Origin: Schmidtea polychroa
Lineage: Eukaryota
DNA length: 64,000 nucleotides
Reading direction: 5' to 3'
Assembly (NCBI GenBank): GCA_044892525.1
Contig: CM097885.1
Span: forward strand, 20,772,001 to 20,836,000
Shown here: positions 1 through 64,000 of the stretch, piece after piece
Position numbering within the stretch: the first letter of the stretch is position 1
Layout of the letters: each line of letters begins with the position of its first letter
Translations under genes and position numbers: made by a program
The notes under the pieces: generated by a model
What the model saw: the letters and a program-made list of their open reading frames with translations, nothing else
Databases searched by the model: none
What the model was told of the DNA's origin: nothing

Positions 1-2345
1 TTTGCGCAAATAAATAATTCAATAAATCTTCATAAAAATTGAGGGTCATAAAAGAAACAAACAAACATATGTGAATATATGATAATTAATAAAAATCGGG
101 TGGCTCCTGGCCTGGACTATATTCGTGGTTGAATTTGATTCCGCAATCATTCTTGAAAAAAATGAAAAACAGCTGTAATTCGTCATTTAAAGACCTGAAG
201 GTTCCCGAATATTTCCCGACTAAGTAATAAAGATCATTCTCTCGAGTTATATCTCACCTAAAAATCATCTGTTAACCTTTACAATTTTCACTGGACCAAC
301 TGGATGATCTTCCAAGCAAATAAATCCAGCTGGTTGATTCGGTCTAATTATTGAATCTAAAAAAAGATTTTTTTTATTTGAAGTTCTGTTTCATGTATAT
401 TATCATTTATATTTAATGTATATTTATATCATGTATATTTAATGAGAAAATCTATGAATAATACAATATGTCTTCGTGATTGCTATTGGAGTAGAAGTAG
501 ATCTTTATAGAGGCAGTAAACATTTTAATCTAATAAATGCAGACTTCTAACATTCTAGCTTCTCAAGATTATTTAAATCTGGTTTCTTCAACCTTTCAGA
601 AAATATGGAAAAGAAAACAAAATCGATAAACATATGCAATAAATAAACAAATGTCTACCAATCTTTTCAATTTATTATGTAAAGGTTTTGCTTTTTACAA
701 ATTCTTCTTTTAAAAATCCATTAATTTTATTGGTTGCTCTTATTACCAATCAGAGATCACCACACCAGCGCTAATGTTTAGCATTTACCCTATCAAAAGA
801 AAGGATAATCAAATTTGTACCAAATATAATGGCCTTTCCTAAAATTAATTTTCTCTTTAGAGTTCATTTATTTATGGCTGAAAGTATGTCTTAAAAATAC
901 TGAAATATTAGTTGGTTGCTGGAATTGGATTACTTGAAAACTTTCTGGTGGTCATTTGAGAATATATAACTTTATCATTATTAAATTTAATAAATTTCAT
1001 ATTTATATTATCACAGGCGGGAGCTAAGACATTTACCATGGTTTGCAACTTTATCCTGTCCATTAACCACTGAACATAAAATGATCTTGTATTGCGGACG
1101 AAAATAATCACGTATGAAATAATATTTGGGAAAATTATGTCTACTCTCTTTTCAGTTCAGTGATTCCACTGTAAAACCAAAAAATAATTATTTTCTCAGC
1201 TGTCATGGATTCATGGACCGGATCCACAATCAGAAATGAATAACATAATGCGTTCCCTTTAACTGAAAATAAATAATTGTAAAAATCATAATAATTCCTT
1301 CAAAGTATTAAATTCATCAACTTTTGATTCAATATATTATATAACCTCATAGCATCTACTTATAAAACAATCAGTAGTATAAATTTTGTAAATAATATTA
1401 AAAATGAAATTAAAACTTTTAAGAAATACATTAAAATTTCAACGACAATCAATTAAAACATAAAATGAAATTAATTATTTTTCCTGTCAATTTTTTAAAG
1501 AAAATTTATGCAATGAAAAAAAAATATATTTAACTTTATAATTATCTTGTAATTCGTGCTTAAATTCACATTTGGAATGGAAATATTGCCAAGAATTATT
1601 AGAATTGCATTAATCTTTTATCGAAATTTAGCATCTCATTAAAACAAATGCGCAATATCTAACAGAAAATAAAAGATGATTAATAATAATTGAAAAAAAT
1701 AATAAATCAAGTTAATTTATATTGCTTAAATTTTTAATAGTTATGGAAAATAAAATTTGTTTAAAATAAAAATTTTAATGATATTTAAAATTATTTTTTT
1801 AATTTTATAGCTGTGAACTTGCGTTTTTATTAGAAATTTATGTCTTTATGTTGCAGTTTCATTTATTTTATTTAAATAAAAATCATATTTGTTTTAATGG
1901 ATACTGATGATAAATATCCATTAATTAAATAAAATTGGAAATCCTTTTACTAGAATAAATTGTCACTTTTTTAATTCTAAGACTACCTTATACCATTTTG
2001 CCATATTGTTTATTAGATTGCTTTTTCCTTACCTAACCTTCGATATTTTAAGAATATTAAAATAATTTGTCCAAGCATTGGAATCATATTGAAGCAGAGT
2101 CTAAATTTTTCATCTTAATCTCCATGTTTATGATGTGATGTGATACATTTTCTAATACTTCTGTCTAAGCTTATTTATCACTTATCTTGGTCACAAAAGA
2201 ATCATAATTATTATTACAACGCATACTTATCATTTACTTTGGAATACGATTCTAATTATTTTCAAATCTTATTTTTTGCAACACGTAATTAAAATAATCT
2301 TTCTGTAAAGATTGTCTGGTCTCAATTTAAAGCAGTGGTTCTTAG

Positions 2346-2459
2346 CTCCACGAGCCTGCTGCAAGTGCTCCGCGAGCCTGCTGTAAGTACTCCACGAGCC
2401 TGCTGCAAGTGCTCCGCGAGCCTGCTGTAAGTACTCCATGAGCCTGGTGCAAGTGCTCC
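2346..2459. repeat. GC-rich 21-bp tandem repeat (~5 units, alternating in a 42-bp dimer)
   Basis: CGAGCCTGCTGCAAGTGCTCC / CGAGCCTGCTGTAAGTACTCC units alternate. Confidence 0.9.
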
Positions 2460-2544
2460 TCGAAATCTTGAAAGCCGAAATTTAATGTTTGCTCATCTAC
2501 AGTATGTGATTTGAGTTGTTTCCACTTCTTGCAAAGTTAGCAGT

Positions 2545-2886
2545 ATGTTTACTAGTAAATGTCCAACGCCAATTGGTTTGTGTTCTGAGCTCGTGTATCA
2601 ATTTTCATGTAATGGGTGTAATGCCATATACATTGGAGAGACTGCCCGTCATCTCTGTACCCGAGTTCTTGAACACTGTCGACCAAAAGGATTGACTAAT
2701 ATTAGTAATCATGTTAGGAAATGTGTCAGTAAAAAAATAGGTATCTTTGATTTTAAAATTATTTCAAAAGGTTTAAGTAATTATTGGGAACGAGTAACTT
2801 GTGAGGCATTGTTGATTAGATATTTAAATCCAAAAATAAATGATCAAGTTGCCCGTTCCACGGAGATTTTGAATGTGTTTAAGTAA
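2545..2886 (+). pseudogene. Penelope-like retroelement GIY-YIG endonuclease 3' fragment
   Basis: VYQFSCNGCNAIYIGETARHLCTRVLEH...EALLIRYLNPKIN; no RT ORF upstream. Confidence 0.85.
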
Positions 2887-3179
2887 TTGAAGGATGAAGG
2901 TTGGGAGTCTTGTTTGTGGTATAATTATGTTTGTGTTTTGTAAACTATGTAATTTTTTTAAATTTGTTAATTTTATGTTGAATGTTAAATGTTATTAAAT
3001 TAAAATTTAATTTTAAAATAATATGTATGTGGGGCTATGTAAAATATGGTTTGGTTTTTTAAAATATTTTTTTGAAATATTTCTTTTTAAAATTTTTGAT
3101 ACAGTTTCGAGATGATTATTATTAGTTAATTTGTTTAGATATTGCATATTTTATGTCTTATTATTGATTATCCAGATTG

Positions 3180-3219
3180 CGGCCTGACGAAGATTGTTGT
3201 ACAATTGAAATATATCGCG
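3180..3219 (+). ncRNA. Minimal hammerhead ribozyme (Penelope-associated), stem I weak
   Basis: CTGACGA-a-GATTGT-tgt-ACAATT-GAAA-TATA-TC, downstream of a GIY-YIG ORF. Confidence 0.65.
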
Positions 3220-3252
3220 TTTATGTTGAATTTATTGAGTTGGCGTTCCTGT

Positions 3253-3339
<87 letters not shown>

Positions 3340-6300
3340 GTATATATATAATATTCACATTGCGTTATATATTAGTTATCACACCGTATTTAATGTATTA
3401 ATAAATTATAATCATAGCTCAATTTAAACAACAGCTCTATTAAAATAATTATATGATCTTTTAAATCCTTCTACAGCACAACTTATAATTTTTAGTTTCC
3501 AAAATAAATATATTTTAGCGCACTAATATTACCCCTTAATTAAATTACAAATTATATTTTATTATTTTAAAACGCATCCTTACCGTGAGAAATTGTAGAA
3601 TTTAAGTAACGAAAATACTATGAAATATTTTTTGCTAAATTTTCTCCTTGAAAGTATTGACAAGCTCTAAAAGCAATTTAGAATATTAAAACATTTTCAA
3701 AATAAAATCTGTTAAAAAAATTATCCCATTGAAACCCGACATTTTCATGCTGTCCTTTTAATTTATTTCACGACTTTTGCTGAATTATTAATGTAATTTT
3801 AAAACATTTTTCTCTGTCAATTACTCAATAATTTATTTCCAATTTTGAAAAAAATCTGCAAATATTCACGTGTTGAATTTGTCAACAAAATTATTTTTGT
3901 TTTACTCAAAATCTCTTCAAATTTCCAACGTAAAATATTCATCAGTTACGCACGAGTTGCGTGCATCCATTCACTGTCTACTTAGGAGGAATGATTCATT
4001 ACTTCTATCCATTCTATCCATGGGAAATTATTTACATAAAAAATAATGTAAAAATGTTTTTAATAAAATTAGAAAAAAAGTCAAATAAATTATCTAATTT
4101 TGCAATTTTGTCACCGAAATCGGTGAATTTTCTGATTCTTTGAAAATTGAAATCTGAGCCGCGAAAATTTCCTATTTCTTCATTTACTGATTTACGAATT
4201 GTAAAATCTACATAAATGTACTTTTCTATGTACATTATATCATTATAATATTTTGATGAGACATATGCACCTTATAGAATGTAAGTAATATGTTTTAAAG
4301 TTGAAATAAAATTGTAAAAATGTTATTAAAAAGAGAGTTTGAAGACTATAAATCAGTAATATATCGATGTTTGTTGTTACTCACGAATTGTTACTCACGG
4401 CACTGCCTTTCTTCTACACCACTGAGATACGTTTCCTATAATATAAGAAAAAATCAATTATCTTACATTATAGAAACAATCGCTGATGTTCTTATTTATT
4501 GTGCAATGAGATACATTTTACTCTATAGAAATATAAAAATTGATGTAAAAATTAAATACTGCACACAAACACAACATATACTAGAAAACACATACAAACT
4601 TTCGATTCATAGAAATGCAACGCTGAGATACGTTTCTATAATAACTTTATTTTAGACAATTTTTAGAAAAAAAAGATATCTGAAAAATTTTTAAAATACA
4701 TTTTTAATGAAAATATCAAGAGCAGATGATTTGGTTCAATGTCTTTTCAATTCAGATTTGATTTCCTTAAAGAAGCCCTTCATATAGAGCTCAGAAAAAA
4801 AATTACAAAAATTAAAAAAATTATTTTATTTATAATCGTCGATTTTTCCTAAATTTTTGAGAAAAATATATTTTTGAGAAAAATATATTTTTGATGATTG
4901 ATTTATTTATTTAATTATAATTAATAATATTTCTGATTCACATTATATCGAAAAAATTCAATGTCATAAAATTCCTAAAAACCCTAAAAATTAATTAAAA
5001 ATAATTTATAATTATGAAGTTGACAAAAATTAATATTTAAGAACTTGAATAATGATCTCATATCTATATATCTATATGGAAATTCAAGTCTTAAAATTTA
5101 CTTAAAATTAAATATCTTACCTGAAAGCCATTTCAAAATTGGCTAAAATAAATTTCAAGAAATGAAATTTATTAAATTAGTGAGTCAATTTAATGATGTA
5201 CACACTAACCACTACTATAGAAAATGTATCTCAGTGGTGTTTGGTGTATAAGACCAATTGCAGTTTTCACACTCTCGCCATGCCAGAGTTCATAAAAGAA
5301 ATTTTTGAAGAAAATTGGGCTTTCAATTTTTAAGAAAGCTCCCTGCACTGTTGTAAATCTGCAGTATTTTGGTAGATTTTCTCGCGAAAGTAATTCTTTA
5401 TACACCTGTGTAATGTATTGTTATGTGTTTTAATCTATTCTTGAATTGTAATTAGGATTTGTGTTATATGGTTATTTTGGTCATCAAGTACATGAAAAAA
5501 AATTTAAACTATACAGGTAAGAATGCAAGAAAGACTAAAGGATAGTAATAGAAGACTAAATAAAATTTATAGAATTTAATAACAATTTACCCTTTCCGGA
5601 TTAAACAAGAAAAAGCCATACTCAAGTTAGAAATTGGAGAATTATAGACAAATCGTTCCCCAGTTTGAAACAATTGTTTGATTAACAGAAGAAAAAACTT
5701 TATAAACTAGAGATATTATATTAATTGTGTCTAAGGTGCTTATTCTTTTCTTTGCTATCTTAATAAAAGTTGTATTAATTATTATTATTGTTGTTATTTG
5801 TTGCAAAACATACATTCACCCCAGCTGTCTCGAGACAATATTTTTTAAGGAGACTCGGCTGGGCTCTACAAAATTTCTTACCATAATGTAATAACAAAAA
5901 TAATAATCAACACATAAAATTTCAGGAAACTTTCAACAACCTGAATAAATAAAAGCCGATGGGTACACGATCAGGGATAGTGAACAAATTTATTTTCCTC
6001 AATCGCTGCCATTGTTTCCGTACTTTTCTGGATTAAGGCTTTGTCTTAGAGGTGCCATAGAAGAAGACTACTTGACTTTCGGTGAATACATCTGCATGTA
6101 TCCACGAGGCTGCTGTGGTGGTTGGAATTAATTCGCAGTCCTAAATCATCAAAAATCCTACAGATTATGCACTTTTGGTCCCAAACATTAGTCACCATCA
6201 ATGATTTTTGATGAAATGCTCCAGATCCCATCTTTCCGAAACTCGTTTCTCCAGGAAATTTCCATTTTCTCAACTCATGCCCAGTGTCAGGAGCACATAT

Positions 6301-7544
6301 GGATAAATCAGTTTCATGGTATTTCTGAGGAATTGGTTATCATGTTAATCAAAAATGAAAGGTAAGTCTAGTAGCATTCTCTCCGGTTTTCACACATTTC
6401 AGAGAAAAGATGACGTTATCACCACTCAAAATAAAAAATTTAATCATACTTCGATACTCGACAGGATGTAGCATGATTTGACAAATAACTTGATAATATG
6501 CTTTCGCACGCAGCAAAAAATATATATTTTAACCATATATCATATATTATAATTTCACTAGAATATTGTTATAATACTATTGTTTTTATGGGTGTGTAGA
6601 TGTAAAATAAAAATAATTAGAATTTTATATTAGGAAATCGAAAAGTATATGGAATGCCTAAAGAAGTAAGTAGTAGTATTTTTTTTAAATATTGAAATTT
6701 ATTTAATTTTAATTGTTTCATTGACTTCATTTATTTTATTAATTTTTTTAATTTGCATGTATATTTTTTAAAATAATATTTTTAATTTTGAACAAATAAT
6801 ATACAATTAGATTATATCTCATTTAATAACTATACAATGATATTAATTCACTAAAGAACGTAAAAAAAGAAATTTTCGTTAAGAAGCGTGGAAATAAATT
6901 TGCACTGAAAAGTCCTGGTAAATTTGTTGCCTTAAAAAAATTAGATAGAAATTTTCGGAATTTAGTACGGCGTGCCACGCTCACCGCCATCAAGCTTCCT
7001 CTCAGTATCCTTTATATCTATCATTTCTTATCTTATCTTCATAATTTACGATCTGACTATATTCAGTATGGGGTCAACCTATATGGTTTACTTCTCACTA
7101 ATAACTACAAATAAAGATTCTACTTGTGAGAAGGTATATTAAGGAGGTTTCTATTAAAATGGATAAAATTGATTGAGAAATAATTTCATTCAACTGAAGA
7201 AATTTTATTGAAAGAAATAATAAAATGTAATAAAAAATTATTTTATTACAATTATTTTTATATGAAATTTATTTCAATTGAGAAATGAGAATTTTTTTTC
7301 AAAATTTCAATGCCAAATAAAAAAAATAATGAAATAAAAGTGCAGTAAGATTTTCTTCACTGATCTGAAAAATGTCGACAAGAAAACATTTTGAAAAATT
7401 ATTGATGCTTAATGAATTAAAACAAATGTATATAAGGATTTTTAATTTTAAAATGTTTTTTAATTTATTTTAATTTTAAAATATTGAAGTTTTTTTAAAA
7501 TACATTTAAAAAAAATGAAGGAACTACGCTTAGCCACTATGTTT

Positions 7545-8117
7545 AATTTTCATTAAATTATCTGTCAAATCTCTACCAGTCAAATCTGTTCTGCAAATTA
7601 CACGAGACAACACATAATCTTCATAAATTATCATATTGTTTGGTACAACATTTCTGGAATCTAAAAAAATGCCGGTAGTTTTTCCTGAAACATAGAGCGA
7701 CAGCATAGCATAGATAGCAACATACACAGAATGAATATTGAATGTTTTAAACATGATTTGAATAATATTTTTTCTGTTAGCTTTTGGTTTCAATGGCACT
7801 TTGGTAAGAAGAACTGGATATTCTTCTGGTCAAATTCTCGATTAATTGTAAAATATATGATACCAGATTTTTCTCATATCATCCAAATTAGTAACAATGC
7901 CATGTTTAATGTGATATTTTATCGTTAAAATACCTATTGGACTAGGCTTCATTACTCACATAGCTACCTACCTTGTCCCATTCCAATCATAACATCTTAA
8001 TGATAATATCTTCCTATAATGGATGGAAAAAACTTTTGGAACACTATCAACCGCAAATCCGGCTCTACGCACAAAACATCCACTATCAATTACTAAGGCA
8101 TTAATATCCTGAAACAT
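7545..8117 (-). pseudogene. Actin pseudogene (N-terminal ~190 codons; stops and frameshifts)
   Basis: MFQDINALVIDSG..RAGFAVDSVPKVFPSIIGR..H*DVMIGMGQ...PLKPKANRK...[14 protein letters not shown] follows the actin consensus. Confidence 0.9.
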
Positions 8118-8163
8118 TGAACTATGAATTATTTTTCAAAAACATTTGAACTGGAACGATAGA

Positions 8164-8665
8164 AGTAGAGGGATAGCGGCCCACTAAACCAGCGGCCCTC
8201 TGGGACAAAGACATACCCCTACCCCCCCCCCCCCGCCATTTAAAAATTTTTTTTCAAGGTAAAATTTTAAACAAAGACATATGACTCATCAAGGTCATTG
8301 AAACAAAGGCTATGACTCATTCAAGGTCATATGACTCATCCCATGACTCATTCAAGGTCATATGGCTCATCCGATGGCTCATTCAAGTTCATATGACTCA
8401 TCCAATGACTCATTCAAGGTCACATGACTCATCCGATGATTCATTCAAGGTCATTCTCAAGGTCATATGAGTCATGCGATGAGTCCTGCTAAATTTTTTA
8501 AAATTTAAATTCTCAGAGTTCCCGCCAATGGTTTTTATTATTTAATAGCTCATTCGAAAGGTATTTGAATGGTGAGTATTTGAGCCCATCGAAGGTCTAT
8601 GGAGGTTCAATAACCTTCAAAGTGTTCAATGGTATTGGTTACACTCAACATCTCACAAGGGTATT

Positions 8666-8756
<91 letters not shown>

Positions 8757-9250
8757 GTATTAATATATATACTCCGAGTCTATCCGACAAAATATTTTGT
8801 CCCCCTATGGGTAATGCTCACAATGGTACTGTTCACGCTCAACAACTCGCAAATCTACAAATCAACAAAACATACATCTATTTAAATAATAAAATAATGT
8901 AAAATTAACAAAGGTAAACTAAATATTGATGTACTACTATTCGCAGCATTATTGTTTGAAATTGGTAACGTTGAATTGATTTTCAGATATTCTATTGATC
9001 CTTTGATTGTTTGAATTTCGCTTAATAATAATTCAATCTTTTTAACAAATAATCATGCTTCTTATCAATAATTTTCATATTCTTTTTATTTTTAATAATA
9101 GAGTTATCGAAAACTTCAATATGATCAATCAATTTAATTTTTATATTTTTTATATTTTTATATACAAATGATAGTTCATAGCTGTTTTCTAAATTCTCCA
9201 ATCTTTGAGATATTCTTTTTCCTGGGTGCTTTGACCATTTTGGTTTGTCG
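8164..9250 (+). repeat. Left terminal inverted repeat of Polinton 1
   Basis: Reverse complement of ~23229-24395, including the mirrored ORFs 8565-8885 / 23589-23966 and the DKPKWSKHPGKRISQ segment. Confidence 0.92.
8281..8475. promoter_or_regulatory. ~31-bp tandem array of TGACTCA (AP-1) and TCAAGGTCA (NR5A/ERR-type) motifs in the left TIR
   Basis: Unit approx. TATGACTCATCCNATGACTCATTCAAGGTCA; about 8 TGA(C/G)TCA and 6 TCAAGGTCA. Confidence 0.7.
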
Positions 9251-9348
9251 TCAAACAAAGGTATACTCTGAGTTAATCCGACAAGATATTTTGTCCCCTT
9301 ATGGTTATTGCTCACAATAGTATTGGTTACACTCAACATCTCATAATG

Positions 9349-9433
<85 letters not shown>

Positions 9434-9442
9434 TATTACTTA

Positions 9443-9495
<53 letters not shown>

Positions 9496-9599
9496 ATCAT
9501 TATTATTATCATTATTATTATTTAAAAATGTATAAAATTGAAACTATCACAAGTTTTCAAAATACCAATAAAAATGAAAATGACCATATTAAAAGTAGT

Positions 9600-9990
9600 T
9601 ATCATTACTAATAATAAAAATGTTTAAACTTGAAAATTATCACATGTTTTCAATATAACAATAAAAATGCAAATATTAAAAGATGTTATTATTACGATTA
9701 TTAAAAATGATTAAACTTGAAAACTATTACAAGTTTTATATACACCAATAAAAATGAACACATGAAGTCTAGTTTTTTTTTTTTTTTTTTTTTAAAAAGA
9801 TATATTTTTAATAATATTCATCATTATCATTATCAGCTAATAATATATCATCAATATCAACATCTATATCGATACTATCATCGAAATCTGGGTTGAAATC
9901 TCCACGAAGCGGTCGAACATCATCCAATATTTGATGCTTATCATAGAAATCTTGGCTGAAATCTCCACATAGCTGGTTACAATCAACATA
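9600..9990 (-). repeat. Diverged tandem duplicate of the pPolB acidic 3' end and its downstream region
   Basis: QILDDVRPLRGDFNPDFDDSIDIDVDIDDILLADNDNDEYY* vs pPolB QILEEVGPLCGGFSPDFDDSIDIDVDIDDIILTDDDDDDYY*; downstream non-coding DNA is also repeated. Confidence 0.85.
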
Positions 9991-10011
9991 TCGCAAGTTT
10001 ATTTTTATTAC

Positions 10012-10072
<61 letters not shown>

Positions 10073-10296
10073 ATTATTATTATTATTATTATCATTATTA
10101 TTATTTTTATTAAAAAATGTTTAAACTTGAAAACTATCACATGTTTTCAAAATAATAATAAAAATACACATATTAAAAGATGTTATTATTACGATTATTA
10201 AAAATGATTAAATTTGAAAACTATCCGAAGTTTTTAATACATCAATAAAAAATAAAAATGAACACATTAAAAGTCTAGTTTTTAAAGAAGATATAT

Positions 10297-13151
10297 TTAA
10301 TAATAGTCGTCATCATCATCATCAGTTAATATTATATCGTCTATATCAACATCTATATCGATACTATCATCGAAATCTGGGCTGAAACCTCCACAAAGCG
10401 GTCCAACTTCCTCTAATATTTGATCACTTTCATCGAAATCTGGACTGAAACCTACAGAGAGCGGTCCAACTTCATCCAATACTTGATCATTATCTACAGC
10501 ATCAACCCCAAAATAATGCCTAAATGCGATACTATTATTTTTCCCCACCCATAATCGCTTGTCATCGTTATTTGTCAATGCGATTTTACTATTTTTGATG
10601 GTATATAGCTGGTGGTTCCGCGTCCCTATCCTAGTTTGCGGCACTGCAAATTCTACGTTGTTATTGTAGCAGTCTAAATATGACTGGTGCCCAATCTCTG
10701 TCCCCATTAATTTCACCCCTTTAGCCCTCATAGTATCTTTGACACCTAATAAACTATAGCACTTAGGTCTTAAGAAAACCCATTCCTTATACCCGAGACC
10801 TCTGCTTTCATCTTTAAATTTTCCTATCACAGAATCAAGGTTTCTCGAGTATAAGGGGTGTGCGGGATCATAATTAGAGGTATCTAGAAGATTATCTCTT
10901 ATCATTGCCGGCAAAAGAGTGTCTAGCTTACAGTGCTTAACCTCAAGAAAAAACGAATCAGTATCGCCGGCAACGATATTTATATCACATAAGAATTTGG
11001 ATCTATATTTTGCCAATTCATTATATTGCAGTTGATACATGCGTAGTGTAGACAGGTCTAGCACTGATTGGCCTATGTAGCTAGGCCTGTATAAACATAT
11101 AATATCTTTATTAAGATGAACCGCAATCAGATCATCCGCTATTTTAATTGATTTTTTGAAAGTTTGTTTGGAGGCGTATACAATCATCTTTGCTGATGAA
11201 TTGCATAGCCTCAAATTCATACGTTTTTTCAAATTCTCTACTGATTTACCATAGAGACTATTATTGAATAATTTATATAGATCTCTATACAGTTCACATG
11301 TTGATTTTGAACGTAAATTAGTATTTCGATCTATATATGTTTTGAAAATTGTTGATTGTTTAAATTTAATTGCTCTATGTACATGCTCAACTTCCTCACC
11401 TAATTTTATATACAGCTTGAGAAGCCGCCAATGAACATGGTTCTTCTTAGGCCAATGCGTGAGCATAAGCTTCTCAACTTTTGAATTAGGTGGACACATT
11501 TTTTCCGGAGCAAGCGGAAAATCATTCAAATATTCATGCACACGATTAGGGATATTGATGTCTTCTTCCATAGTATAACCATATGGAAGGTTTTCAATAT
11601 CTGCATTCACGCATTCACTCAACACATCATTCAGATTTTCATACACCCAAACAAAGTCACCATACGGAAGATTTTGGCTAAGAGCCCAACCATATAAATT
11701 ATTTATATCTATATACAAAAGTTCTGTATCTTCAGAACTTGCTACATAATGTTTGTTAACAAATGTTAACCCACCCCGTATTCCACCTTCGTAGAAATTA
11801 TACATTTCCATATCCTGTAGAACTTCTATAGGTTCCTGTAATGTCATGAGCGCTGACGCCCATGACATACCTGGAATTCCATAGAAGTTTAAAGGTTCAA
11901 GGCCGTTATAAGCAATTGCTTTGGCACGGAATTGCTGAAAATAATCTGCCAAGAGGAATACGTCCAATTTAAGGTACGTTAACATATAGTCTAACATTGT
12001 TTCGCAATTTTGCTGAACCCAGATTTCTTGGGCGATAGCATTTTCTTCATTAGATACAGAACTCCAAATCGGAGGTAATTCATGAGTAGATTCAAGAATT
12101 TCGAGTGATGTTGCAAAGTCGTAAGGAAATATGCCCTTTGCTCTCACAATACTACCATCAAAAACAGAAGAAGTTAAAGGTAAATCTGAAAGAGTTTTAA
12201 CTGCCTTTGCTAACGATGAGTTAACAAATTGCATACTGTCGATAAAACGAACAGTCAATTTGTTAATATTTACAATCAAGGATATAAATTTTTCAGTGGT
12301 GGTTGGAACGATATTTAATTTCCAAGATGGAAAATCATTCAAACCATACTTTAAAATGTGATGTAAGTCATACCCCTTCAAATTATGAAAGACAATGGGT
12401 AACTGTTTGTTTATTCTCCTAGAAACATTGCAATTTCTACAGGCAGCACCAAGATACTTACCTGTGAAATGATCATGGTCCTTAACCTTATCTTTTATAA
12501 AATGTTTACAGAGATAACAAGTCCTACAGTTGTTGAACTCCAGTTCCTCATTGAAAGACAGAGTATTAATGAATTTTCTACCATGAATTTCATAATACGG
12601 GAGGACAATTGTGACAGCAATTTCCTCCACCTTCTTTAAAATTTCAAAAACACATTCCAAGCCTATAAAATTAAAATATGATGTTGTGTTAGTGTAATTG
12701 TTAATTAATAATAGACCTGCTGTTATTGGTTTGTGCATTTGGTGATGATTTATATTCCCAGGTAAAATAGCCTCAAAGTCCGCGTATATTACGAACGGTG
12801 GGGTAATCATCTTTGAATAATCTTTAAACGTTAAATTTTTATTTTTAGGGAGCGTGTAAAGGGTGGTTCCTATTTGATTTTTAGCGCACAATGCAACATG
12901 TACCTTAAAGGTTTTGAATTCTTTAATTTCTCCATCTTTTTCAATTTGAATAAGAACTGTAAACTGGACTTTTACAGATCCCATCTTTTCAATTTCCACA
13001 TTAATTTTATTTATAATTTTATCCGTAAAGGAGATTTGAATTAAGTTTTTATGTTCTAAATCAAATCGAATATTTTTACGGGAACCCTTTAAATCTATCT
13101 CTATTTCAGGTTCATCATTTATATCTATTTGAATATTTTCTATATTGTTTT
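10297..13151 (-). CDS. Protein-primed family B DNA polymerase (pPolB) with EndoVII-like insert; 5' exon not located, N-terminal region short
   Basis: YADFEA, CYLC..DHDHFTGKYLGAACRNCN, FHNLKGYDLH, YIDINNLYG, KLFNNSLYGK, GDTDS; the poly-I start of the ORF track is an (ATT)n tract ending in a likely acceptor AG at 13152-13153. Confidence 0.93.
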
Positions 13152-13152
13152 C

Positions 13153-13208
<56 letters not shown>

Positions 13209-13345
13209 TAATAATTGCCCCAAATAAATGTAGCTTGCAGTGAGCATGCATCTACATCTCTTCTCATATAATAATAATAATAATTATTCCAATAAAAGTA
13301 GTTTGCAGTGAGCATGCATCTACATCTCTTCTCAAATAAAAATAC

Positions 13346-14031
<686 letters not shown>

Positions 14032-14217
14032 TATGACAGATTTGTTACATGTATTAATTTGTTAAAATATTATTATCAATTTATGATTTATAAAGATTTA
14101 ATTACTTATCAAATAAAGTTTTTGAATAATTAATCATTTAAATTAATACATTTAACGAAGTGTTTTAGTAAAAATTTGTTAAATATTATAAAAAATAAAT
14201 TAAAAAAATAAAAAATG

Positions 14218-14851
14218 CTAACATTTCCATTCCATATCGGAATCAGAATCATCTTCTAATTCATCCCGCATAGGGGCATCTCCAATATCAGTGGGGGCAT
14301 CAGAGTCATCAACTGCATTTGCAATAAATGTGGAGGCATCAGATTCATTGACGACATTTCCAATATCAGTGGGGGCATCAGAATCATCAACTGCATTTGC
14401 AATAAATGTGGATGCATCAGATTCATTGACGACATTTCCAATATCTGTGGGGGCATCATCGACGATATTATTAACTACTCCTTCATTTGTAACTACATTT
14501 GTTTCATTATCTGAAGGTTCTTCTTAAATATATTTAATAAATAAAATAAAACTTACCACTGTCATCACTAATAATGATTTCTTCATCATCGGTTATAATA
14601 ATAAGTTCATTATCTTCCATAAGATTAATTTCATCTAAATATTAATAATTTAATAAATAAATAAATAATTTAATTTACCATCATCATCGTCACTAATAAT
14701 AATTGGGGCATCGTCCATATTATTTTCTGCTTCGGTAACTTCGTACCATAAATTAGCTAAATGTGAATAAAATAATAATAAATAAAAGAAAAAAAAATTT
14801 ACCGTTTTCTCCAGCCAAAATTGCTCTTAAAATATTATTTTGATTATTCAT
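14218..14851 (-). CDS. Spliced 169-aa acidic protein with several SIM-like motifs; exons 14851-14803, 14756-14679, 14634-14557, 14522-14218
   Basis: Three phase-1 GT-AG introns (46, 44, 34 bp) give an open frame MNNQNNILRAILAGENANLWYEV...PIIISDDDDDEINLMEDNELIIITDDEEIIISDDSEE...DSDMEWKC*. Confidence 0.85.
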
Positions 14852-15279
14852 TTTGAAATTGTTGATAATTGTTTTGTTTGCAAATTTGTAAATAAATATT
14901 TTTTAAAAGTGACAAATTTGGAATTTGTGAATGTTTATAAAGAAAATGAAAATTCCCTGTCCCAGCCAATCAGAATTTAGACACACACATATATAAACTA
15001 AATATTTTACTCTCTTGACCAATCACATTGCGTCTACACATGCCTTCTTATTTTTCATGTGACTGTCTTTATTAGTCACGACTTTGTTAAGATGCACTGT
15101 GCATGCTCCAGGCATGTGATGTCTTTATGACAAAAATAATAATAATATTTTTCAAAATAATAATAAATTTAAATAAAAATACTAATTTTTAATCAAATAA
15201 TAATATTAATAATATTATTATTAATAATAATAATAACAATAATAACAATATTAATAATAATACTAATAATAATAATAAT

Positions 15280-15372
<93 letters not shown>

Positions 15373-15410
15373 TTGAAATAAAAGATAAATAAAGCAAATA
15401 ATTGCAAGAA

Positions 15411-15458
<48 letters not shown>

Positions 15459-15613
15459 TATAATAATAAGAACAACAAAGGATACAATATACATTTATTA
15501 AACATCAAATTTTTTATACAACAAATTTTTTATACAACAATTTTTTATACAACAATTTTTTATACAATAATAATAATAATAATAAGAACAGCAAAGGATA
15601 CAATATACATTTA

Positions 15614-15998
15614 TTAACCATCAAATATTTTATACAACAACCAAGCTAAACAATGTTGACCACATGTTTGGGTCAATCGATTTTGAAACATAGTTTTATT
15701 ATACATAATAGGTTTCCCCATTGTTTGCAGTTTTGATATCAATAAAGCCGGGTAATAAAAACCCATAGGATCGAATACGAATATATTACTAGGTTTCACA
15801 CATATAGCTATCCAATGTTCTCCACCAAGATGAGACGATTGAGTATTGATGATTATGGCTTGATTATTTCTCAAATATGGAATTTTATCGAGAGGAAAAA
15901 CTCCTACAAATTCATTTCCCAATATCTGTTTTCCAATTCGATTAACCTGAACAGAACTACTTTAATAAATTAAATAGTATCAAAAAAACTTACTCCAT
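15614..15998 (-). CDS. Adenain-like cysteine protease (116 aa; 5-nt first exon, intron 15960-15993)
   Basis: ATGGA|gtaagt...attaaag|TAGT gives MDSSVQVNRIGKQILGNEFVGVFPLD; catalytic motifs GEHW, FDPMG, QTCGQHC. Confidence 0.92.
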
Positions 15999-16025
15999 GA
16001 CAACTTTCTATATTTCTGTACACAT

Positions 16026-17234
16026 TTATACCAACACAGTTCTATTTGCAGTAATTTGAACTTCATTTTCAAATACTCCATAGATTATTACATGGACTGG
16101 TTCAGAAATTGCTTTTGCAAACTTTATATCCAGTCGTAAATTTCCATTTTGGGGTAATTGACTCTGATTTAAATCAAAATTGGGGGCTAAAACAAATGTA
16201 AAAAATGGGTATTTGGTTTTAAATTCTTCTAGAGTTATTCCACAATTCGAATTTTCATCTAAATAACCCAGATTTCTAACAATACTCTGCATATATGTCG
16301 CACAGTAATTGTCATTCTCGAAATCTTGAATATATGTTTCTCTATAATCAGTATTTTTCGACAAAGTCAATGATGTACCACCAAAGTTTTTGAAAATTGA
16401 GTTGGACGCAGTATATGATCCATTATATTGTGTTTCACTTTGAAATGTTATCAGAATAAAATTAGGCAGTCTTCTATCACCAAATATTTGTTCTTTATAG
16501 AATGATGAAGCACCTTTAGCAATAGCGAATTGTACAATTTCCTTTGTTTTTAATGGATAAATTGCATGTTTTGAATTAAGACCTAATTGATGACCAGCTA
16601 ATACTGAGGGGTCTACTCGAACTCTTCTCACCAATAATTTTGCATCAACTAATTGACATATTGGTGCACCAATTTCACTAGTAAGAGATAATGCAGAATC
16701 AGACCTTTTCAGTCTAATGTGTAGTAAATATTTCGGTTGATCCATAAAATCGAGTTGTAATGATGAGCACATGGTGAAAACCTTTGAGCCTTTAACCCAC
16801 TTTTTTCTTTCATCATCTGCTGCTGCATAACCCATAGGAGTAAGGCATGTATTTTTAGTATCGGAATTGTAATTTAAAATAGTTTCTATTAATGCCTTGT
16901 GAATGAATGTATTATTTCCACCCTCAATCTTGATATTATTAAATCCCAACACTGCATCTTTAAACAGAGTATGAAACATGAAATTGTTCGGTATTACATC
17001 GGCATTGGCATCCAAAACTTTTCTATCTTTATCTACAATCTTGATCTGAACAGTCAATAAAGTATCGTTCAAATCTAAATATTCAGTTTGCGAACCATTA
17101 ATATAAAACTCTATATCATTTCTACTATCGGTAATTGAATTTATAGGAAAAGCTTCCTCAAACGCCCCAAATTCAATTACCGCTTGAGGCGATGGTCTAT
17201 CAAGTATACATAATTCAGATTTACCACAAATCAT
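16026..17234 (-). CDS. Polinton major capsid protein (double jelly-roll)
   Basis: CGKSELCIL...IEFYINGSQTEYLDLNDTLL...GNLRLDIKFAKA motifs typical of Polinton MCP. Confidence 0.88.
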   Translation of the reverse strand: MICGKSELCILDRPSPQAVIEFGAFEEAFPINSITDSRNDIEFYINGSQTEYLDLNDTLLTVQIKIVDKDRKVLDANADVIPNNFMFHTLFKDAVLGFNNIKIEGGNNTFIHKALIETILNYNSDTKNTCLTPMGYAAADDERKKWVKGSKVFTMCSSLQLDFMDQPKYLLHIRLKRSDSALSLTSEIGAPICQLVDAKLLVRRVRVDPSVLAGHQLGLNSKHAIYPLKTKEIVQFAIAKGASSFYKEQIFGDRRLPNFILITFQSETQYNGSYTASNSIFKNFGGTSLTLSKNTDYRETYIQDFENDNYCATYMQSIVRNLGYLDENSNCGITLEEFKTKYPFFTFVLAPNFDLNQSQLPQNGNLRLDIKFAKAISEPVHVIIYGVFENEVQITANRTVLV

Positions 17235-17599
17235 TTTGCAAATATAGTTCCATGTCCTTTCATTCGTTTGTTTATACGTGATATTCCATGTCTTTTACGT
17301 TTTGGAACAGGAGCTGGAGCTGGAGATTTTTCTTTTTGAAACATACCTGCAACCCCGGGTAAAACTTTCCCTAATTCAGCTAAAGCATTTGTTTTTGGAG
17401 ATGGTAATATTTTCTGTTCATTCATAATAACATCTTTTGCAGTTTTCATACCAAAACTACCAATACGTTTAAGAATAGGCAATGCAAATCTACCAATTGT
17501 TCTCAACCATCCCGATCCGTACTGTTTACCAATAAAATATGGTAATTCACCGCCAGATTGGCTACCACTATACATACTAATAATATCAGAATTCGGCAT
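17231..17599 (-). CDS. Small virion-core / membrane-active precursor (QxGxG plus amphipathic helix, basic tail)
   Basis: QSGGELPYFIGKQYGSGWLRTIGRFALPILKRIG; lies between the minor and major capsid genes. Confidence 0.7.
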   Translation of the reverse strand: MPNSDIISMYSGSQSGGELPYFIGKQYGSGWLRTIGRFALPILKRIGSFGMKTAKDVIMNEQKILPSPKTNALAELGKVLPGVAGMFQKEKSPAPAPVPKRKRHGISRINKRMKGHGTIFAK

Positions 17600-18659
17600 C
17601 TACTTTACGAAAATGTAATGTCAAATGGGTTTTTGAACCTTTTAGAAAGTTTATAAGTTTTCCACTATCATCACGAATATTTATTTCTATATTGTTTATA
17701 CATGAACTTGCTATTGGTAAATACATGGGATTATCGATATTTATATTGACAACTTCATCATGTTCATATTTTCCAATCCATACCGATTTCAAAAGAGGAA
17801 CACTGGAATCACCAACAATTATGGGTTCGATAATGTTAGTATATATGAAAATTTGTTGATGATGTTCTAGTATTCTTGGTTTGCGTATACCAGTCGATTT
17901 TTCTCGATATTTTTGCTTATATAATCCAAGTGAATTTGCAAAATTTTTATCAAATGTAACTTCGCAAATATCATCATTCAAAATGAAGGTAAACATCAAA
18001 TCTTTCACAATTTCCAAATTTTTAAATATGTGTGAACAATTGAACTTTAAATATTTAAGTAATATATCAAGTTTATCAAAATATAATTCATCAGCAAAGG
18101 TGAATGATTCTTCAACTTCATCATTATACGACACAGATATTTTGATTTCTTCTTTCACTATACTGTTTGCTTCAAATAGATTAAAACGTAATAAATACTC
18201 GGTCTCCGTAATAATATTTTTCAACTTATTGCAACCCATTCGTTTGGCATCTTCAATAGTTTCGAATGTTATTGTAAATGGTTTAAAATCACAACTGATA
18301 TTTAATCCATCCTTGTAAAACATATAGCAATGCGAATCTAAAATTTGATTCGGAATATGATATGTTTTATCATAATTACTGATAACAAAGATACCGCTAC
18401 ATGTTTTCACAATATTCCTTTTGAAATCAATCTTACATTGACTATAAAATGGGAATGTATTGTACACGAATGTAAAATCTTGCAGTGCAACTTCCCAGTC
18501 ACCATTTAAAGAAATCGGATTCTGGAGATTGACCATGAATTTACTGGCTTGATTGTCTGGATGAATTAATGGGCAACTATTGCTCGGCAAAATAGTATAA
18601 AAATTCACTTTACTAGATCTTTTGCTGATATCCATGACGGGTTTTGATAACCATGCCAT
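17586..18659 (-). CDS. Polinton minor capsid protein (penton); exact start uncertain
   Basis: FYTILPSNS...PDNQASKF..L..PISLNGDWEVAL; FIYTNIIEP..VGD..VPLL; IEINIRDDSGKLINF...LTLHFRK. Confidence 0.9.
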   Translation of the reverse strand: MAWLSKPVMDISKRSSKVNFYTILPSNSCPLIHPDNQASKFMVNLQNPISLNGDWEVALQDFTFVYNTFPFYSQCKIDFKRNIVKTCSGIFVISNYDKTYHIPNQILDSHCYMFYKDGLNISCDFKPFTITFETIEDAKRMGCNKLKNIITETEYLLRFNLFEANSIVKEEIKISVSYNDEVEESFTFADELYFDKLDILLKYLKFNCSHIFKNLEIVKDLMFTFILNDDICEVTFDKNFANSLGLYKQKYREKSTGIRKPRILEHHQQIFIYTNIIEPIIVGDSSVPLLKSVWIGKYEHDEVVNINIDNPMYLPIASSCINNIEINIRDDSGKLINFLKGSKTHLTLHFRKVDAEF

Positions 18660-19243
18660 TTGACATAGTATTGTTTATCCTTGCCGACCTTTTTAGTTTT
18701 CAATATTTTTTGAATTCTAAATACTTTTGGGGGAGGAATGACTTGTAATTCCTGCTCATAAAATTTCCCTTGTACAATATTATTACCATTATCTTTGATG
18801 ACATACATTACAGGATTCTGTTTAGTATTTATTTTTGAAATTACAAAGACTTCATCACTCCAATTTGTATCAAAATTTTTAATAAATGGTGATGCACTAA
18901 TTTTACTAATTCTAACATGGTCACCAACTTTATATTTAGGTTTTGCAATTTTTACAGAATTTTTAGAAGTCAATGATGTTTTTGATGTAATATCAACCGG
19001 TCTCAATCCATTCAGTCCTCGATGTGATGAATGATTATAACTTGTTATTATTTTCGGTAATACATTTACCCATTTTTTATTAACTTGATGCACGAACAAT
19101 TTCTTTAATCTATCTCTCAATGTTCGATTAAATCTTTCGACATGGGCAGCTTTGTATTGAGAATGTACCGAGTAGTGATTTATTTTCAGTTTATCGAGAA
19201 TTTGCTTAACTTTGCTATTGTAGAATTCTTTATCTAAAATAAT

Positions 19244-19341
<98 letters not shown>

Positions 19342-19597
19342 CTAAATCTGTTTGCAAGTTATTAGGATGTCCATCTTTAAATAAAATATTAATTACCTTG
19401 GACATTTCTTCTGCAGATTTTGCCTTGACTGGTATTGCTCGTGCAAACCTGCTGTATACATTAATACATGTTAAAATATATTTATTCCCATTGTTAATTT
19501 TCGAATAAGGTATCATCTCCATCAAATCCATTTGCCATAAATCGTCAATACCAAATGTTTTATATTTAATGTCGGGCAATGAAGGATTAGCACCCAT
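18605..19597 (-). CDS. Retroviral-type DDE integrase with C-terminal chromodomain; microsatellite-filled intron 19234-19341
   Basis: WQMDL, LQTD, HVERFNRTL, YYVKWHGY..SWI; the poly-I run is bounded by GT...AG (108 bp). Confidence 0.93.
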
Positions 19598-19600
19598 TGT

Positions 19601-20134
19601 TTATGATTGATTTCCTACAACTCCACCTAATAATGATAATACCAGAGGTATCAATGCACCAATAAATCCACCTTGTTGTTTATATATAATTTTCCTCATT
19701 TGCTTACGATTTTTATTATTTACTAATGATAACAAAGGTTTCCTATGTTTGCTCAATAAATGCTTTTTTGATTTACTGATTTTAATTTTGCCTTTGACTA
19801 CTTTAAGTATAATATTGAGTAAATCATCGACAACAAAATTTGGGAATGATTGCAATATATTCATTCTTTTCATACTCGGGGCCTTTAACAATGCATTAAA
19901 AAATGGAAAACTGCGATGATTTTTAACTACTTTTTTACCGGTTTTACGGGTTTTACGGGTTTTACGTTTAGGTTTAGGATTTTTCGAAATAAGATTCATT
20001 GCAGAGAAATTTTCAGTTACAAGTTTTTTAGATGGTGTATAACTAGTTGTTGGTGGAACTTTTGGAATTTTAATACTCTTTCTAATACTTTTTCTTAATT
20101 TCCTAATATTTGTCACCCTTGCTTTTAGAAACAT
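19601..20134 (-). CDS. Basic core-protein precursor with C-terminal GG^F hydrophobic tail
   Basis: K/R-rich (KRKTRKTRKTGKK); ends QQGGFIGALIPLVLSLLGG, resembling adenain-cleaved core precursors. Confidence 0.7.
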   Translation of the reverse strand: MFLKARVTNIRKLRKSIRKSIKIPKVPPTTSYTPSKKLVTENFSAMNLISKNPKPKRKTRKTRKTGKKVVKNHRSFPFFNALLKAPSMKRMNILQSFPNFVVDDLLNIILKVVKGKIKISKSKKHLLSKHRKPLLSLVNNKNRKQMRKIIYKQQGGFIGALIPLVLSLLGGVVGNQS

Positions 20135-20152
20135 TATTATTCATAGAGGTTT

Positions 20153-20779
20153 TCAACTTTGTTTATAAACCATGGCACCTTTTGGGTTGAAAATATCTGT
20201 TTTTACTCGTAAATCATCGGGACATTGTTGTGTGAAATCAAGAAATATATATCCATGAGGTATTTTTGTAGCGTCTTGAAATGCACTGATAAGAAAATTA
20301 CGATTGTTAGGGTATGCTTGACGTGCAAGAAAATCAATCACTGTTGCATCTCTAGGATTCTTGAAAATAACTAAATATTGTACATTTAAATTACGTGTTC
20401 GATGTGCCCCACCTTGATGAAATAGATTTTGTGTTATGAAAATAACTGTTACACCGACATGTCTGCTGATCTTTGTAAATAAATTATTAAAATCTTTTTC
20501 TTTATTAGCTTCTTGATACAAATCATCGATAATAATGACATCGCCTTTCTTTAATCGGCTGGACCAGTTTTTATCGAATCCCTTTACTATTTTCATGTTT
20601 TTTAATTTACAGAAACTTGATTGAGTTAATCCATGTTCTTCATCAGCACCCCTATGCCAATAAATCCTGTTGAATTTTGATTTGAATAAATTTGATTTTA
20701 GTAATTTACAAACAAATAATGTTTTTCCACTACCACTCGGACCAACGATTTGGTATACTGCATCATTTCTTAATTCCAT
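20153..20779 (-). CDS. A32/FtsK-like genome packaging ATPase
   Basis: Walker A GPSGSGKT, Walker B IIIDD, SRH..VTVIFITQN; likely start is MELRND at 20779. Confidence 0.93.
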   Translation of the reverse strand: MELRNDAVYQIVGPSGSGKTLFVCKLLKSNLFKSKFNRIYWHRGADEEHGLTQSSFCKLKNMKIVKGFDKNWSSRLKKGDVIIIDDLYQEANKEKDFNNLFTKISRHVGVTVIFITQNLFHQGGAHRTRNLNVQYLVIFKNPRDATVIDFLARQAYPNNRNFLISAFQDATKIPHGYIFLDFTQQCPDDLRVKTDIFNPKGAMVYKQS

Positions 20780-20882
20780 TTCAAAACTTTTATAAATATA
20801 TGTGTATTTGTTTATATTCGATGATTTAATGAACTCGTGCTCAATTTGTATATAAAGACTAATTTTCATAAATGATTTAATA

Positions 20883-21320
20883 ATGTTAGCAAATATAAAT
20901 TATCGAGGAAATTTTGATGTATCGAATATGAGGTTCCCACCAGAGAAACCCCAGCAAATTATCGATAGAAGCGGGAAATATCCGATAATATTTTTCAAGA
21001 CTGGTAAATGCAGAATCATGGGATGTAAGAAACCTTTGGATATTAATAAATTACAATATCGAATAAATAATATTACAATCCAATCAATTACCGTTACTAT
21101 GGATATGGGACATAGTATCAATCTATATAACATGTCGAAAAAATGTGATTGTATGTTTGAACCGGAATTGTTTCCGGCACTAAGACTATTAAAATATAAC
21201 CCTATATGTGTCAACGTGTTTGCTAGTGGAAAGGTTGTCATGTTGGGGTTGAGAAATTTGGAGTATAGAGAATTTGTTGATAATGTTCGAAATGAGATAA
21301 TTTCATTGGTCGATTTCTAA
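20883..21320 (+). CDS. TATA-binding protein (TBP)-like protein, 145 aa
   Basis: IFFKTGKCRIMGCK / ITIQSITVTMDMGHSINL / FEPELFPAL / VNVFASGKVVMLG align with TBP LIFASGKMVVTGAK / FKIQNIVGSCDVKFPIRL / YEPELFPGL / LLIFVSGKIVLTG. Confidence 0.9.
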   Translation: MLANINYRGNFDVSNMRFPPEKPQQIIDRSGKYPIIFFKTGKCRIMGCKKPLDINKLQYRINNITIQSITVTMDMGHSINLYNMSKKCDCMFEPELFPALRLLKYNPICVNVFASGKVVMLGLRNLEYREFVDNVRNEIISLVDF

Positions 21321-21379
21321 TTGGTTATTGATTGATTTAAACAAACGGTTTTTTGTTTAGGATTCATTTATTCAACAAA

Positions 21380-21789
21380 ATGTACAAAATACCAAGCGCA
21401 GCAAATCTAATGAAAGATATTGACGACTATGGTAAATTTAAAATTTTATTTTCACATTTTTTATATTTATTATTTTAGAAAAATATTTAGAAGTAATGCT
21501 GAATAGGATAAAATATTATTATCCTCAAATTGCAGAAATAATCAAGGATAGAGAACCAGAAATCATTCCAGATCTCATATTCTATTCCACTCAAATTAGA
21601 ATCATGGAGGTATTCCATCAATTCCTATGGGATATCAAGATTAATAGAACCATGAAACAAATGGAGCCGGAGTACCAATGTATGTTCGGATGTTCATGTT
21701 GTGCCGATCGATATCGGCGATATGTCGAATGGGAGTTAGTGAAAACTCTGAGAAGGTTTCACTACTCCCGGATTGTTGATAAATATTAA
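21380..21789 (+). CDS. Spliced 120-aa hypothetical protein with Cys cluster (intron 21432-21478)
   Basis: ATG at 21380; G|gtaaat...ttttag|AA joins in frame to ORF 21496-21789; QCMFGCSCCAD. Confidence 0.75.
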
Positions 21790-22090
21790 TAAATGTATTT
21801 TTGTTTCTATTGCGTTTTTATATTTGAAATAGTAATAATAATAGTAATAATATAAATAATAATAGTAATAATAAAATAAATAGTAATAATAATAATAGAA
21901 ATAATATAAATAGTAATAATAATAATAATATAAATAATAATAGTAATAATAATATAAATAGTAATAATAATAATAGAAATAATAGAAATAGTAATAATAA
22001 TAATAATAATAATAGAAATAATAATAGAAATAGTAATAATAAAACATTAATAATAATATGTCACATTAATAGAACATAAATGCAGCATTA

Positions 22091-22168
22091 ATGCAAATGA
22101 CATGCAAATTTAAACAAAGACATGCTATAATCTGATTGGTTGATAGGCATGAGTCAAAGGTATAAAAA
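22091..22168 (+). promoter_or_regulatory. Compact Pol II promoter: 2x octamer, AACAAAG, inverted CCAAT, AP-1, TATA
   Basis: ATGCAAAT (22091, 22102), AACAAAG, GATTGG (22134), TGAGTCA (22150), TATAAAA (22161), ATG at 22202. Confidence 0.6.
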
Positions 22169-22201
22169 CCATGTAACATTTCAATTTAATCATTATTCAC
22201 T

Positions 22202-22636
22202 ATGACCAAGAAAATTTCATGCACCGAAAAACCTAAAGAAATGGTACAACCAGTTCAAATGTTCCACAACTACAAAATGTATTTTTTGAAAGACGAAATC
22301 ATTATGAAATTGGTTGCACCAGTCAAGCTAATTCCAACTAAATTTCAATTCTTATCCGGCACGCTTTCAATGATTGATGTCAAAACTATTGATGATGTTT
22401 TTAAACGGTTAGATTCGAATCTATCGTGTAATCAACATGCATGGTTCAACAATAGATATGCAAGATTTTATGATGCTTTTGATGAAATCAGTTTCAAAGA
22501 AAATGAAAATTGGTATATAACAATTGCAATCCAGGGATATAAAGTTGATAATAATGATGTATATTCTCCTATTTGGAAAATTGTGTCTGCTAGACTTTCA
22601 CAAATATTTCACAAATATCCATGGTTGAAACTTTGA
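22202..22636 (+). CDS. Hypothetical 144-aa protein (possibly OB-fold ssDNA-binding)
   Basis: Clean ORF with upstream TATA; beta-rich aromatic C-terminal half WYITIAIQGYKV...YSPIWKIVSARL. Confidence 0.65.
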   Translation: MTKKISCTEKPKEMVQPVQMFHNYKMYFLKDEIIMKLVAPVKLIPTKFQFLSGTLSMIDVKTIDDVFKRLDSNLSCNQHAWFNNRYARFYDAFDEISFKENENWYITIAIQGYKVDNNDVYSPIWKIVSARLSQIFHKYPWLKL

Positions 22637-22674
22637 CTTGATTATCTAGAAAATAAATATTAATAAAATATAGA

Positions 22675-22986
22675 TTATAAAAGTATTACTTCTTGAGACC
22701 ACTGATAATAATGTTCCGAGTGCCATAAACCTTTTTCGATTATGATCTTCATATAAGCGAACCCTACTAGTATTCGGGTCCACTTCATCTCATCGTCACA
22801 TAGGCAGTTAAAAATCCTATGAAAATAGAATTTTTTCGTTTCCAAGCACTCGGAATTGATCATATCCTGATAATCGATATGATTTCCTTCGATTATCTTT
22901 TCGGTCCGGTCCACTAGGAAACTCAGGCTTTCCAAAATGTTCTTGTTTATAATTTCGCTTAAAAGATTTTCCATAAAATGAGACAT
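22675..22986 (-). CDS. Bcl-2-like protein (BH1-like motif), 103 aa
   Basis: FHRIFNCLCDDEMKWTRILVGFAY resembles BH1 F..V...F.DG..NWGRIVA.F.F. Confidence 0.6.
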   Translation of the reverse strand: MSHFMENLLSEIINKNILESLSFLVDRTEKIIEGNHIDYQDMINSECLETKKFYFHRIFNCLCDDEMKWTRILVGFAYMKIIIEKGLWHSEHYYQWSQEVILL

Positions 22987-23091
22987 TTCTACAATAATTT
23001 AAAATATGATGTTTTATTTATACTAATACCGTATGATTTTGATTGGTTGATAGACTATAAATGTAAAAGAAAGGCTTTGATTTGATACACA

Positions 23092-23502
23092 ATGAAAACT
23101 ATATTCATATTGCTAATTGTTATAACGAGTGTGTGCTCACACAATGCAACAATAACAGTGGAGTCTTTTAATAAATCGATATGTGTTTGTCCGAATACAG
23201 CCAAGTTGATGGATATTTTATATATTCTCGATAAACCAAAATGGTCAAAGCATCCAGGAAAAAGAATATCTCAAAGATTGGAGAATTTAGAAAACAGTTA
23301 TGAACTATCATTTGAATATATACAAAATATAAAAATTACATTGATTGATCATATTAAAGTTTTCAATAACTCTATTGTTGAAAATAAAAAGAATATGAAA
23401 ATTATTGATAAGAAGCATGATTATTTGTTAAAAAAGATTGAATTATTATTAAGAGAAATTCAAACAATCAAAGGATCAATAGAATATCTGAAAATCAATT
23501 GA
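23092..23502 (+). CDS. Secreted coiled-coil protein, 136 aa; 3' part lies inside the right TIR
   Basis: Signal-peptide-like MKTIFILLIVITSVCS; heptad-like C-terminus; upstream GATTGG and TATAAA. Confidence 0.7.
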   Translation: MKTIFILLIVITSVCSHNATITVESFNKSICVCPNTAKLMDILYILDKPKWSKHPGKRISQRLENLENSYELSFEYIQNIKITLIDHIKVFNNSIVENKKNMKIIDKKHDYLLKKIELLLREIQTIKGSIEYLKIN

Positions 23503-23717
23503 ACGTTACTAATTTCAAACAATAATGCTGCGAATAATAGTTCATCAATATTTAGTTTACCTTTGTTAATTTTACATTATTTTATTGTTTAAATAAATGT
23601 ATGTTTGTTGATTTGTTGATTTGCGAGTTGTTGAGCGTGAGCAGTACCCTTGTGAGCATTACCCATAGAGGGAACAAAATATTTTGTCGGATAGACTCGG
23701 AGTATATAGATTATTAC

Positions 23718-23810
<93 letters not shown>

Positions 23811-24395
23811 TAATAATAATAATAATAAAAATAATAATATTAATAATAATAATAATAGTAATAATAATACCCTTGTGAGATGTTGAATGTAACCAATACC
23901 ATTGAACACTTTGAAGGTTATTGAACCTCCATAGACCTTCGATGGGCTCAAATACTCACCATTCAAATACCTTTCGAATGAGCTATTAAATAATAAAAAC
24001 CATTGGCGGGAACTCTGAGAATTTAAATTTTAAAAAATTTAGCATGACTCATCGCATGACTCATATGACCTTGAGAATGACCTTGAATGAGTCATCGGAT
24101 GAGGCATGTGACCTTGAATGAGTCACCGGATGAGTCATATGACCTTTAATGAGTCATCGGGCGAGTTATATGACCTTGAATGAGTCATTGGATGAGGCAT
24201 ATGCCTTGAAGAGTCATGGCATGAGTCACATGACCTTTAATGAGTCATCGGATTAGTCGTGGTCTTTGTTTCAATGACCTTGATGAGTTCTATATCTTTG
24301 TTTAAATTTTGACCTTGAAAAAAAAATTTAAAATGGAGGGGGGTATGTCTTTGTCCCAGAGGGCCGCTGGTTTAGTGGGCCGCTATCCCTCTACT
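23229..24395 (-). repeat. Right terminal inverted repeat of Polinton 1
   Basis: Mirror of 8164-9250, with a longer TGAGTCA/TGACCTTGA array at ~24044-24290. Confidence 0.92.
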
Positions 24396-26381
24396 GATGG
24401 AAAACATATTTTTTAAACCACAGGAATTCTAATAACATAAAATCAAACAAAAACCACAGGGGAAATATTCAATCACAAAATTGGAGAAAAAATAAAATAA
24501 ACAAATTCAGCATTTGAAACATATCGATTCTCACAATAACGGAAAAATTGACAACGAAAACACAATCCAATTCCACCTACTCGGCTTGTACAAATGTCAT
24601 TCTATGCACACAGACGTGAGTAATTGGAATTAACCAATTAAAATGAAAATTATAAAATTATGATTTCTTTGTAGCAGCATTAATTCAATGTTAAACAATT
24701 AATAAGAAAAATAAGAAAAAAACCATAATTTGACTTATCAAAACAAAAATATTAATTATCTGATGATGACAGTGAGTCTATAGAAATAAATTGTAAGCTG
24801 TGATGTCTTGAAATTTTATTATCTATTTCTACTGTTGATTTACAACAGGATTTACAAAATTATCCATGGAGCTTTGAAATATATATTCCGTATTGTTTGC
24901 TTCAACGAGCACAAACCAAAAATACTGTATATGACCAAGTTTTGGAAGAATCATACTAAAATTAATTAATTTGTTATGACTTGATTTGTTTTGACATCTT
25001 CAATAGATTAGAAATTTAAAAAAAATGTATTTTCTATCCTATAATTGAGACGAAAGGAGCCATTGTGTTTAAGGGGTCCCTGCGACCCACAGTCTGAAGA
25101 ACCAGTGCTGTGCTATGACATGAACGCCGAAGCGGGCCTCTGGAAAAATTGCGCATCACCACCGCCATTCTATAACCGGCTCATTGTTTTCAACTACCGC
25201 AACTTCGGTACTATTTCGGTGCAACTTCTCAGAGGTAAGTACAAAGAAACGAACAAACCTAATGTTATATTCTAATGTTATATTCGTAGATTCTGGAGTA
25301 GTTATTATTCACACGTTTTTGTGTTTATAACTAACAGAACATAGATATTTTTATATTTCAAAAATATGATACATTTCTGTCGCTGGGCGCTGGGCCGGTT
25401 GGCCTGAAACAATACATAAGAATAATTTCATGGAGTGACAAACAATCATAGACAGTAATATTTTGCATTTTGGTGTCACCGCACTCCCGCACCCCCATAG
25501 CGACGCCAATGTACATAATTATGAAATATATAGTACATAGTACATAGAATGAAACCTATATTCAAAATATTTGATTAAGAATAATTAAAAGCATACATAA
25601 GGAAAGCAGCGGTTCCCAATCTGCGGAGCATGTACCGGTGCCGGATAAGTGATAAATTAATAATGAAAACAATATAACATTTACAGTACATCTTCATGTG
25701 TTTGGGAACCTTTTCAAAAACCAGTTAATGATTTTGGAAAACTTTATTGTGGTAAGGCTAGTCGTTTTTTGCTGGACAAAATCTTAAGAAACAAGTGATG
25801 CAAAAAGGTTTTTACTTCAATATTTAGGAAAAACTTTTATTGTTCATTTCTGCAAAAATATATACTTATAGGTACGCCATTATATTGGACTATACTACCA
25901 GGAACATCGTCTTTAAAAACAGTTGAAACCTCTTAAATAGAGGATTTGAAATATATAAATATGGAAACACTATTCAAATAATAACTGGTGATTAATTAAA
26001 ATCTGCGAATAAAATTTTAATTTAAAAAATTCATCGCCGACAACCTAATGTATCAGATTCATTTTGTTACATTTTGTAATTATGTCGCTCCATTTATTAT
26101 TTCATCAAACATGATTCACTCACATTTGCGATGCTGGACATTGAGAGTCACACTCGCCTCTCGTCACTCTCGTTTGATCTTCCATGGAGATTAACTGGGT
26201 CCAAAAATAACTTGATTTCCATTATCAAAAATGGCTTCAATTTATGAGACATTTTAACATAAAATGAACATAAAGTTGATTAGACCTGCATTTATATTCA
26301 CAAATTGTGGTTATATTAAAAATTTATTTTTAATTTTGAAACTAATATTTCTTGGTTTTCAACTATGAATTCATATATAAC

Positions 26382-26476
<95 letters not shown>

Positions 26477-26493
26477 TAATAATAATAATAATA

Positions 26494-26566
<73 letters not shown>

Positions 26567-27114
26567 TCAAAGACATATAAAAGATAAAATATAATATTCA
26601 GTACAAAATTTCTATTTTATTCACAAATTTTGACTTATTTGGTTTTTTTACCCTTCTACGGTTTTTATTTTTAAATAAAAATTTATTTAAACATTTGGAA
26701 AAGGTATAAATCACCTTAATTATGATTTTTATTTCATTATAAAATAGACCCCACCAAGACCAGCACTGATTTCTGAGTCAGAAATTCAGAGAATAAATCT
26801 TTGCAATAGTACTATCGGATACACGAAAAAAGAAAAAATGACAGATTTACTTTGATGAATGCTAAATAAAAATTGAATTTACTTGAATTAACTATTAATT
26901 TCAGTGCCCTCCCACACTATTGCTCAGCAGTTGTCATACGGGCAGCCGGGGCTTCATGTTTTGGAACATCAAAATGAAATTATCTCAGTAAAACAAGGAC
27001 AAATGTGCAATTAGATGAAACTGTCATTTACCGATGAAAATCTTATAATGGTGTTTCAAGTGAATTATTGATGTGACCGCATGGGGGCGAATGAGTTTTG
27101 AATTTGGTTAATTG

Positions 27115-27348
<234 letters not shown>

Positions 27349-28317
27349 CCATTTGAAGTGAAAATATATAATGTTTAAAAAATATCAAACAACTAAAATT
27401 TTATTTAATTTAAACAAATAGTTATAATGGAACAAATGATTCCTAACATATATAATTATTTTCTTAAATATTTCTTGTTTGTGTGAATAATTATTTAAGG
27501 ACTTTCGTTATTTTTTCACATCATTTATAAAATTAAAAATTCCATTTTTCTTCAAAATTAAGAAAGTTAATACAAAAAAAATTAATTTTTATTAACTTTT
27601 TTTTAAAAATTTCAAAAGATTCTGAAAGGTTTCACGACTTTTTATGTTATAATATATGAAAAAATAATAATTATAATTAATCTTAATTGAATTTCATTTA
27701 CCGAGTGTTGTATAGTTCAAGCAGATCTTTGACAACAGGGAGAAACTCAGATTCCCAATTAACGGGTCGGTTTGATTTTTCCGATTCAAATCTTGATCTA
27801 ACCACCAGACAACCGATGTGTCTGTTATAGTAGATTTTATGGGGAATTTTGTTAAATTTTTAATTCGACTAAAGAGTGAGCATTTCACCTGGTTCAGTGG
27901 AAAACGGTAAATTGAAATTCTCTGTATCTGCTAATGGATAGAACAGCAGTTTCATTTGACCCATAACACGCAGATATTGTTGGAGAAAAGAAAAATTAGG
28001 AAATCAGAGAATTTTCAGTCAACGAAAACTGCACATGTCTCTAAACAGCTGTCGGTTATTATTTGTCTGATTGTTCAGAGTATTTTTTTAGCAATGCCGG
28101 CTTCTGCTGTTAATTGACTCATAATTCTTCGACATCTATTTTTTTCAATTATCAATTTGCTGAGATCTGGGCTTTGAACGATAAATTTCAAAGAGATTCC
28201 CACTCATCTAGAAGAGAATGAGATGTAATTTCATAATACCGCATAGTTTTTGTCGACCAGTTTCGTCGGACTCCATTTTGAGAAAATTTGTATAATTCAA
28301 CAATAATAATAATAATA

Positions 28318-28468
<151 letters not shown>

Positions 28469-28650
28469 TAATAATATTGTATTTTTTTAAAAACTTGCAT
28501 ATAAATCAGTAAAGATATCGAAGTTTTGATATTCACGAATTCACGAAACATTGATATATTTACTGAGTCATAGTCAAGCTTTTTAATAAATACAATGTCA
28601 ATTGAAAAGAAATCATTGGTGAAAATTGAAAAAAGTTCTTATAATACAAT

Positions 28651-28730
<80 letters not shown>

Positions 28731-31396
28731 TATTTTGGTAATATCTGACGGAGATAAATATGACCAAGACAGGCATCGGCAATATTTTTAAAATTTAGTA
28801 ATAAAACAAATTGGCTTACTGTAAAAGTATTTAACACTAATTCAACAATAAAGTTGACTTATGTTATTTATTTAATAAAGATCTTTGGGTTTTTAAAGTT
28901 CAATGTTTAGAATACAGTCGTTAATCTTAGTGACATAAAGCTTATTTCTGATGAAATTAATGTTTCGACCTATGGACCTCAAAGCATTATAAACCATTCT
29001 ATTGATGATTAAAGTTAATTGAAAATTTCTCCATTTTTTAATTAGGAAGTTTGTTAATATAGACAGAGTTTAGCAAATATTGCATTTACAATTTTGTTGA
29101 ATATCTTCGGAAAAATAAGTTAAAGAAGGATTTAACATTCCAAAACCCTGCCATAGTTTGTAGGTTTGATACTGTGAAGGTGAATAAAATTCATTAATAA
29201 ATTGAATAAGGTATCAAAAGGTCCACGATTTGTGAAATTAGATATATTCTATAAAGATTCCAAACTTACATCTAAAAATGCTTTTCAATCAGCTAAGTAA
29301 CGAACAGTCTCAGCCTGCAAAGTCATAAAGAAAATCTGTAAACCACATCTCGTTACTGATTATTTACTGATGTTCCGTTGAATAATTTATGGTATGAGGT
29401 GTGGAAAGATAAAATACACAAACAATATGTGGGTGATGTATTTTTTGTGTTTTTGAATTGTGATGATGTTGTTATTATATGAATACCAACTGCGAAGGGC
29501 CATGATGAACGGGGACCCATTTTCAAGCCTGAAAAAATGAAATATTTTAATTAATAAATGCACAGCAGAAAGTCGGAAATCGAAACTCCTCACAATCCTT
29601 GTAAAATCTATAAATCATGCAGGCAGGCAGATGATGTAGAATATTTAAGTTAGTGAGCAGTGACTCAGACTCGAAGGCAAATTATAATCGTCCGATGACG
29701 TTGGCATTTGCAGTTAATTCACTCAATTGGTTTCACTTCCCATCTTTGATCTGTTTCCGTCGGCCGTCGTTTTCAATTTTTTATAATATGAAAATATAAA
29801 ATTATTGTCTATCAGATTAGCATTGATTGTATGGGGAGCTCATTCTGAAAATCTTGTAGGTAGGCCCAGAATTTGAAGTTACGCAACTGCTTTCATCTCG
29901 ATAATAAGTTTATGGTGAAAAAAGAATTTCCGTCTTACATTTAGTCATTAGTTGTCAGAAAGAACTGGCAAGGGTTTTGAAAAGGAGATATAAGGATGAT
30001 CAACTGATACGGCCTTCTACACCATTCCAATTAGGTTCTGTGATTTTAAATATAATAGTGAATGATTAAAAAGTTTATATTTAACTCATTGGTGTCTTGT
30101 TCAATCTTTGAAAAATGTTATCTAATTTTGTTTCTTTTTTGAAATAAAAATGATTATTCGAACTTCCTTATAGGAAGATCATTTGGGGAAACAATTGAAA
30201 TACTTTTGAACTTTATGGATGAAACGATATAAATTGTAGCTCACTAAAGGTTGATGAGAGTAAAAAAACTGATGCTTTTAAGTTCCTCGTTATTAATGAG
30301 GACAAAAATATAGAAAATGGATTGAAATTAATCTTAATGAAATCTAGGCAAATTATTCCAGCACTTGATTAGACAAGTGATAATTTTTATTGCCAAACTT
30401 TATCATAATTAAGTGCAACTGTAAATAATTGGTCAACCACTGTCACACTATTTTCACACCGTAAAAAAAGCCATGGAATTTCTTTTTTTGTTATTTCATG
30501 ACCGTCAGAAATTCAGACCTCCCGCATTATGTTGGCTGATTAGAGTGGCATGAGAAAACGAATTCTGACAAAACTGACTGATAATTCTTCGTTGTTCGGG
30601 GTAGGTGGAGGTTAGTTTCAATAATTTCCGATTCAACTGCCATATCTTAATTTTCCATTCGCCAAAGCAAGTCTGGGTAGACATTTATAGACCTCTTTTA
30701 TCTTAGCACGACTGATGGAGTCGAAAATGTTGTTTACATATAGAATTGGGCATTAGCGGACCATTCTCATTGACACCCGACAACGCTTGTTCAATGAATC
30801 TTGTTTTTTGATCAGAAACCATAACAACCGACACTTGATATAAACAATTGTCATTCTTGTTATCACCACTTACTTGTCAGCGGATCCGTTTATTTATTTA
30901 AATTGATAAAAGAAAAATTTCCCACTGAATTCTTCTCGGTAAAGCCTGTTACATAATATTTATTACCAAAATATCTTGATTTTATTACCCATGTAATTTT
31001 TAGCTAATAACCATTTTTTAGCTATTTCTGCAATATTAATTTAATTAAAACAAAATCTGGATTCCCAATGGATATTCTCCAGAATTATGTAATTTTCTTT
31101 CGGGTACCCTTTTGTATTTTTTATTAAGATTCCTACAAAAGAAATTAGTGAAACACTCACTTTTAAGCCTGGCATACTTCACATCTATCTGTCCCTATCA
31201 AAATATTTCTTGCAATTATTTATTTGTCTTTTATTAGTATGTTTTAATGGATAACAAAATGAAATAAAAGAAATTTTTCAATATTAAAATCTGAATAATT
31301 TTTAAAAAATTTTAAAAATGTATAAAATGTATCTTTAATTTAATATTTTTTGAAACATGCCAAGTGAAATGAGGTCGAGAAATTTGTTTAATTAGA

Positions 31397-33715
31397 GATA
31401 AGAAATGAGAGAAAAAAAGGCTTGTTAAAGTTCGTATTGAAGTGAGAATGAGCGATTTTAGGTCTAAATATTTTATTTAATAAACACTGCGAAAGTGGCT
31501 TACGTAATTATTTATTTGAATTATATTTGTATAAATGAGTGAATGAATGAACAAAACAAATTACTGGATTCGAAGTATTACATATACGAATAAGTTGAAG
31601 ATAACTTTATTTTTCATATTTAAATATATTCATATAGACTACGGTGGATCATCACGCCTCAGGGGTGGGACATGTTAGCAATTATCAATTATTCCACATA
31701 CATTCTTTTTAATATAATATGCTTATTCACGACTAAATATAACAACGTACATACAGCAATTTCACCGACCGTTATTTTTGCATAATGTCAATACTGATTA
31801 TCGAAGTTTGACAGCTACTTTAAAGGGGCCTGGTGGAGCATATGAATTTTGAAAGTACTACGGTGGAGCATATAACTTTTGAAATACTACGATGACTCAT
31901 GGTATAAAGAAGGTCGGGAAACACTGATATAAACAGGCGCGTATTCTCTTACACCTATGTAAGTTTACTATAGGCGTGTTAATTTTCAAATTGCCTCCGC
32001 TCCCTCAACTATTAAAATGTTAATATTAAATAAAAAATATATACTAAATAAAATGTGTGAGTTTTTGTCATTAACAAAATTGACAATTAATAAAACTCTA
32101 TTTAGGCTAATATAAAAAGTTAATAACAAAAAACAAATGAATAATTATACACAATTACAGTTCACAAAATTTCTATAATAACAATTTTTTCTTTTATCAT
32201 AAATATTTATTATTAGGATAACATCGTTTTGTGAATCACTAAATAACTCCATAAACTTTATTTAAGCAATTATGCACTAAATTTTAATGTTTTCTAATTG
32301 TTTGTTATTTAAACAGTTTCCATCTTCTATTTAAAATATTTTTATATAATAAATATTTTTAAAATTTTAAAATTCCAAAAATTTACAATTAAAATCTTTT
32401 AGATTCTTCCAGCTTCTTCATATTTATTATTTCCTGTTTAAATTAAAATTTACTGTCAAAAGATCCCATATAATGTCAATTTGTGTATTTTTTATTATAG
32501 AAATTGTTTATAATTATCCATTTGCTTTTTGTCATTAACTTTTTCTATTAGCCTAAACAAAGTTTTATTAATTGTCAAATTTGTTAGTAAAAGTGTGGCA
32601 CTGTCTCACAATGTCCTTAACTGATGATTGTGAGACGGATGGATTCATTTTCCTGACTGACAACAATGTCCGATTTACTCCAAAATGATGATCTGTGTGG
32701 AAATTCCGTATTAGATCCATGTTTTCATCAACCTTACTTGCACTTAAAGCAGTCTCTACATTAGGCTCAAAACCGTTGTATCTGTTTTCAGTTGTAACAA
32801 CATCGCATTCGGCACCTTCATCATTTCGTCTGCCTTGTTTAACTCCGTCGGCACTAACTCCACCGTGACCTTCAGACTGTATTCATTTATAATCGACTTG
32901 AACATCTCAAGGCGACGTCGGACCAATAATTCGGATTTGGTCTTGAATCATCATTGAGTACCGCATAAAAACAGCTATACAATTAAGTCAAACCACTTGG
33001 AACTTCCAATCAATGAGTATTTCTATTTCTTTCAATGTAGAATCTAGGTCAACGGGATTTATGTGAGCTGCATGGTCTGACTTGCGCAACCAAGTTAATA
33101 ATCACGCTTTCAGGTCAGTTTTTCATATTTTCTTACACATTTTTATGGCTGCAATGCAAAAAACTCACTTTAATTTACAAAAAAATCACAAATTTAAATT
33201 TAAATTTGTTTCATTTTTAATGAGCTATAAATCACATACTATAAATCCACCGTAGTACTTTCAAAATTCATATGCTCCACCAGGCCCCTTTAAAGTAGCT
33301 GTCAAACTTCGATAATCAGTATTGACATTATGCAAAAATAACGGTCGGTGAAATTGCTGTATGTACGTTGTTATATTTAGTCGTGAATAAGCATATTATA
33401 TTAAAAAGAATGTATGTGGAATAATTGATAATTGCTGACATGTCCCACCCCTGAAGCGTGATGATCCACCGTGATTTATATGAATATATTTAAATATGAA
33501 AAATAAAGTTATCTTCAACTTATTTGTATATGTAATACTTCGAATCCAGTAATTTGTTTTGTTCATTCATTCACTCATTTATACAAATATTATTCAATTA
33601 AATAATTACGTAAGCCATTTTCGCAGTGTTTATTAAATAAAATATTTAGACTTAAAATCGCTCATTCTCACTTCAATACGAACTTTAACAAGCCTTTTTT
33701 CTCTCATTTCTTATC
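31397..33715. repeat. ~470-bp inverted duplication (31397-31867 and 33246-33715) around a ~1.4-kb spacer
   Basis: GATAAGAAATGAGAG...GTACTACGGTGGA is mirrored by TCCACCGTAGTAC...CTCTCATTTCTTATC with few mismatches. Confidence 0.9.
32070..32590. mobile_element. Decayed MITE-like element with ~80-bp imperfect inverted repeats
   Basis: TAACAAAATTGACAATTAATAAAACT..TAGGCTAATA mirrored by TATTAGCCTA..AGTTTTATTAATTGTCAAATTTGTTA. Confidence 0.55.
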
Positions 33716-34859
33716 ACATTTTGATTTTATTTATCTACATTGGGATTCTTCAATTAATTACATTTGCAACTTATTATCAACATTTTCAACATTATTGGAC
33801 TGAAGCAAAGGAAACCGAAATATATTTCATGTCGCTTAGTGCAGTGGTTCTTAGAATGGCGGCCCAAGGACAGTTACCGGTCCGTGGAGAGTCAAAATTC
33901 AATTTTAATTTTCAACTTTTTTATTTAAAATGGTTAAACTATTTGAATGTCACTTATTTTAACATACATGAAACTAAAGGCATCCATAAACGAAGTAAAT
34001 TCAGAATAAATTCTTTAAGTTAGTCCGTCGCGTGGCTAACTTTTAGAGCCACTAATTCAGTGCACTGTATTCACTTGTGACACCGACAATATTAAATTGA
34101 TTAATTACAATTAATTAAGTAATTTCATTATATAAAATCTGATATAAAAATGAATTATTGTTTTAATGAAACAAACAAAAATATTGAAAGAAGTTATTTC
34201 GATTAAACAAACAATATCAAATAATTCTAGATTAATTATTGTCGGATATTGTCCATATGAACTTTCCGATAATGTCCTGAAGCGAATTCTTCAAGAAAAT
34301 TCAACCGTCAAAGTCTCCTCGACTAATTTGTTTATTTGTCTTTTATCAAAAAAAATAATTTTCAATATTTTTTTATTATTTTCATTTAATATTCAGATTA
34401 TAAATGAAAACGATCAAAATGATTTACAAAGAAAAAAGTTTTTATATTTTAATAAAATTTTAAAATTTCATTACATATGATTAAAAAATAAAAAATAAGA
34501 CAAATATTTTTTAAAAAATATATTTTAACATCGAAATATATTAGAATTCAAACTCATAATTATCATTTATTGTAAATATATTTTTATTGTTGAATATAAA
34601 TATATAAATCACAAATGTTAAACAGGTAAATGATAAGATAAGCCTTTTCTTGTAAAATATATATTGAATGAAATGAAATAATTGTTGATTATGAAAATAA
34701 TCTTGTTAACTTCTTGCACCAAAATGCTTATTTTATTATTTACTTGTTTAACATTTAATTTATACTGCTACCAAGGCATCATAATTTTATAATTCCAAAG
34801 ATTTTATATTTTTACCAATGAAACTTTGTAATTCAGCGCTTCCATATTTACAGAAAGTA

Positions 34860-35350
34860 CACGTCATAAAAAACGAGAAACAAAGGGTAGCCAATCGATG
34901 TGCTGAAGAATAGGAGAACTATAAACAACAATTAAACTTCAATAAAATCCTGCACAGAAACGGATATCAATGTAAGAACATTGAAAGAATGAATTCTACT
35001 CCAAAAATATTTAGTGAGATAACACAAAAAAAGGAAGAAATATTTTTATCTGAATATTCCATTCATCAGCGACATACTCGACCCTAAGATCCTGAAAGAG
35101 CTTAAACCCAATGGCCTTCCAATTTGTATAGCGCATAAATCTTGTACATTGAGAAAAGCTCTCACAATCAACACCAAACAAGAAAACCACTGCACAATGA
35201 AAGAAAACATGCTTTCGAAAAAAACATTGTCTATTGCATCATTGCCAGTGAATGCAAAGAAATATACATTGGAAGTACTCTCAGGACCTTACACCAAAGA
35301 GTTAAAGAACATCTAGATCCTGGTGGGAAAATAATCTTAGCCAAACCATA
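34860..35350 (+). pseudogene. Degenerate Penelope-like fragment (second family)
   Basis: KNIVYCIIASECKEIYIGSTLRTLHQRVKEH GIY-YIG motif. Confidence 0.75.
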
Positions 35351-37503
35351 AACACTAAAGAAAAGATCAATGAAATCATCAGTTTTATTAGTCGTTATTG
35401 ACCTTGAGAATAGCTTTTATAAAAAAATTAAGTTAAAAATTAAAAAATAATAATTTAAAATAATATAGAAAAATATCAAATATACTTTCAAAAGATCATT
35501 AATCATTAAAATCAAATAAGAAACATTTTTAAAATATTTAAATTGCGTATATAAATAGCTATTGGAAACTGTATTTTATAAATATTTTAAGATATTATTT
35601 ATTAAATTTATTAAATATTATTTATTAAATTATTTATTAAATTAGAAGCTTTAAAAATTTTAAAAATTTTTTTAGTTTTTCGTTTTGAATTTTATAAAAT
35701 ATTTAATTAAAAAATTTTTTAATTCTTCAGAAAAAAAGTTTATTATTATTTTTAACCAATGAGAGGTTAGAAAAATGAAATAAAAGAGAAGATCTTATAG
35801 CCGAAAATATTGTCATTTGTATTAAATAGCCGAAAAAGTTTAAATACTCATTTAATTGTTTATATTATTAATTAATCATTTTTTAAAATTGTTTTTAAAG
35901 TATTTTTAACATTTTTAAATATTTTTATTTCAAGTAAACAATTAATAAAAAAGTAAAGAAGTTAATTTATAATCAAAAGGATCATAAATATGAGATAAAT
36001 TTCGTATATACAAATGTAAGTGAACATAACAGAACATATTTATTTTAGGTAAAAATTAAATTTCAATAAGAAAATTAAAAATTAATTTTTTTAGAGTTAA
36101 ATGAACAAGGCCAAGGGCAAAATATTTTAATTTCATTCCTAATTTTCGTCAGATAATAAGATACCAAAACACAGTAAAAATTAAAAAAATTAGTGAGCAT
36201 AAAATTTGGTGTAATGTTAACCGATTTACATGGTCTGTTAATATTAGTGAAGTATCACCATTGCATCTCTCTTTTTAATTACAGCTGACCTTTAACCCAT
36301 TTATGCAAGTTGACAAAAAGTGATAAGATTAGCTGTTGATAAACTAAATGAATCCTTATCGTTCACATGAAAAGTTAATTCCAACCGTCAGCATAGGAGG
36401 GATCGTATTAAATTTGGACAAAGATTAGCAGCTGTTATACAGTAATGATTCTATAGAGTTACGCCATATGTTACATTAAATGAAATTTCGTCTGCCATAC
36501 TATCAAAACAGGAAATCAGTGACTGAGATCCTCATAGATACGCAATATGTTGGTTACTCTTTTACTGTACTAAATGGAAGTAAGTTGGGTGCGCCACTCT
36601 GGGTTTTACGACTCTCAAGTTGATGAATTTTGAATTTTTGTTTAAATCAAACAATTTTCACATGTACAAAAATCATTGTTAATTTGAAAATAAGTATGCA
36701 TTGCTTGTATTTCCTTACACCAATAATGTCATTGTAAATATTAAATTTTTACTGTTTCAATAAAATTCTCTCGTTCAGAGAAATAACTATGTTCGGTAAA
36801 CATATAATTTTAATGAATATTATTTTTATCCATAATTTTGAACGCCAAAGTTTTCATTGTGAAAATAACATACATCTCCAATATTAACATGAGGAAACAC
36901 ATGCATAAAATGTCCTATACAACAAAGAGATTAGGAATATGTTAATAAAAATACATATCCAAGTTTAACCACTTCCCGGACAAATTCTTTGCGCAATAGT
37001 CGGTAAAAAACTAAACTATTTTTTATGTCAATAAATTGTGCTATATAATCAAATAATAACATAAAAATATATTTTTTTCATTTTTTGAATAACATAACTA
37101 TTTATTTAATAATTTTAATTAAAAAAAATTATTGAGAGCCAATTTCACTGTATTTTTATCGTTTATAAATAAGAGTGTGCCATTATACAACAAATTATTA
37201 AATGCTGAAATTCATTTGACAAAATCAAATATTTTATTCATATATTTTATGCCAGTGGTCCCAAACTAAGGGATGCGGATCGTATCCAACCGCGAAAGTT
37301 TTCTGGAAAAAACCATAAAAATATTTTAGACGTGTTCATAATCTAGACATATTACTATTAGTATTTTTTTTACAACCACAATGACTAATGCCAAAATTCG
37401 AATGTGACTGCGCCGAGTAAGACACAATTAATAGAATAATTGAGAGAGAAGGAAGTACTATCCGATTAATAAAACGTTAGTCAAAACGACACTTACGGGT
37501 ATC

Positions 37504-37631
<128 letters not shown>

Positions 37632-39175
37632 AAACACAATCATAAATTTCATACGATATGTAATATATAAAACATTTATATTTTGAAAATAATTAAATTA
37701 AAATTATTTAAAATTGTTATTCATAATTTAAAAACTTTATAGATTTAATAATTTGTTTATAAATTATCAATATTGTATATATAGTGTATGTAGGTAATTG
37801 TTAATCTAAATATATAGTGAAAACATGTTGGAATGGCGATTTTTATTAATAAAGTCTTTACCGTGTTTATTTAATCATATATTTATATTTTATTAAAATT
37901 ATTAAAATTGACACTTTCAAGTTTAAAAACGACTAATGAAATTCAGGCGCACAGCCTCGTGCATCTTAATGATTACAAATTATATAAATAAAGTTTAATT
38001 TTAAGAAGTCAAATAATCAATTTAAACAAAAGATAAATACTTTGAAAAATTATATTATTTTTGTTTTATATTAGTTTTGTTTAAATTATTAACTTTTCAT
38101 TGTTTTTCTACTTATTTCTAAAATATCCGGTTAATTATTTTGTTTGAAATATAAATGAAAAAAACTCTATGTTAAGTTTGAGACTAAAATAAATGTAATT
38201 TTAATTAATTTATAAATTATTTTTGTCATTGACCCCAGTTATTAAATATAACTCAAAAATAATTTTAATAGTTTTTGTTTTAATCACATACTTACTAAAT
38301 CTAATTATGGATTGTAATTCAAATATTTGTAATAATTTAAAAATAAATTCGGTGGATATACCGACAGTAATTAATTAAAAAGTACAATTCATGGCTCGGT
38401 TTCTTTCTAATGTTTTATTTTTGAAAGAAATTCCCCCAAAATGCGATTAAAACAAATTCAAAAATAATTCATTTCCCACAAACACACACATACACGGACA
38501 CAAAAAGTGATGAAATAATTTTATTTCGTTTTGTTTACATTTAATCAACAAGGAAAACGCATTAAGTCGATTGTTGAAGTGCAATGATGGAAGGCCCCAA
38601 ATACATTGCCCACTGCACGGCCACTTGAAGCCGCTGAATGATACTCGTCCTACTAAATAACTAAATGATTGCTGGGTTCTCCAACTCATCTAGATTGCTG
38701 CAAATCCATTTACTTTATTCTGATTTCGGGGAGTTTATCTGATTTTAGATTTAATTTATTTTCCTTTGATAATTTAGATATCGTATTTTGTTTTAACAGA
38801 CTCAATGTAAATTATCTATTAGGAAAAAACAAAAAATTTTTTGAAAAAAATTTCATTTTTTACAATAAAAAAAACTTAGAAGTTTTAAATATTAAAAATA
38901 TAGTTTTGTGACATTAATTTTTAATATTATTTGAAATATTTTTTTGATTTCCTATGTACCACATTATCAATAAAAATAATATTTAAAAATAATTTTAAAT
39001 AGGCTATGTTAAAAAATTCATTAATTATAATAACAAATATAGATCGAAAATTCACATAATGCTTTGATCTATGATCGTAATGAAAATTAATTAAATATTT
39101 AAAGAAAATACATCAAAGGTGAACGAAAAGTGAAGGAAAAAGTCAAAACATATAATTAAAATAATGTACTTCCAA

Positions 39176-39235
<60 letters not shown>

Positions 39236-39469
39236 CACTATTATTATATAATAAGAATTTTTTTTAAATTTCACAACTGATTTCTTTTCAATTGACATTG
39301 TAATTATTAAAAAGCTTGACTATGAATCAGTAAATATATCGATGTTTTTTGATATTCACGAATTTTCGGCAATGTCTTTTTATATTATTATTATTAGTAT
39401 TATTATTTTTATTATATATTTTTTTTATTATATATTATATTTTTATATTTTTATTATTATATATTTTAT

Positions 39470-40046
39470 ATATATATATTTCTCCAACCAGCCATTACTA
39501 GCTTTAAACACATTGTTGTTTAGACTAATAGCTATCTTCTTAGCTGATGCTGTCAACAATTCTCCGTTAATAGGAAAGCCTCGCAGCACTTTGTTTTCAT
39601 ACCACTCTAGAACATACTCATTGATAAGTTTAAACTGCTGATTTGTTAGTCGTTTTAGTTTTTTATTTGCATTATTGTTCCAAAGCTCCTTTATTTCTTC
39701 TTTGTTAACAATGATATTGTGGACTTGCGTTTTACTACAAGAAAATCGTCTTGCAATAAGTCTCTGTCTTTCTCCTCGCTCAGAAGATTTAATAACATCC
39801 ATCTTCTCGCTCAATGTAAGCTTCTTTCTCGTTTTTTTTACTCCATTTTAATTTTAAAAAAATATTTAAAAATAAATATTTAAACTAAAAATATTTTTTA
39901 CGAAAAGTGGTCTTAACGAAAGGGGTGGTCCTATTATGGATGATTATTTGTCCCAGTAAACTACTGTGTAAATTTGGTTCCGAAGAAATAGAGGTCTTAA
40001 CTAGAGGTGGTCTCTTTAGTGAGGTGGTCTTAAGTAGAGGTTTTAC

Positions 40047-40048
<2 letters not shown>
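39470..40048 (-). mobile_element. 5' part of a pogo/Tigger DNA transposon (TIR plus CENP-B-type HTH domains)
   Basis: TIR CAGTAAAACCTCTACTTAAGACCAC at 40048; RKKLTLSEKMDVI...IARRFSCSKTQVHNI...PINGELL...FKASNGWLEK, then truncated. Confidence 0.88.
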
Positions 40049-40105
<57 letters not shown>

Positions 40106-43100
40106 TTCAAAATACATTATTTGTTAAAAATTTAATTTATAGAAATATATTTTTAAATCTATTACATTGTCAAATGAGAATGGAAGTTTTAATAACGTTG
40201 AACTCGGTCTAATTTGATATTATTATTGAGAAGTTAACAACCTCTTAACTAGTCTCAAGTGAATTAAGACATTTTAGAGTTTCCCGCTGAAAATGTTTTG
40301 ACGAAAATAAAATCTTGAATGATATTTTCCTTATGGGTTCCGAATGACTAATTCGGTTTAATTAGGACGTTTAATTATCATTTTGATCGGTAATATTTTT
40401 TGTATCAAATATCAATTTTCAAATCAGATCCTGACTTCATTTTCTGGTTCATATCAAATGTGAAATGATAATTTATTGTTGTTGAGTTTTATTTCCTTGT
40501 TTTAATGAATATGGATATTTTTACAGTATTTATTTATTTTTTTTAATAATTAATACTAAATGGCATTTTTATTAACAACCATTAACAATTCTATAATGTA
40601 AAAAATTATAAAAATTGAAACGAAGAAATTTAAAAAAAAATACATTAATAATGAAAAATAAAATTTGAAAAATATTTTTTCCATTGAAATTGATTGAATT
40701 TATTTATTAAAAAATACGAGTCAGTTTTTTTCTGTACTGGAATTACCGGATGTATTTACTGTTGCAAAATGAATTTTTAGGGTGAAAATTTTTTTTCCAA
40801 TTTTGAAATATTAATTTTTTAATCATCTGTGAAGTGAATATAATATAATAATACGAAAAAAGAGAATTAATTAAAATTTTAATTTGAAAAAGTATTTAAA
40901 ACAAATAATTTCGAATGGATGAAGTTGAAACTTGACAGGTTTGACATTTGACCCATATCAAGTTGAAATGATCCCAGTTTGGTAGCAATGAATAGTTGAA
41001 TGAAATTTTTGAAATTTTCAACATAAATCGTTGTCATAAAATGATTCATCGTCACTATTTTTATTTGCAGAATTTAACAGATTCAAAACTGATTTTTCTC
41101 CCATACCAAATCAAACTCAGTAGGAAATGACAACTAATAAACAACCCGTTCCGTGTCGCACGTCACAGGACACAGTCCGAACGGTTTAATGAATAGAATG
41201 ACCAATTATTTTTCAAATGATGAAAATCAGGGTCTTAAAATCTAATTGCTTTCATGACTAAGTCGCTTCCATAATGGTCAGCACTTGTTTTAATATGGAC
41301 ATTATATCATTAACATAGATATTGATACTATCAATTACGGACAAATTATATGTCCTTATTTTCTCCAGGAATTCTTAATTTTGTAATTTGGGATAATCTT
41401 TTCCTTTAGTTTTACATAAATTGACTTGCAAATTATAAGTCAACATTTTTAGACCATTTAAAATGAGACAGACAAAAATAATTAAATAAAATACTTTTTT
41501 GTATAATTTCTAAGATGTCCGAAGTCAATTATTGTTTTTATTTTAAATGTGATACTTATATTTTAAATTTTAAAGAAAATACTATGATAAATTTAAAAAA
41601 ATTATAAATGAATTAATTATTTATTTTTAACTTTTATTTTTTATATTTAATTTAATTTTTTGGGCAATTAAAACAAAATATCGGTTAGAAATTAAATAAT
41701 TACAAATATTAATCTAAAGTCTTTAGCCAAAAGAAAACAAATGACAAACGTAATGTTAATTTTTAAAATTTTTGTAATTAATTTTATTTCTGTTAATTTT
41801 AATTATTAAAGTGTCAATTTCAAATTTATTTACAATATTTATAATAAATCTAAATAGGTTAAGGAAATGTTAAATATTTTTAGATAAAAATTTAAAAATT
41901 ATAATAAAAAATTGATTAATTTAATATCCAAAAGAAAATAAAAATACTAATAAATACATGAAAATTTTATAATCATAATATTTAATAAAACACATTTATT
42001 GTGAATATATAAATTTATTTAGTACTAAAAATAGCAAAAATAGATGGGGATAACCCTGAAGATTGACGTAGGGTTTCGCCAAGAACATTCGATGTTGCAT
42101 GTTATGGCGTTGATAACTTTTATCAATGAAGATATCTGTTCTTGAATTGAAGGACAAGAAACGGATGAGATGGATCTGGGTGTGTTTGGAATAAGTGATC
42201 TGGCATCAGTCTATTTGCAATTACTGCTGGGTGGAAAGAATTGTCTGAATTGACGCCGAGGAATGATGTTTGGACGTGTTGGCAGAATAGGAGAGCAATG
42301 TTCTTCGATAATTAAATATAATCGTCCAGTGTGAGTTCTCATACAAGTTGAGATAAAAATGGTGATGGGGCTTGGCCTGCGTATGGAGTGGACTTTGATA
42401 GTTTTTCGATTGCTGAAGTACGTGTGGGTGAATATTTTTTGTATCACTGTTTTGATGGACTCTTATGAAGTTTCTGAGTCTAAGGCGTCTACTTTTTGTG
42501 AATTTAATTCTGACATTAACTCGTCAGATATTGTGTCTAACAAGGTCTTGTCTTGATTTGGGGTTGGCGTTTGTGTGGGATTCAAAATATGGAACCAAAA
42601 TAATGGAGTGCCGTTCGAGTTTTAGAAAATCAACTAAGTTCAACCAACGGACTTAGATAAGTGAAGATAAGTTTTCATTTTAGCGTCACCTCTTGCCCTA
42701 AAAAAAAGTGTAACTGTTGAATTTTCTAGGATTGAAATGTCGATGGGGACTTTATTATTTAAGATGAAAAACTTGTTGTCGTACATTAAATGTTTTGATA
42801 AGTCTTTGGTTATACAAAAGGTTGTTTTGGCAGACAGTGATGTTAACCGTTTTGTTATCCATTAAGGTTGGGTTTTTGCGTTTTGGAAAAGGGGGACAAC
42901 ATGTGCAATACTGATGCTTCAATTTTTTTTTGATGATTGAATTCAGAATTTCCTCTAGCAATACATATTTACAATACAGGATCCGACGAAGTTAATTTAT
43001 ATTCAACAATTGATTTGTCATTGATGATAAATGAGTGATTATTAATCCAATTATATTTTATATAGCTCTGATCAGGGATGATCTGGCGTTCGCTAGAGGA

Positions 43101-43287
43101 TTTTTAATATAATATAATATTTTCGTTAGTAGAACTTTGAGTATTGATGATGCATGGGTATATCAAGGATAGGAAAATTGTTGTTGATACCATTATGAAT
43201 GTAATATAAAAGCGAGACAATGGCATGTGTGACGAGCTAATGTTTCGAATATTGTATTATTGAGTTTTATAAATTATATATCTTTTG

Positions 43288-43527
43288 CAGGGCCATAACA
43301 AGGCATTATTGACCTTGTGCGGTTCATATATTTGGCGCCCCCAATTCAAAACAGCCAACTATAATAATTATGTTAAAGATAGGCTAGCTAAGGTGCCCTT
43401 TTGTTCGTGCATGCAATTTGATAATTTTTTATTAACATTAAAAAAATGTTACATCCCAGTTTTGCGCCCCTTTCAGATGTACGCCCGGTGCGACTACACC
43501 GCTTGCACCACCCTTGTTACGGCACTG
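43288..43527. mobile_element. hAT-type MITE
   Basis: TIRs CAGGGCCATAACAAGG / CCTTGTTACGGCACTG; 8-bp flanks ATCTTTTG / ATCTTCGG match at 6 of 8. Confidence 0.75.
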
Positions 43528-44561
43528 ATCTTCGGAGGAAACAGACTTTCGTGGCGATGTTCGAACGAAAAAATGAATATTTAAACAACTTGATTTAATT
43601 TACTTAATTTAATAATGCATTAGTAATTTAATTATTAAATTGATATATTTAATAATTGGAATGTCGGAGACACTATAACTAGCATAGCCTAGAGGAGTAA
43701 ATTCTTAATAAGAGTACATTCTTAGTATTATTTTTATAATGACCTTGACCTACATAATGGTTCACTTCTTTGTTCTGTGACTCACCGACGATGAACCACC
43801 ATTGAAATTACCTCTTCTTTACTAAATAGTGCAAAATTGTGTATAAAGAATCAAAAAAAATATATTTTGTAAAAATCAATGGTATAAATTTAATATCAAT
43901 ATTTTTGTGTCATAATACTAATACACGAAATGAAGTTTTGAACATGTAATCTCTCCAACCGAAAAAAAATATTAGACTCCAACTTATATAATAAAATCCT
44001 TAAATGCGAACTCACTTTCTTAGTCAACAGAAAGTTTTCTTTTTCTGTTATTTTTATAATTTCAAAATGAACTCAAAATTTGATTACTTAGATTAAACAA
44101 AATACTAAGCTAATATTTGTAAATCATTGATGAAACCTCATGAATCTTAAAAAAAAATTTTTAGAATAGTCAATAAAATCAATAAATAGAAAATTAATAT
44201 TTTGTTTAAATAAATAAAAAAATACAGTTGAATAATAAATGGGTCTAAAATGTAAATGCGAATTTTGTGTAGAAAATTTAGAAATATACTTTCTGACATT
44301 TTCATCTTTTCTATCAACATATTCAAGAAATTGAAACAAGAAATACTCTACTCATTGCATGATTTTCTTTTCTCCACATAATTTGTCCCTTCACTACCTG
44401 TCATGCATAAATTAGGCCTGATTATGTTTAAATTCACCAGCATATTTTTGCTCATGAAAAAAAAAGCGGCAAATAAAATACTTGAAAAAATATCGATTTG
44501 TAATGATTTTTTGATATAAAAACATATTTTATTGATTTTTTAATACATAAAATAAATAATA

Positions 44562-45135
44562 CTCCCTCCGTCCGGTAATATGGTATACATTTCAACAAAA
44601 ATCGTAGATTATCTTAAATATAAAAATAAATAGGCAACTGTCATGACATTGTCATAGTAAATATTCATGACAATATAACCTAAAATATTTGACTTAAGTA
44701 ATATCACTCTTAGTTAAAAACTTACCGCTCAAACATCAGTGTTTCTTGAGGTAGATAAAATTAGTACCGCTGCAAGACGAATATGGAAAATGTGGAAGGA
44801 AATTTGTTAAATTTAGAAAGAAAAGATTCAAAATATAAACAGTTAACTAAAGAACAACGTCAAGGTATTTTTGAAAATTTATTAAGCAGATGAAGAAGAA
44901 TAAGTTAAAACACGGTGCAATCAATACCATATTTCCGGACGGAGGGAGTAATATTTATTTTTTTAAATTTTATTTAATATTTACATTAATATTTATTAAA
45001 ATGTTTCAAATAAAGGTAATATAATAAACTTGTCATGTACATTTTTTGATTTATTTTATTTTTTCGCAAATGTATACCATATTTCCGGACAACAAAAATC
45101 GCTCAAATGTATACCATATTTCCGGACGGAGGGAG
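44562..45135 (+). mobile_element. Internally deleted mariner with CTCCCTCCGT (Stowaway/DD39D-type) TIRs and a second right end
   Basis: TA-CTCCCTCCGTCCGG...CCGGACGGAGGGAG-TA ending at 44948 and again at 45135; remnant KQLTKEQRQGIFENLLSR..KLKHGAI. Confidence 0.8.
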
Positions 45136-45150
45136 TAACATAAAAATAAG

Positions 45151-45432
45151 ATGGCATGTAATGGGTGTAATGCCAAATACATTGGAGAGACTTCCCGTCA
45201 TCTCTGTATTCGAGCTCAAGAACATTGTAGACCGAAGGCTTTGACCCATATTAGTGAGCACAATAAGGGCTGTAAGATTAAAATAGGTATGTCTGATTTT
45301 AAAATTTTATTAAAAAATTTCGATAATTATTGGGAACGTGTGATTTGTGAGGCGTTGTTGATAAAGTCATTGAATCTGAAAATTAATGTGCTGAATGCAG
45401 TGAATTCCTGTATTTCAAGTGTTTTTAAATAA
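45151..45432 (+). pseudogene. Penelope-like GIY-YIG 3' fragment (related to 2545-2886)
   Basis: CNGCNAKYIGETSRHLCIRAQEH...YWERVICEALLIK. Confidence 0.85.
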
Positions 45433-45659
45433 TTGTTTTTGTATATTTTATATATTGATTGTTGGGTTAAATTAAATAATTAATAAATTTTTTAAATTAT
45501 TAAATTAAATTCTGAATGCTAAAATTTTAAAAATAATATATTAATTTAATTATAATTTTTAAAAATAATTAAATTTTTTTATTAAATAAAAAATTTTTGT
45601 TTTATATATAATTAAAAAAAATTGGTTTAAAATCCGTAATTTAATGAGTTATTATATCC

Positions 45660-45698
45660 CACCTGATGATGACAGGAAAACCGTCGAAATATATCGTG
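45660..45698 (+). ncRNA. Minimal type I hammerhead ribozyme
   Basis: cac-CTGATGA-t-GAC(A)GG-aaaa-CCGTC-GAAA-TATA-TC^gtg; stems I and II pair. Confidence 0.75.
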
Positions 45699-46556
45699 AA
45701 AAGAATGTTTGATTTCCGTTATCTTATTATTTAATCATTAAACATAAACATGTATGTTTAACTAATAACGTAAAAGTTTAATAAATTTATTTTATTTTTT
45801 TAAAAATGAATGAAGACCAAAATCCTTCTTCCTAACATTGTCTTACATAGTACCAATATCCTATTTTTTATAATTTATGGGATTTGTCAAATTTAGGAAA
45901 CTAACATTTCAAATATATTTCACATTTGTTGTCTGTGACACTCTTTTGGTTCTGAAAGCATCTTTTACAAATTTGTTTTCTAAGATTCAATGTGATATCA
46001 TGGTCGTCGGACGATTGCAAATAATGAATTTTTCTTTACTCTCACATTAAAAATCCTGTACTTTTAAGCTTTAAGAATTTCATTAAGAATCTTGTTTCAT
46101 TTTATAAAAATGTTTATTAATGAAATTACATTTTGCTTTACTTTTCACAAAATTCGTTTATTAATATATAGACATTTATGATGAAGCTTAATTCCTTGTG
46201 CAACGTTCTATTTCGTTATTTGTAAACATTCTTCTAGTAGCTCTTGTATAAAATTACCCATGAGATGGCTATAAAGAATCCAATAAATGGAATGAAATTT
46301 GAAAGAAAAACTAAATAAAATAATGTTTGATTTAATTCCACGGAAATTTCTACTATTCAATTTTGAATAAAATATTTCACTTAAAGCTGATTGAATATAA
46401 TTAGTAAATAAAGCGTTTTTAAAACAAATAAAATCCAATTAAAAATTTGTATCAAAATGTACCTGATGCTAATTGATAACTTAAAAAATTGTATCAAAAT
46501 CAAGAAAAATAAAATAAACTTTACTAAAGTTTTTTTATTGCAAACATTATACCATG

Positions 46557-46725
<169 letters not shown>

Positions 46726-47740
46726 TTATATTTTTTATAAAACACCGCAATTGAATAAAATTTATTATGTAATTTTCCTTCAAATATAACTTGTAAATAT
46801 TTGAAAAAAAATCACTTTACATTCCTTTAGAGAAATTTTTATTTTTGCACTTGACCTTAGTACTGATTTATTGCCCAGTGAATCATGACAATGTTTTGTA
46901 TTAATTTTATTTGTTCCAGTTTTGTTCCGGTGACATATCATTTTTAAAGAAACGTGTATTTTGCGAGAACGAGAAAAAAGGAATCATTGAATGTTAAATT
47001 TATTACAGTGGAAAATTTCGGAAAGAATTCGTCATGAAATTGGTTTTACATTTAATAAAGCTTTCCGTTTTAACTCTTTACTTACATCTACTAAAAGAGA
47101 TCTCATAAAAAAGCACAAAAATAATATATTACATAATTTTGTGTTATAATCTATTTAAAAATTATACTTTTAATGTTCCAGTATTCAAAAGAAATATATT
47201 GGAACCAGTAAAGAGAAAGAGGAATTCCATGAATGAAAAACTATCTATGATTAAATTGGCTTTGTGTGATGTAAATAATTTGGTTTGTTTGCGAGGGTGT
47301 ATTCTAAATTATAAGATAGTCTTAGTGTTTATTAATGGATTTGAAATCATTTCTGGAGTGTGTTCGGATCTTGGTTATGAATTAAAATGTCATGGGTGTA
47401 AATAGATATATACAAGAATGATTACACGTCATCTCCGTTCTCAAGTTCTTGATCACTGTTGACTGAAGGAATTGATTAATATTAGTGGGCGCAATAACGA
47501 ATGATGTGTTTGCGTTTGTATTGAAGTACTTATATTGGTACATGGAAAAAACACGTGCAAATGATATGAATGTAACATCAAGTTATACAAACATGTAAAA
47601 AATTACTCAATTTAATAAAAAATGTTATGTAATTTAAATTTAAAATTTTGAGTATTTTAAAGAAATAATGATTTTTAAAAAGAATTTTTTTAATTTTGTC
47701 CGAATAAGGAATTTAAAATCATTATAGTCTTTACGTTTAT

Positions 47741-48067
47741 ACCTGAAAATATATACCCGGCGTTGCACGATTTAAAAAATAATAAACAGATTCAAAATAA
47801 AGAAATTTATTTCAATTCATTCATTTAAAAAAAATAATTTAAAAAATCAATAAAAATTTAAATAAAAAAAAGTACATGTAATTTATGATAAAGCTTGTCG
47901 ATAGACTATATTTTTGGTTTTTCCTTCTGGTACAAAAAACAAAAACATAGCCTATGACCTGTCCCGAGTCAAATGAGGGTCACGTGCAAAATTTCAGCAC
48001 CCTAAGTCCAACGGTGGAGAATTCTATGGGTAACAAACAAACAAACTTTCATGTTTATATATTAGAT
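47741..48067 (-). mobile_element. Non-autonomous Helitron-like element
   Basis: Minus strand begins aTCTAATATATAAA, carries (GTTT)n and TGAAATTTTGCAC, and ends near a CGTGCAACGCCGGGT hairpin-like motif. Confidence 0.55.
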
Positions 48068-48068
48068 A

Positions 48069-49345
48069 TAGGGTTTTTCGATTTATTTAATAAATGTTAC
48101 AATCGATTTAATATTTTTTTCTCAATTAAAATTTAAACTAATTACTTGGCCATGTTCATCAAACCTGATAGCGTGGGCGTAGACTTGAATGTGAATGCAC
48201 CTGCTTCCCCTGTTAACAACAAAACTGAAATGTAAGGAATTGGATTAGTGCGAATCGAAGGCCAATTGGTGTCCCGGACCACTATAGCCTGCTCATGTAA
48301 AAAGCCCGTATCCAGCCTTGATTGAGAAAGAATTATAGAGATAACTCTAGAAGGTCATTCGATGTCAAGTATAGCAAATAGACTTTCAATTATTTAACAG
48401 TCAATAGTATTGTAAGAAAATACTTAGCAACAGGATTGGTGACTTCTCAGCCAAAGAATGATAATGTGCTTACCAAATTAACTAAAGAGCTGAAAATTGA
48501 CTTGCTGGCGTATATTGATATGTAGTGTACGAGAACGCTGGAACAAATGGTCAACAGGTTACTTATAACTTTCAACATAACCGTTTCCTAAGGTAAAGTT
48601 GCCAGAGCGTTAAGACAATTTCACTATACGCTTAAAAGGCTCACATTGGTACCCGAGCATAGAAATTGCGAAAGAACAATTGCTCTAAGGAGAGACTATG
48701 CAACTCTTTTAAGATCATTAAAAGTTAGTAATAATGATAAACATTTCATTTTTATCGATGAGATCGGGTTTGCCGTTGTTACCAGGCCAAGCCGAGAGTG
48801 CAATGTTCGAGGTGAGTCTGTGTTTGTTTCTGTTCCAGGTGCGCGCAGCAGGAATATTTCTGTTGTTGCAGCTATGAATAAATATGGCATGATCTATCAT
48901 AAAATTAATGAGAGAGCTGTTTGTCTCAAAAAATTCAAAGAGGCCTACCAAGCTTCTGGAATTCATCCCCCTATTTTTATTTTTGACAATGTTGGAATTA
49001 ATCACTATAGAGGTTTGCGTGAGGATTAGGATATTTTCAATTATCAAATTAAATATCTCCTACCATATTCCCCCATTCTCAATCCTATTGAAAATGTGTT
49101 TTCTGTTTGAAAGAACGATGTAGTAAGAAGCGCCGCCACAAATGAATTACAATTAGAACTTTTATTATTTATAAAATTTACTGAAATCACCTCAAAACAA
49201 TGCGGCGGCTTTTATCGTAAAATGCCCAAATACCTGAAAAGGCAGAGCTGGGACAGATAATTCTTGAATAAACTATGAGTTTCTTTATTATTCTTAAAAT
49301 TATTAAATTGAATGCAACAATTATTAAATAGATCGAAAAACTCTA
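48069..49345 (+). mobile_element. IS630/Tc1-family transposon with pseudogenised transposase
   Basis: ~50-bp imperfect TIRs (TAGGGTTTTTCGATTTATTTAATAA / TTATTAAATAGATCGAAAAACTCTA); FIFIDEIGF, IFDNV, YLLPYSPILNPIENVF with stops and frameshifts. Confidence 0.88.
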
Positions 49346-49777
49346 ATTTTGAGTGGCGTTTTTTAATATTTGATTTCATTGCTTAAATATAGAATGAATA
49401 TATTTCTGATTCAATTAGTATACTAGATCGGATCACAACAATATAATTTATTAAAAATATAAAACAGTCTATTGGATTTTTTATGTTACAATACTTTACA
49501 AAATAGTAACAATTAAATAACCAAATTGTTTTAATTCACCGAAAATAATATATATTATTATTATAATGATAGATTATGAATTTACTTTATGAATTTACTT
49601 TTTTATGAAACATTCGATTTTACACGTTTATGTGCCATATTATAAATTTTTTTTTCTTTTGTAGTCAAAATATTTAGCAAAATAAAACATAATTAAAAAA
49701 TTAAATTATTAAGTATTATATTAAACGTAATTATTAAAGATTATGAGAATAGTACACGTTTTTAAAATTATATTTTT

Positions 49778-49814
49778 CGATATATTTCGACAGCTCGAAT
49801 GTCATCATCAGCAC
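49778..49814 (-). ncRNA. Degenerate minimal hammerhead ribozyme
   Basis: Reverse strand CTGATGA-t-GACA-ttcgagc-TGTC-GAAA-TATA-TC; stem I unpaired. Confidence 0.55.
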
Positions 49815-50864
49815 TAAACGATTCTTTAGCAATATTTTATTATAGACAATACAATAAATAAGCATAATACATAATATTCAAATTATTTACACTATCTTTA
49901 ACAGTAAAACAAATTAAATGCTAAATAATTAAAAAAAAGATAAAATAAGCATTTCTTGCAAGTTTTAATTTGAATTAAATGAACTTTTTAAATTATTAAA
50001 TAATCTTTTACCTAACCATAAAGGAAATAGTACCAAATATATAACTCAAAATATCTTAAGATTTATTATGTATTGCATTGTTAAAACCCTTTATTAAAAT
50101 AATACATTGTAATCACCACTTAAAATATTGAAAAGGATTACTTTATAATATTCTCACTTAAAAAAGATTAATAGAATAAATTTTTTATAAAAAAATTAAA
50201 ATATACAAAAAAATACTTTTATTACTTATTATTAATACGTAAAAAATTAAAACAACAAATAAATCCAGATTTTATTTATTAATACATAAAAGGAATAATT
50301 TATTATACATAAATAATAATATAATTTACTAAAGATTAAAGATTGTTTTTACTTATACTTTACCGAAATTTAAGGTATTTCTCCGGTATTAATGTCTTTT
50401 AAGTAAATAATTTAAATAAACAATTACTAGAAAATTTCGCGATATTAAAATACACGTTACTTTCTGATCACATCCATTTTTTCTATTTTAAAAATTTATA
50501 AAATATTTATTGATTATAAATTACGTTTATTGACTAAATACAATGGAAATTATTATTAGCACCAATATAGAATTATTTGAGAAAATAATTAAGACGAAAA
50601 AAAGTTAATAAATTTATTAAAAAATACCTTGGAATGAGACACGCGACAATTTCAGAAGTCTGTAATATCTTGCATAAAAAAGTAATTATATTTCACTGCA
50701 TCTTTATGAAATGATAATCATATAATCCTGTCGCAACATTCATCAAATCTCCACAATGAAAAATAATATTTCCATAATGCAGTGATATTATTTAAAAAAA
50801 TTATTTTTTCCACTTTCAAGGAAATTTAAATTTCATTATTTTAAAATAATAATAATATTAATAC

Positions 50865-50961
<97 letters not shown>

Positions 50962-53900
50962 TAATAATAAGTATGGAATTGTCTGGGAAATGTGATTTTA
51001 CAACTATTGATCTGACTCCAAAGTATGTCTTGATAGACAACAATAACGAATTCAATACAATAAAAACTGTTATTGATAAGAACAATAGATTATCAATTTA
51101 TAGCAACACAAAATGAATGAGTGAGGAATACTACTATTATAACGACTTGGAATTTATGACTACCTCGTTACTACTTATGGTTTCAAGAATCGGTAGACGG
51201 GGTCTAGTTACTTTCCTTGCATCAACTAGAAAATACTCGATACTCATGATAAATAATTGTAATAATTTGATTAAATTGTTTTTCCCACTTTCCGTTAATT
51301 TTGAAATTCTTCGAACTTTGGTTTTGTTTTAATTGTATTTTCTCGTATCAGGCTCTTTTTTTGCGTTTCAGTTTTATACTCTCCCATCTAAATAGCAATT
51401 ACAAAAAGTTATTTTGTTTCTGATTTCTGCTTACAAATAATTCCATTTATTTATCCCTAATTCCTATATAAACCTATATAAAACCACCAGTTACATACAT
51501 TGAACACACCAAAGACTGATCTTACATATAATGATGTCCAAAAGAATTGGTTGGTAAACAATAAGAGCATCGTATAAAGTAATAAATGGAAGTTCTGATA
51601 ATATATATAACTAAATAAGTTCCAATTGAAACTATTTCTGATTATAATGGAGATATTAAAATAATATGTATTGGACGCATATGTGAATACATCCACCATT
51701 ATTTGTCGGTTCTAAGATGGTTTTTTTATGTTTTTCATTTAAAATAGATTTCATGGATCAGCCCAGATAGTTTCTTCCAGGAATTAATATATTTCTGATA
51801 AGAAATTCGTCATCATTTTTTAACAATCCGAAATGGGCCAACTAAAGGTAAAAAATATCGAAAGTAGAATTAATGATTCTTTGAGTAAGTTGGCATGAAA
51901 TAGGTTAAATTTTGAAAAAGCTGCATATCAAATTAAAAATAAATTGTTGACTATATAATATCAAGGGATCATCTTCATTTTATAGGGAACAAATATTTTG
52001 TGGGAAAAAACCACTCAATATAAAAGAACATATAAGGAATCAAGCGTGGTCTTTAAATATTTAGATGTTACACAATTAACTTTATCATAAACAGGTTCCT
52101 ATGCGTATTAATACAATAAATATAGACTATGTTAGATTTTATTTAGAAATAAAGAAATAATTACACAAAATTGTATATATATATATATATATACTGCATG
52201 TGCACCTACAAAGCATATTGGGATTAATAATAACCAATGACATGATTGGTGGACTCAGAAAATCAAGATAATCAATCAAATATACAGGCATTGATATACA
52301 TTAATTATAAGCGTTAACATAAAATATTATATGCAATAAGGAAAGTTTAATATTCGATTTTGATTTAATTTTGATGAATTTTATAAATTCTATTCTTTTA
52401 ATTTAAAAACTTTGGTATATTTTCTAAAAACCTTTAAAGTTTAGCATAGTTTGTTTTTTTAATTAATGCCCAATTAAATATTCAATTATAATGGCTCATA
52501 TTTTTTGATAAATTAAATTCAAATATTTTATTTAAATTCAAACAAAAATTATAAATAATTACTAAATGTCTAAAATGCAAAAAAACCTAACATAATTCTA
52601 AAATTAAAAGTCAAAAAAGTCAAATACAAATCATCTAAAATATAAATAATTTATTAATGTTCATATATTCAACAATTGTTTGCAGAAACTGACATTGTCA
52701 GTAGTACAAAGAAAGTTATATGTAATCCAAAAAATTTCAATTTGATAATAAATTCAACACAGATAATTATGATAATTATGTTATTTATTTTGATTTAATT
52801 AATTTTGAATTTTTTCTTACGATAAGATTTCTTCTAACTAAGACTTCATTAATTTATTATATATATATATATATATTCTGACAATAGATCATTTTTAATA
52901 ACTGCTTCCATTGACATGTGTGGATCGGAATTTCCCATAATAAGAAGGAAATTCCTAAAATATCTCGTAACATTTTCGTGGCTACTTAATAAAACACGTA
53001 TCGAATGATAATCAAATGGAATTGAATATGCTACCAAACCCTTTTCTAATTCCGGATGTTTCTTCTAATTTTTTGTGTTTCTTCACAATTTCACCGATTG
53101 ATCTATCGTTATTGTTAAGTGTAAATTTTGGAGCATATTTATTCATTTCACAACATATATGATTTGGTATAATGATCTTAAATATACGAAACTATAACAA
53201 ATCTCTCCTCAACTCACATTGCCTGTGAAGGTAAACCTGCAACTCAATGATATGATATTTTAACTTGTTCAAAAAGTCCCTTACCAACCTATTAACTTTT
53301 TGTCTTATGAACATTAATATTTATCGAAATTGCACTAACGTCAAAACTAAAACATTTGATAGTATTAAATGTGAACAAAATAAACAAAACAAACAAATTA
53401 TCAGGCTGAGTAATAATGAAATGGGTTTATTTTATAACACAAGTGCATCAAGTATATATGCACCTACAGGAAAGCTTCCCTATTTCTAGTATCTACATCG
53501 TATTTAATGTCCTCATTGAAATCTTTCTACTCATCCTTTTAACCATCCAGGAGAAGGAAATGTAAAATGTAGTAAAAAAAAGTATTTATATTTTGTTTTA
53601 ATAAACTATTATTAAATCATAATTTAGTAGATAAATGAGACTTGTTCTGTAATTGACAGAATGTCTTTTGCATGCTGGCATTAGGGAAAATGCTCATCAA
53701 CTCTCAACGAAATTAAAGTAATAATCTAAATAAAATAATCCAATTAAATTCTCTATAATTCATGTTAAACAATATTTTGAAATTAATATTTTTGAAAAAT
53801 GTTATTTGGAATAAAATGCATTATTTGGATTTGAAAAACATTTTTTTTAAATTTCAGAAAAATAAAATTTAATATTTATTAATATTTTTTAAATAATTTA

Positions 53901-55954
53901 AGAAAAATGAAAATTTAAAATATATTAATTTAATTTAAATTAAAGTATTGATGGCATATTTAGATATACTACATTATAAAAATATGAAGTTAGACTAACT
54001 AATAAAACTCACAATTATACCCACAAGTTGTCGTTATATTCTTTACCAAGTAAAACAAACTAATATTACTCAACCAACTTTCAAGGGTTATTGAAAAAAA
54101 ACTGCTATCAGAGCACAGTAACTAAGGACCTCAATAATATAGAAAAACTAACCAATAATAAATATGTGTGTCATTAACAAAATTGACAATCAATTGATAT
54201 CATTTGATATTAAATATGGATCTATAATATAGAATGCTAGAAAATTGAAATGTGAGAATAAATATGAATTCATACACACAAGCACCATGCACAAAATTTC
54301 TAAAATAAAAAAACATACAGTTGGACAATAAATAAAGAATCTCGACAAAATATATTTATAAAGTAAGTAAATCTGTAGAAGTTATTTAATGATTAATATG
54401 TGATTCTGTTCTAATTTTAATTATATCGTTTTGATTCATAAAATGGCAACAAAATTTATGAAGAATTTAAAAGTGAATGTACTGAGAACTAGACATTTAT
54501 ATTATATTAAATGGGACTTTCAGCATGTTTGATTTGTAATGACAAGTTGTTTAATAATAAAAAAATGAGTATTAAACGCCATTTTTTACAAAAAACACGA
54601 TTTATTCATGAAAACGTATCCAGCTGGAGACGAAAGAAAGAAAGCTGTAAGCAACTATGAAGAATCATCCAACAATCAACATTTTTGTGTAGTAGTTGGA
54701 ATCAGTCTTTTAGTAATATAACTGCAGCAGTTGTTTTGATGTTTCTGAAAAGATTGATAAGAAAGGAAAATCATTTAAAAATGTTGAATATACACAAAAA
54801 ATGCATTTTAGCTATGGACATCTCTTCAGAGACTTTAAAAATAAAAATGAAATATTTAAAGAAATTATGGACACTAAGCAATATTATATAAATATTATAT
54901 ATTATATTATATTTTTTATTTTTTTATATTAAATTTATTTATATTTATATTTTGAATTATTTGGCCTCTTGTTTCATTTAGTTAATGAAATGTGAATTAT
55001 TATTTCTTTAATAATTAATTTCATAAACAATTTTTATTCAAATTATAGCAATATAACAGTAAAAAAGAAGACGTAGATAATTAGGTTTATTAAATAGTAA
55101 AAAATGGAAATCTTCATTGGATCTTAAAGTAACCCAGTTTTATTTTCTATTAATTCGAGTTAAGATATTAAATTTATAATAAAAATAATGAAATTTTATA
55201 TCTGATTCTATATCTGAACATATTTAATGTAATTAAAAACTAAGAAACTAATAAAATAATTAATTAGAAAAATGTAATAAATAAATTAATAAATAAATGA
55301 AAAATAAATAATGAAATCTAATGAATAAAATTAAATGATATAAGTAATTAAAACTAAATGTTAATTAAATAAAAATTGAAAATAATTTTTAAACAAATGA
55401 TTCATTTAACATATATTTTATGACCTTGACATATTTTTAATGATATTGTGATGTCTTTAAAAGGCTATTGATATCAGAATTCGCTGGAGTCCTGATAACA
55501 TACTATTAATTTTATTTTCCTAATTATATCATTGAATTGAACCAAACAAATAATTTTCTTTTAACATTAATTTTAAAAAATATGATATTTTGAGTTCATA
55601 ATTTTGGAGATGCAAATAAAATACGTAACAGTTTAAATCGTGAAATTGAATTAGAAACTATTTTGGTTGAAAATAAAAAGAAATACACAAAATTTTTATC
55701 TTCTAATTTATTTATATTTTGCAAAAAAATTTATGTAATTTCCAAAACTGAACAATTCATTAATTAGTAATAATCGATAATTGGGAAAATTTCATTTTTC
55801 ATATTTTCTTCTCTCAGGTTATTTTTGAATAAATATCTTTCAGTCTATAATCATAATATTTTAGTTTAAATTTTTGAAAATTTTGTTTAAATCTGTTATT
55901 AATATCAAAAGATTTGACACTCGATTTAAATAAACATTATAAATATTTATATTC

Positions 55955-56154
<200 letters not shown>

Positions 56155-57198
56155 GAAGTTGTCTTGATAGAGAATTAGACTTATTTACAAAATAACTTCA
56201 GATTTCGAAATATGTTAATATGGTCATATCTTATCATTTGAAATTATATAATACTTCAAATAATTATTATAATAAATAATAATTACAATCATTTACTAAG
56301 AAATATATGATACATAATTAATATAATTTTAAAGTAATTCTAAAAATATATTCTCAATCTTTTAATGAGACGATATTGAAATATTTTCTGATCCGTTGGA
56401 TAAAATGATCATTTCATGATCATATTCCAATAAAATATAAATTTATTTCAGAAATATAATCGACTTTCTTTCGAGTTTTAGAAGAAAGGAAATAAATAAT
56501 GAAATTCAGTAATTTTATTGACACAAGGCCATTTGAAAATCATTTACAAACAGTTTTTTCATTTTTAAATTCCAGTAAAATTAAATTTAACATAAATATT
56601 AAAATTTTATTATTATTCATAATACCTACAAAATTATTATTATTATTATTATTAGGTAGTTAGGAGCCTACGGCAGCAATGACCCCCGGGGGGGGGTCTA
56701 CTGCCGTAATATTTTTCTGCTTTTTGATTACGCAATTGCTGCCGTACGCTATACATATTTTTTTCAATACAAAAATGAGTAGTGAGGAATCTATGCACCC
56801 CAGCACCCCCACCCTAAAAAAAACAGCGCTATTGACCCATATTTTCTACATTTATATGCTTTTTTACCCCATATTCTTCACTTTTTTTAACTTTTAAACT
56901 TTGTCCCCTATTGCCATTAACCCTTAATTTCTTCCCTTAAAAGTAAAAAAGTTCGGAATAGATGTATTTATAGATTAGTAATTCCGAGAAAAGGTAACGG
57001 GGTGCATAGATTCCTCACTACTTGGTCTTAAGGATTTAATGTTATAAGGATTTAATGTTATAAGAATTTAATGTTATAAGAATATCAGATTACCTAATTC
57101 ATAATGATCTAGGTCGCCTGATCACTTTTAGATTTAAAAAAAATAAAAATTAATATCAAAACCAAAACATCGTATCCAACCAAAAAATTCTTTTAAAA

Positions 57199-60100
57199 AT
57201 GGAAGCTATTTTCAATTGTGAAATTTGTGAAAAAATTTTAAAAATAAAACTGCTTTAACATCTCATAAAAAATCAAAAGACCATTTAATAAAAGCTAACA
57301 CACTAGATGACACTAATTCCAAAATCTGTTCTAAATGTAAGGATAGATATTTATTTTCAGGTTATAAGAAGCATTTTAAAAATTGTATTGGAGTTCCTAA
57401 AAACAGAGAAATATTCGAATGTTCAGCATGTGGAAAAAAGATGAAGATAAAATCTTTTTACTTAAGACACATAGAAGATTGTGGTCTTGAAGCAAAAGAT
57501 TCTGATTCAAACTCAATGACTGAAAAAGCTGAAAAACTAGAGTTTAATTGGGACAACTTCAATCACACCGATGTAATTGTAGAAGTAAAACGAGGACCCA
57601 GATCAATCATGCAATATATAAGAGAAAATAAAAAAAAAATAATATCATCAATGGATGATGCTATAAAAAAATTTGGTAGATCAAGATTTAATGTTATAAA
57701 AGTTAAATTTACAGGAAATGCAAAATACTGGAGAGGAGATGATTCAATCGCAATGCCTCTAGATGTAAAAATTGAAACCTCATATAAATATTTATTTTCT
57801 ACAAAAGCAGGAAATAAACTTGTTAATGATATAGCTAAAGAATTGGAAGAAAAACAAGAACAGGTGGAACAAGAACTAGGAGAATCTAATTTAAGATTCC
57901 ACTCTTTTCAAAATATAGAGATTGAATACTGGAGAGGCGCACCACCAAATCCTAAATCTTTTATTCACACACCATTCACCTCCAACCATGTTATAAATGT
58001 ACAGAATAAAGATAATAAATGTTTTCAATGGTCAATACTTGCACACTTACATCCTCAAGCAACTAACCCACAGAGAGTTCAAAAATATGAAGAATATGAA
58101 TCTGAATTAATTTATCCAAAAGATTTTTCCCACCCAATGAAAATTGAAGATGTTCCAGCATTTGAAAAATTAAATAATCTTAAAATTAATATTTATCAAT
58201 TCATTCCAACCAAAATTACAAAAACTAGAAAAAATAAAAATTATAAACACATTATTCCTATTTACATTTCTAACATGGAAATCTCAGATGAAAAGAGAGA
58301 AGTAGATCTTTTAATATTAGAAGAAGGTAAACCAGATGAAGACTTTGATGGAGAAGAATATGGTGAAGAGGTTCAAAGCGTTCACCCGAGGAGAGAAGCA
58401 GAAGAAGGCATTTCATTAGAACCAGAAGCAGAAAGCACTGCGTCCGGAGGCACTATGTTAGATAAAAAACTTCATTATATCTTAATAAAGAATTTTCAAA
58501 GTTTTATGAAAGGAAACACACTCATTCGTGGAGGCATATGTTGTAAAAGATGTTTATATCATTCAAGTTCAAAACTTGCTGCTATTAAACATGAGAGACT
58601 CTGTTGTAAGAATCAACCTGCTTTAATAAAAATGCCACACAAGAAAAATGCTAATATGAGGTTTAAAAACTATTCCAATCTATTAGAAGCATTGGGAGTG
58701 GTTTATTGTGATTTTGAAGCTATAAATGTAAAACTAAGACGAACAAAAACTAATACTGTAAAACTAACAAAACAATTACCCTCTGCTTATAAAATGTTTT
58801 TTAAAAGTAATTATCCAGAACTTGTAGAATCTAGAGAATATTCATTTAGAGGAACTTCTGACAAAGAGACTCTAGATCATTTTGTTAAAACTTTAAATAA
58901 TCTAGAACATGAATTATATATAATATTAAAATCCAACTTTCCTATGAATTTTTCAGAAGAACAAGAGGAAGAATATAAAAATGCAACACACTGCTGGATG
59001 TGTAAACAAGAGTTTGATATTCAGGAGGAGGAGGATGAGGAGCCAAAGGTTGCAGACCATGATCATTTTAAAAGAGAAAATAATTACAGAGGAGCAGCCC
59101 ATAAAAAATGTAATCTCAATTGTAAAAAACCAACACACATACCATTTATATTTCACAATCTTTTTGGCTATGATATTCACCTATTCATTAAGCATCTGGC
59201 CGCAAATGCTAAAAACTCTTTCAAGGTTATTGGACTTACAAAAGAAAAATATAAAAGCATTCAATATGGATGCTTTAAGTTTTTGGACTCGTTAAATTTC
59301 TTAGGGATGTCTTTGGATGGGATTGCTAAAACTATGAACCCTGAGGATTTTAAATATACAAAAGAACATGTGTTATTAAAAAACAATATTCCATTAGAGG
59401 AATATAATACCTGTCTAGCAAAAGGAATCTATCCATATGATTATATAGACTCCTTTGAAAAATATAATGAATTACTCCCACCCCAAGAAGATTTCTTTTC
59501 TGTTTTAACACAATCAGGGATTTCTGATCAGGAATATTCCCGTGCAGTTAAAATGTGGAATCTATTCAACTGTAGAAACCTTGGAGAATATACTGACATG
59601 TATCTTTCCTTGGATGTTTATATCTTAGCTGATTGCTTCGAGACATTTTCAAAAGCTTTTGAATTAAAACCTTATAATTATATAACCGCTCCCTCTCTAG
59701 CTTGGGATATATTATTATATACCATATGGACTGATGAAGATGTAGCAGTAAGAAATAAAACTATTGAATTATTAGTTGAGCTTGATATGTTTAATGTATA
59801 TAAACATAATATTAGAGGAGGTATTTCTTCAGTACAAGGGAATAGAGAAATAAATGCTAATAATTTTACAACTCTTTATCCTAAATTTTTCAAAGATCCT
59901 GATGCTCTATATGTAGAAATAACAAACCCAGAAGATCGTAAGGAAATAATGGAAGGTCTTTCTAATCCTTCTGAAATAATGTATATAGATGCAACAGCTT
60001 TATATGCGGGAGTAATGACTCAATACCTTCCAATTGGCAAGTTCACCTGGAAAGAACCCACTGAGGAATTAATACAAGAAATTCTAAAAACACCAAAAGA

Positions 60101-61592
60101 TTCTCAATTTGGATATGTTGTAGAATGTGATCTTGAATATCCCAATGAAATAAAATCCAGAACTAGATATTTTCCATTTGCTCCTGTAAGAAGAAAGATC
60201 TCTCCTGAAGAACTATCAGATTGGCAGATTGCTCAGAATAGAACACCATGTATAAAACTTTTATGTGATCAAACAGATAAAACTGATTATCTTTGTCATT
60301 ATAGACTCCTCCAGTTTTATCTCTCACATGGAATGGTTTTTAAAAAAGTACATTCTATAATTAAATTCCGACAAGCTCCTTTTATGAAAAAATTCATCGA
60401 GGGAAATATCTTAAAAAGAAATGCAGCAAAGAGAGCTGGAAATGCTTTTCTTGATATGATTTATAAACTTTTAAACAATGCAGTCTTTGGAAAGACAATG
60501 GAGAATATTGATAAATATACTCGTGTAGAGCTCTTAACCAATACAACAAAAGATCTTAATAAATATAATCGAATAATTGGAAAGCCTACATTTAAAAATG
60601 CAGAGATATTCTCTAGTAACCTTATAGCTATAGAGATTAAAAACTCTGTAAAAACTTATAATAAACCAATCTTTATAGGTTTTTCAATTTTAGAACTTTC
60701 AAAGCTTCAAATGTATGAGACCTACTATGATGTTCTAGTACCCCATTTTGGAGATCGAATATCCATGCATGCTATGGACACTGATAGTATGTTTTTAAAA
60801 GGTCATAGTAAAGATTTAAAAAAGGAAATAAGTGAAAACGAAACCTTAAATAAATTAATAAACAACTCTGGAGAATTATTTACTTTTAAAGATGAAAAAC
60901 CAAATACTCCAATAAGTGGAGGAGTGTTTATTAGACCTAAACAATATTCTCTTGAAATGAAAGACAAACCAATTATGAAAGAGCATACAATAAAATTTAT
61001 AATAGGGGAGGGAGAAGGATCTGTTGAAATAGATCACACATTTGAATATCCTTCATTCCCTGAAAACCCGAAAAGCTATAAAGAAAATAAAAGTAAAGGA
61101 ATTCAAAAATCAGTGTCAAAAACCTTCACACATCAAGAGTATAAAGATTCATTAAATATAAATTATAAAAATAAAATTGCTAAAACCCATCATCTTAAAT
61201 CAGAGAAACATAATATATATCTTGAAGAGTGTAACAAGATTGCTATAACAAATTATGATGATAAAAGATTTATACTTTCTGACTTGAAGACAACATTACC
61301 TATTGGAAATGATTTAATCCCTATAATAAAAAATCTTGATAAAATAAATGAAATTTATAACCTAGAGATTACAGACCTTCAACTTGCTAAAGTAGAAATC
61401 CAATATCCTGAAATATTAATTCCTAAACCTTTATATAATCAAGTTCAAAATATAAAACCTATAGAACTTAAATATTTTAATACTGATCCTGAATATATCC
61501 AAGGACTAACACCAGAAGACTTTAAATCACATAAATTAATGTTAAAAAGCATTACTGCAGAAATAATTATAAATCAATTACGACTGGTCTAA
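57199..61592 (+). CDS. pPolB with N-terminal zinc fingers, vOTU-like protease region and EndoVII-like insert; 1-nt frameshift near 57237
   Basis: FNCEICEK/FKNKTALTSHKKSKDH, CSKC..H...C, CSAC..H...C; NKDNKCFQWSIL..HYILIKNF; YCDFEA, YIDATALY, KLLNNAVFGK, MDTDS. Confidence 0.93.
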
Positions 61593-61616
61593 GAATTAGA
61601 ATTTTAACACTATAAA

Positions 61617-62171
61617 ATGATGGAAACTAAAAATCAAGAAAATAACATTTTTGAAATTATAAAAAATATTACTAATTTAAAGGATAACAGATGTAAAGGA
61701 ATACAGAGAGTGGTTGCAAAGAATCTTTCTCATCAAGATTATATAGATACATTGAATCCAAATCATAAAGATAAAATTGATGAAATACATCAACTTAAAA
61801 GTGAAAACCATGATATTCACTTGATAGAATCTCAAAAAATATCATTATCAAATTATGATGATAAGAGATTCATACTAAGTGATTTAAAGACAACTCTACC
61901 TATTGGAAATAATTTAATCCCTATAATAAAAAATCTAGAAAAGTTGAATAAGTTATATGATACAAAGATTACTGATCTTGATATTTATAATGTTGAAATT
62001 ATTTATCCCGAGAGAGAAATCGAGAAACCTTTATATTCTCAAGTTTTTAATCCTATATGTTTAGAACTTAAATATTTTAATACTGATCCTGAATATATAA
62101 AAGGTCTAAGTGATAAAGAATTTAAAGATCATAAATTAATGATTCATAGGTTGGCTTTCAACCATAACTGA
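61617..62171 (+). CDS. Stand-alone paralog of the pPolB C-terminal (thumb plus tail) region
   Basis: Colinear with the last ~165 aa of the upstream polymerase (KGIQ...NYDDKRFILSDLKTTLPIGN.LIPIIKNL...ELKYFNTDPEYI.GL). Confidence 0.85.
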   Translation: MMETKNQENNIFEIIKNITNLKDNRCKGIQRVVAKNLSHQDYIDTLNPNHKDKIDEIHQLKSENHDIHLIESQKISLSNYDDKRFILSDLKTTLPIGNNLIPIIKNLEKLNKLYDTKITDLDIYNVEIIYPEREIEKPLYSQVFNPICLELKYFNTDPEYIKGLSDKEFKDHKLMIHRLAFNHN

Positions 62172-62265
62172 AACCAACGATATTTAATTTTTTAATAATA
62201 AAATGTCGACAATTAATTTAAGCAACTATAGCAACCTGATCTACTTTTTTAAAAATACACCCATT

Positions 62266-62862
62266 TTATAAGTAAGAATTCTTTAACCATTTTTCTCGAG
62301 ATGTTTTTTTATTACTTATAACATTAGCCACCATGCCCTCCCTTTTTAATGTTATAACCTCATTCTTTATATCTTGTATTATTTGATTTGATTTCATTAT
62401 TTCTTCGTCTGTCAGGATTCCATCTTCCAAAGCTTTTAATTGAAATAAAAATAATTTAGAGATTCCTAATTCTATTGATAAACAAACTTCTCTATATAAA
62501 CTTTTCTTTTTAGAAGTATAAGATAATGAAACTATTTCAGTTAAGAAACCATCAGCCACAGAAATACTTCCAAGTATTACAGGTGCAAGAGTAACAACTG
62601 GTAAAGTTATGGGTAAAATAACTGTTAATATTGCAGATGCAAATCCTAAAGAATAACCTATAACTTTTAAAACTGTATTCCCTTTATTCCATCTATTTTT
62701 AATTTTTTTATAATGCTTTAATAAATCTTGTAAATGTAAGGTTTCTGATTTAAATTCTTTTACTCTCATAATTTCAAGTTCTGTGGGAGCCGAGGCCTTG
62801 GAAGAATAATATCCTGATGATCTCAATTCTGGGTAAATTTTTTCTTCTCTTACTTCTTCCAT
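62266..62862 (-). CDS. Polinton accessory protein with a two-helix hydrophobic hairpin
   Basis: Hydrophobic VIGYSLGFASAILTVILPITLPVVTLAPVILG followed by KKK...KALEDGILTDEE. Confidence 0.75.
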   Translation of the reverse strand: MEEVREEKIYPELRSSGYYSSKASAPTELEIMRVKEFKSETLHLQDLLKHYKKIKNRWNKGNTVLKVIGYSLGFASAILTVILPITLPVVTLAPVILGSISVADGFLTEIVSLSYTSKKKSLYREVCLSIELGISKLFLFQLKALEDGILTDEEIMKSNQIIQDIKNEVITLKREGMVANVISNKKTSREKWLKNSYL

Positions 62863-62870
62863 TTTAATAA

Positions 62871-63881
62871 TTAAAAAAATAAGACTTTATTCTTCTGAGC
62901 ACCATCTGGTACCAATACTCGGATATCAAAAGAAACTCTTGTTGAGAGGATGTCTTTATACAATTCTCTCAATGCTTTACGAACTTCATCAACATCAACC
63001 TTTTTTTCATAAAATATTAAATCTATATATTGTACAAGTGAACTAGAAAAATGAATATTCTTACTTTTAACTTTATGTAGTCCATGTGAATGAGTATTAA
63101 CATACCAATCTCCGTGTGGTAAATCATAACTAGTCATTATAACATCACCCTTTTCAAGCTTACTATTATAATCACATTTCACAAACCATTTCATTCTTTC
63201 ATTATCATCATCAAACAAAAAGAAATAAGGATCAATAATTTTTACAACCATAAAAACACCCCATTCTTTACTGTTTGTTGTTATTAAACTTGGTTCTATA
63301 AAATGTTTATATGTATGGGGTAATAATGTTTTATTCTGTTCTAATTCAGCAGCTCTTTTTCTAATACTATGTGTGGTGTTAATGTGTGTTCCATGAGACT
63401 CTAAATTTGAAATTCTTTTATTAAATGATGTAATCATCTCATTTATTATATTATATATTGCATTAAATTTAGTATTCATAATTTGTTTATCTTTAGAATT
63501 TAATATAGCAGTATTTAACTTTACAACTTGTTCAGTTAACAGACTTTGTAACTTGTCAAATTTATCATTAAATCGTTGTTCGATATTATTAAGCTTTGAT
63601 TCCATTGAATCAATTTTTGTTGTTAATGAACTTTCAATTCTTGTTGTTGTTAAATCAGTATATTTTTTAACACCATCTACATATTTCTTATTAACTGCAT
63701 CAGCTTCATCAGTTGGAAAAGATAATTCTTTTATCTTGTGTCCATTTAAAATTAAATCACCCTTCATTGAATCACCTCTTTCATTAATATATTTATTTTC
63801 TGTTAAAGTTAATATTTCTTCTGTATTAAACCCTGTTTTTATTGTTCCACCACCTCTATTACATGGAATATAAGAACTCAT
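62871..63881 (-). CDS. Fibre/spike-like protein (neck-like motif, coiled coil, C-terminal head)
   Basis: GDSMKGDLILNGHKIKELSFPTDEADAVNKKYVD, then long heptad repeats and an RKR^AA site. Confidence 0.7.
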   Translation of the reverse strand: MSSYIPCNRGGGTIKTGFNTEEILTLTENKYINERGDSMKGDLILNGHKIKELSFPTDEADAVNKKYVDGVKKYTDLTTTRIESSLTTKIDSMESKLNNIEQRFNDKFDKLQSLLTEQVVKLNTAILNSKDKQIMNTKFNAIYNIINEMITSFNKRISNLESHGTHINTTHSIRKRAAELEQNKTLLPHTYKHFIEPSLITTNSKEWGVFMVVKIIDPYFFLFDDDNERMKWFVKCDYNSKLEKGDVIMTSYDLPHGDWYVNTHSHGLHKVKSKNIHFSSSLVQYIDLIFYEKKVDVDEVRKALRELYKDILSTRVSFDIRVLVPDGAQKNKVLFF

Positions 63882-63905
63882 TTATTAATAATTTAAAATG
63901 AATCT

Positions 63906-63998
63906 TCAAACCTGTTTCAAATGTAAATACATTGAAATCTCTTCTCCATTAAAATCAATCAATTCTCCTTCTTGATTAAGAATTTTAAAATTAATATC
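63906..63998 (-). CDS. C-terminal end of the minor capsid protein of Polinton 2 (partial)
   Basis: DINFKILNQEGELIDFNGEEISMYLHLKQV* matches the penton C-terminal pattern also seen in element 1. Confidence 0.8.
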   Translation of the reverse strand, partial: DINFKILNQEGELIDFNGEEISMYLHLKQV

Positions 63999-64000
63999 CA

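Follow-up and report, generated by a model that had tools for sequence, protein, structure and literature searches.

A tandem array of AP-1 and nuclear-receptor words in both terminal inverted repeats of a Schmidtea polychroa Polinton, a candidate host-factor enhancer

Both terminal inverted repeats (TIRs) of a 16.2-kb Polinton/Maverick element from Schmidtea polychroa carry a tandem array, about 240 nt long and situated 78-350 nt inward of the tips, that is built from the AP-1 word TGA(C/G)TCA and the nuclear-receptor word TCAAGGTCA. Judged from its sequence, the array may be an enhancer that answers to host factors (AP-1 and a monomeric nuclear receptor) and serves the CCAAT/TATA-type genes of the element, a proposal to which we give about an even chance. 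A 240-nt array with two nameable words beside host-type promoters is a testable candidate for the trigger of animal Polintons and, if active in a family of many copies, could also act on neighbouring host genes. Tandem AP-1 enhancers are a known principle in viruses. In the literature searched (main texts, open access) we found neither such a location, inside the TIRs of a Polinton, nor a pairing of AP-1 with a monomeric receptor word there.

The element lies in a 64,000-nucleotide window, the whole stretch of DNA analysed, and is a Polinton/Maverick by its gene set, capsid fold model, TIRs, AGT-type ends and 6-nt flanks (Table 1). All hallmarks of the group are present, namely a B-type polymerase, an integrase, capsid, ATPase and protease genes, and TIRs with AGT-type ends, the termini reading AGTAG...CTACT. 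The element agrees with the TIR lengths of 46-1447 bp, the 6-bp target duplication and the AGT-type ends reported in the consulted parts of earlier accounts (PMC8097293, PMC8502044). Foldseek searches with the capsid model retrieved iridovirus, PBCV-1 and virophage capsids with E-values down to 3.5e-16. The integrase ORF scores below the curated cut-offs against two Pfam families, rve (E 2.4e-5) and Chromo (E 2.4e-4), and is 45-47% identical to its counterparts in L130 and L131, two Polinton-type contigs described below. The polymerase, whose 3' end points toward the left TIR, we infer from its sequence to be of the protein-primed type; Pfam DNA_pol_B_2 gave no score on its ORF. Several element ORFs are without a known family, and the 144-aa ORF found none in the Atlas, Pfam or PHROGs. 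Three weak, concordant matches make the 103-aa ORF a likely Bcl-2-like gene: Pfam Bcl-2 at E 0.019 (below the cut-off), an Atlas score of 0.92 to Bcl-2 clusters, and six PDB matches out of six to BCL2A1, all weak (E 0.12-0.3). By analogy we take it to be a possible counterpart of adenovirus E1B-19K.

Table 1. Coordinates of the element, its termini, the arrays and the predicted genes and promoters in the window.
Feature	Position	Strand	Evidence or remark
Left target-site 6-mer	8158..8163	+	5/6 bases same as 24396-24401
Polinton/Maverick (adintovirus-type) element, 16.2 kb	8164..24395	.	ends, TIRs, 6-nt flanks, gene set
Left TIR, 1087 nt	8164..9250	+	TIR alignment
TIR tip, 0/52 mismatches between TIRs	8164..8215	+	three short blocks also at L130 end
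Outer array: receptor and AP-1 words interleaved with two AAACAAAG words	8254..8329	+
Left core array: four 31-nt units; two AP-1 slots and a single TCAAGGTCA slot per unit	8330..8453	+
Inner cap: two inverted AP-1 slots, and a further TCAAGGTCA spaced by 12 nt	8454..8488	+
TTCCCGCCAAT in both TIRs	8519..8529, right 24005	+	overlaps CCAAT word
B-type DNA polymerase	10297..13251	-	PHROG 1907 E 9e-25; 33% identical to L130 polymerase
Adenovirus-type cysteine protease	15614..15961	-	Pfam Peptidase_C5 E 1.5e-6
Major capsid protein, predicted double jelly-roll fold	16026..17234	-	model pLDDT 83.9; Foldseek
Retroviral-type integrase with chromodomain, split by intron-like (ATT)n tract	18605..19597	-	Pfam
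A32-like packaging ATPase	20153..20869	-	Pfam Pox_A32 E 4e-7
TBP-like gene	20883..21320	+	Pfam TBP E 1e-15; 38% identical to L130 counterpart (10246-10698)
Putative host-type promoter of 144-aa ORF	22109..22167	+	15-nt array word, CCAAT, AP-1 (22150), TATAAA
144-aa ORF	22202..22636	+	no family found
103-aa ORF, likely Bcl-2-like	22675..22986	-	start about 1.05 kb from right array
Putative divergent promoter, one CCAAT word and TATAAA on each strand	22987..23091	.
136-aa ORF entering right TIR	23092..23502	+	3' part mirrored in left TIR (9022-9339)
Right TIR, 1167 nt	23229..24395	-	TIR alignment
Right array: six units and outer/inner caps	24041..24318	-

A first-pass annotation of this DNA had described a unit of about 31 bp, with two TGACTCA and one TCAAGGTCA, in both TIRs and had called the right array the longer one. 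Tandem Repeats Finder and the word counts agree with this description, the right array exceeding the left by 41 nt; the left array was placed at 8281..8475, where it does lie, although it is wider, running from 8254 to about 8488. The program reports period 31 with 4.6 copies and 89% matches on the left (8312-8454) and 5.9 copies with 82% matches on the right (24077-24258). Each unit of 31 nt is composed of 12 + 19 nt, and two 9-nt AP-1 palindromes plus one 9-nt receptor word occupy 27 of its 31 nt. There are four full units and a 19-nt half on the left (8330-8453 for the full units) and six on the right (24261-24078, one of them 29 nt long), and the innermost two AP-1 slots of the array are inverted. 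Exact words number eight TGA(C/G)TCA (8282-8474) and six TCAAGGTCA (8289-8465) in the left array, nine and six in the right (24045-24318). When near-matches are included in a manual count over both arrays, exact words fill 17 of 27 AP-1 and 12 of 17 receptor slots, leaving about a third imperfect (10/27 and 5/17). We take the AAACAAAG words of the outer array to be HMG-box or forkhead-like.

Both words exceed chance when compared with shuffled sequence. The 64-kb window contains 26 matches to TGA(C/G)TCA, where 5.05 +/- 2.21 are expected, and 15 to TCAAGGTCA, where 0.34 +/- 0.54 are expected, counts that none of 100 shuffles attained for either word; 17 of the 26 and 12 of the 15 fall inside the two arrays. 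A coding origin of the array was rejected on account of its period of 31 and of its long frames, each of which is broken by stops or lacks a gene.

The terminal 52 nt, identical between the TIRs, likely form the core origin and the integrase site. Between tip and array lies a C-rich run (8216-8237), G-rich on the opposite strand, and the left end is 13 nt longer than the right here. The 165 nt that adjoin the array on its inner side (8491-8655 against 23876-24040) differ at a single position between the TIRs; they contain an E2F/CCAAT-like word and two degenerate unit-like words, and TTCCCGCCAAT is, by our labels, an E2F-like word overlapping a CCAAT word. Words of the type ACAA(A/T)G, presumably HMG-box-like, occur at 8205, 8271, 8303 and 22114 (the last in the promoter of the 144-aa ORF) and also near the L130 tip. 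With a cut-off of E 0.1, Rfam gave no match within 8100-9300. Another copy of AGTAGAGG, at 40033, was rejected as an element end.

The annotation had also named TGACTCA as the AP-1/bZIP site and TCAAGGTCA as an NR5A/ERR half-site. Receptors of the NR5A and NR6 types bind TCAAGGTCA too, and the sequence cannot distinguish whether the array would address a receptor of NR5A, ERR or NR6 type. The ERR part and the AP-1 identity find confirmation in the excerpted text of two sources, which list TCAAGGTCA as the ERR consensus (PMC12112554) and TGACTCA as the TRE (bZIP) motif (PMC13513840). A flatworm FTZ-F1 is described, in a text portion from which the letters of the site are absent, as binding an SF-1 element, with one site within repeated DNA (PMC8673669).

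Promoter words, sought up to 130 nt from the chosen gene starts, divide the genes of the element into two groups of promoters predicted from sequence. CCAAT precedes all three right-end genes, together with TATAAA and with one box shared by two of them, and none of seven core genes; TATAAAC precedes five of the seven core genes and none of the three at the right end. Both CCAAT and TATAAAC stand before a small acidic gene; the TBP-like gene has neither. All eight of eight core genes in L130 are preceded by TATAAAC, and its TBP-like and end-proximal genes by CCAAT. The right-end genes with host-type promoters start 0.95-1.84 kb from the right array, and host-type promoters beside a cluster of host-factor words are what the enhancer reading predicts; the left array is without a nearby gene start. 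The only AP-1 word elsewhere in the element, at 22150, lies between the CCAAT box and TATAAA of the putative promoter of the 144-aa ORF. This promoter and the start of the array also have a 15-nt word in common, a length reached in 9 of 1000 shuffles in a post hoc test.

The capsid has 152 relatives, some of them at 60-72% identity, and end DNA was compared in one of the relatives, L130. The contigs L130-L132 are Polinton-type sequences found in three metagenome-assembled genomes of bacteria, where they are most likely eukaryotic contamination, and they alone match element proteins among the 254 loci listed. The L130 capsid is 44% identical to that of the element (polymerase and TBP in Table 1), and the contig keeps the packaging and capsid genes and three tip blocks but not the array: its 1596-nt end contains no AP-1 and no TCAAGGTCA words, and other words repeat there. 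The window has a second element, at about 56655-64000, which encodes a B-type polymerase of 1383 aa; it probably ends near 56655 and carries a repeat of 16 nt at 57029-57080. The 791 nt before its polymerase contain neither AP-1 nor receptor words. Because one distant relative keeps the tip without the array, and because the second element has no such words, we regard the tip as old and the array as lineage-specific. Such turnover is expected of host-adapted control DNA, which a lineage-specific array fits; it fits a neutral repeat as well, and poorly a conserved element-protein site.

Among the loci listed, wider searches brought up one comparable cluster of words. Viral contigs held no match to an 18-nt stretch of the array and no relatives of the capsid or polymerase; at least 120 of their loci carry the AP-1 plus receptor pair, as single matches among the 80 listed. 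Receptor-word doublets occur at no fewer than 122 viral loci and are taken as coding, since 233 of 241 spacings among the matches listed are multiples of 3. The phage collection gave no match. A metagenome scan for AP-1, receptor and AP-1 words in series yielded nine loci, eight of them single matches and the ninth L125, which alone among the 254 loci listed has at least two of each word within 300 nt. L125 carries 6 AP-1 and 13 TCAAGGTCA words (541-874) on the opposite strand of a coding repeat. It was ruled out as a second such array: the repeat is threonine-rich and precedes a GPCR (7tm_1, E 8.4e-5), and all spacings are multiples of 3. This codon coincidence means that the word pair can arise by accident.

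Word counts alone prove little, because a repeat multiplies whatever its seed contains. The array could accordingly be a neutral minisatellite, in which a TCA/TGA-rich seed was amplified in the TIR by slippage and unequal exchange and the likeness to factor words is incidental, an explanation we consider unlikely. The hallmarks are there, and they are compatible with an enhancer too: units run head to tail, their number is variable and unequal between the ends, and variant units recur within the right array. The array zone is also the most divergent part of the TIRs, with 22 mismatches in 237 positions (9%) against 21 in 473 (4.4%) deeper in, and motif bases are unprotected there, since the two TIRs of this copy differ at 10/84 AP-1 and 4/72 receptor positions (14/156 in all) and at 8/81 others. 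Unrelated repeats occupy the same place in L130, and the unrelated coding repeat of L125 has both words, although its spacings are multiples of 3, whereas the array has a period of 31 and is non-coding. Against neutrality stands the way in which word borders are kept across different contexts: intact TCAAGGTCA variously follows a T run, overlaps an AP-1 word, lies a single base away from one and forms a 12-nt doublet, and the spacers that join AP-1 words differ in contigs of other genomic copies. So does the reappearance of the AP-1 word and the 15-nt array word in an internal CCAAT/TATA promoter. Dinucleotide shuffles of each of two natural units contained both words in at most 0.0001 of 20,000 cases, a figure that takes no account of how many known motifs could have been spotted; trinucleotide and tetranucleotide shuffles of the unit are uninformative because such content is set by the words themselves. 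In eight natural units of 31 nt, with the 29-nt unit and the outermost one on the right omitted, diversity is 0.26 in spacers against 0.115 and 0.056 in the motifs, a difference short of significance (p 0.08, or 0.12 with flanks).

Variation among other genomic copies tends to avoid the words (p 0.016-0.11). This comparison used contigs, rather than reads, of four runs over 8130-8655, with 40 of 66 differences listed, and a site was called variable where the second allele reached at least 10% in both X1 and X4; the thresholds were chosen afterwards, and units can cross-map. Among the listed differences, variable sites make up 1/156 motif positions, 3/35 strict spacer positions and 6/165 positions just inside the array, and the motif-spacer contrast has a Fisher p of 0.026 (0.016-0.11 over five thresholds). 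The sole variable motif site, the middle base of an AP-1 word, stays within the consensus with either letter and may reflect cross-mapping. At the six motif positions where the left array departs from the word, the word is carried by 84-100% of depth in X4 and 49-98% in X1, summed contig depth not being equal to copy number. Contigs of X8 cover the array and none fall on the tip bins, where absent cover proves nothing. The preferential conservation of motif over spacer bases at issue in the first-pass annotation thus appears among genomic copies and fails between the element's own TIRs. On our reading of these sequences, this integrated copy, whose deep TIRs differ at 21/473 positions, would be drifting, while the multiplying lineages would have kept the words.

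The location of the array at both ends invites a role in replication: AP-1 and receptor, once bound, would hold the termini open or bring the polymerase-primer complex to the tip, in the manner of adenovirus NF-I and NF-III and either alone or besides enhancing transcription as in baculovirus hrs. We regard such a role as improbable. It would account for a left array that has no gene start near it, and hrs are described as both origins and enhancers in the portion of the source consulted (PMC13513840). However, the NF-I site of adenovirus spans nt 23-36 and its replication motifs are found in the first 88 bases, as far as the excerpt of PMC6410123 goes, whereas the first receptor slot of the array lies at +78/+91 and the first AP-1 word at +119/+149. 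The array words therefore do not sit at a fixed short distance (within ~90 nt) from the tip; the spacing differs by 13 nt between the ends, and L130 keeps the tip without the array. If a host factor does assist the origin, words of the type ACAA(A/T)G, at +42 in this element and from +27 to +86 in L130, are better-placed candidates. With the array starting at +78 to +91, beyond the conserved blocks of the tip, and continuing to about +350, an adenovirus-style origin, which the annotation had offered as an alternative, is the weaker reading.

About equally improbable is a structural or element-protein site, where quasi-palindromic units would fold in the displaced strand or bind an element protein for packaging or end recognition. 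Single-stranded folding beats shuffles on all four strands (z -1.9, -3.9, -2.9 and -4.5), yet no structure dominates, the minimum-energy structure having a frequency of 0 in all four folds. Neighbouring AP-1 words share their centre base, which would leave a mismatch in any hairpin between them, and TCAAGGTCA is not palindromic. Adenovirus packaging repeats occupy a comparable place near the genome end, and a binding protein could be sought among the element ORFs that lack a known family. On the other hand, the element ORFs scanned include no bZIP or receptor DNA-binding domain, and L130 conserves the packaging and capsid genes without the array.

An enhancer addressed by host factors thus appears the best explanation, as the annotation had suggested, by word context, promoter words and copy variation, and not by motif conservation between the element's own TIRs. 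Counting against it are that same divergence, the imperfect slots, the coincidence in L125 and the lack of the words in the other Polintons compared (L130 and the second element). As an enhancer, the multimerised array would bind host bZIP dimers and a monomer-binding nuclear receptor, with AP-1 giving a signal-dependent input and the receptor acting as a cell-type gate that may activate or repress. Together they would drive the CCAAT/TATA-type right-end genes, the likely Bcl-2-like gene among them, and these would precede the TATAAAC-type capsid and packaging genes in an early-to-late relay through the TBP of the element. The left array would exist because copying of the TIRs keeps both ends alike; unit number would change as in a minisatellite, and selection in replicating lineages would keep the words.

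Taken jointly, these steps would amount to a host-wired programme in three stages. The TIR enhancer would respond to injury or stress within a single cell type, early genes with a Bcl-2-like survival gene among them would follow, and the element TBP would then read a private TATAAAC on capsid and integration genes. The full conjunction strikes us as doubtful. If true, the many copies and gene-less derivatives of the element would seed the host genome with injury-responsive enhancers. That the AP-1 words would confer the wound or stress response proposed in the annotation is plausible. In the consulted parts of the respective reports, some Maverick transcripts of Hydra fall into a cluster with Jun, Fos and creb at an early stage of regeneration (PMC13465017), planarian Polintons are silenced by piRNAs (PMC8532177), and Polinton virions have not been observed in vertebrates (PMC8097293).

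Baculovirus hrs are, by analogy, the closest working model for the array. In the excerpt available they are tandem repeats of an invertebrate DNA virus with clustered CRE/TRE bZIP words (TRE = TGACTCA) and imperfect palindromes; they differ in being dispersed, in their units of about 72 nt with a 30-nt palindrome and in acting with the viral IE1 protein (PMC13513840). The array instead has a 31-nt unit, sits in both TIRs and consists chiefly of AP-1 words with a nuclear-receptor word besides; no IE1-like partner was found. Adenovirus ITRs, as far as the partial text describes them, share host-factor words in inverted ends, a linear genome, a B-type polymerase, and a conserved tip beyond which the sequence varies from lineage to lineage, but have single sites (NF-I, NF-III/Oct-1) within 88 bases of the tip (PMC6410123). 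The array is multimerised, reaches from +78/+91 to +350 and uses other factor classes.

The control regions of polyomaviruses (SV40, JC and BK) are likewise repeat enhancers with AP-1 and a variable copy number and arrangement, according to excerpts of two sources (PMC7601649; 10.64898/2026.09.11.750935), and in the first of these AP-1 acts on the SV40 and JC virus enhancers, tying viral activity to cell state (PMC7601649). Polyomavirus genomes, in contrast, are circular and have a single control region, placed between the early and the late promoter. The late promoter of SV40 is subject to repression by nuclear receptors. Among Polinton sequences, repeats of this origin in C. elegans are described as containing predicted transcription-factor sites (10.1101/2024.01.15.575659), and the consulted portions of published TIR descriptions include no tandem array of defined factor words (PMC8097293, PMC8502044, 10.1101/2024.01.15.575659).

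Intact vertebrate Polintons are called intronless in the literature as excerpted, whereas this element has intron-like interruptions, together with TBP-like and likely Bcl-2-like genes. One GT..AG interruption, in the integrase (19232-19340, minus strand), is filled with (ATT)n and reads through in frame; another lies at the protease start (about 15940-15993, minus), and three short ones lie in the small acidic gene (14218-14860, minus). Hydrophobic-then-acidic repeats, which we take to resemble SUMO-interacting motifs, are found in the small acidic gene and in the polymerase tail (10297-10400, minus). Upstream of the polymerase ORF is a foldback insertion with 237-nt arms of 98% (13377-14030), and elsewhere in the window, at 31413-33700, lies a 2.3-kb element with 455-nt inverted arms that are 98% complementary.

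Follow-up and report, generated by a model that had tools for sequence, protein, structure and literature searches.

The minus strand of positions 14218–14851 carries four predicted exons that join into one acidic reading frame of 169 codons, in the 64,000-nt window of Schmidtea polychroa DNA (the whole stretch analyzed here). On balance, the sequence makes it probable that these exons are the 5′ leader of the pPolB gene of a Maverick/Polinton element, severed from the polymerase by a later fold-back insertion. The most likely general account is that they belong to a variable N-terminal module of pPolB, either attached to the polymerase or split off from it.

Read from 14851 to 14218, the exons give 169 codons and a TAG in a single frame; the coordinates were checked in the sequence, and splicing is predicted. 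A search of sequencing runs listed no RNA run with this sequence; four runs contained at least half of its words. Exon 1 (14803–14851, minus strand, 49 nt) supplies the ATG, 16 codons, and 1 nt, and is followed by predicted intron 1 (14757–14802, 46 nt, GTAAA...TAG, 11% G + C). Exon 2 (14679–14756, 78 nt), the 3′ end of which encodes PIII and a Ser/Asp run matching only the looser SUMO-interacting motif (SIM) patterns, is separated by predicted intron 2 (14635–14678, 44 nt, 4.5% G + C) from exon 3 (14557–14634, 78 nt), which encodes LIII with TDDEE, a strict SIM core, and III with SDDS. After predicted intron 3 (14523–14556, 34 nt, GTAAG...AAG, 9% G + C), exon 4 (14218–14522, 305 nt) encodes an acidic segment with 28 Asp or Glu in 100 residues, contains a 39/78-nt internal tandem repeat, and ends in W-K-C-stop. 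All three introns are in phase 1 and of the form GTAA...AG, with 4 to 11% G + C versus 26 to 39% in the exons. An earlier note on this DNA had described a 169-amino acid ORF joined across three phase-1 GT–AG introns of 34 to 46 bp, and its coordinates proved exact; the motifs that it had picked out, PIIISDDDD, LIIITDDEE, and EIIISDDSEE, are all present, the third crossing junction 3.

As a control for chance, any AT-rich GT–AG intron of 30 to 50 nt was allowed. Under this rule, the real region gave 169 codons with three introns, whereas none of 300 dinucleotide shuffles reached that length (maximum 86, mean 37); none of 338 tiles of 750 nt from the window, no tile of which spanned the whole locus, gave at least 100 codons with at least two introns. 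Three codons differ within the duplicated unit of the 78-nt repeat of exon 4, and all three differences are synonymous. The acidic frame is thus a true predicted intron-split coding sequence, far above chance. Exons 2 and 3 are equal in length and end alike at their 3′ ends, which suggests that they arose by duplication; ungapped, they are identical at only 31 of 72 positions. No RING, CxxC, LxCxE, or CR1 motif was found in any exon, a Pfam search with exon 4 returned no match, and the whole frame contains a single Cys, in keeping with the earlier observation that no enzymatic or RING domain is visible. Lys and Arg number 3 in 166 exon-internal residues, and there is no basic nuclear signal.

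The element that houses the exons (8164–24395) is a 16.2-kb Maverick/Polinton with terminal inverted repeats (TIRs) of ∼1.1 kb (8164–9250 and 23229–24395, 86% identity), AGTAG ends, and a 6-nt flanking duplication that matches at five of six positions. It encodes the Maverick gene set of an rve + chromo integrase, a Pox_A32-type ATPase, an adenain-type protease (Peptidase_C5), and pPolB; the last was identified through relatives that carry PF03175, the polymerase of the window itself matching only Endonuclease_7 in Pfam. The protease (15611–15998, minus strand, Peptidase_C5 E = 1.5e-6) has a predicted 34-nt phase-2 intron (15960–15993) after codon 2. Among 22 related metagenomic loci inspected at the protease start, 13 have the same intron (L002, L004, L005, L007, L009, L010, L012, L013, L014, L017, L019, L020, and L022); it is missing from L006, L036, and more distant loci. 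A conserved ORF of 402 amino acids has 151 relatives, with conserved gene order, and no match in Pfam or the PDB; its size and its gene position and order make it a putative capsid gene. Searches of viral and prokaryotic collections returned no relative for either this capsid-sized ORF or the polymerase.

Several further features of the window were recorded. Within the element, a TBP-like gene (20883–21320, plus strand, Pfam TBP E = 1.3e-15) has counterparts in L001, L002, L020, L024, and L031, and an ORF at 22646–22986 (minus strand) matches Bcl-2 weakly (E = 0.019). The stop of the latter lies inside a 44-nt GT–AG intron-like stretch, the same type of read-in stop as we propose below for exon 4. 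In-frame lesions affect pPolB (10297–13151, ∼230 residues missing), the capsid-sized ORF (16026–17234, ∼5 missing), and the integrase (18605–19597, 36 added). The integrase contains a 108-nt in-frame (ATT)n tract (19234–19341, minus strand) bounded by a TTAG duplication that gives it a GT start and an AG end, so that the tract may be either an insertion or a new intron. Local duplications affect the 3′ ends of pPolB and of the protease (9455–10462 and 15450–15640), and their junctions carry (ATT)n tracts. Elsewhere, the window holds a second, different pPolB-bearing element at ∼56650–64000, which has zinc fingers at the N terminus, is interrupted by a frame break near 57230, and carries its C-terminal part in duplicate (61080–61541 and 61680–62141); an element with 470-nt inverted ends (31397–33715); a fragment of a CENP-B/Tc5 helix-turn-helix transposase (39443–39802); and a weak GIY-YIG ORF (2545–2886).

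The pPolB body of the Maverick (10297–13151, minus strand) is broken. With domains named after the terminal protein (TP)–vOTU–exonuclease–palm layout (PMC11071308), it has only ∼12 residues ahead of the terminal-protein-like domain, and the missing ∼230 residues comprise the remainder of this domain together with the OTU-like one. It aligns with its closest relatives at 55 to 62%. Behind its only in-frame ATG comes an (ATT)n tract, leaving no usable start, and the 150 nt ahead of the body contain no TATA word. The acidic exons lie 1.07 kb upstream on the same strand.

Relatives of this polymerase commonly carry additional sequence at the corresponding place. Among 120 pPolB relatives, the start of the terminal-protein-like domain could be placed in 20, one of which was dropped as a mis-hit; in the remaining 19, the domain is preceded by 6 to 204 residues (median 110), values that are lower bounds given the intron-blind gene calls. 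These N-terminal extensions are often of low complexity and mutually variable, and some are acidic and internally repeated (P0123, with 38% Asp/Glu, P0127, P0136, and P0142). In L002, the 5′ end of pPolB is split by AT-rich introns of 45, 53, and 49 nt, all three in phase 1; their removal leaves 1219 open codons, and one of the exons is acidic. BLAST of our exons against the 120 polymerases gave no significant N-terminal match. Exon 4 had no homolog among proteins of 55 to 175 amino acids and no usable Atlas match, and 18 phmmer matches to it were set aside as unrelated repeat proteins without similarity to pPolB. Gene orientation also differs: pPolB is opposite to the capsid gene in all six relatives that display both, and the two are codirectional in the window. 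Inversion of an L002-type block would yield exactly the order protease–leader–pPolB–TIR.

Upstream of exon 1 lies a predicted host-type promoter (14852–15030, minus strand) in which ATTGG, the inverted CCAAT box, stands at −172 and again at −119, with TATAAA at −88; the same arrangement of ATTGG and TATAAA lies ahead of three accessory ORFs in the right arm and of pPolB in L004. At the other end, the last codon and the stop of exon 4 overlap a phase-1 donor-like site, AAT/GTTAG, at 14222. Exon 4 contains 12 GTs, this being the only one in phase 1, and behind it the G + C content drops to 5%. As a donor it is weak: with T at −1, it matches U1 at five of nine positions versus six or seven for introns 1 to 3, and a GTTAG donor with T at −1 occurs in none of the 22 introns delineated in relatives, 11 of them from proteases, located with a pattern restricted to GTRA, and 11 chosen by eye. 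No AATAAA occurs within 200 nt after the TAG; it is present after four of nine other ORF ends checked.

Between exon 4 and the polymerase, an AT-rich stretch (14031–14217, minus strand, 13% G + C), either an intron remnant or a 3′ UTR, is followed by the fold-back insertion (13377–14030, 654 nt), which consists of 237-nt arms with 98% complementarity and (TAA)n on the outer side, around a 180-nt spacer. Next comes what is left, in degraded form, of the 5′ part of the pPolB body (13152–13376, minus strand), with a duplicated segment of ∼47 nt, (ATT)n tracts, and the word LFGA in the polymerase frame at 13227–13216. A phase-1 AG (13153–13152) stands just ahead of the body. Excluding the fold-back, the gap measures ∼410 nt, long for introns of this Maverick lineage, and none of its acceptors carries the exon 4 frame on into a recognizable motif. 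A pairing of W-K-C with a downstream Leu/Arg/His-like word as two zinc-finger halves was not supported, as 35 of 51 control tiles scored as high.

Several observations argue for a leader of pPolB, among them the extensions of relatives at the corresponding place and the gene order that inversion of an L002-type block would yield. The exons lie on the same strand directly upstream of a polymerase that has no start, N-terminal extension, or promoter of its own; their stop coincides with the sole phase-1 GT of exon 4, and an AG in the matching phase 1 stands ahead of the polymerase; and three phase-1 introns split the 5′ end of pPolB in L002, whereas the introns of the stand-alone genes found in relatives are of mixed phase. 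The case is weakened by the weak GTTAG donor, the lack of a recognizable continuing exon, the long gap, and the separate genes of L006 and L036 described below, as well as by the BLAST result: position, strand, intron phase, and the startless polymerase agree with a leader, and sequence homology was not found.

If the exons are a leader, a single transcript would be driven by the predicted promoter upstream of exon 1, and the host spliceosome would excise from it a string of short introns in phase 1, the apparent TAG being the opening bases of one more intron. The product would be a pPolB lengthened at its N terminus by an acidic, disordered segment. In this copy, the fold-back insertion and (TAA)n tracts would have separated the leader from the polymerase body, and that body has an internal deletion as well. 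The extension may act as a flexible docking or targeting tail, one Ile-rich acidic patch of which could bind SUMO weakly, and the adenain-type protease of the element may clip it ahead of the terminal-protein domain at a hydrophobic-x-G-(G/A/S) word. Such a word, picked post hoc, is present in the 45 residues leading up to the domain in 11 of 19 relatives versus 69 of 451 background windows, and LFGA in the polymerase frame of the window fits it. The adenain cleavage consensus is (M/I/L)XGG/X or (M/I/L)XGX/G (PMC4246237). Were the tail clipped in this way, fused and stand-alone forms would be functionally close.

The main rival is a stand-alone accessory gene, which, with all its versions taken together, we consider possible but less probable than a leader. 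Its most explicit version, to which we give a rather doubtful standing, is an early accessory gene with spliced exons, which probably separated from the N-terminal module of pPolB and encodes an acidic, disordered protein of short linear motifs, activator- or chaperone-like, with no proven SUMO binding. A clean frame from ATG to TAG, an ATTGG and TATAAA promoter as in other accessory ORFs, and the exclusively synonymous changes in the exon 4 repeat are what such a gene would present. Separate genes of this kind exist in relatives: L006 (∼3270–2085, minus strand) and L036 (∼2790–1520, minus strand) each carry beside the protease a stand-alone gene with four introns, in phases 2, 0, 0, and 1, and 340 and 363 codons, respectively, the first exons of which are homologous to a Cys/His zinc module at the N terminus of relatives' intronless pPolBs (tblastn E = 2.5e-9). 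These genes, however, lie 3′ of pPolB and have mixed intron phases. A stand-alone gene would also leave pPolB without promoter, start, and N terminus unless these were deleted, and it lacks AATAAA after its stop, a weak point given that only four of nine other ORF ends have one. The adintovirus "Oncoid" genes, described as typically upstream of PolB (PMC8502044), resemble the acidic frame in that position, small size, acidity, and short motifs; the frame differs in being intron split and in lacking LxCxE, CR1, and paired CxxC, and we found no homolog of it. The earlier note had read the frame as a free-standing protein of the mobile element. Its intron-split, acidic, nonenzymatic character stands, whereas its independence is doubtful, as position, intron phases, and the junction at the stop favor a leader of pPolB.

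Less probable again is the proposal made in that note, in which a free protein with three tandem SIMs binds poly-SUMO as a decoy and thereby counters SUMO-dependent silencing of the element; we regard it as distinctly unlikely. A SIM is described as a four-residue hXhh or hhXh core (h = Ile, Val, or Leu) with an acidic flank (PMC8616421), and a hydrophobic core followed by Ser/Thr and acidic residues, as in the acidic frame, matches that description. The same source cautions that matches to the consensus often turn out not to be true SIMs. Only one of the three motifs, LIII, has the strict core, equal to the shuffle expectation of 1.07. Under looser definitions, two of three fit a pattern that allows Pro (p about 0.1), and all three fit a three-residue III core with an acidic flank (p 0.02–0.04, the motifs not being independent). 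The earlier SIM claim thus holds for the presence of the motifs and their III-acidic form; by the strict core, it stays at chance level. The stretches of Ile and Asp consist of repeated ATT and GAT triplets, and the element abounds in (ATT)n; probable exon duplication would have multiplied these stretches. Nor does the frame contain the two or more strict cores with acidic flank of a tandem-SIM protein, the RING or RING-like domain of STUbLs (ubiquitin ligases that are SUMO-targeted), or a basic nuclear signal. In relatives' N-terminal extensions, SIM-like words number 13 versus 4.1 expected when counted per motif, mostly from two related proteins, and they are not enriched per protein (5 of 18 vs. 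3.2 expected, p 0.19). Four tandem V-I-E/D-I-P/Q-S (VIEI/VIDI) repeats in the same N-terminal region of P0136 (residues 128–158) and P0142 (residues 125–155) speak for the proposal, and they fit the SIM core better than the motifs of the window do. SUMO binding by at least one predicted motif is a reasonable lead, if still a doubtful one, and an anti-silencing role of the acidic frame is purely conjectural. A broader scheme is just as unlikely as the free decoy: the intron-assembled modular tail of this lineage, with predicted SUMO-binding arrays (III-acidic or four VIEI repeats) and either fused and protease-released or encoded by a separate gene, would dock the replication origin at SUMO-rich nuclear sites or titrate SUMO-dependent silencing.

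That the exons are a piece of a host gene captured by the element, or decayed DNA of low complexity that mimics a spliced gene, is very improbable: the element is degraded, with its polymerase deletion and (ATT)n insertions, and no homolog of the exons was found, but the shuffles yield no such frame, the repeat changes are synonymous, the promoter is of the element's type, and the same intron style is kept in the protease of 13 of the 22 related loci.

A leader of pPolB would have a parallel in the adenovirus E2B unit, in which the start of a replication gene is brought in by a spliced leader. For the proposed trimming of the tail, the likeness is to adenovirus pTP, a precursor cut by the adenain protease (PMC4246237). 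The leader here would differ in encoding ∼170 acidic residues in at least four exons, and its cleavage would be read from the motif alone. The polymerase is the same gene as the Maverick/Polinton pPolB (PMC11071308), relatives carrying PF03175 and the N-terminal domains; the region before the terminal-protein-like domain, however, is likely divided into short phase-1 exons here, and this copy is broken. To SIM-array proteins, such as RNF4-type STUbLs and KSHV K-Rta (PMC4276950, PMC8616421), the acidic frame is alike in its Ile-rich patches followed by Ser/Thr and acidic runs in a disordered chain; it differs in that one patch only fits the four-residue core, the SIMs are predicted, and a RING or RING-like domain is absent.

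Our literature search, which covered mostly papers outside subscription, turned up neither spliced pPolB leaders nor SIMs reported for Mavericks. Intact Mavericks of vertebrates are described as intronless (PMC8097293), and annotation based on ORFs therefore misses spliced Maverick genes. The lineage examined here has conserved tiny introns in the protease and, in some members, at the 5′ end of the polymerase. If it is true that the tail binds SUMO, for which present support is thin, it would provide a testable link between a self-synthesizing element and SUMO-dependent host silencing. An N-terminal module of pPolB that occurs both fused to the polymerase and as a separate spliced gene offers a handle on the origin of accessory genes in Mavericks.

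Follow-up and report, generated by a model that had tools for sequence, protein, structure and literature searches.

Several groups of eukaryotic double-stranded DNA viruses are believed to descend from Polintons (Mavericks), yet to our knowledge next to nothing has been learned of how these elements regulate their genes. The closest described systems are viruses and cells with additional or diverged TATA-binding proteins (TBPs). Large DNA viruses that have TBP-like proteins encode their own RNA polymerase. ASFV B263R is an example of such a virus-encoded TBP homologue (PMC5825884), a likeness to the gene described here, whereas in the Polinton that carries this gene no polymerase subunit gene was found. 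The late TBP mimics of beta- and gamma-herpesviruses (KSHV ORF24, HCMV UL87) are described as part of a six-member viral complex that targets a non-canonical TATA-like box (TATT) on late promoters, to which host RNA polymerase II is recruited (PMC12529657, PMC8360532, PMC6541308). The same logic would apply to our element if the early-to-late reading proposed below holds, but the protein reported here is a small, bona fide member of PF00352 and its candidate box is ATAAAC[A/G]. A further comparison is with TRF2/TLF, diverged TBP paralogues described as directing specialised promoter sets (PMC3142196).

A TBP-like gene has appeared on a map. In the adintovirus paper of Starrett et al. (2021; PMC8502044), the legend of Fig. 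5 labels as 'TBP' a MELD-virus gene 'similar to TATA binding proteins'. That virus is a midsize linear double-stranded DNA virus with an adintovirus-like PolB. The legend offers the label alone, and the text that accompanies it contains no analysis of architecture, conservation, promoter or function. In the literature covered, this map label is the only prior mention of a TBP gene in such an element.

Here we describe a locus in a 64,000-nucleotide stretch of the Schmidtea polychroa genome (the window), in which an intact ATG-to-stop ORF of 145 amino acids lies within a Polinton of about 16 kb. We find that this ORF is a genuine miniature TBP under selection (hereafter mini-TBP) and a stable gene of one Polinton (Maverick) lineage. 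We also describe, as a new feature, an ATAAAC[A/G] box upstream of the packaging ATPase, the capsid gene and other virion genes, which is a candidate target of this protein.

The element and the neighbourhood of its TBP gene

Terminal inverted repeats (TIRs) surround the element, as expected of a Polinton of 15-20 kb (Table 1). Their arms, at 8328-9163 and 23310-24203, are about 0.9 kb long with 93-97% complementarity and enclose about 16 kb, and on the outside they run on into 31-bp tandem arrays. The window copy of PolB has no Pfam match at E<=1, and a PolB profile gave 0 matches among PDB sequences; the polymerase is recognised through its aligned homologues, four of five of which (37-50% identical to the window ORF) match PF03175 DNA_pol_B_2, with a best E of 4.7e-32. 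The expected virion module, a double jelly-roll capsid protein with an A32/FtsK-type ATPase, is also present. The AF2 model of the capsid protein (pLDDT 65.8, pTM 0.70) retrieved the capsid proteins of SGIV (iridovirus), PBCV-1, Sputnik and mavirus in Foldseek at E values of 1e-13 to 1e-10. Matches of the integrase had significant E values but stayed below the Pfam cut-offs (rve 24.9 bits against 32.6, E 2.4e-5; Chromo 21.4 bits against 25.1, E 2.4e-4), rve_3 gave 15.9 bits, and the translation shows this ORF to be broken by an in-frame poly-Ile microsatellite. The 357-amino-acid ORF is possibly a minor capsid protein. A reading of the sequence also brought out a protease-like fragment of 50 amino acids at 15614-15766; otherwise no minor capsid protein or maturation protease was identified. 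Pfam has no family for the 402-, 122-, 357-, 177-, 144-, 103- and 97-amino-acid ORFs of the element, an ESM Atlas search with the 144-amino-acid ORF gave no lead (best score 0.77), and the ATPase as a single query had no match in IMG/VR.

Table 1. Coordinates of the features of the element in the window
Feature	Position	Strand	Basis or remark
Left TIR	8269..9163		inverted-repeat pairs, end comparison; TAT microsatellites present
31-bp tandem array (x4.6) in left TIR	8312-8454		tandem-repeat search
PolB ORF	10297..13251	-	identity of 34-52% with ORFs of 6 metagenome loci that carry TBP
Double jelly-roll major capsid protein, 402 aa	16026..17234	-	AF2 and Foldseek
Conserved virion-block ORF, 122 aa	17231..17599	-	homologues in 7 metagenome loci
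ATAAACA box	17269..17275	-	41 nt upstream of capsid gene
Conserved virion-block ORF, 357 aa	17586..18659	-	10 metagenome loci have homologues; L045 accounts for two of 11 tblastn rows
ATAAACA box	17693..17699	-	100 nt upstream of 122-aa ORF
Probable retroviral-type integrase with chromodomain	18605..19597	-	rve and Chromo matches; homologues in 15 loci
ATAAACA box	18672..18678	-	19 nt upstream of 357-aa ORF
Second ATAAACA copy	19598-19604	-	abuts integrase ATG; motif scan
Basic ORF, 177 aa, hydrophobic C-terminus, conserved in block	19601..20134	-	translation, homologue search
ATAAACA box	19677..19683	-	86 nt upstream of integrase ATG
A32-type genome-packaging ATPase	20153..20779	-	Pox_A32, E 4.1e-7, 30.2 bits against cut-off of 22.8
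ATAAACA box in last ATPase codons	20160..20166	-	32 nt upstream of next ORF
Divergent ATPase-TBP promoter region	20780..20882		families A-D share only the 10-mer 20808-20817
ATATAAACAA box, candidate late core-promoter element	20808..20817	-	36 nt upstream of ATPase Met31
Canonical TATA box (TATATAAAG)	20849..20857	+	34 nt upstream of TBP ATG
Mini-TBP	20883..21320	+	Pfam, PDB, AF2, Foldseek, hhalign, VIA
Right-arm gene, probably two exons	21380..21789	+	predicted GT..AG intron 21431-21478; frame continuous across predicted splice
Right-arm ORF, 144 aa	22202..22636	+	CCAAT and TATAAAAA promoter; 21 metagenome loci have homologues; L063 accounts for two of 22 tblastn rows
Right-arm ORF, 103 aa	22675..22986	-	CCAAT and TATAAATA promoter; ORF list, promoter strings
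Right-arm ORF, 136 aa	23092..23502	+	CCAAT and TATAAATG promoter; ORF list, promoter strings
Right TIR	23310..24258		inverted-repeat pairs
31-bp tandem array (x5.9) in right TIR	24077-24258		tandem-repeat search

The mini-TBP gene and the ATPase gene diverge from a short shared region. The ATPase probably starts at Met31 (position 20779), since the equivalent methionine is used in the sister families, which leaves a gap of 103 bp to the TBP gene; the longest ORF reaches 20869 and leaves 13 bp. A preliminary description of this DNA had placed the TBP gene head-to-head with the virion cluster, and the divergent neighbour proves to be this A32-type ATPase, at the head of a cluster that includes the double jelly-roll capsid gene. 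The arrangement recurs elsewhere: more than 20 metagenome loci have TBP and the ATPase side by side, and in six of them PolB is present too, at 34-52% identity, so that synteny around TBP is kept across PolB divergence down to 34%. Metagenomic mini-TBP genes share ATPase, integrase, capsid and PolB neighbours, and the family of the 144-amino-acid right-arm ORF is a frequent neighbour of TBP. The earlier statement that TBP is not a canonical Polinton gene thus needs a qualification for this lineage, in which TBP is a conserved gene with a fixed neighbourhood, invariably adjacent to the virion and packaging genes.

A miniature TBP and its relatives

Sequence and structure comparisons place the ORF among the TBPs, far above chance. 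Against Pfam PF00352 it scores 57.4 bits (cut-off 22.9; E 1.3e-15) in two stretches, the best being amino acids 64-125. TBPs account for 35 of its 37 PDB sequence matches (best 4.8e-10), with a bit score of only about 42 against any solved TBP. In the structure comparisons its identity to solved TBPs is only 22-27%. With the AF2 model (pLDDT 96.3, pTM 0.85), all 44 Foldseek matches at E<=1e-3 were TBPs. In VIA, TBPs or fusions containing one filled the first 38 ranks (Z 11.2-13.3, rmsd 2.3-2.7 Å, 140-145 residues aligned), and the entry ranked directly below them had a Z of 6.5; in the VIA superposition, model residues 1-145 correspond to residues 66-240 of yeast TBP, the 145 residues spanning a TBP core of 175. 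An hhalign comparison of the mini-TBP family with two-repeat TBPs gave a probability of 99.5 and an E of 6.6e-23.

In its predicted structure, mini-TBP is a complete TBP saddle with a canonical repeat 2 and a repeat 1 that keeps its strands without both helices. Repeat 2 (amino acids 61-145) is complete, and DSSP assigns to it, in the AF2 model, strands at 62-74, 90-92, 99-102, 109-113 and 117-123 and helices at 81-85 and 129-142. Repeat 1 (amino acids 1-60) has modelled strands at 2-10, 25-28, 35-38 and 42-48 and one helical turn of three residues. In the model, strands in both halves form the continuous two-repeat saddle sheet, while the two convex-side helices per repeat (order S1-H1-S2-S3-S4-S5-H2) are found in repeat 2 and not in repeat 1, where hhalign places a 13-column gap at the expected position of helix 2. 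Mini-TBP shares with cellular TBP (PF00352) the two-repeat saddle, the E-P-E-L-F-P stirrup and three of the four intercalating phenylalanines. It differs in having 145 residues against a core of about 175-180, in lacking the repeat-1 helices, in a variable first phenylalanine position, in an invariant arginine and methionine (R44, M46) on the repeat-1 strands, and in forming a separate clade encoded by a mobile, virus-like element.

Across 58 aligned family members, F38, C43, R44, M46, P94, E95, F97, N111 and F113 are invariant. The C-terminal stirrup retains the TFIIB-contact residues (E-x-E-L in E-P-E-L-F), with E93 in 57/58, P94 in 58/58, E95 in 58/58, L96 in 50/58 and F97 in 58/58. Three of the four DNA-kinking phenylalanines are kept (F38, F97 and F113), and hhalign pairs F38 with an invariant phenylalanine of the two-repeat TBPs. 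The first position, I26 in mini-TBP as placed by the register of an invariant proline (P23+3) and not by residue-level superposition, varies across the family (Y11 F9 C9 I7 L6 V5 S4 K4 H3). Conservation is highest in the C-terminal stirrup and in the strands of the two halves: it is 0.72 for the repeat-1 strands, 0.67 for the repeat-2 strands and 0.43 for the helices. The polar or charged invariant residues on the repeat-1 strands (R44, M46, N4 and N6) suggest altered specificity and not plain TATA binding.

The gene is abundant and old. In the genome of origin, 150 of 150 scored copies, drawn from 4161 first-look candidates, are intact at 98-100% identity, so that at least 150 intact copies exist, and three further diverged sister families are present. 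Database relatives that align along the full length number 107, all with a precomputed PF00352 match; the full-length metagenomic relatives (more than 100) are 36-62% identical, and 110 clusters at 50% identity reach E<=1e-10 with mini-TBP. Between families, pN is 0.24-0.30 against a saturated pS of 0.58-0.76, and dN/dS is 0.15-0.33 with dS saturated; within a family, copies differ by 1-5 synonymous and 3-11 non-synonymous substitutions (ratio 0.37-0.78), too few to show selection. In a tree, 36 sampled mini-TBPs form one clade, and the branch between it and 14 two-repeat TBPs has 100/100 support. The intronless two-repeat TBP-like ORFs of the host genome, L115 and L118 (157 and 131 Pfam bits), which have full repeats with helices, unlike mini-TBP, group with the two-repeat TBPs and apart from the mini-TBPs, and a host TBP exon scores 152 bits against human TBP. 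A recent capture of the host TBP was considered and rejected, as the tree and the bit scores place the mini-TBP clade far from the host's own TBP. A TBP alignment searched against IMG/VR found one distant locus only (L031), whose TBP-like ORF has 182 amino acids at 25% identity and is long enough for two full repeats.

These results bear out the reading of the ORF in the preliminary description. Its alignment to both TBP repeats, within the TIRs, is upheld by Pfam, Foldseek and VIA together; the nearly complete repeat 2 with its EPELFP stirrup is seen in the DSSP elements and in the conservation of the stirrup, and the absence of most of both repeat-1 helices in the strand-only DSSP assignment and the hhalign gap. 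The claim that three of the four phenylalanines are kept extends to all 58 members. That description had also named three outcomes that would count against it, and none came about: the structure searches (Foldseek, VIA) return the TBP fold, sister copies and distant relatives carry the gene, and between-family dN/dS is not near 1. In the phylogeny the mini-TBPs stand as a clade of their own, apart from the host TBP-like ORFs.

Two promoter classes and the ATAAAC[A/G] box

The genes of the element fall into two groups by their promoters: CCAAT boxes with canonical TATAWAWR boxes precede TBP and the other right-arm accessory genes, and ATAAAC[A/G] precedes the virion genes. Upstream of TBP, TATAWAWR occurs in 25, CCAAT in 13 and the ATAAAC[A/G] box in 1 of 56 dereplicated loci. 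Upstream of the ATPase, the box lies at -31 to -52, typically about 35 nt from the start, in 23 of 26 dereplicated lineages, a count that scored the window copy and L043 as box-less from an upstream in-frame ATG, both having the box at -36 when the Met31-equivalent start is used; L101, also without the box, is a doubtful ATPase match at 24%. The top 7-mer at -60 to -20 of the ATPase is ATAAACA itself (21/26 dereplicated loci, 23 with ATAAACG), compared with at most 8/26 for the best unrelated 7-mer and a background of 2.1% of windows. ATPase identity among the box-bearing lineages is 34-77%. The box is mostly TATAAACA at the ATPase, the capsid gene and the intervening virion-block genes.

Its placement follows the virion genes. 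In all 11 dereplicated loci, ATAAAC is found in the 100 nt that precede the capsid gene. In the window, six virion-block genes in succession have a box at most 100 nt upstream, and these boxes make up seven of the ten minus-strand sites (binomial P 1.2e-8, with relatedness ignored). Of 43 box sites in the four in-genome families, 41 are oriented like the genes, with spacing that is the same from family to family, and all four have a box at -32 to -36 of the first cluster gene, the ATPase. The box at the ATPase 3' end is preserved in 27/27 loci, in differing reading frames or in non-coding DNA. The box is a signal at the level of the DNA. Two other origins for it were rejected: it is no by-product of a conserved C-terminal peptide, since its codons are TAT-AAA-CAA in some loci and ATA-AAC in others, and elsewhere it spans a stop codon or is not coding at all, and it is not solely a poly(A) signal, being kept upstream of the first cluster gene, where there is no same-strand gene upstream.

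None of the five TBP-less relatives (four of them distinct; PolB or ATPase 24-30% identical) has a box within 100 nt of the ATPase, a link between box and TBP gene that is confounded by shared descent, with these five, four distinct, as the only controls. All five CATAAAC lineages have a residue other than valine at strand position 119, where 18 of 20 other lineages keep valine, although the covarying lineages are one clade and this covariation is likewise confounded by shared descent.

A proposed early-to-late switch and its alternatives

We propose that mini-TBP is an early, host-transcribed factor that turns on the late virion promoters, with DNA and TFIIB binding predicted from its sequence, a reading that we regard as evenly poised between right and wrong. 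The protein would be made early, from a host-type promoter read by host TBP/TFIID, and would then bind the variant boxes and nucleate RNA polymerase II initiation at the virion genes. Host TFIIB would be recruited through the retained E-P-E-L-F stirrup. If repeats and box halves pair as in cellular TBP, the 5' TATA half would be contacted by repeat 2 and the AAC(A) half by the altered repeat 1, with its invariant R44 and M46 and with N4/N6. The repeat-1 helices of cellular TBP are a surface for several partners, and without them mini-TBP would be neither dependent on nor restrained by partners that use it. Since no polymerase subunit was found in the element, mini-TBP must work with host RNA polymerase II.

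Some observations sit less easily with this proposal. The box is 0-7 nt from the next ATG in one sub-lineage, and 7 and 19 nt from two ATGs in the window; boxes this close to an ATG do not fit a simple geometry of box, 30 nt, start site and ATG, and spacings of 31-37 nt would imply leaders just a few nucleotides long. A complex prediction that paired mini-TBP with residues 100-301, the core of an intronless TFIIB-family ORF of the host, speaks neither for nor against TFIIB binding (score 0.00, in a run without controls); the canonical host TFIIB gene is split by introns.

Mini-TBP could instead be a real DNA-binding TBP that acts elsewhere, while the boxes are read by host factors such as a forkhead protein, host TBP on a weak TATA or the cleavage and polyadenylation machinery; the viral protein might then boost the element's canonical TATA promoters, or replace host TBP where TFIID is limiting, as in the germline or early embryo. 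ATAAACA fits what we take to be the forkhead consensus, RYAAAYA, and NATAAA presumably resembles minor poly(A)-signal hexamers. Many boxes do lie at the 3' ends of upstream genes and some abut the next ATG, and the canonical TATA at the right-arm genes, TBP included, could be bound by a TBP homologue too. Host TBP may also tolerate TATAAAC, as the title of PDB 1QN3 names wild-type TBP on a C(-25) TATA variant. Yet with TBP divergent, the box of the first cluster gene follows no gene whose transcript it could end, and it still stands at -32 to -36 in four in-genome families, its tight spacing from an ATPase ATG whose product has diverged to 34-77% identity suits a core-promoter element better than an enhancer site, the five TBP-less relatives are without it, and R44, M46, N4 and N6 of the repeat-1 strands suggest altered specificity. 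On this balance we consider a host reading of the boxes unlikely. The passenger explanation, in which a captured fragment of host TBP is in neutral decay and intact only through the youth of its copies, draws on within-family copies that are too alike to show selection. It is hardly credible beside full-length conservation down to 36% identity in more than 100 relatives, the between-family dN/dS, the synteny kept across PolB divergence and a single deep clade distant from the host's own TBP; conservation, dN/dS, synteny and phylogeny all contradict a passenger pseudogene.

Two further explanations accept the fold and give it another use. As a decoy or dominant-negative, mini-TBP would soak up TFIIB by its stirrup, or occupy host TATA boxes without a full pre-initiation complex, and so dampen transcription of the host or of competing elements. 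The strongly conserved stirrup and the missing repeat-1 helices would suit such a role, but a pure TFIIB sponge needs no DNA-binding sheet, and here the strands are the best-conserved parts (repeat 1 highest), the three phenylalanines are invariant, and the gene is tied by position to the promoter region of the virion genes; with no result of the analysis speaking for it, we hold a decoy to be quite improbable. More improbable again is a DNA bender outside transcription, which would kink AT-rich DNA at the element ends or elsewhere for protein-primed replication, integration or packaging. TBP-fold domains do occur outside transcription (in VIA, a DNA-glycosylase N-terminal domain has a Z of 4.9, and rolling-circle Rep proteins have 5.6-6.5), and the packaging ATPase adjoins the mini-TBP gene. 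An architectural protein, however, would not need the E-P-E-L-F-P TFIIB-contact motif, which is almost unchanged, the TIRs have other motifs (the 31-bp array) and not the ATAAACA box, and the distribution of the boxes follows the starts of genes. The preliminary description had offered two functions, an initiation factor for viral promoters and a TFIIB decoy; the data favour the former, with the ATAAAC[A/G] box as the candidate target.

Taken to its full extent, the early-to-late reading would give a whole lineage of animal-associated Polintons its own transcription programme, complete in itself and run in two stages, with the smallest natural TBP known at its centre. This 145-amino-acid TBP, half of it without helices and made from a host-type CCAAT/TATA promoter, would redirect host RNA polymerase II to the cognate, ATAAACA-marked virion genes, where TATA would be read by the canonical repeat and AAC by the remodelled one. 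The pair would be a natural orthogonal TBP and box, and a counterpart, in the realm of Polintons, adenoviruses and giant viruses, of the late-gene TBP mimics of herpesviruses. We put this fuller picture forward tentatively, leaning slightly against it as a whole.

By retaining its DNA-binding sheet and TFIIB stirrup while doing without helices in one repeat, this natural TBP shows which surfaces can be dispensed with. Should mini-TBP read ATAAACA and not TATAAAA, it would provide an orthogonal TBP/promoter pair for engineering. If the proposal is true, an element-encoded basal factor and two promoter classes would amount to a virus-style early/late programme run on host RNA polymerase II, and the Polinton programme would be directly testable with one small protein and one box of 7-8 bp. 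Candidate copies of the element family run into the thousands in this 781 Mb genome, and the regulation of the element therefore bears on how such expansions happen.

Identity and anatomy of the mini-TBP

The mini-TBP, a 145-aa protein encoded in the right arm of the Schmidtea polychroa Polinton, matches the Pfam TBP model (PF00352) at 57.4 bits against a threshold of 22.9 (E 1.3e-15), and a sequence search of the PDB matched 35 TBP sequences, the best at 4.8e-10. An AlphaFold2 model with a 58-sequence alignment as input (pLDDT 96.3, pTM 0.85) had TBPs as all 44 of its Foldseek matches at E<=1e-3. In the VIA structural comparison, the 38 top-ranked entries were TBPs or TBP fusions (Z 11.2-13.3, rmsd 2.3-2.7 A over 140-145 aligned residues), the best fold after them reached only Z 6.5, and model residues 1-145 spanned yeast TBP 66-240. 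By profile and predicted fold the protein is a TBP family member, as the preliminary description had proposed for this intact ORF inside the terminal inverted repeats.

The mini-TBP departs from a textbook TBP in two respects, having helices in one repeat instead of both and three of the four phenylalanines. In the model, repeat 2 (residues 61-145) is canonical, with a strand, a helix, four strands and a long helix, while the first half consists of strands alone (2-10, 25-28, 35-38, 42-48). Profile-profile alignment to eleven TBPs with two repeats (probability 99.5, E 6.6e-23, residues 31-143) shows a 13-column gap at the place of repeat-1 helix 2; together with the strand-only first half, this indicates a full saddle from which one repeat's convex helices have been deleted. 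The near-complete second repeat and the helix-stripped first repeat described earlier are thus both borne out. Among 58 family members the stirrup E93-P94-E95-L96-F97 is nearly invariant, as are C43, R44, M46, C109 and N111. Three of the four intercalating phenylalanines had been thought kept, and F38, F97 and F113 are indeed invariant in 58/58; the fourth position, I26 in the window by a sequence register counted from invariant P23 rather than by superposition, varies across the family. Strands are the most conserved structural class (0.72 in half 1, 0.67 in half 2) and helices the least (0.43).

Features of the Polinton and its surroundings (window positions)
Feature	Position	Strand	Description
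Polinton, ~16 kb	arms 8328-9163, 23310-24203		inverted repeats, 93-97% complementary
31-bp tandem arrays	8312-8454, 24077-24258		4.6 and 5.9 copies, into which the arms run outward
Protein-primed PolB		-	PF03175 matched by 4/5 aligned homologues, best E 4.7e-32; window copy itself below Pfam significance
50-aa ORF	15614-15766	-	possible cysteine protease remnant or exon
Double jelly-roll capsid protein		-	AlphaFold model (pLDDT 65.8); Foldseek matches to iridovirus, chlorovirus, Sputnik and mavirus capsid proteins, E about 1e-13
Two conserved ORFs		-	virion block; no assigned role
rve/chromo integrase		-	E-values significant yet under Pfam cut-offs
Basic 177-aa ORF		-	
A32-type packaging ATPase		-	
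mini-TBP TATA box	20849-20857		TATATAAAG
mini-TBP ORF	20883-21320	+	intact, 145 aa, within the inverted-repeat-bounded element
Right arm			mini-TBP and four more small genes
Gene just downstream of mini-TBP	21380-21789		apparent 48-nt GT..AG intron, 21431-21478
TAT/TTA/ATT microsatellites	8662-10112, 13300-15500, 18605-19597, 21736-22047		expanded in element; 18605-19597 includes an in-frame poly-Ile run inside the integrase ORF
Second inverted-repeat pair	31413-33700		455-nt arms, 98% complementary, 1378 nt apart; unrelated to the Polinton

The mini-TBP lies head-to-head with the virion cluster, as first described, being divergent from the packaging ATPase, the cluster's first gene; the upstream region between them is 103 bp when the ATPase start is placed at window Met31, because sister families start there. 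Long microsatellite arrays fill the PolB-capsid gap. Splicing of the apparent intron would join a short first exon (ATG 21380) in frame to a 97-aa ORF; if real, this would be a spliceosomal intron within a Polinton gene. The 31-bp unit at both termini holds TGACTCA twice and TCAAGGTCA once, which we take to resemble AP-1 and nuclear-receptor half-sites, and the arrays may be enhancers that depend on host factors. The second inverted-repeat pair points to a further mobile element, lying downstream of this one.

Copies, relatives and selection

A search of the 781 Mb assembly with the mini-TBP protein returned 4161 first-look candidates, of which the 150 scored were all stop-free and 98-100% identical; the Pfam TBP model returned 2998, with 150 scored. 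Judged from these first-look candidates, with 150 scored per search, the element family is extremely abundant and, at about 16 kb each, could amount to several percent of the assembly. The Pfam-model search also yielded three further Polinton families, whose mini-TBPs are 170, 156 and 154 aa long. Nei-Gojobori pairs among the four families gave pN 0.24-0.30 against pS 0.58-0.76, and between-family dN/dS was 0.15-0.33 where dS was computable, within-family counts being too small for inference. Elsewhere, 107 protein relatives of 96-232 aa (most 144-190) were found at 36-97% identity, mostly near full length, and an exhaustive search gave 745 cluster representatives at E<=1e-3, of which 110 reach E<=1e-10. 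Relatives were encoded on 102 metagenome stretches, 80 of them kept for analysis; the gene adjoins the ATPase in more than 20 kept loci, and six metagenome loci also carry PolB (34-52% identity).

In a maximum-likelihood tree of 50 proteins, 36/36 mini-TBPs split on a long branch from 14 two-repeat TBPs, two intronless host TBP-like ORFs included, with 100/100 support. This branch rules out a recent copy of host TBP, and a passenger ORF is ruled out by the 150/150 intact copies, the between-family dN/dS and the conserved ATPase linkage. The checks proposed in the preliminary description thus found a TBP fold, copies in related Polintons, a dN/dS of 0.15-0.33 and a position apart from two-repeat TBPs. 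The gene is old, monophyletic and passed down with this Polinton lineage, and almost certainly encodes a genuine TBP homologue that the element keeps under selection. Four much longer relatives (P0161, P0169, P0220 and P0224, 173-365 aa) have low-complexity extensions and, between the halves, a large insert; they retain the signature strands and the stirrup and group in a supported subclade.

Proteins of the virion block, from capsid to ATPase, share 81-95% identity between the window and sister families B and D, whereas the mini-TBP is only 54-60% and PolB 53-75% identical; family C, at 57-86%, is more distant across the whole element. Polinton families within one genome seem to have undergone modular exchange, both virion-block flanks being swapped by recombination, and one breakpoint seems to lie within the TBP-ATPase intergenic region.

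The Pfam-model search also located the host's own multi-exon TBP (one exon matching the human TBP core at 152 bits) and paralogues near C1:41.96-42.00 Mb. The intronless two-repeat ORFs at loci L115 (1216-1860, minus; 214 aa) and L118 (1195-1803, minus; 202 aa) score 157 and 131 bits and group with two-repeat TBPs. A further set of at least 13 ORFs without introns, 301-310 aa long and clustered in two regions (C3:38.2-39.1 Mb and C1:23.85-24.19 Mb; one copy is locus L157, 1572-2477, minus), combines a TFIIB zinc ribbon with a single TFIIB cyclin repeat (Pfam scores 41.7 and 40.9 bits). Here a basal transcription factor has expanded in this lineage; no Polinton link was seen in 5 kb around one copy.

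A conserved box at the virion genes

When the TBP-ATPase intergenic regions of the four in-genome families are aligned, one block alone is conserved, 32-36 nt before the ATPase start codon; read on the strand of that gene it is ATATAAACAA. When all 7-mers at -60..-20 of the ATPase were counted without bias in 26 dereplicated loci, ATAAACA ranked top, with 21 loci (23 with ATAAACG), against at most 8 for any unrelated 7-mer and a background of 2.1% of equal-sized windows; two of the three loci lacking the box reflect start-codon choice in scoring and one a doubtful ATPase match. The preceding base is T in 17, C in 5 and G in 1 of the 23. The box is kept in GC-richer contigs and down to 34-39% ATPase identity, and the 100 nt preceding the capsid gene contain ATAAAC in 11/11 dereplicated loci. 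In the window element 10 of 11 sites are on the minus strand, 7 of these 10 in the 100 nt ahead of six consecutive virion-block genes (binomial P 1.2e-8, ignoring composition and shared ancestry). The positions repeat in three sister elements, and over the four elements together 41 of 43 sites are on the coding strand. Five distant IMG/VR relatives (ATPase or PolB 24-30% identical) had neither a box within 100 nt of the ATPase (0/5) nor a TBP detected by profile; co-occurrence and covariation statistics ignore shared ancestry. Upstream of the mini-TBP gene in 56 dereplicated loci, the box occurs once, TATAWAWR in 25 and CCAAT in 13, and the window mini-TBP and three other right-arm ORFs examined carry CCAAT/ATTGG together with TATAAA-type boxes at a distance of 34-41 nt from the start codon.

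The box also lies at the ATPase gene's 3' end in 27/27 loci, as TAT-AAA-CAA, as ATA-AAC, spanning the stop codon or beyond it. Because these contexts vary, the box is a nucleic-acid signal, and a peptide motif is ruled out by the differing frames and the stop-spanning and post-stop positions. ATAAACA resembles minor poly(A)-signal hexamers, but a role as poly(A) signal alone is weakened because the cluster's first gene keeps the box with no same-strand gene further upstream; a dual role is possible. Counting against recognition by the mini-TBP, ATAAACA also fits the forkhead consensus, or may suit ordinary TBP, the title of one PDB entry among the structure matches describing wild-type TBP crystallised on a C(-25) TATA variant. 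Some boxes are 0-19 nt from the next ATG, too close if the box sits 30 nt before the start site, and spacings of 31-37 nt would imply very short leaders.

A candidate two-step transcription programme

We regard the chances as evenly balanced that the mini-TBP drives a two-step programme. The ordinary TATA/CCAAT machinery of the host would transcribe the right-arm genes, the mini-TBP included; its product would then bind the variant box and initiate virion-block transcription, bringing in TFIIB through its conserved stirrup. Several cellular TBP partners use the repeat-1 helices, and the stirrup contacts TFIIB; such helix partners would be neither needed by the mini-TBP nor able to restrain it. 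By analogy with cellular TBP, repeat 2 may lie over the 5' half of the box, TATA, while the AAC(A) half may be covered by the remodelled repeat 1 with its invariant Arg44 and Met46. In five C-initial-box lineages two repeat-2 positions differ, strand position 119 being non-Val and position 72 polar or basic, and Val119 is kept in 18/20 other lineages. The position-119 covariation is a lead that fits repeat 2 on the 5' half, but the five lineages form one clade, so it may be a single event. The earlier suggestion of an initiation factor for viral promoters is thus partly supported and has gained a candidate target box at the virion genes and a separate promoter class for the mini-TBP; the function itself we infer.

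Virus-encoded TBP homologues and mimics are described from large DNA viruses and herpesviruses. In the text of the Polinton/Maverick literature on TBP, TATA or promoters, the one relevant item found was the Fig. 5 legend of Starrett et al. 2021 (PMC8502044), which labels a TBP gene that may or may not be of the mini type, section 3.4 of that text giving no analysis; PMC10675990 also mentions TBP, in connection with mirusvirus-like repeats rather than Polintons. Nothing turned up in this literature on a helix-less TBP architecture, on the ATAAACA box or on lineage-wide conservation of the gene. Elements of this kind have thus been credited with a TBP gene once in print, and the architecture, conservation and box are apparently new. 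We know of no account of gene regulation for Polintons as a group, and the arrangement proposed here would be a surprising, compact viral transcription system that is directly testable.

Follow-up and report, generated by a model that had tools for sequence, protein, structure and literature searches.

The right end of a mobile element in Schmidtea polychroa carries five small open reading frames (ORFs), which raises the question of whether these genes form one unit and of how the virion genes, packed on the opposite strand, are turned on. An earlier note on the window (the whole 64,000-nucleotide stretch of DNA analyzed here) had proposed an adenovirus-style early cassette, in which host AP-1/nuclear-receptor signals act on the TIRs, early genes including a small TBP come on, and the structural genes follow.

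A degraded Polinton carries the five ORFs at its right end

8164..24395: Polinton/Maverick element, subfamily A, a degraded copy recognized by its ends, TIRs and core genes

The element is 16.2 kb long, with TIRs of >1 kb and a 6-bp target-site duplication with one mismatch, and at least 150 near-identical copies (98-100% TBP identity) are present in the same genome. As had been described, the virion genes (ATPase, ORF177, integrase, penton, ORF122, and major capsid) form one closely packed row on the minus strand. By Pfam, the packaging ATPase matched Pox_A32 (E 4e-7), and the integrase of this damaged copy matched rve (E 2.4e-5) and Chromo (E 2.4e-4), both below the curated cut-off. Capsid, penton, and protease had no Pfam match and were labeled by co-linear homologs in related loci together with characteristic motifs. 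No PF03175 match was found for the window PolB or for an unbroken 1320-aa sibling PolB, and the former was 27% identical to a PF03175-positive PolB; the beta class of adintovirus PolB is defined by <30% identity to the PF03175 type plus an N-terminal OTU domain. Two overlapping ORFs on the minus strand, 20900-21241 and 21736-22047, were discounted, one being a shadow frame and the other a repeat.

In the available text of PMC8502044, adintoviruses are TIR-bounded and encode PolB, an rve integrase/chromodomain, packaging ATPase, penton, capsid, and protease. With its TIRs and duplication, PolB, rve integrase/chromodomain, and packaging and virion genes, the element is a Polinton/Maverick (adintovirus).

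Only TBP and SSB recur outside this genome

20883..21320, plus: mini-TBP, 145 aa (Pfam PF00352, E 1.3e-15; two-lobed TBP fold)
21380..21789, plus: Cys-cluster gene with a GCSCC motif (predicted exon 1 21380-21431, exon 2 from 21479)
22202..22636, plus: predicted SSB, 144 aa, with a T7 gp2.5/NCLDV-type OB fold by fold search
22609..22617: deletion junction, ~740 bp absent compared to four aligned sibling copies
22617..22986, minus: Bcl-2-like gene (exon 1 22690-22986, BH1-like; 44-bp intron 22646-22689; exon 2 remnant)
23092..23502, plus: predicted cell-surface protein, 136 aa, with a hydrophobic N-terminus and a coiled coil

The five ORFs were found where they had been reported, and the labels TBP-like (Pfam and fold), SSB (fold), and Bcl-2-like (two exons and a spliced transcript) held. 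Conservation of the five together across Polintons did not: mini-TBP and SSB occurred together in 43/75 mini-TBP loci, and in 16/17 of those where 1-kb flanks exist, whereas the Cys-cluster, Bcl-2-like, and surface genes, and an acidic gene of the siblings described below, were found in 0/81 loci outside this genome. Only TBP and SSB recur there; the Cys, Bcl-2, and surface genes are local accessories. Apart from the neighboring SSB, no recurring partner gene was seen among the mini-TBP loci compared. The mini-TBP system is present in both PolB classes, while a TBP-less Polinton family (C) in the same host gave 0 matches to the TBP and SSB profiles in 10 stretches from 5 copies. Viral contigs searched with capsid or ATPase queries for further TBP-less controls contained no relative.

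The SSB, with 112 homologs, had no useful Pfam, PDB-sequence, or Atlas match and was placed by fold search alone. Its model (pLDDT 91) had as top four solved matches among 48,161 chains ASFV CP312R, DUF2815, Enc34 SSB, and T7 gp2.5, with Z only 6.9-7.2, rmsd 2.8-4.5 over 101-132 residues, and 4-10% identity. In BFVD there were 34 matches at E ≤0.001, the named ones coming from giant viruses, and Foldseek E values reached 2e-6 against uncharacterized viral proteins. Although T7 gp2.5, Enc34, and ASFV CP312R are the best matches to the predicted OB fold, Z stays below 8 and an acidic C-terminal tail is missing from the window protein; we refer to it as a predicted single-stranded DNA-binding protein. 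Its last 8 residues in the window arise from the deletion, and it is 136 aa long in 16/20 siblings. An SSB poly(A) end was present in run X5, a run whose RNA status is a guess, on a contig not tied to the window copy.

The mini-TBP is trimmed and has an altered DNA face

The mini-TBP model (pLDDT 96) superposed on yeast TBP 66-240 with Z 13.2 and rmsd 2.5 over 145 residues. No helix of ≥4 residues was present at positions 1-60, and the model shows a protein from which both N-lobe helices, H1 and H2, the basic regulatory surface of eukaryotic TBP, are missing. At the sequence level, the C-lobe glutamates that contact TFIIB were retained (E93 acidic in 88/88 mini-TBPs, E95 Glu in 87/88). Three of the four intercalating phenylalanines were kept (F38, F97, and F113), and the F99 position was Pro in 87/88. 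The positions matching yeast 194, 203, and 205 were Arg (86/88), Cys (88/88), and Asn (88/88), a numbering derived from motif offsets and the aligned range 66-240 rather than from a printed residue-by-residue structural alignment. Changes at these three yeast positions gave the altered-specificity TBPm3 (PMC1636458). In all 11 of 11 distant or second-subfamily proteins compared, 13/15 of these positions were identical. The aligned sequences show a predicted DNA face that is fixed, altered, family-specific, and unlike that of cellular TBP.

Recent capture from a host TBP was not favored, with 41 mini-TBPs on one side of a 100/99 branch and 8 other TBPs on the other, in a tree that had a midpoint root only and in which three host rows were single exons. 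The host contains at least 6 TBP-like loci, and scanning viral contigs with a TBP query yielded a single viral TBP, full-length and of canonical type. Among the ORFs of the element none resembled TFIIB, and of the 13 best TFIIB-family matches that were examined, directly or through a shared frame length, none lay in a Polinton.

Polinton genes split into two promoter classes

20849..20855, plus: canonical TATA box of the mini-TBP gene (early-type)
22135..22201, plus: SSB promoter (ATTGG 22135, AP-1 word 22150, TATA 22161, TCATT initiator-like word 22190)
22987..23091: divergent Bcl-2/surface promoter, 105 bp (TATA 23022 on minus and 23056 on plus; one shared CCAAT 23042-23046)
20809..20816, minus: late-type ATAAAC box, packaging ATPase (start 20776, as in siblings)
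20160..20167, minus: late-type box, ORF177, within the ATPase 3' end
18672..18679, minus: late-type box, penton, within the integrase 3' end
17648..17655, minus: late-type box, ORF122, within the penton 3' end
17269..17276, minus: late-type box, major capsid, within ORF122

The promoters claimed for the small genes were largely present, with TATA-like words before 4/5 (all but Cys) and CCAAT/ATTGG before 4/5 (all but TBP). Across Polintons, we counted ATAAAC within 80 nt upstream of the start codon, using 77 non-early genes from 29 loci. The box preceded 55/77 of these compared to 4/56 TBP/SSB genes (TBP 3/44, SSB 1/12; Fisher p 1e-14, a value that overstates independence because the sequences, thinned at 75% protein identity, are still related), with shuffled means of ~0.1 per sequence or lower. 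It was found before ATPase (6/6), ORF177-family (13/13), major capsid (8/8), penton (8/12), protease (4/6), exonuclease-like (9/12), PLA2 (2/2), integrase (4/10), and ORF122 (1/8) genes, and before 0/3 PolB starts examined. TBP and SSB genes carried canonical TATA (23/44 and 6/12) and TCA[TC]T (30/44 and 7/12). Since the box lies inside upstream ORFs, codon choice is forced there: Ile-Asn was written ATA AAC in 32/44 gene tails compared to 12/76 gene bodies. These counts show that Polinton genes split into two promoter classes, a layout that fits a sequence in which early genes would come first and TBP would then turn on the structural genes.

From the sequences and models, we think it somewhat more probable than not that the mini-TBP reads the ATAAAC box and would act as a one-protein late-gene switch, a counterpart of the herpesvirus late switch. 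The loci were found via TBP, so the box could predate TBP or have a host-factor reader. The lack of the box before most integrase and ORF122 genes also speaks against the switch. An unlikely, yet serious, alternative is that host machinery (TBP/TRF paralogs or a forkhead factor) reads the box and that the mini-TBP is otherwise employed, for instance reducing host transcription by titrating TFIIB, or acting at the replication origin. ATAAACA also resembles a forkhead site and a variant TATA word; the several TBP-like loci of the host provide candidate readers, and the retained glutamates would suit TFIIB capture as well as activation. Against this, the box was strand-specific (reverse strand 1/77) and GTAAAC occurred before only 2/77 genes; the mini-TBP DNA face, besides the TFIIB stirrup, is nearly invariant and unlike cellular TBP; and the TBP-less family in the same host, the single family that serves as negative control, is mostly without the box (1/10 genes, in that case at just 8 nt from the start). 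By its title, PDB 1qn3 is a structure of TBP bound to DNA that carries C at this TATA position.

The other genes are probably exchangeable and the window copy is damaged

In the siblings, the deleted ~740 bp held most of Bcl-2 exon 2 as well as a sixth gene, preceded by a late-type box, that encodes an acidic protein with a C-terminal Cys/His cluster; the SSB-to-Bcl-2 spacing was longer in 20/20 siblings examined. Neither a complete Bcl-2 nor the acidic protein can come from the window copy. Its Bcl-2-like single-frame ORF (22675-22986, minus, 103 aa) lacks the BH2 motif and transmembrane tail present in 18/20 siblings. Sibling exon 1 matched positions 6-69 of the PF00452 profile (E 0.004-0.014) and exon 2 positions 86-100 (E 0.34), each alone below the Pfam cut-off; the best solved matches were BCL2A1 and Bcl-xL, and the BH1 glycine position is Thr. 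With BH1 and BH2 in order and a C-terminal membrane anchor, the predicted sibling protein belongs, by sequence, to the Bcl-2 family. One contig of run X5 skipped the Bcl-2 intron exactly, and a Bcl-2 poly(A) end was found in the same run (RNA status guessed, and the contig not tied to the window copy).

The Cys gene, with a single-frame ORF at 21496-21789 (plus, 97 aa), is probably spliced and is fast-evolving (dN/dS 0.20-0.25 in 2/3 pairs, with dS saturated). Its protein had no family match, and profile comparison with metagenome clusters was empty; a histidine phosphatase assignment was rejected (Atlas matches <0.9). The Cys proteins of subfamilies A/D and of B showed a weak link (probability 24%). 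The "secreted protein" of the earlier note kept its ORF and hydrophobic N-terminus, but in 18/20 siblings it is 163-166 aa long with a hydrophobic tail, by eye GPI-signal-like, and is predicted to be at the cell surface; in the window a premature stop ends it at 136 aa. A fibrinogen match fell below the cut-off and was taken as coiled coil only. The inverted repeat of the window copy extends into this gene (8662-9250 matches 23229-23812), whereas in siblings it ends near the gene's end. Contigs aligned on 19360-21800 covered that interval with no informative joint, and contig depth was unfit for ranking genes.

23940..24395: outer right TIR, with AP-1 words and nuclear-receptor half-sites in a 31-bp tandem array (mirrored at 8164-8620)

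These data bear on the proposal of a single conserved early unit that comprises the whole cassette and is activated by AP-1/nuclear-receptor signals at the TIRs. The arrays are strong: within their outer ~456 bp, the two TIRs hold 8 and 9 AP-1 words (TGA[CG]TCA; shuffled mean 0.05-0.08) and 6 and 8 TGACCT/AGGTCA words (shuffled ~0.2), and an AP-1 word also lies in the SSB promoter. Subfamilies A and D have retained the gene order and B has done so in part, and, judged by sequence, all cassette genes are under purifying selection (surface gene dN/dS 0.29-0.35). The arrays are nevertheless present in A and D, whereas the AP-1 word is absent from B TIRs, though B carries a mini-TBP; any AP-1 triggering would be subfamily-specific. 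In each of A, B, and D the acidic gene carries a late-type box, which means that the region is not exclusively early. Finally, dS among neighboring cassette genes ranged from 0.23 to >2, which points to gene-by-gene exchange. Together with the absence of four of the genes from outside loci, this leaves the single early unit improbable.

Comparison with known viral systems

The comparison with an adenovirus-style early region is already published: in the accessible part of Starrett et al. 2021 (PMC8502044), adintovirus accessories include Bcl2, IAP, "Oncoid", and SSDBP and are explicitly compared with small DNA tumor viruses. The window element shares that core gene set and Bcl2/SSDBP accessories, and with anti-apoptotic cargo of adintoviruses in print, the accessory genes are less surprising. 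The "Oncoid" or E1A-E7-like type has LXCXE beside a zinc-binding cysteine pair, whereas on inspection LXCXE was absent from the Cys and acidic proteins. In the same available text, TBP appears only as a legend label, in a figure on MELD viruses with adintovirus-like PolB in the section on non-animal datasets, and promoter classes, a late box, and TBP-SSB pairing are not described, unlike for the Polintons here. A Polinton TBP-box pair was not found in the literature searched, where only the Starrett papers were relevant and outside whose scope lay subscription journals and Repbase reports; the word ATAAAC was absent from the literature retrieved on Polinton TBP/late box, and a term search did not find TBP in PMC8097293, PMC11131425, PMC11071296, or bioRxiv 10.64898/2026.10.13.758929.

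KSHV ORF24, according to the available portion of PMC12529657, and likewise EBV BcRF1 and HCMV UL87 read TATT at late genes. These herpesvirus vTBPs and the mini-TBP share a TBP fold and a more polar DNA face and, for the mini-TBP by prediction, the selection of a non-canonical TATA word at late genes that host Pol II transcribes. ORF24, however, has 752 aa, works in a six-member complex, and keeps all four phenylalanines, in contrast to 145 aa and Pro at F99; it also lacks the TFIIB glutamates that the mini-TBP keeps and has a predicted TFIIB clash (PMC12529657). With its size and its ATAAAC rather than TATT box, the mini-TBP is not a member of the herpesvirus vPIC, a six-protein assembly whose large vTBP contacts Pol II directly, but may, by analogy, act in a similar mode. 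TBPs of large dsDNA viruses have likewise lost the eukaryotic N-lobe regulatory surface, for which Mot1/BTAF1 evasion has been proposed (Ravarani et al. 2020, PMC7221094, in the part available); in the mini-TBP the helices are deleted outright. In those TBPs the first TFIIB glutamate is found in ~40%, mostly with a viral TFIIB, whereas both acidic residues are almost invariant in mini-TBPs.

Even less probable than the single early unit is a virophage-like arrangement, in which the box would be a helper-virus promoter, the helper being a large DNA virus, and late genes would await co-infection. The virophage literature, as far as available, does treat promoter motifs and giant-virus-induced reactivation, and the SSB fold is closest to giant-virus proteins. 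The spliceosomal introns and poly(A) signals of the cassette, though, argue for transcription by Pol II in the nucleus, and in both PolB classes the box goes together with the element's own TBP.

A proposed early-late programme and its meaning

In the switch reading that we prefer, the region would be a variable Polinton end in which ordinary TATA promoters precede the trimmed TBP and the predicted SSB. Transcription of the TBP, SSB, Bcl-2, and surface genes would fall to host TFIID and Pol II, and in subfamilies A and D the AP-1 and nuclear-receptor words may boost early transcription. The SSB would aid protein-primed replication, while the mini-TBP would bind the box, dock host TFIIB via E93/E95, and escape regulators that bind the missing helix H2 (TFIIA, TAF1, Mot1/BTAF1, and Brf1). 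Boxes in the tails of upstream genes would give each packed virion gene a promoter. The Bcl-2, surface, Cys, and acidic proteins would be exchangeable accessories of this lineage, with Bcl-2 likely delaying death of the host cell. We regard as evenly balanced the broader claim that a large Polinton branch, including both polymerase classes, would run early and late phases autonomously, using the smallest viral pre-initiation device known: a single TBP of 145 aa that would read an ATAAAC box of its own and borrow host TFIIB, with the host-regulated TBP surface deleted.

The finding bears on particle production by animal Polintons and on capsid-gene activation without an own RNA polymerase, which a TBP-box pair would render directly testable. 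Gene-by-gene exchange around a stable TBP-SSB core may be how the element adapts to one host. If the reading is true, the pair would be a natural orthogonal TBP-promoter pair and a solution to late transcription independent of herpesviruses, using the host TFIIB that herpesviruses appear to bypass, and these "transposons" would have a virus-type late phase in animals.

The cassette in the window lies in a damaged Polinton

The earlier note placed five small ORFs, most with promoters of their own, between the ATPase and the right TIR of a Polinton. All five were present at the right end of the element, with TATA-like boxes upstream of four and CCAAT-like words upstream of four.

Features of the element and cassette (window positions)
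8164-24395, Polinton of subfamily A (this copy and near-identical siblings); inverted repeats >1 kb, 6-bp target duplication with one mismatch
20883-21320, plus strand, mini-TBP
21496-21789, plus strand, Cys protein
22202-22636, plus strand, ORF144, predicted SSB
22675-22986, minus strand, Bcl-2-like
23092-23502, plus strand, surface protein
L135, L144 and L190-L195 (compared DNA stretches), RING-finger gene (Pfam zf-C3HC4_3, E 9e-9); adjoins the left TIR in subfamilies A and B, and some B copies have it at their right end

The Polinton minus strand carries ATPase, ORF177, integrase, penton, ORF122, major capsid, a broken protease, and PolB. At least 150 genome copies encode a TBP-like protein 98 to 100% identical (the best 150 of 4161 candidates were scored). 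Compared to 20 siblings, picked from the best TBP matches and therefore biased toward an intact TBP, the window copy was damaged; against the four siblings aligned, approximately 740 bp are gone at 22609/22617. The deleted DNA includes an acidic gene whose C-terminus has a Cys/His cluster (frame present in 18/20 siblings and not anchored in the other two) and the greater part of a second Bcl-2 exon; in 18/20 that exon has a BH2 motif and hydrophobic tail. The surface gene stops at 136 aa, compared to 163 to 166 aa in 18 of the siblings. The RING gene, found at all four sibling left ends examined, was absent, and an inverted copy of the surface gene 3′ part occupied its place (8662-9250). Short internal duplications, including a second PolB 3′ end, follow at 9255-10290; the left-end duplications look like end-to-end templating.

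Long AAT microsatellites occur at 13150-13480, 19240-19340, 21830-22050, and 23710-23870; the one in the integrase, poly-Ile when translated and with GT and AG at its flanks, is probably an intron. A spliced acidic gene upstream of PolB (14220-14830, minus strand) contains several IIISDD-type (SIM-like) words, with CCAAT words and one ATAAAC (14938) upstream; the "Oncoid" genes of adintoviruses are placed at the same position (Starrett, PMC8502044). A 455-nt inverted repeat pair (31413-31867 and 33246-33700, 1.4 kb between) is probably a separate small DNA transposon.

Cassette genes are genuine

The TBP-like protein passes Pfam. In its predicted model (pLDDT 96), all 145 residues align to yeast TBP 66-240, leaving 30 residues missing, and the N-lobe lacks any helix. 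ORF144 (112 homologs) is predicted to adopt an OB fold, and the four solved structures that match it best are all gp2.5-type SSBs (Z ~7). Both Bcl-2 exons weakly match a Pfam profile, exon 1 and exon 2 in successive stretches of it; the predicted 44-nt intron was skipped exactly in one contig of X5, a sequencing run of guessed RNA status, and poly(A) ends follow the SSB and Bcl-2 genes there, these contigs deriving from some family copy, not necessarily that of the window. Two X5 contigs start with T runs at plus-strand stretch 5′ ends (L116:2806 and L116:3718), which may mark antisense poly(A) ends or be artefacts of the library. Family searches gave no assignment for the Cys protein. Between subfamilies A and D, dN/dS was 0.09 to 0.41 for every cassette gene across three pairs, apart from one Cys value that could not be computed, and dS ran from 0.23 to >2. 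The genes are real, and the comparison points to their exchange one by one.

Only TBP and SSB recur outside the genome

Subfamily D, in the same genome, has the same six genes (the sixth being the acidic gene) in the same order, TBP being reached in 5/6 stretches. Subfamily B core genes are mostly 86 to 96% identical to those of A, and its TBP only 54%; its Cys gene is divergent, its SSB spliced, and its acidic gene inverted, while Bcl-2 and surface-gene remnants were seen in 1/12 copies and in none of the others.

Outside this genome, we found 107 mini-TBP proteins, and 80 of 81 metagenome mini-TBP loci were kept. A Polinton core gene was present on 22 of the 30 loci of ≥3 kb. An SSB-like gene lay ≤2 kb from the mini-TBP in 43/75 loci (16/17 where both flanks were ≥1 kb); three SSB clusters link only weakly to ORF144 (probabilities 69, 29, and 14%). 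None of the 81 outside loci had a match to the Cys, acidic, Bcl-2, or surface genes. Synteny held for gene order in D, partially in B, and outside for TBP and SSB only; a five-gene unit conserved across Polintons was not supported. What is conserved is the pair of TBP and SSB. The cassette as a whole, sitting here in a damaged copy, is cargo specific to its lineage and of a known kind. Bcl2, IAP, SSDBP, and oncogene-like accessories of adintoviruses, and the adenovirus analogy, have already been published (PMC8502044, in whose available part TBP appears as a label in one figure legend).

Other genes accompany the pair elsewhere. Leucine-rich-repeat-like proteins (labeled by eye) with a signal-peptide-like start directly follow TBP and SSB in one group of metagenome loci (L058, L061, L072, and L073), and another locus group has KilA-N and PLA2 genes (L088 and L077). 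In a 20-locus cluster (L044, L060, L067, L069, and others), a ~160-aa gene lies between protease and mini-TBP, with the late box in 9/12; presumably DEDD-exonuclease-like, it had no Pfam match and was not seen in subfamily A.

ATAAAC separates two promoter classes

After thinning the metagenome loci at 75% protein identity and dropping the five whose TBPs are canonical, we compared the 80 nt upstream of inferred starts. Among non-early genes, ATAAAC was the most frequent 6-mer there (55/77; 50/59 with ORF122 and integrase set aside after the fact). Before TBP and SSB genes it was found in 4/56 cases; TBP and SSB genes carry TATA and a TCA[TC]T word in its place. The box is strand-specific, mostly 32 to 47 nt upstream of the ATG, and preceded by C or T in 52/54; gene bodies have it at 0.04 per 80 nt. 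It occurs in varied frames, within stop codons, and between genes, and skews codon choice in gene tails. In the window, ATAAAC precedes ATPase, ORF177, penton, ORF122, and capsid, and 0/5 cassette genes; the acidic gene deleted there has it in subfamilies A, B, and D.

A second, TBP-less family served as a negative control for the box.

57441-64000 and L132 (G000:C1:20834001-20844000, in the same genome), second Polinton family; PolB of the PF03175 type, integrase fused to a PLA2-like domain

Its ATPase was 100% identical in 143/145 scored copies, no TBP or SSB match was found in five copies, and ATAAAC preceded 1/10 genes. One locus with a PF03175-type PolB carries mini-TBP and box together.

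The proposed AP-1/nuclear-receptor trigger in the TIRs fared unevenly. In the window TIRs, AP-1 and half-site arrays greatly exceeded chance expectation, and they occurred in subfamilies A and D, but B had half-sites only and the TBP-less TIRs had neither. The arrays may tune expression in some subfamilies and are outside the core switch.

Mini-TBP as a candidate reader of the box

In herpesviruses, a viral TBP reads a variant box for late genes. Set against a TBP DNA-contact list (available part of PMC12529657) and the positions of TBPm3, an altered-specificity yeast TBP (PMC1636458, likewise), the mini-TBP family keeps N69, F116, F190, and F207 and has fixed changes at V71, F99, V122, T124, N159, V161, I194, V203, and L205, which even the most distant lineages share almost unchanged. 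Such a DNA face would fit a reader of a word other than TATA. Both TFIIB-contacting acidic residues are kept, unlike in most viral TBPs covered in the available part of PMC7221094, and unlike in KSHV ORF24, described as lacking them. Helix H2, the surface for TFIIA, TAF1, Mot1/BTAF1, and Brf1 (PMC7221094), is missing.

The host has 13 intronless TFIIB-like frames (301 to 310 codons) in two clusters (C3 38.2-39.1 Mb and C1 23.8-24.2 Mb of genome G000; e.g., L188:4575-5486 and L189:4185-5096), spliced TFIIB- and Brf-like genes, and at least six TBP-like loci (L174-L179); its basal machinery looks expanded.

Literature searches turned up no description of a late box or a TBP family in Polintons, although supplementary material and subscription journals may bear on this. 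The earlier interpretation survives in part, in its gene labels and in a promoter layout that fits early genes coming first, and not as a conserved five-gene cassette. The part worth testing is the mini-TBP with its ATAAAC box, which we consider somewhat more probable than not to represent a new form of viral late-gene control.
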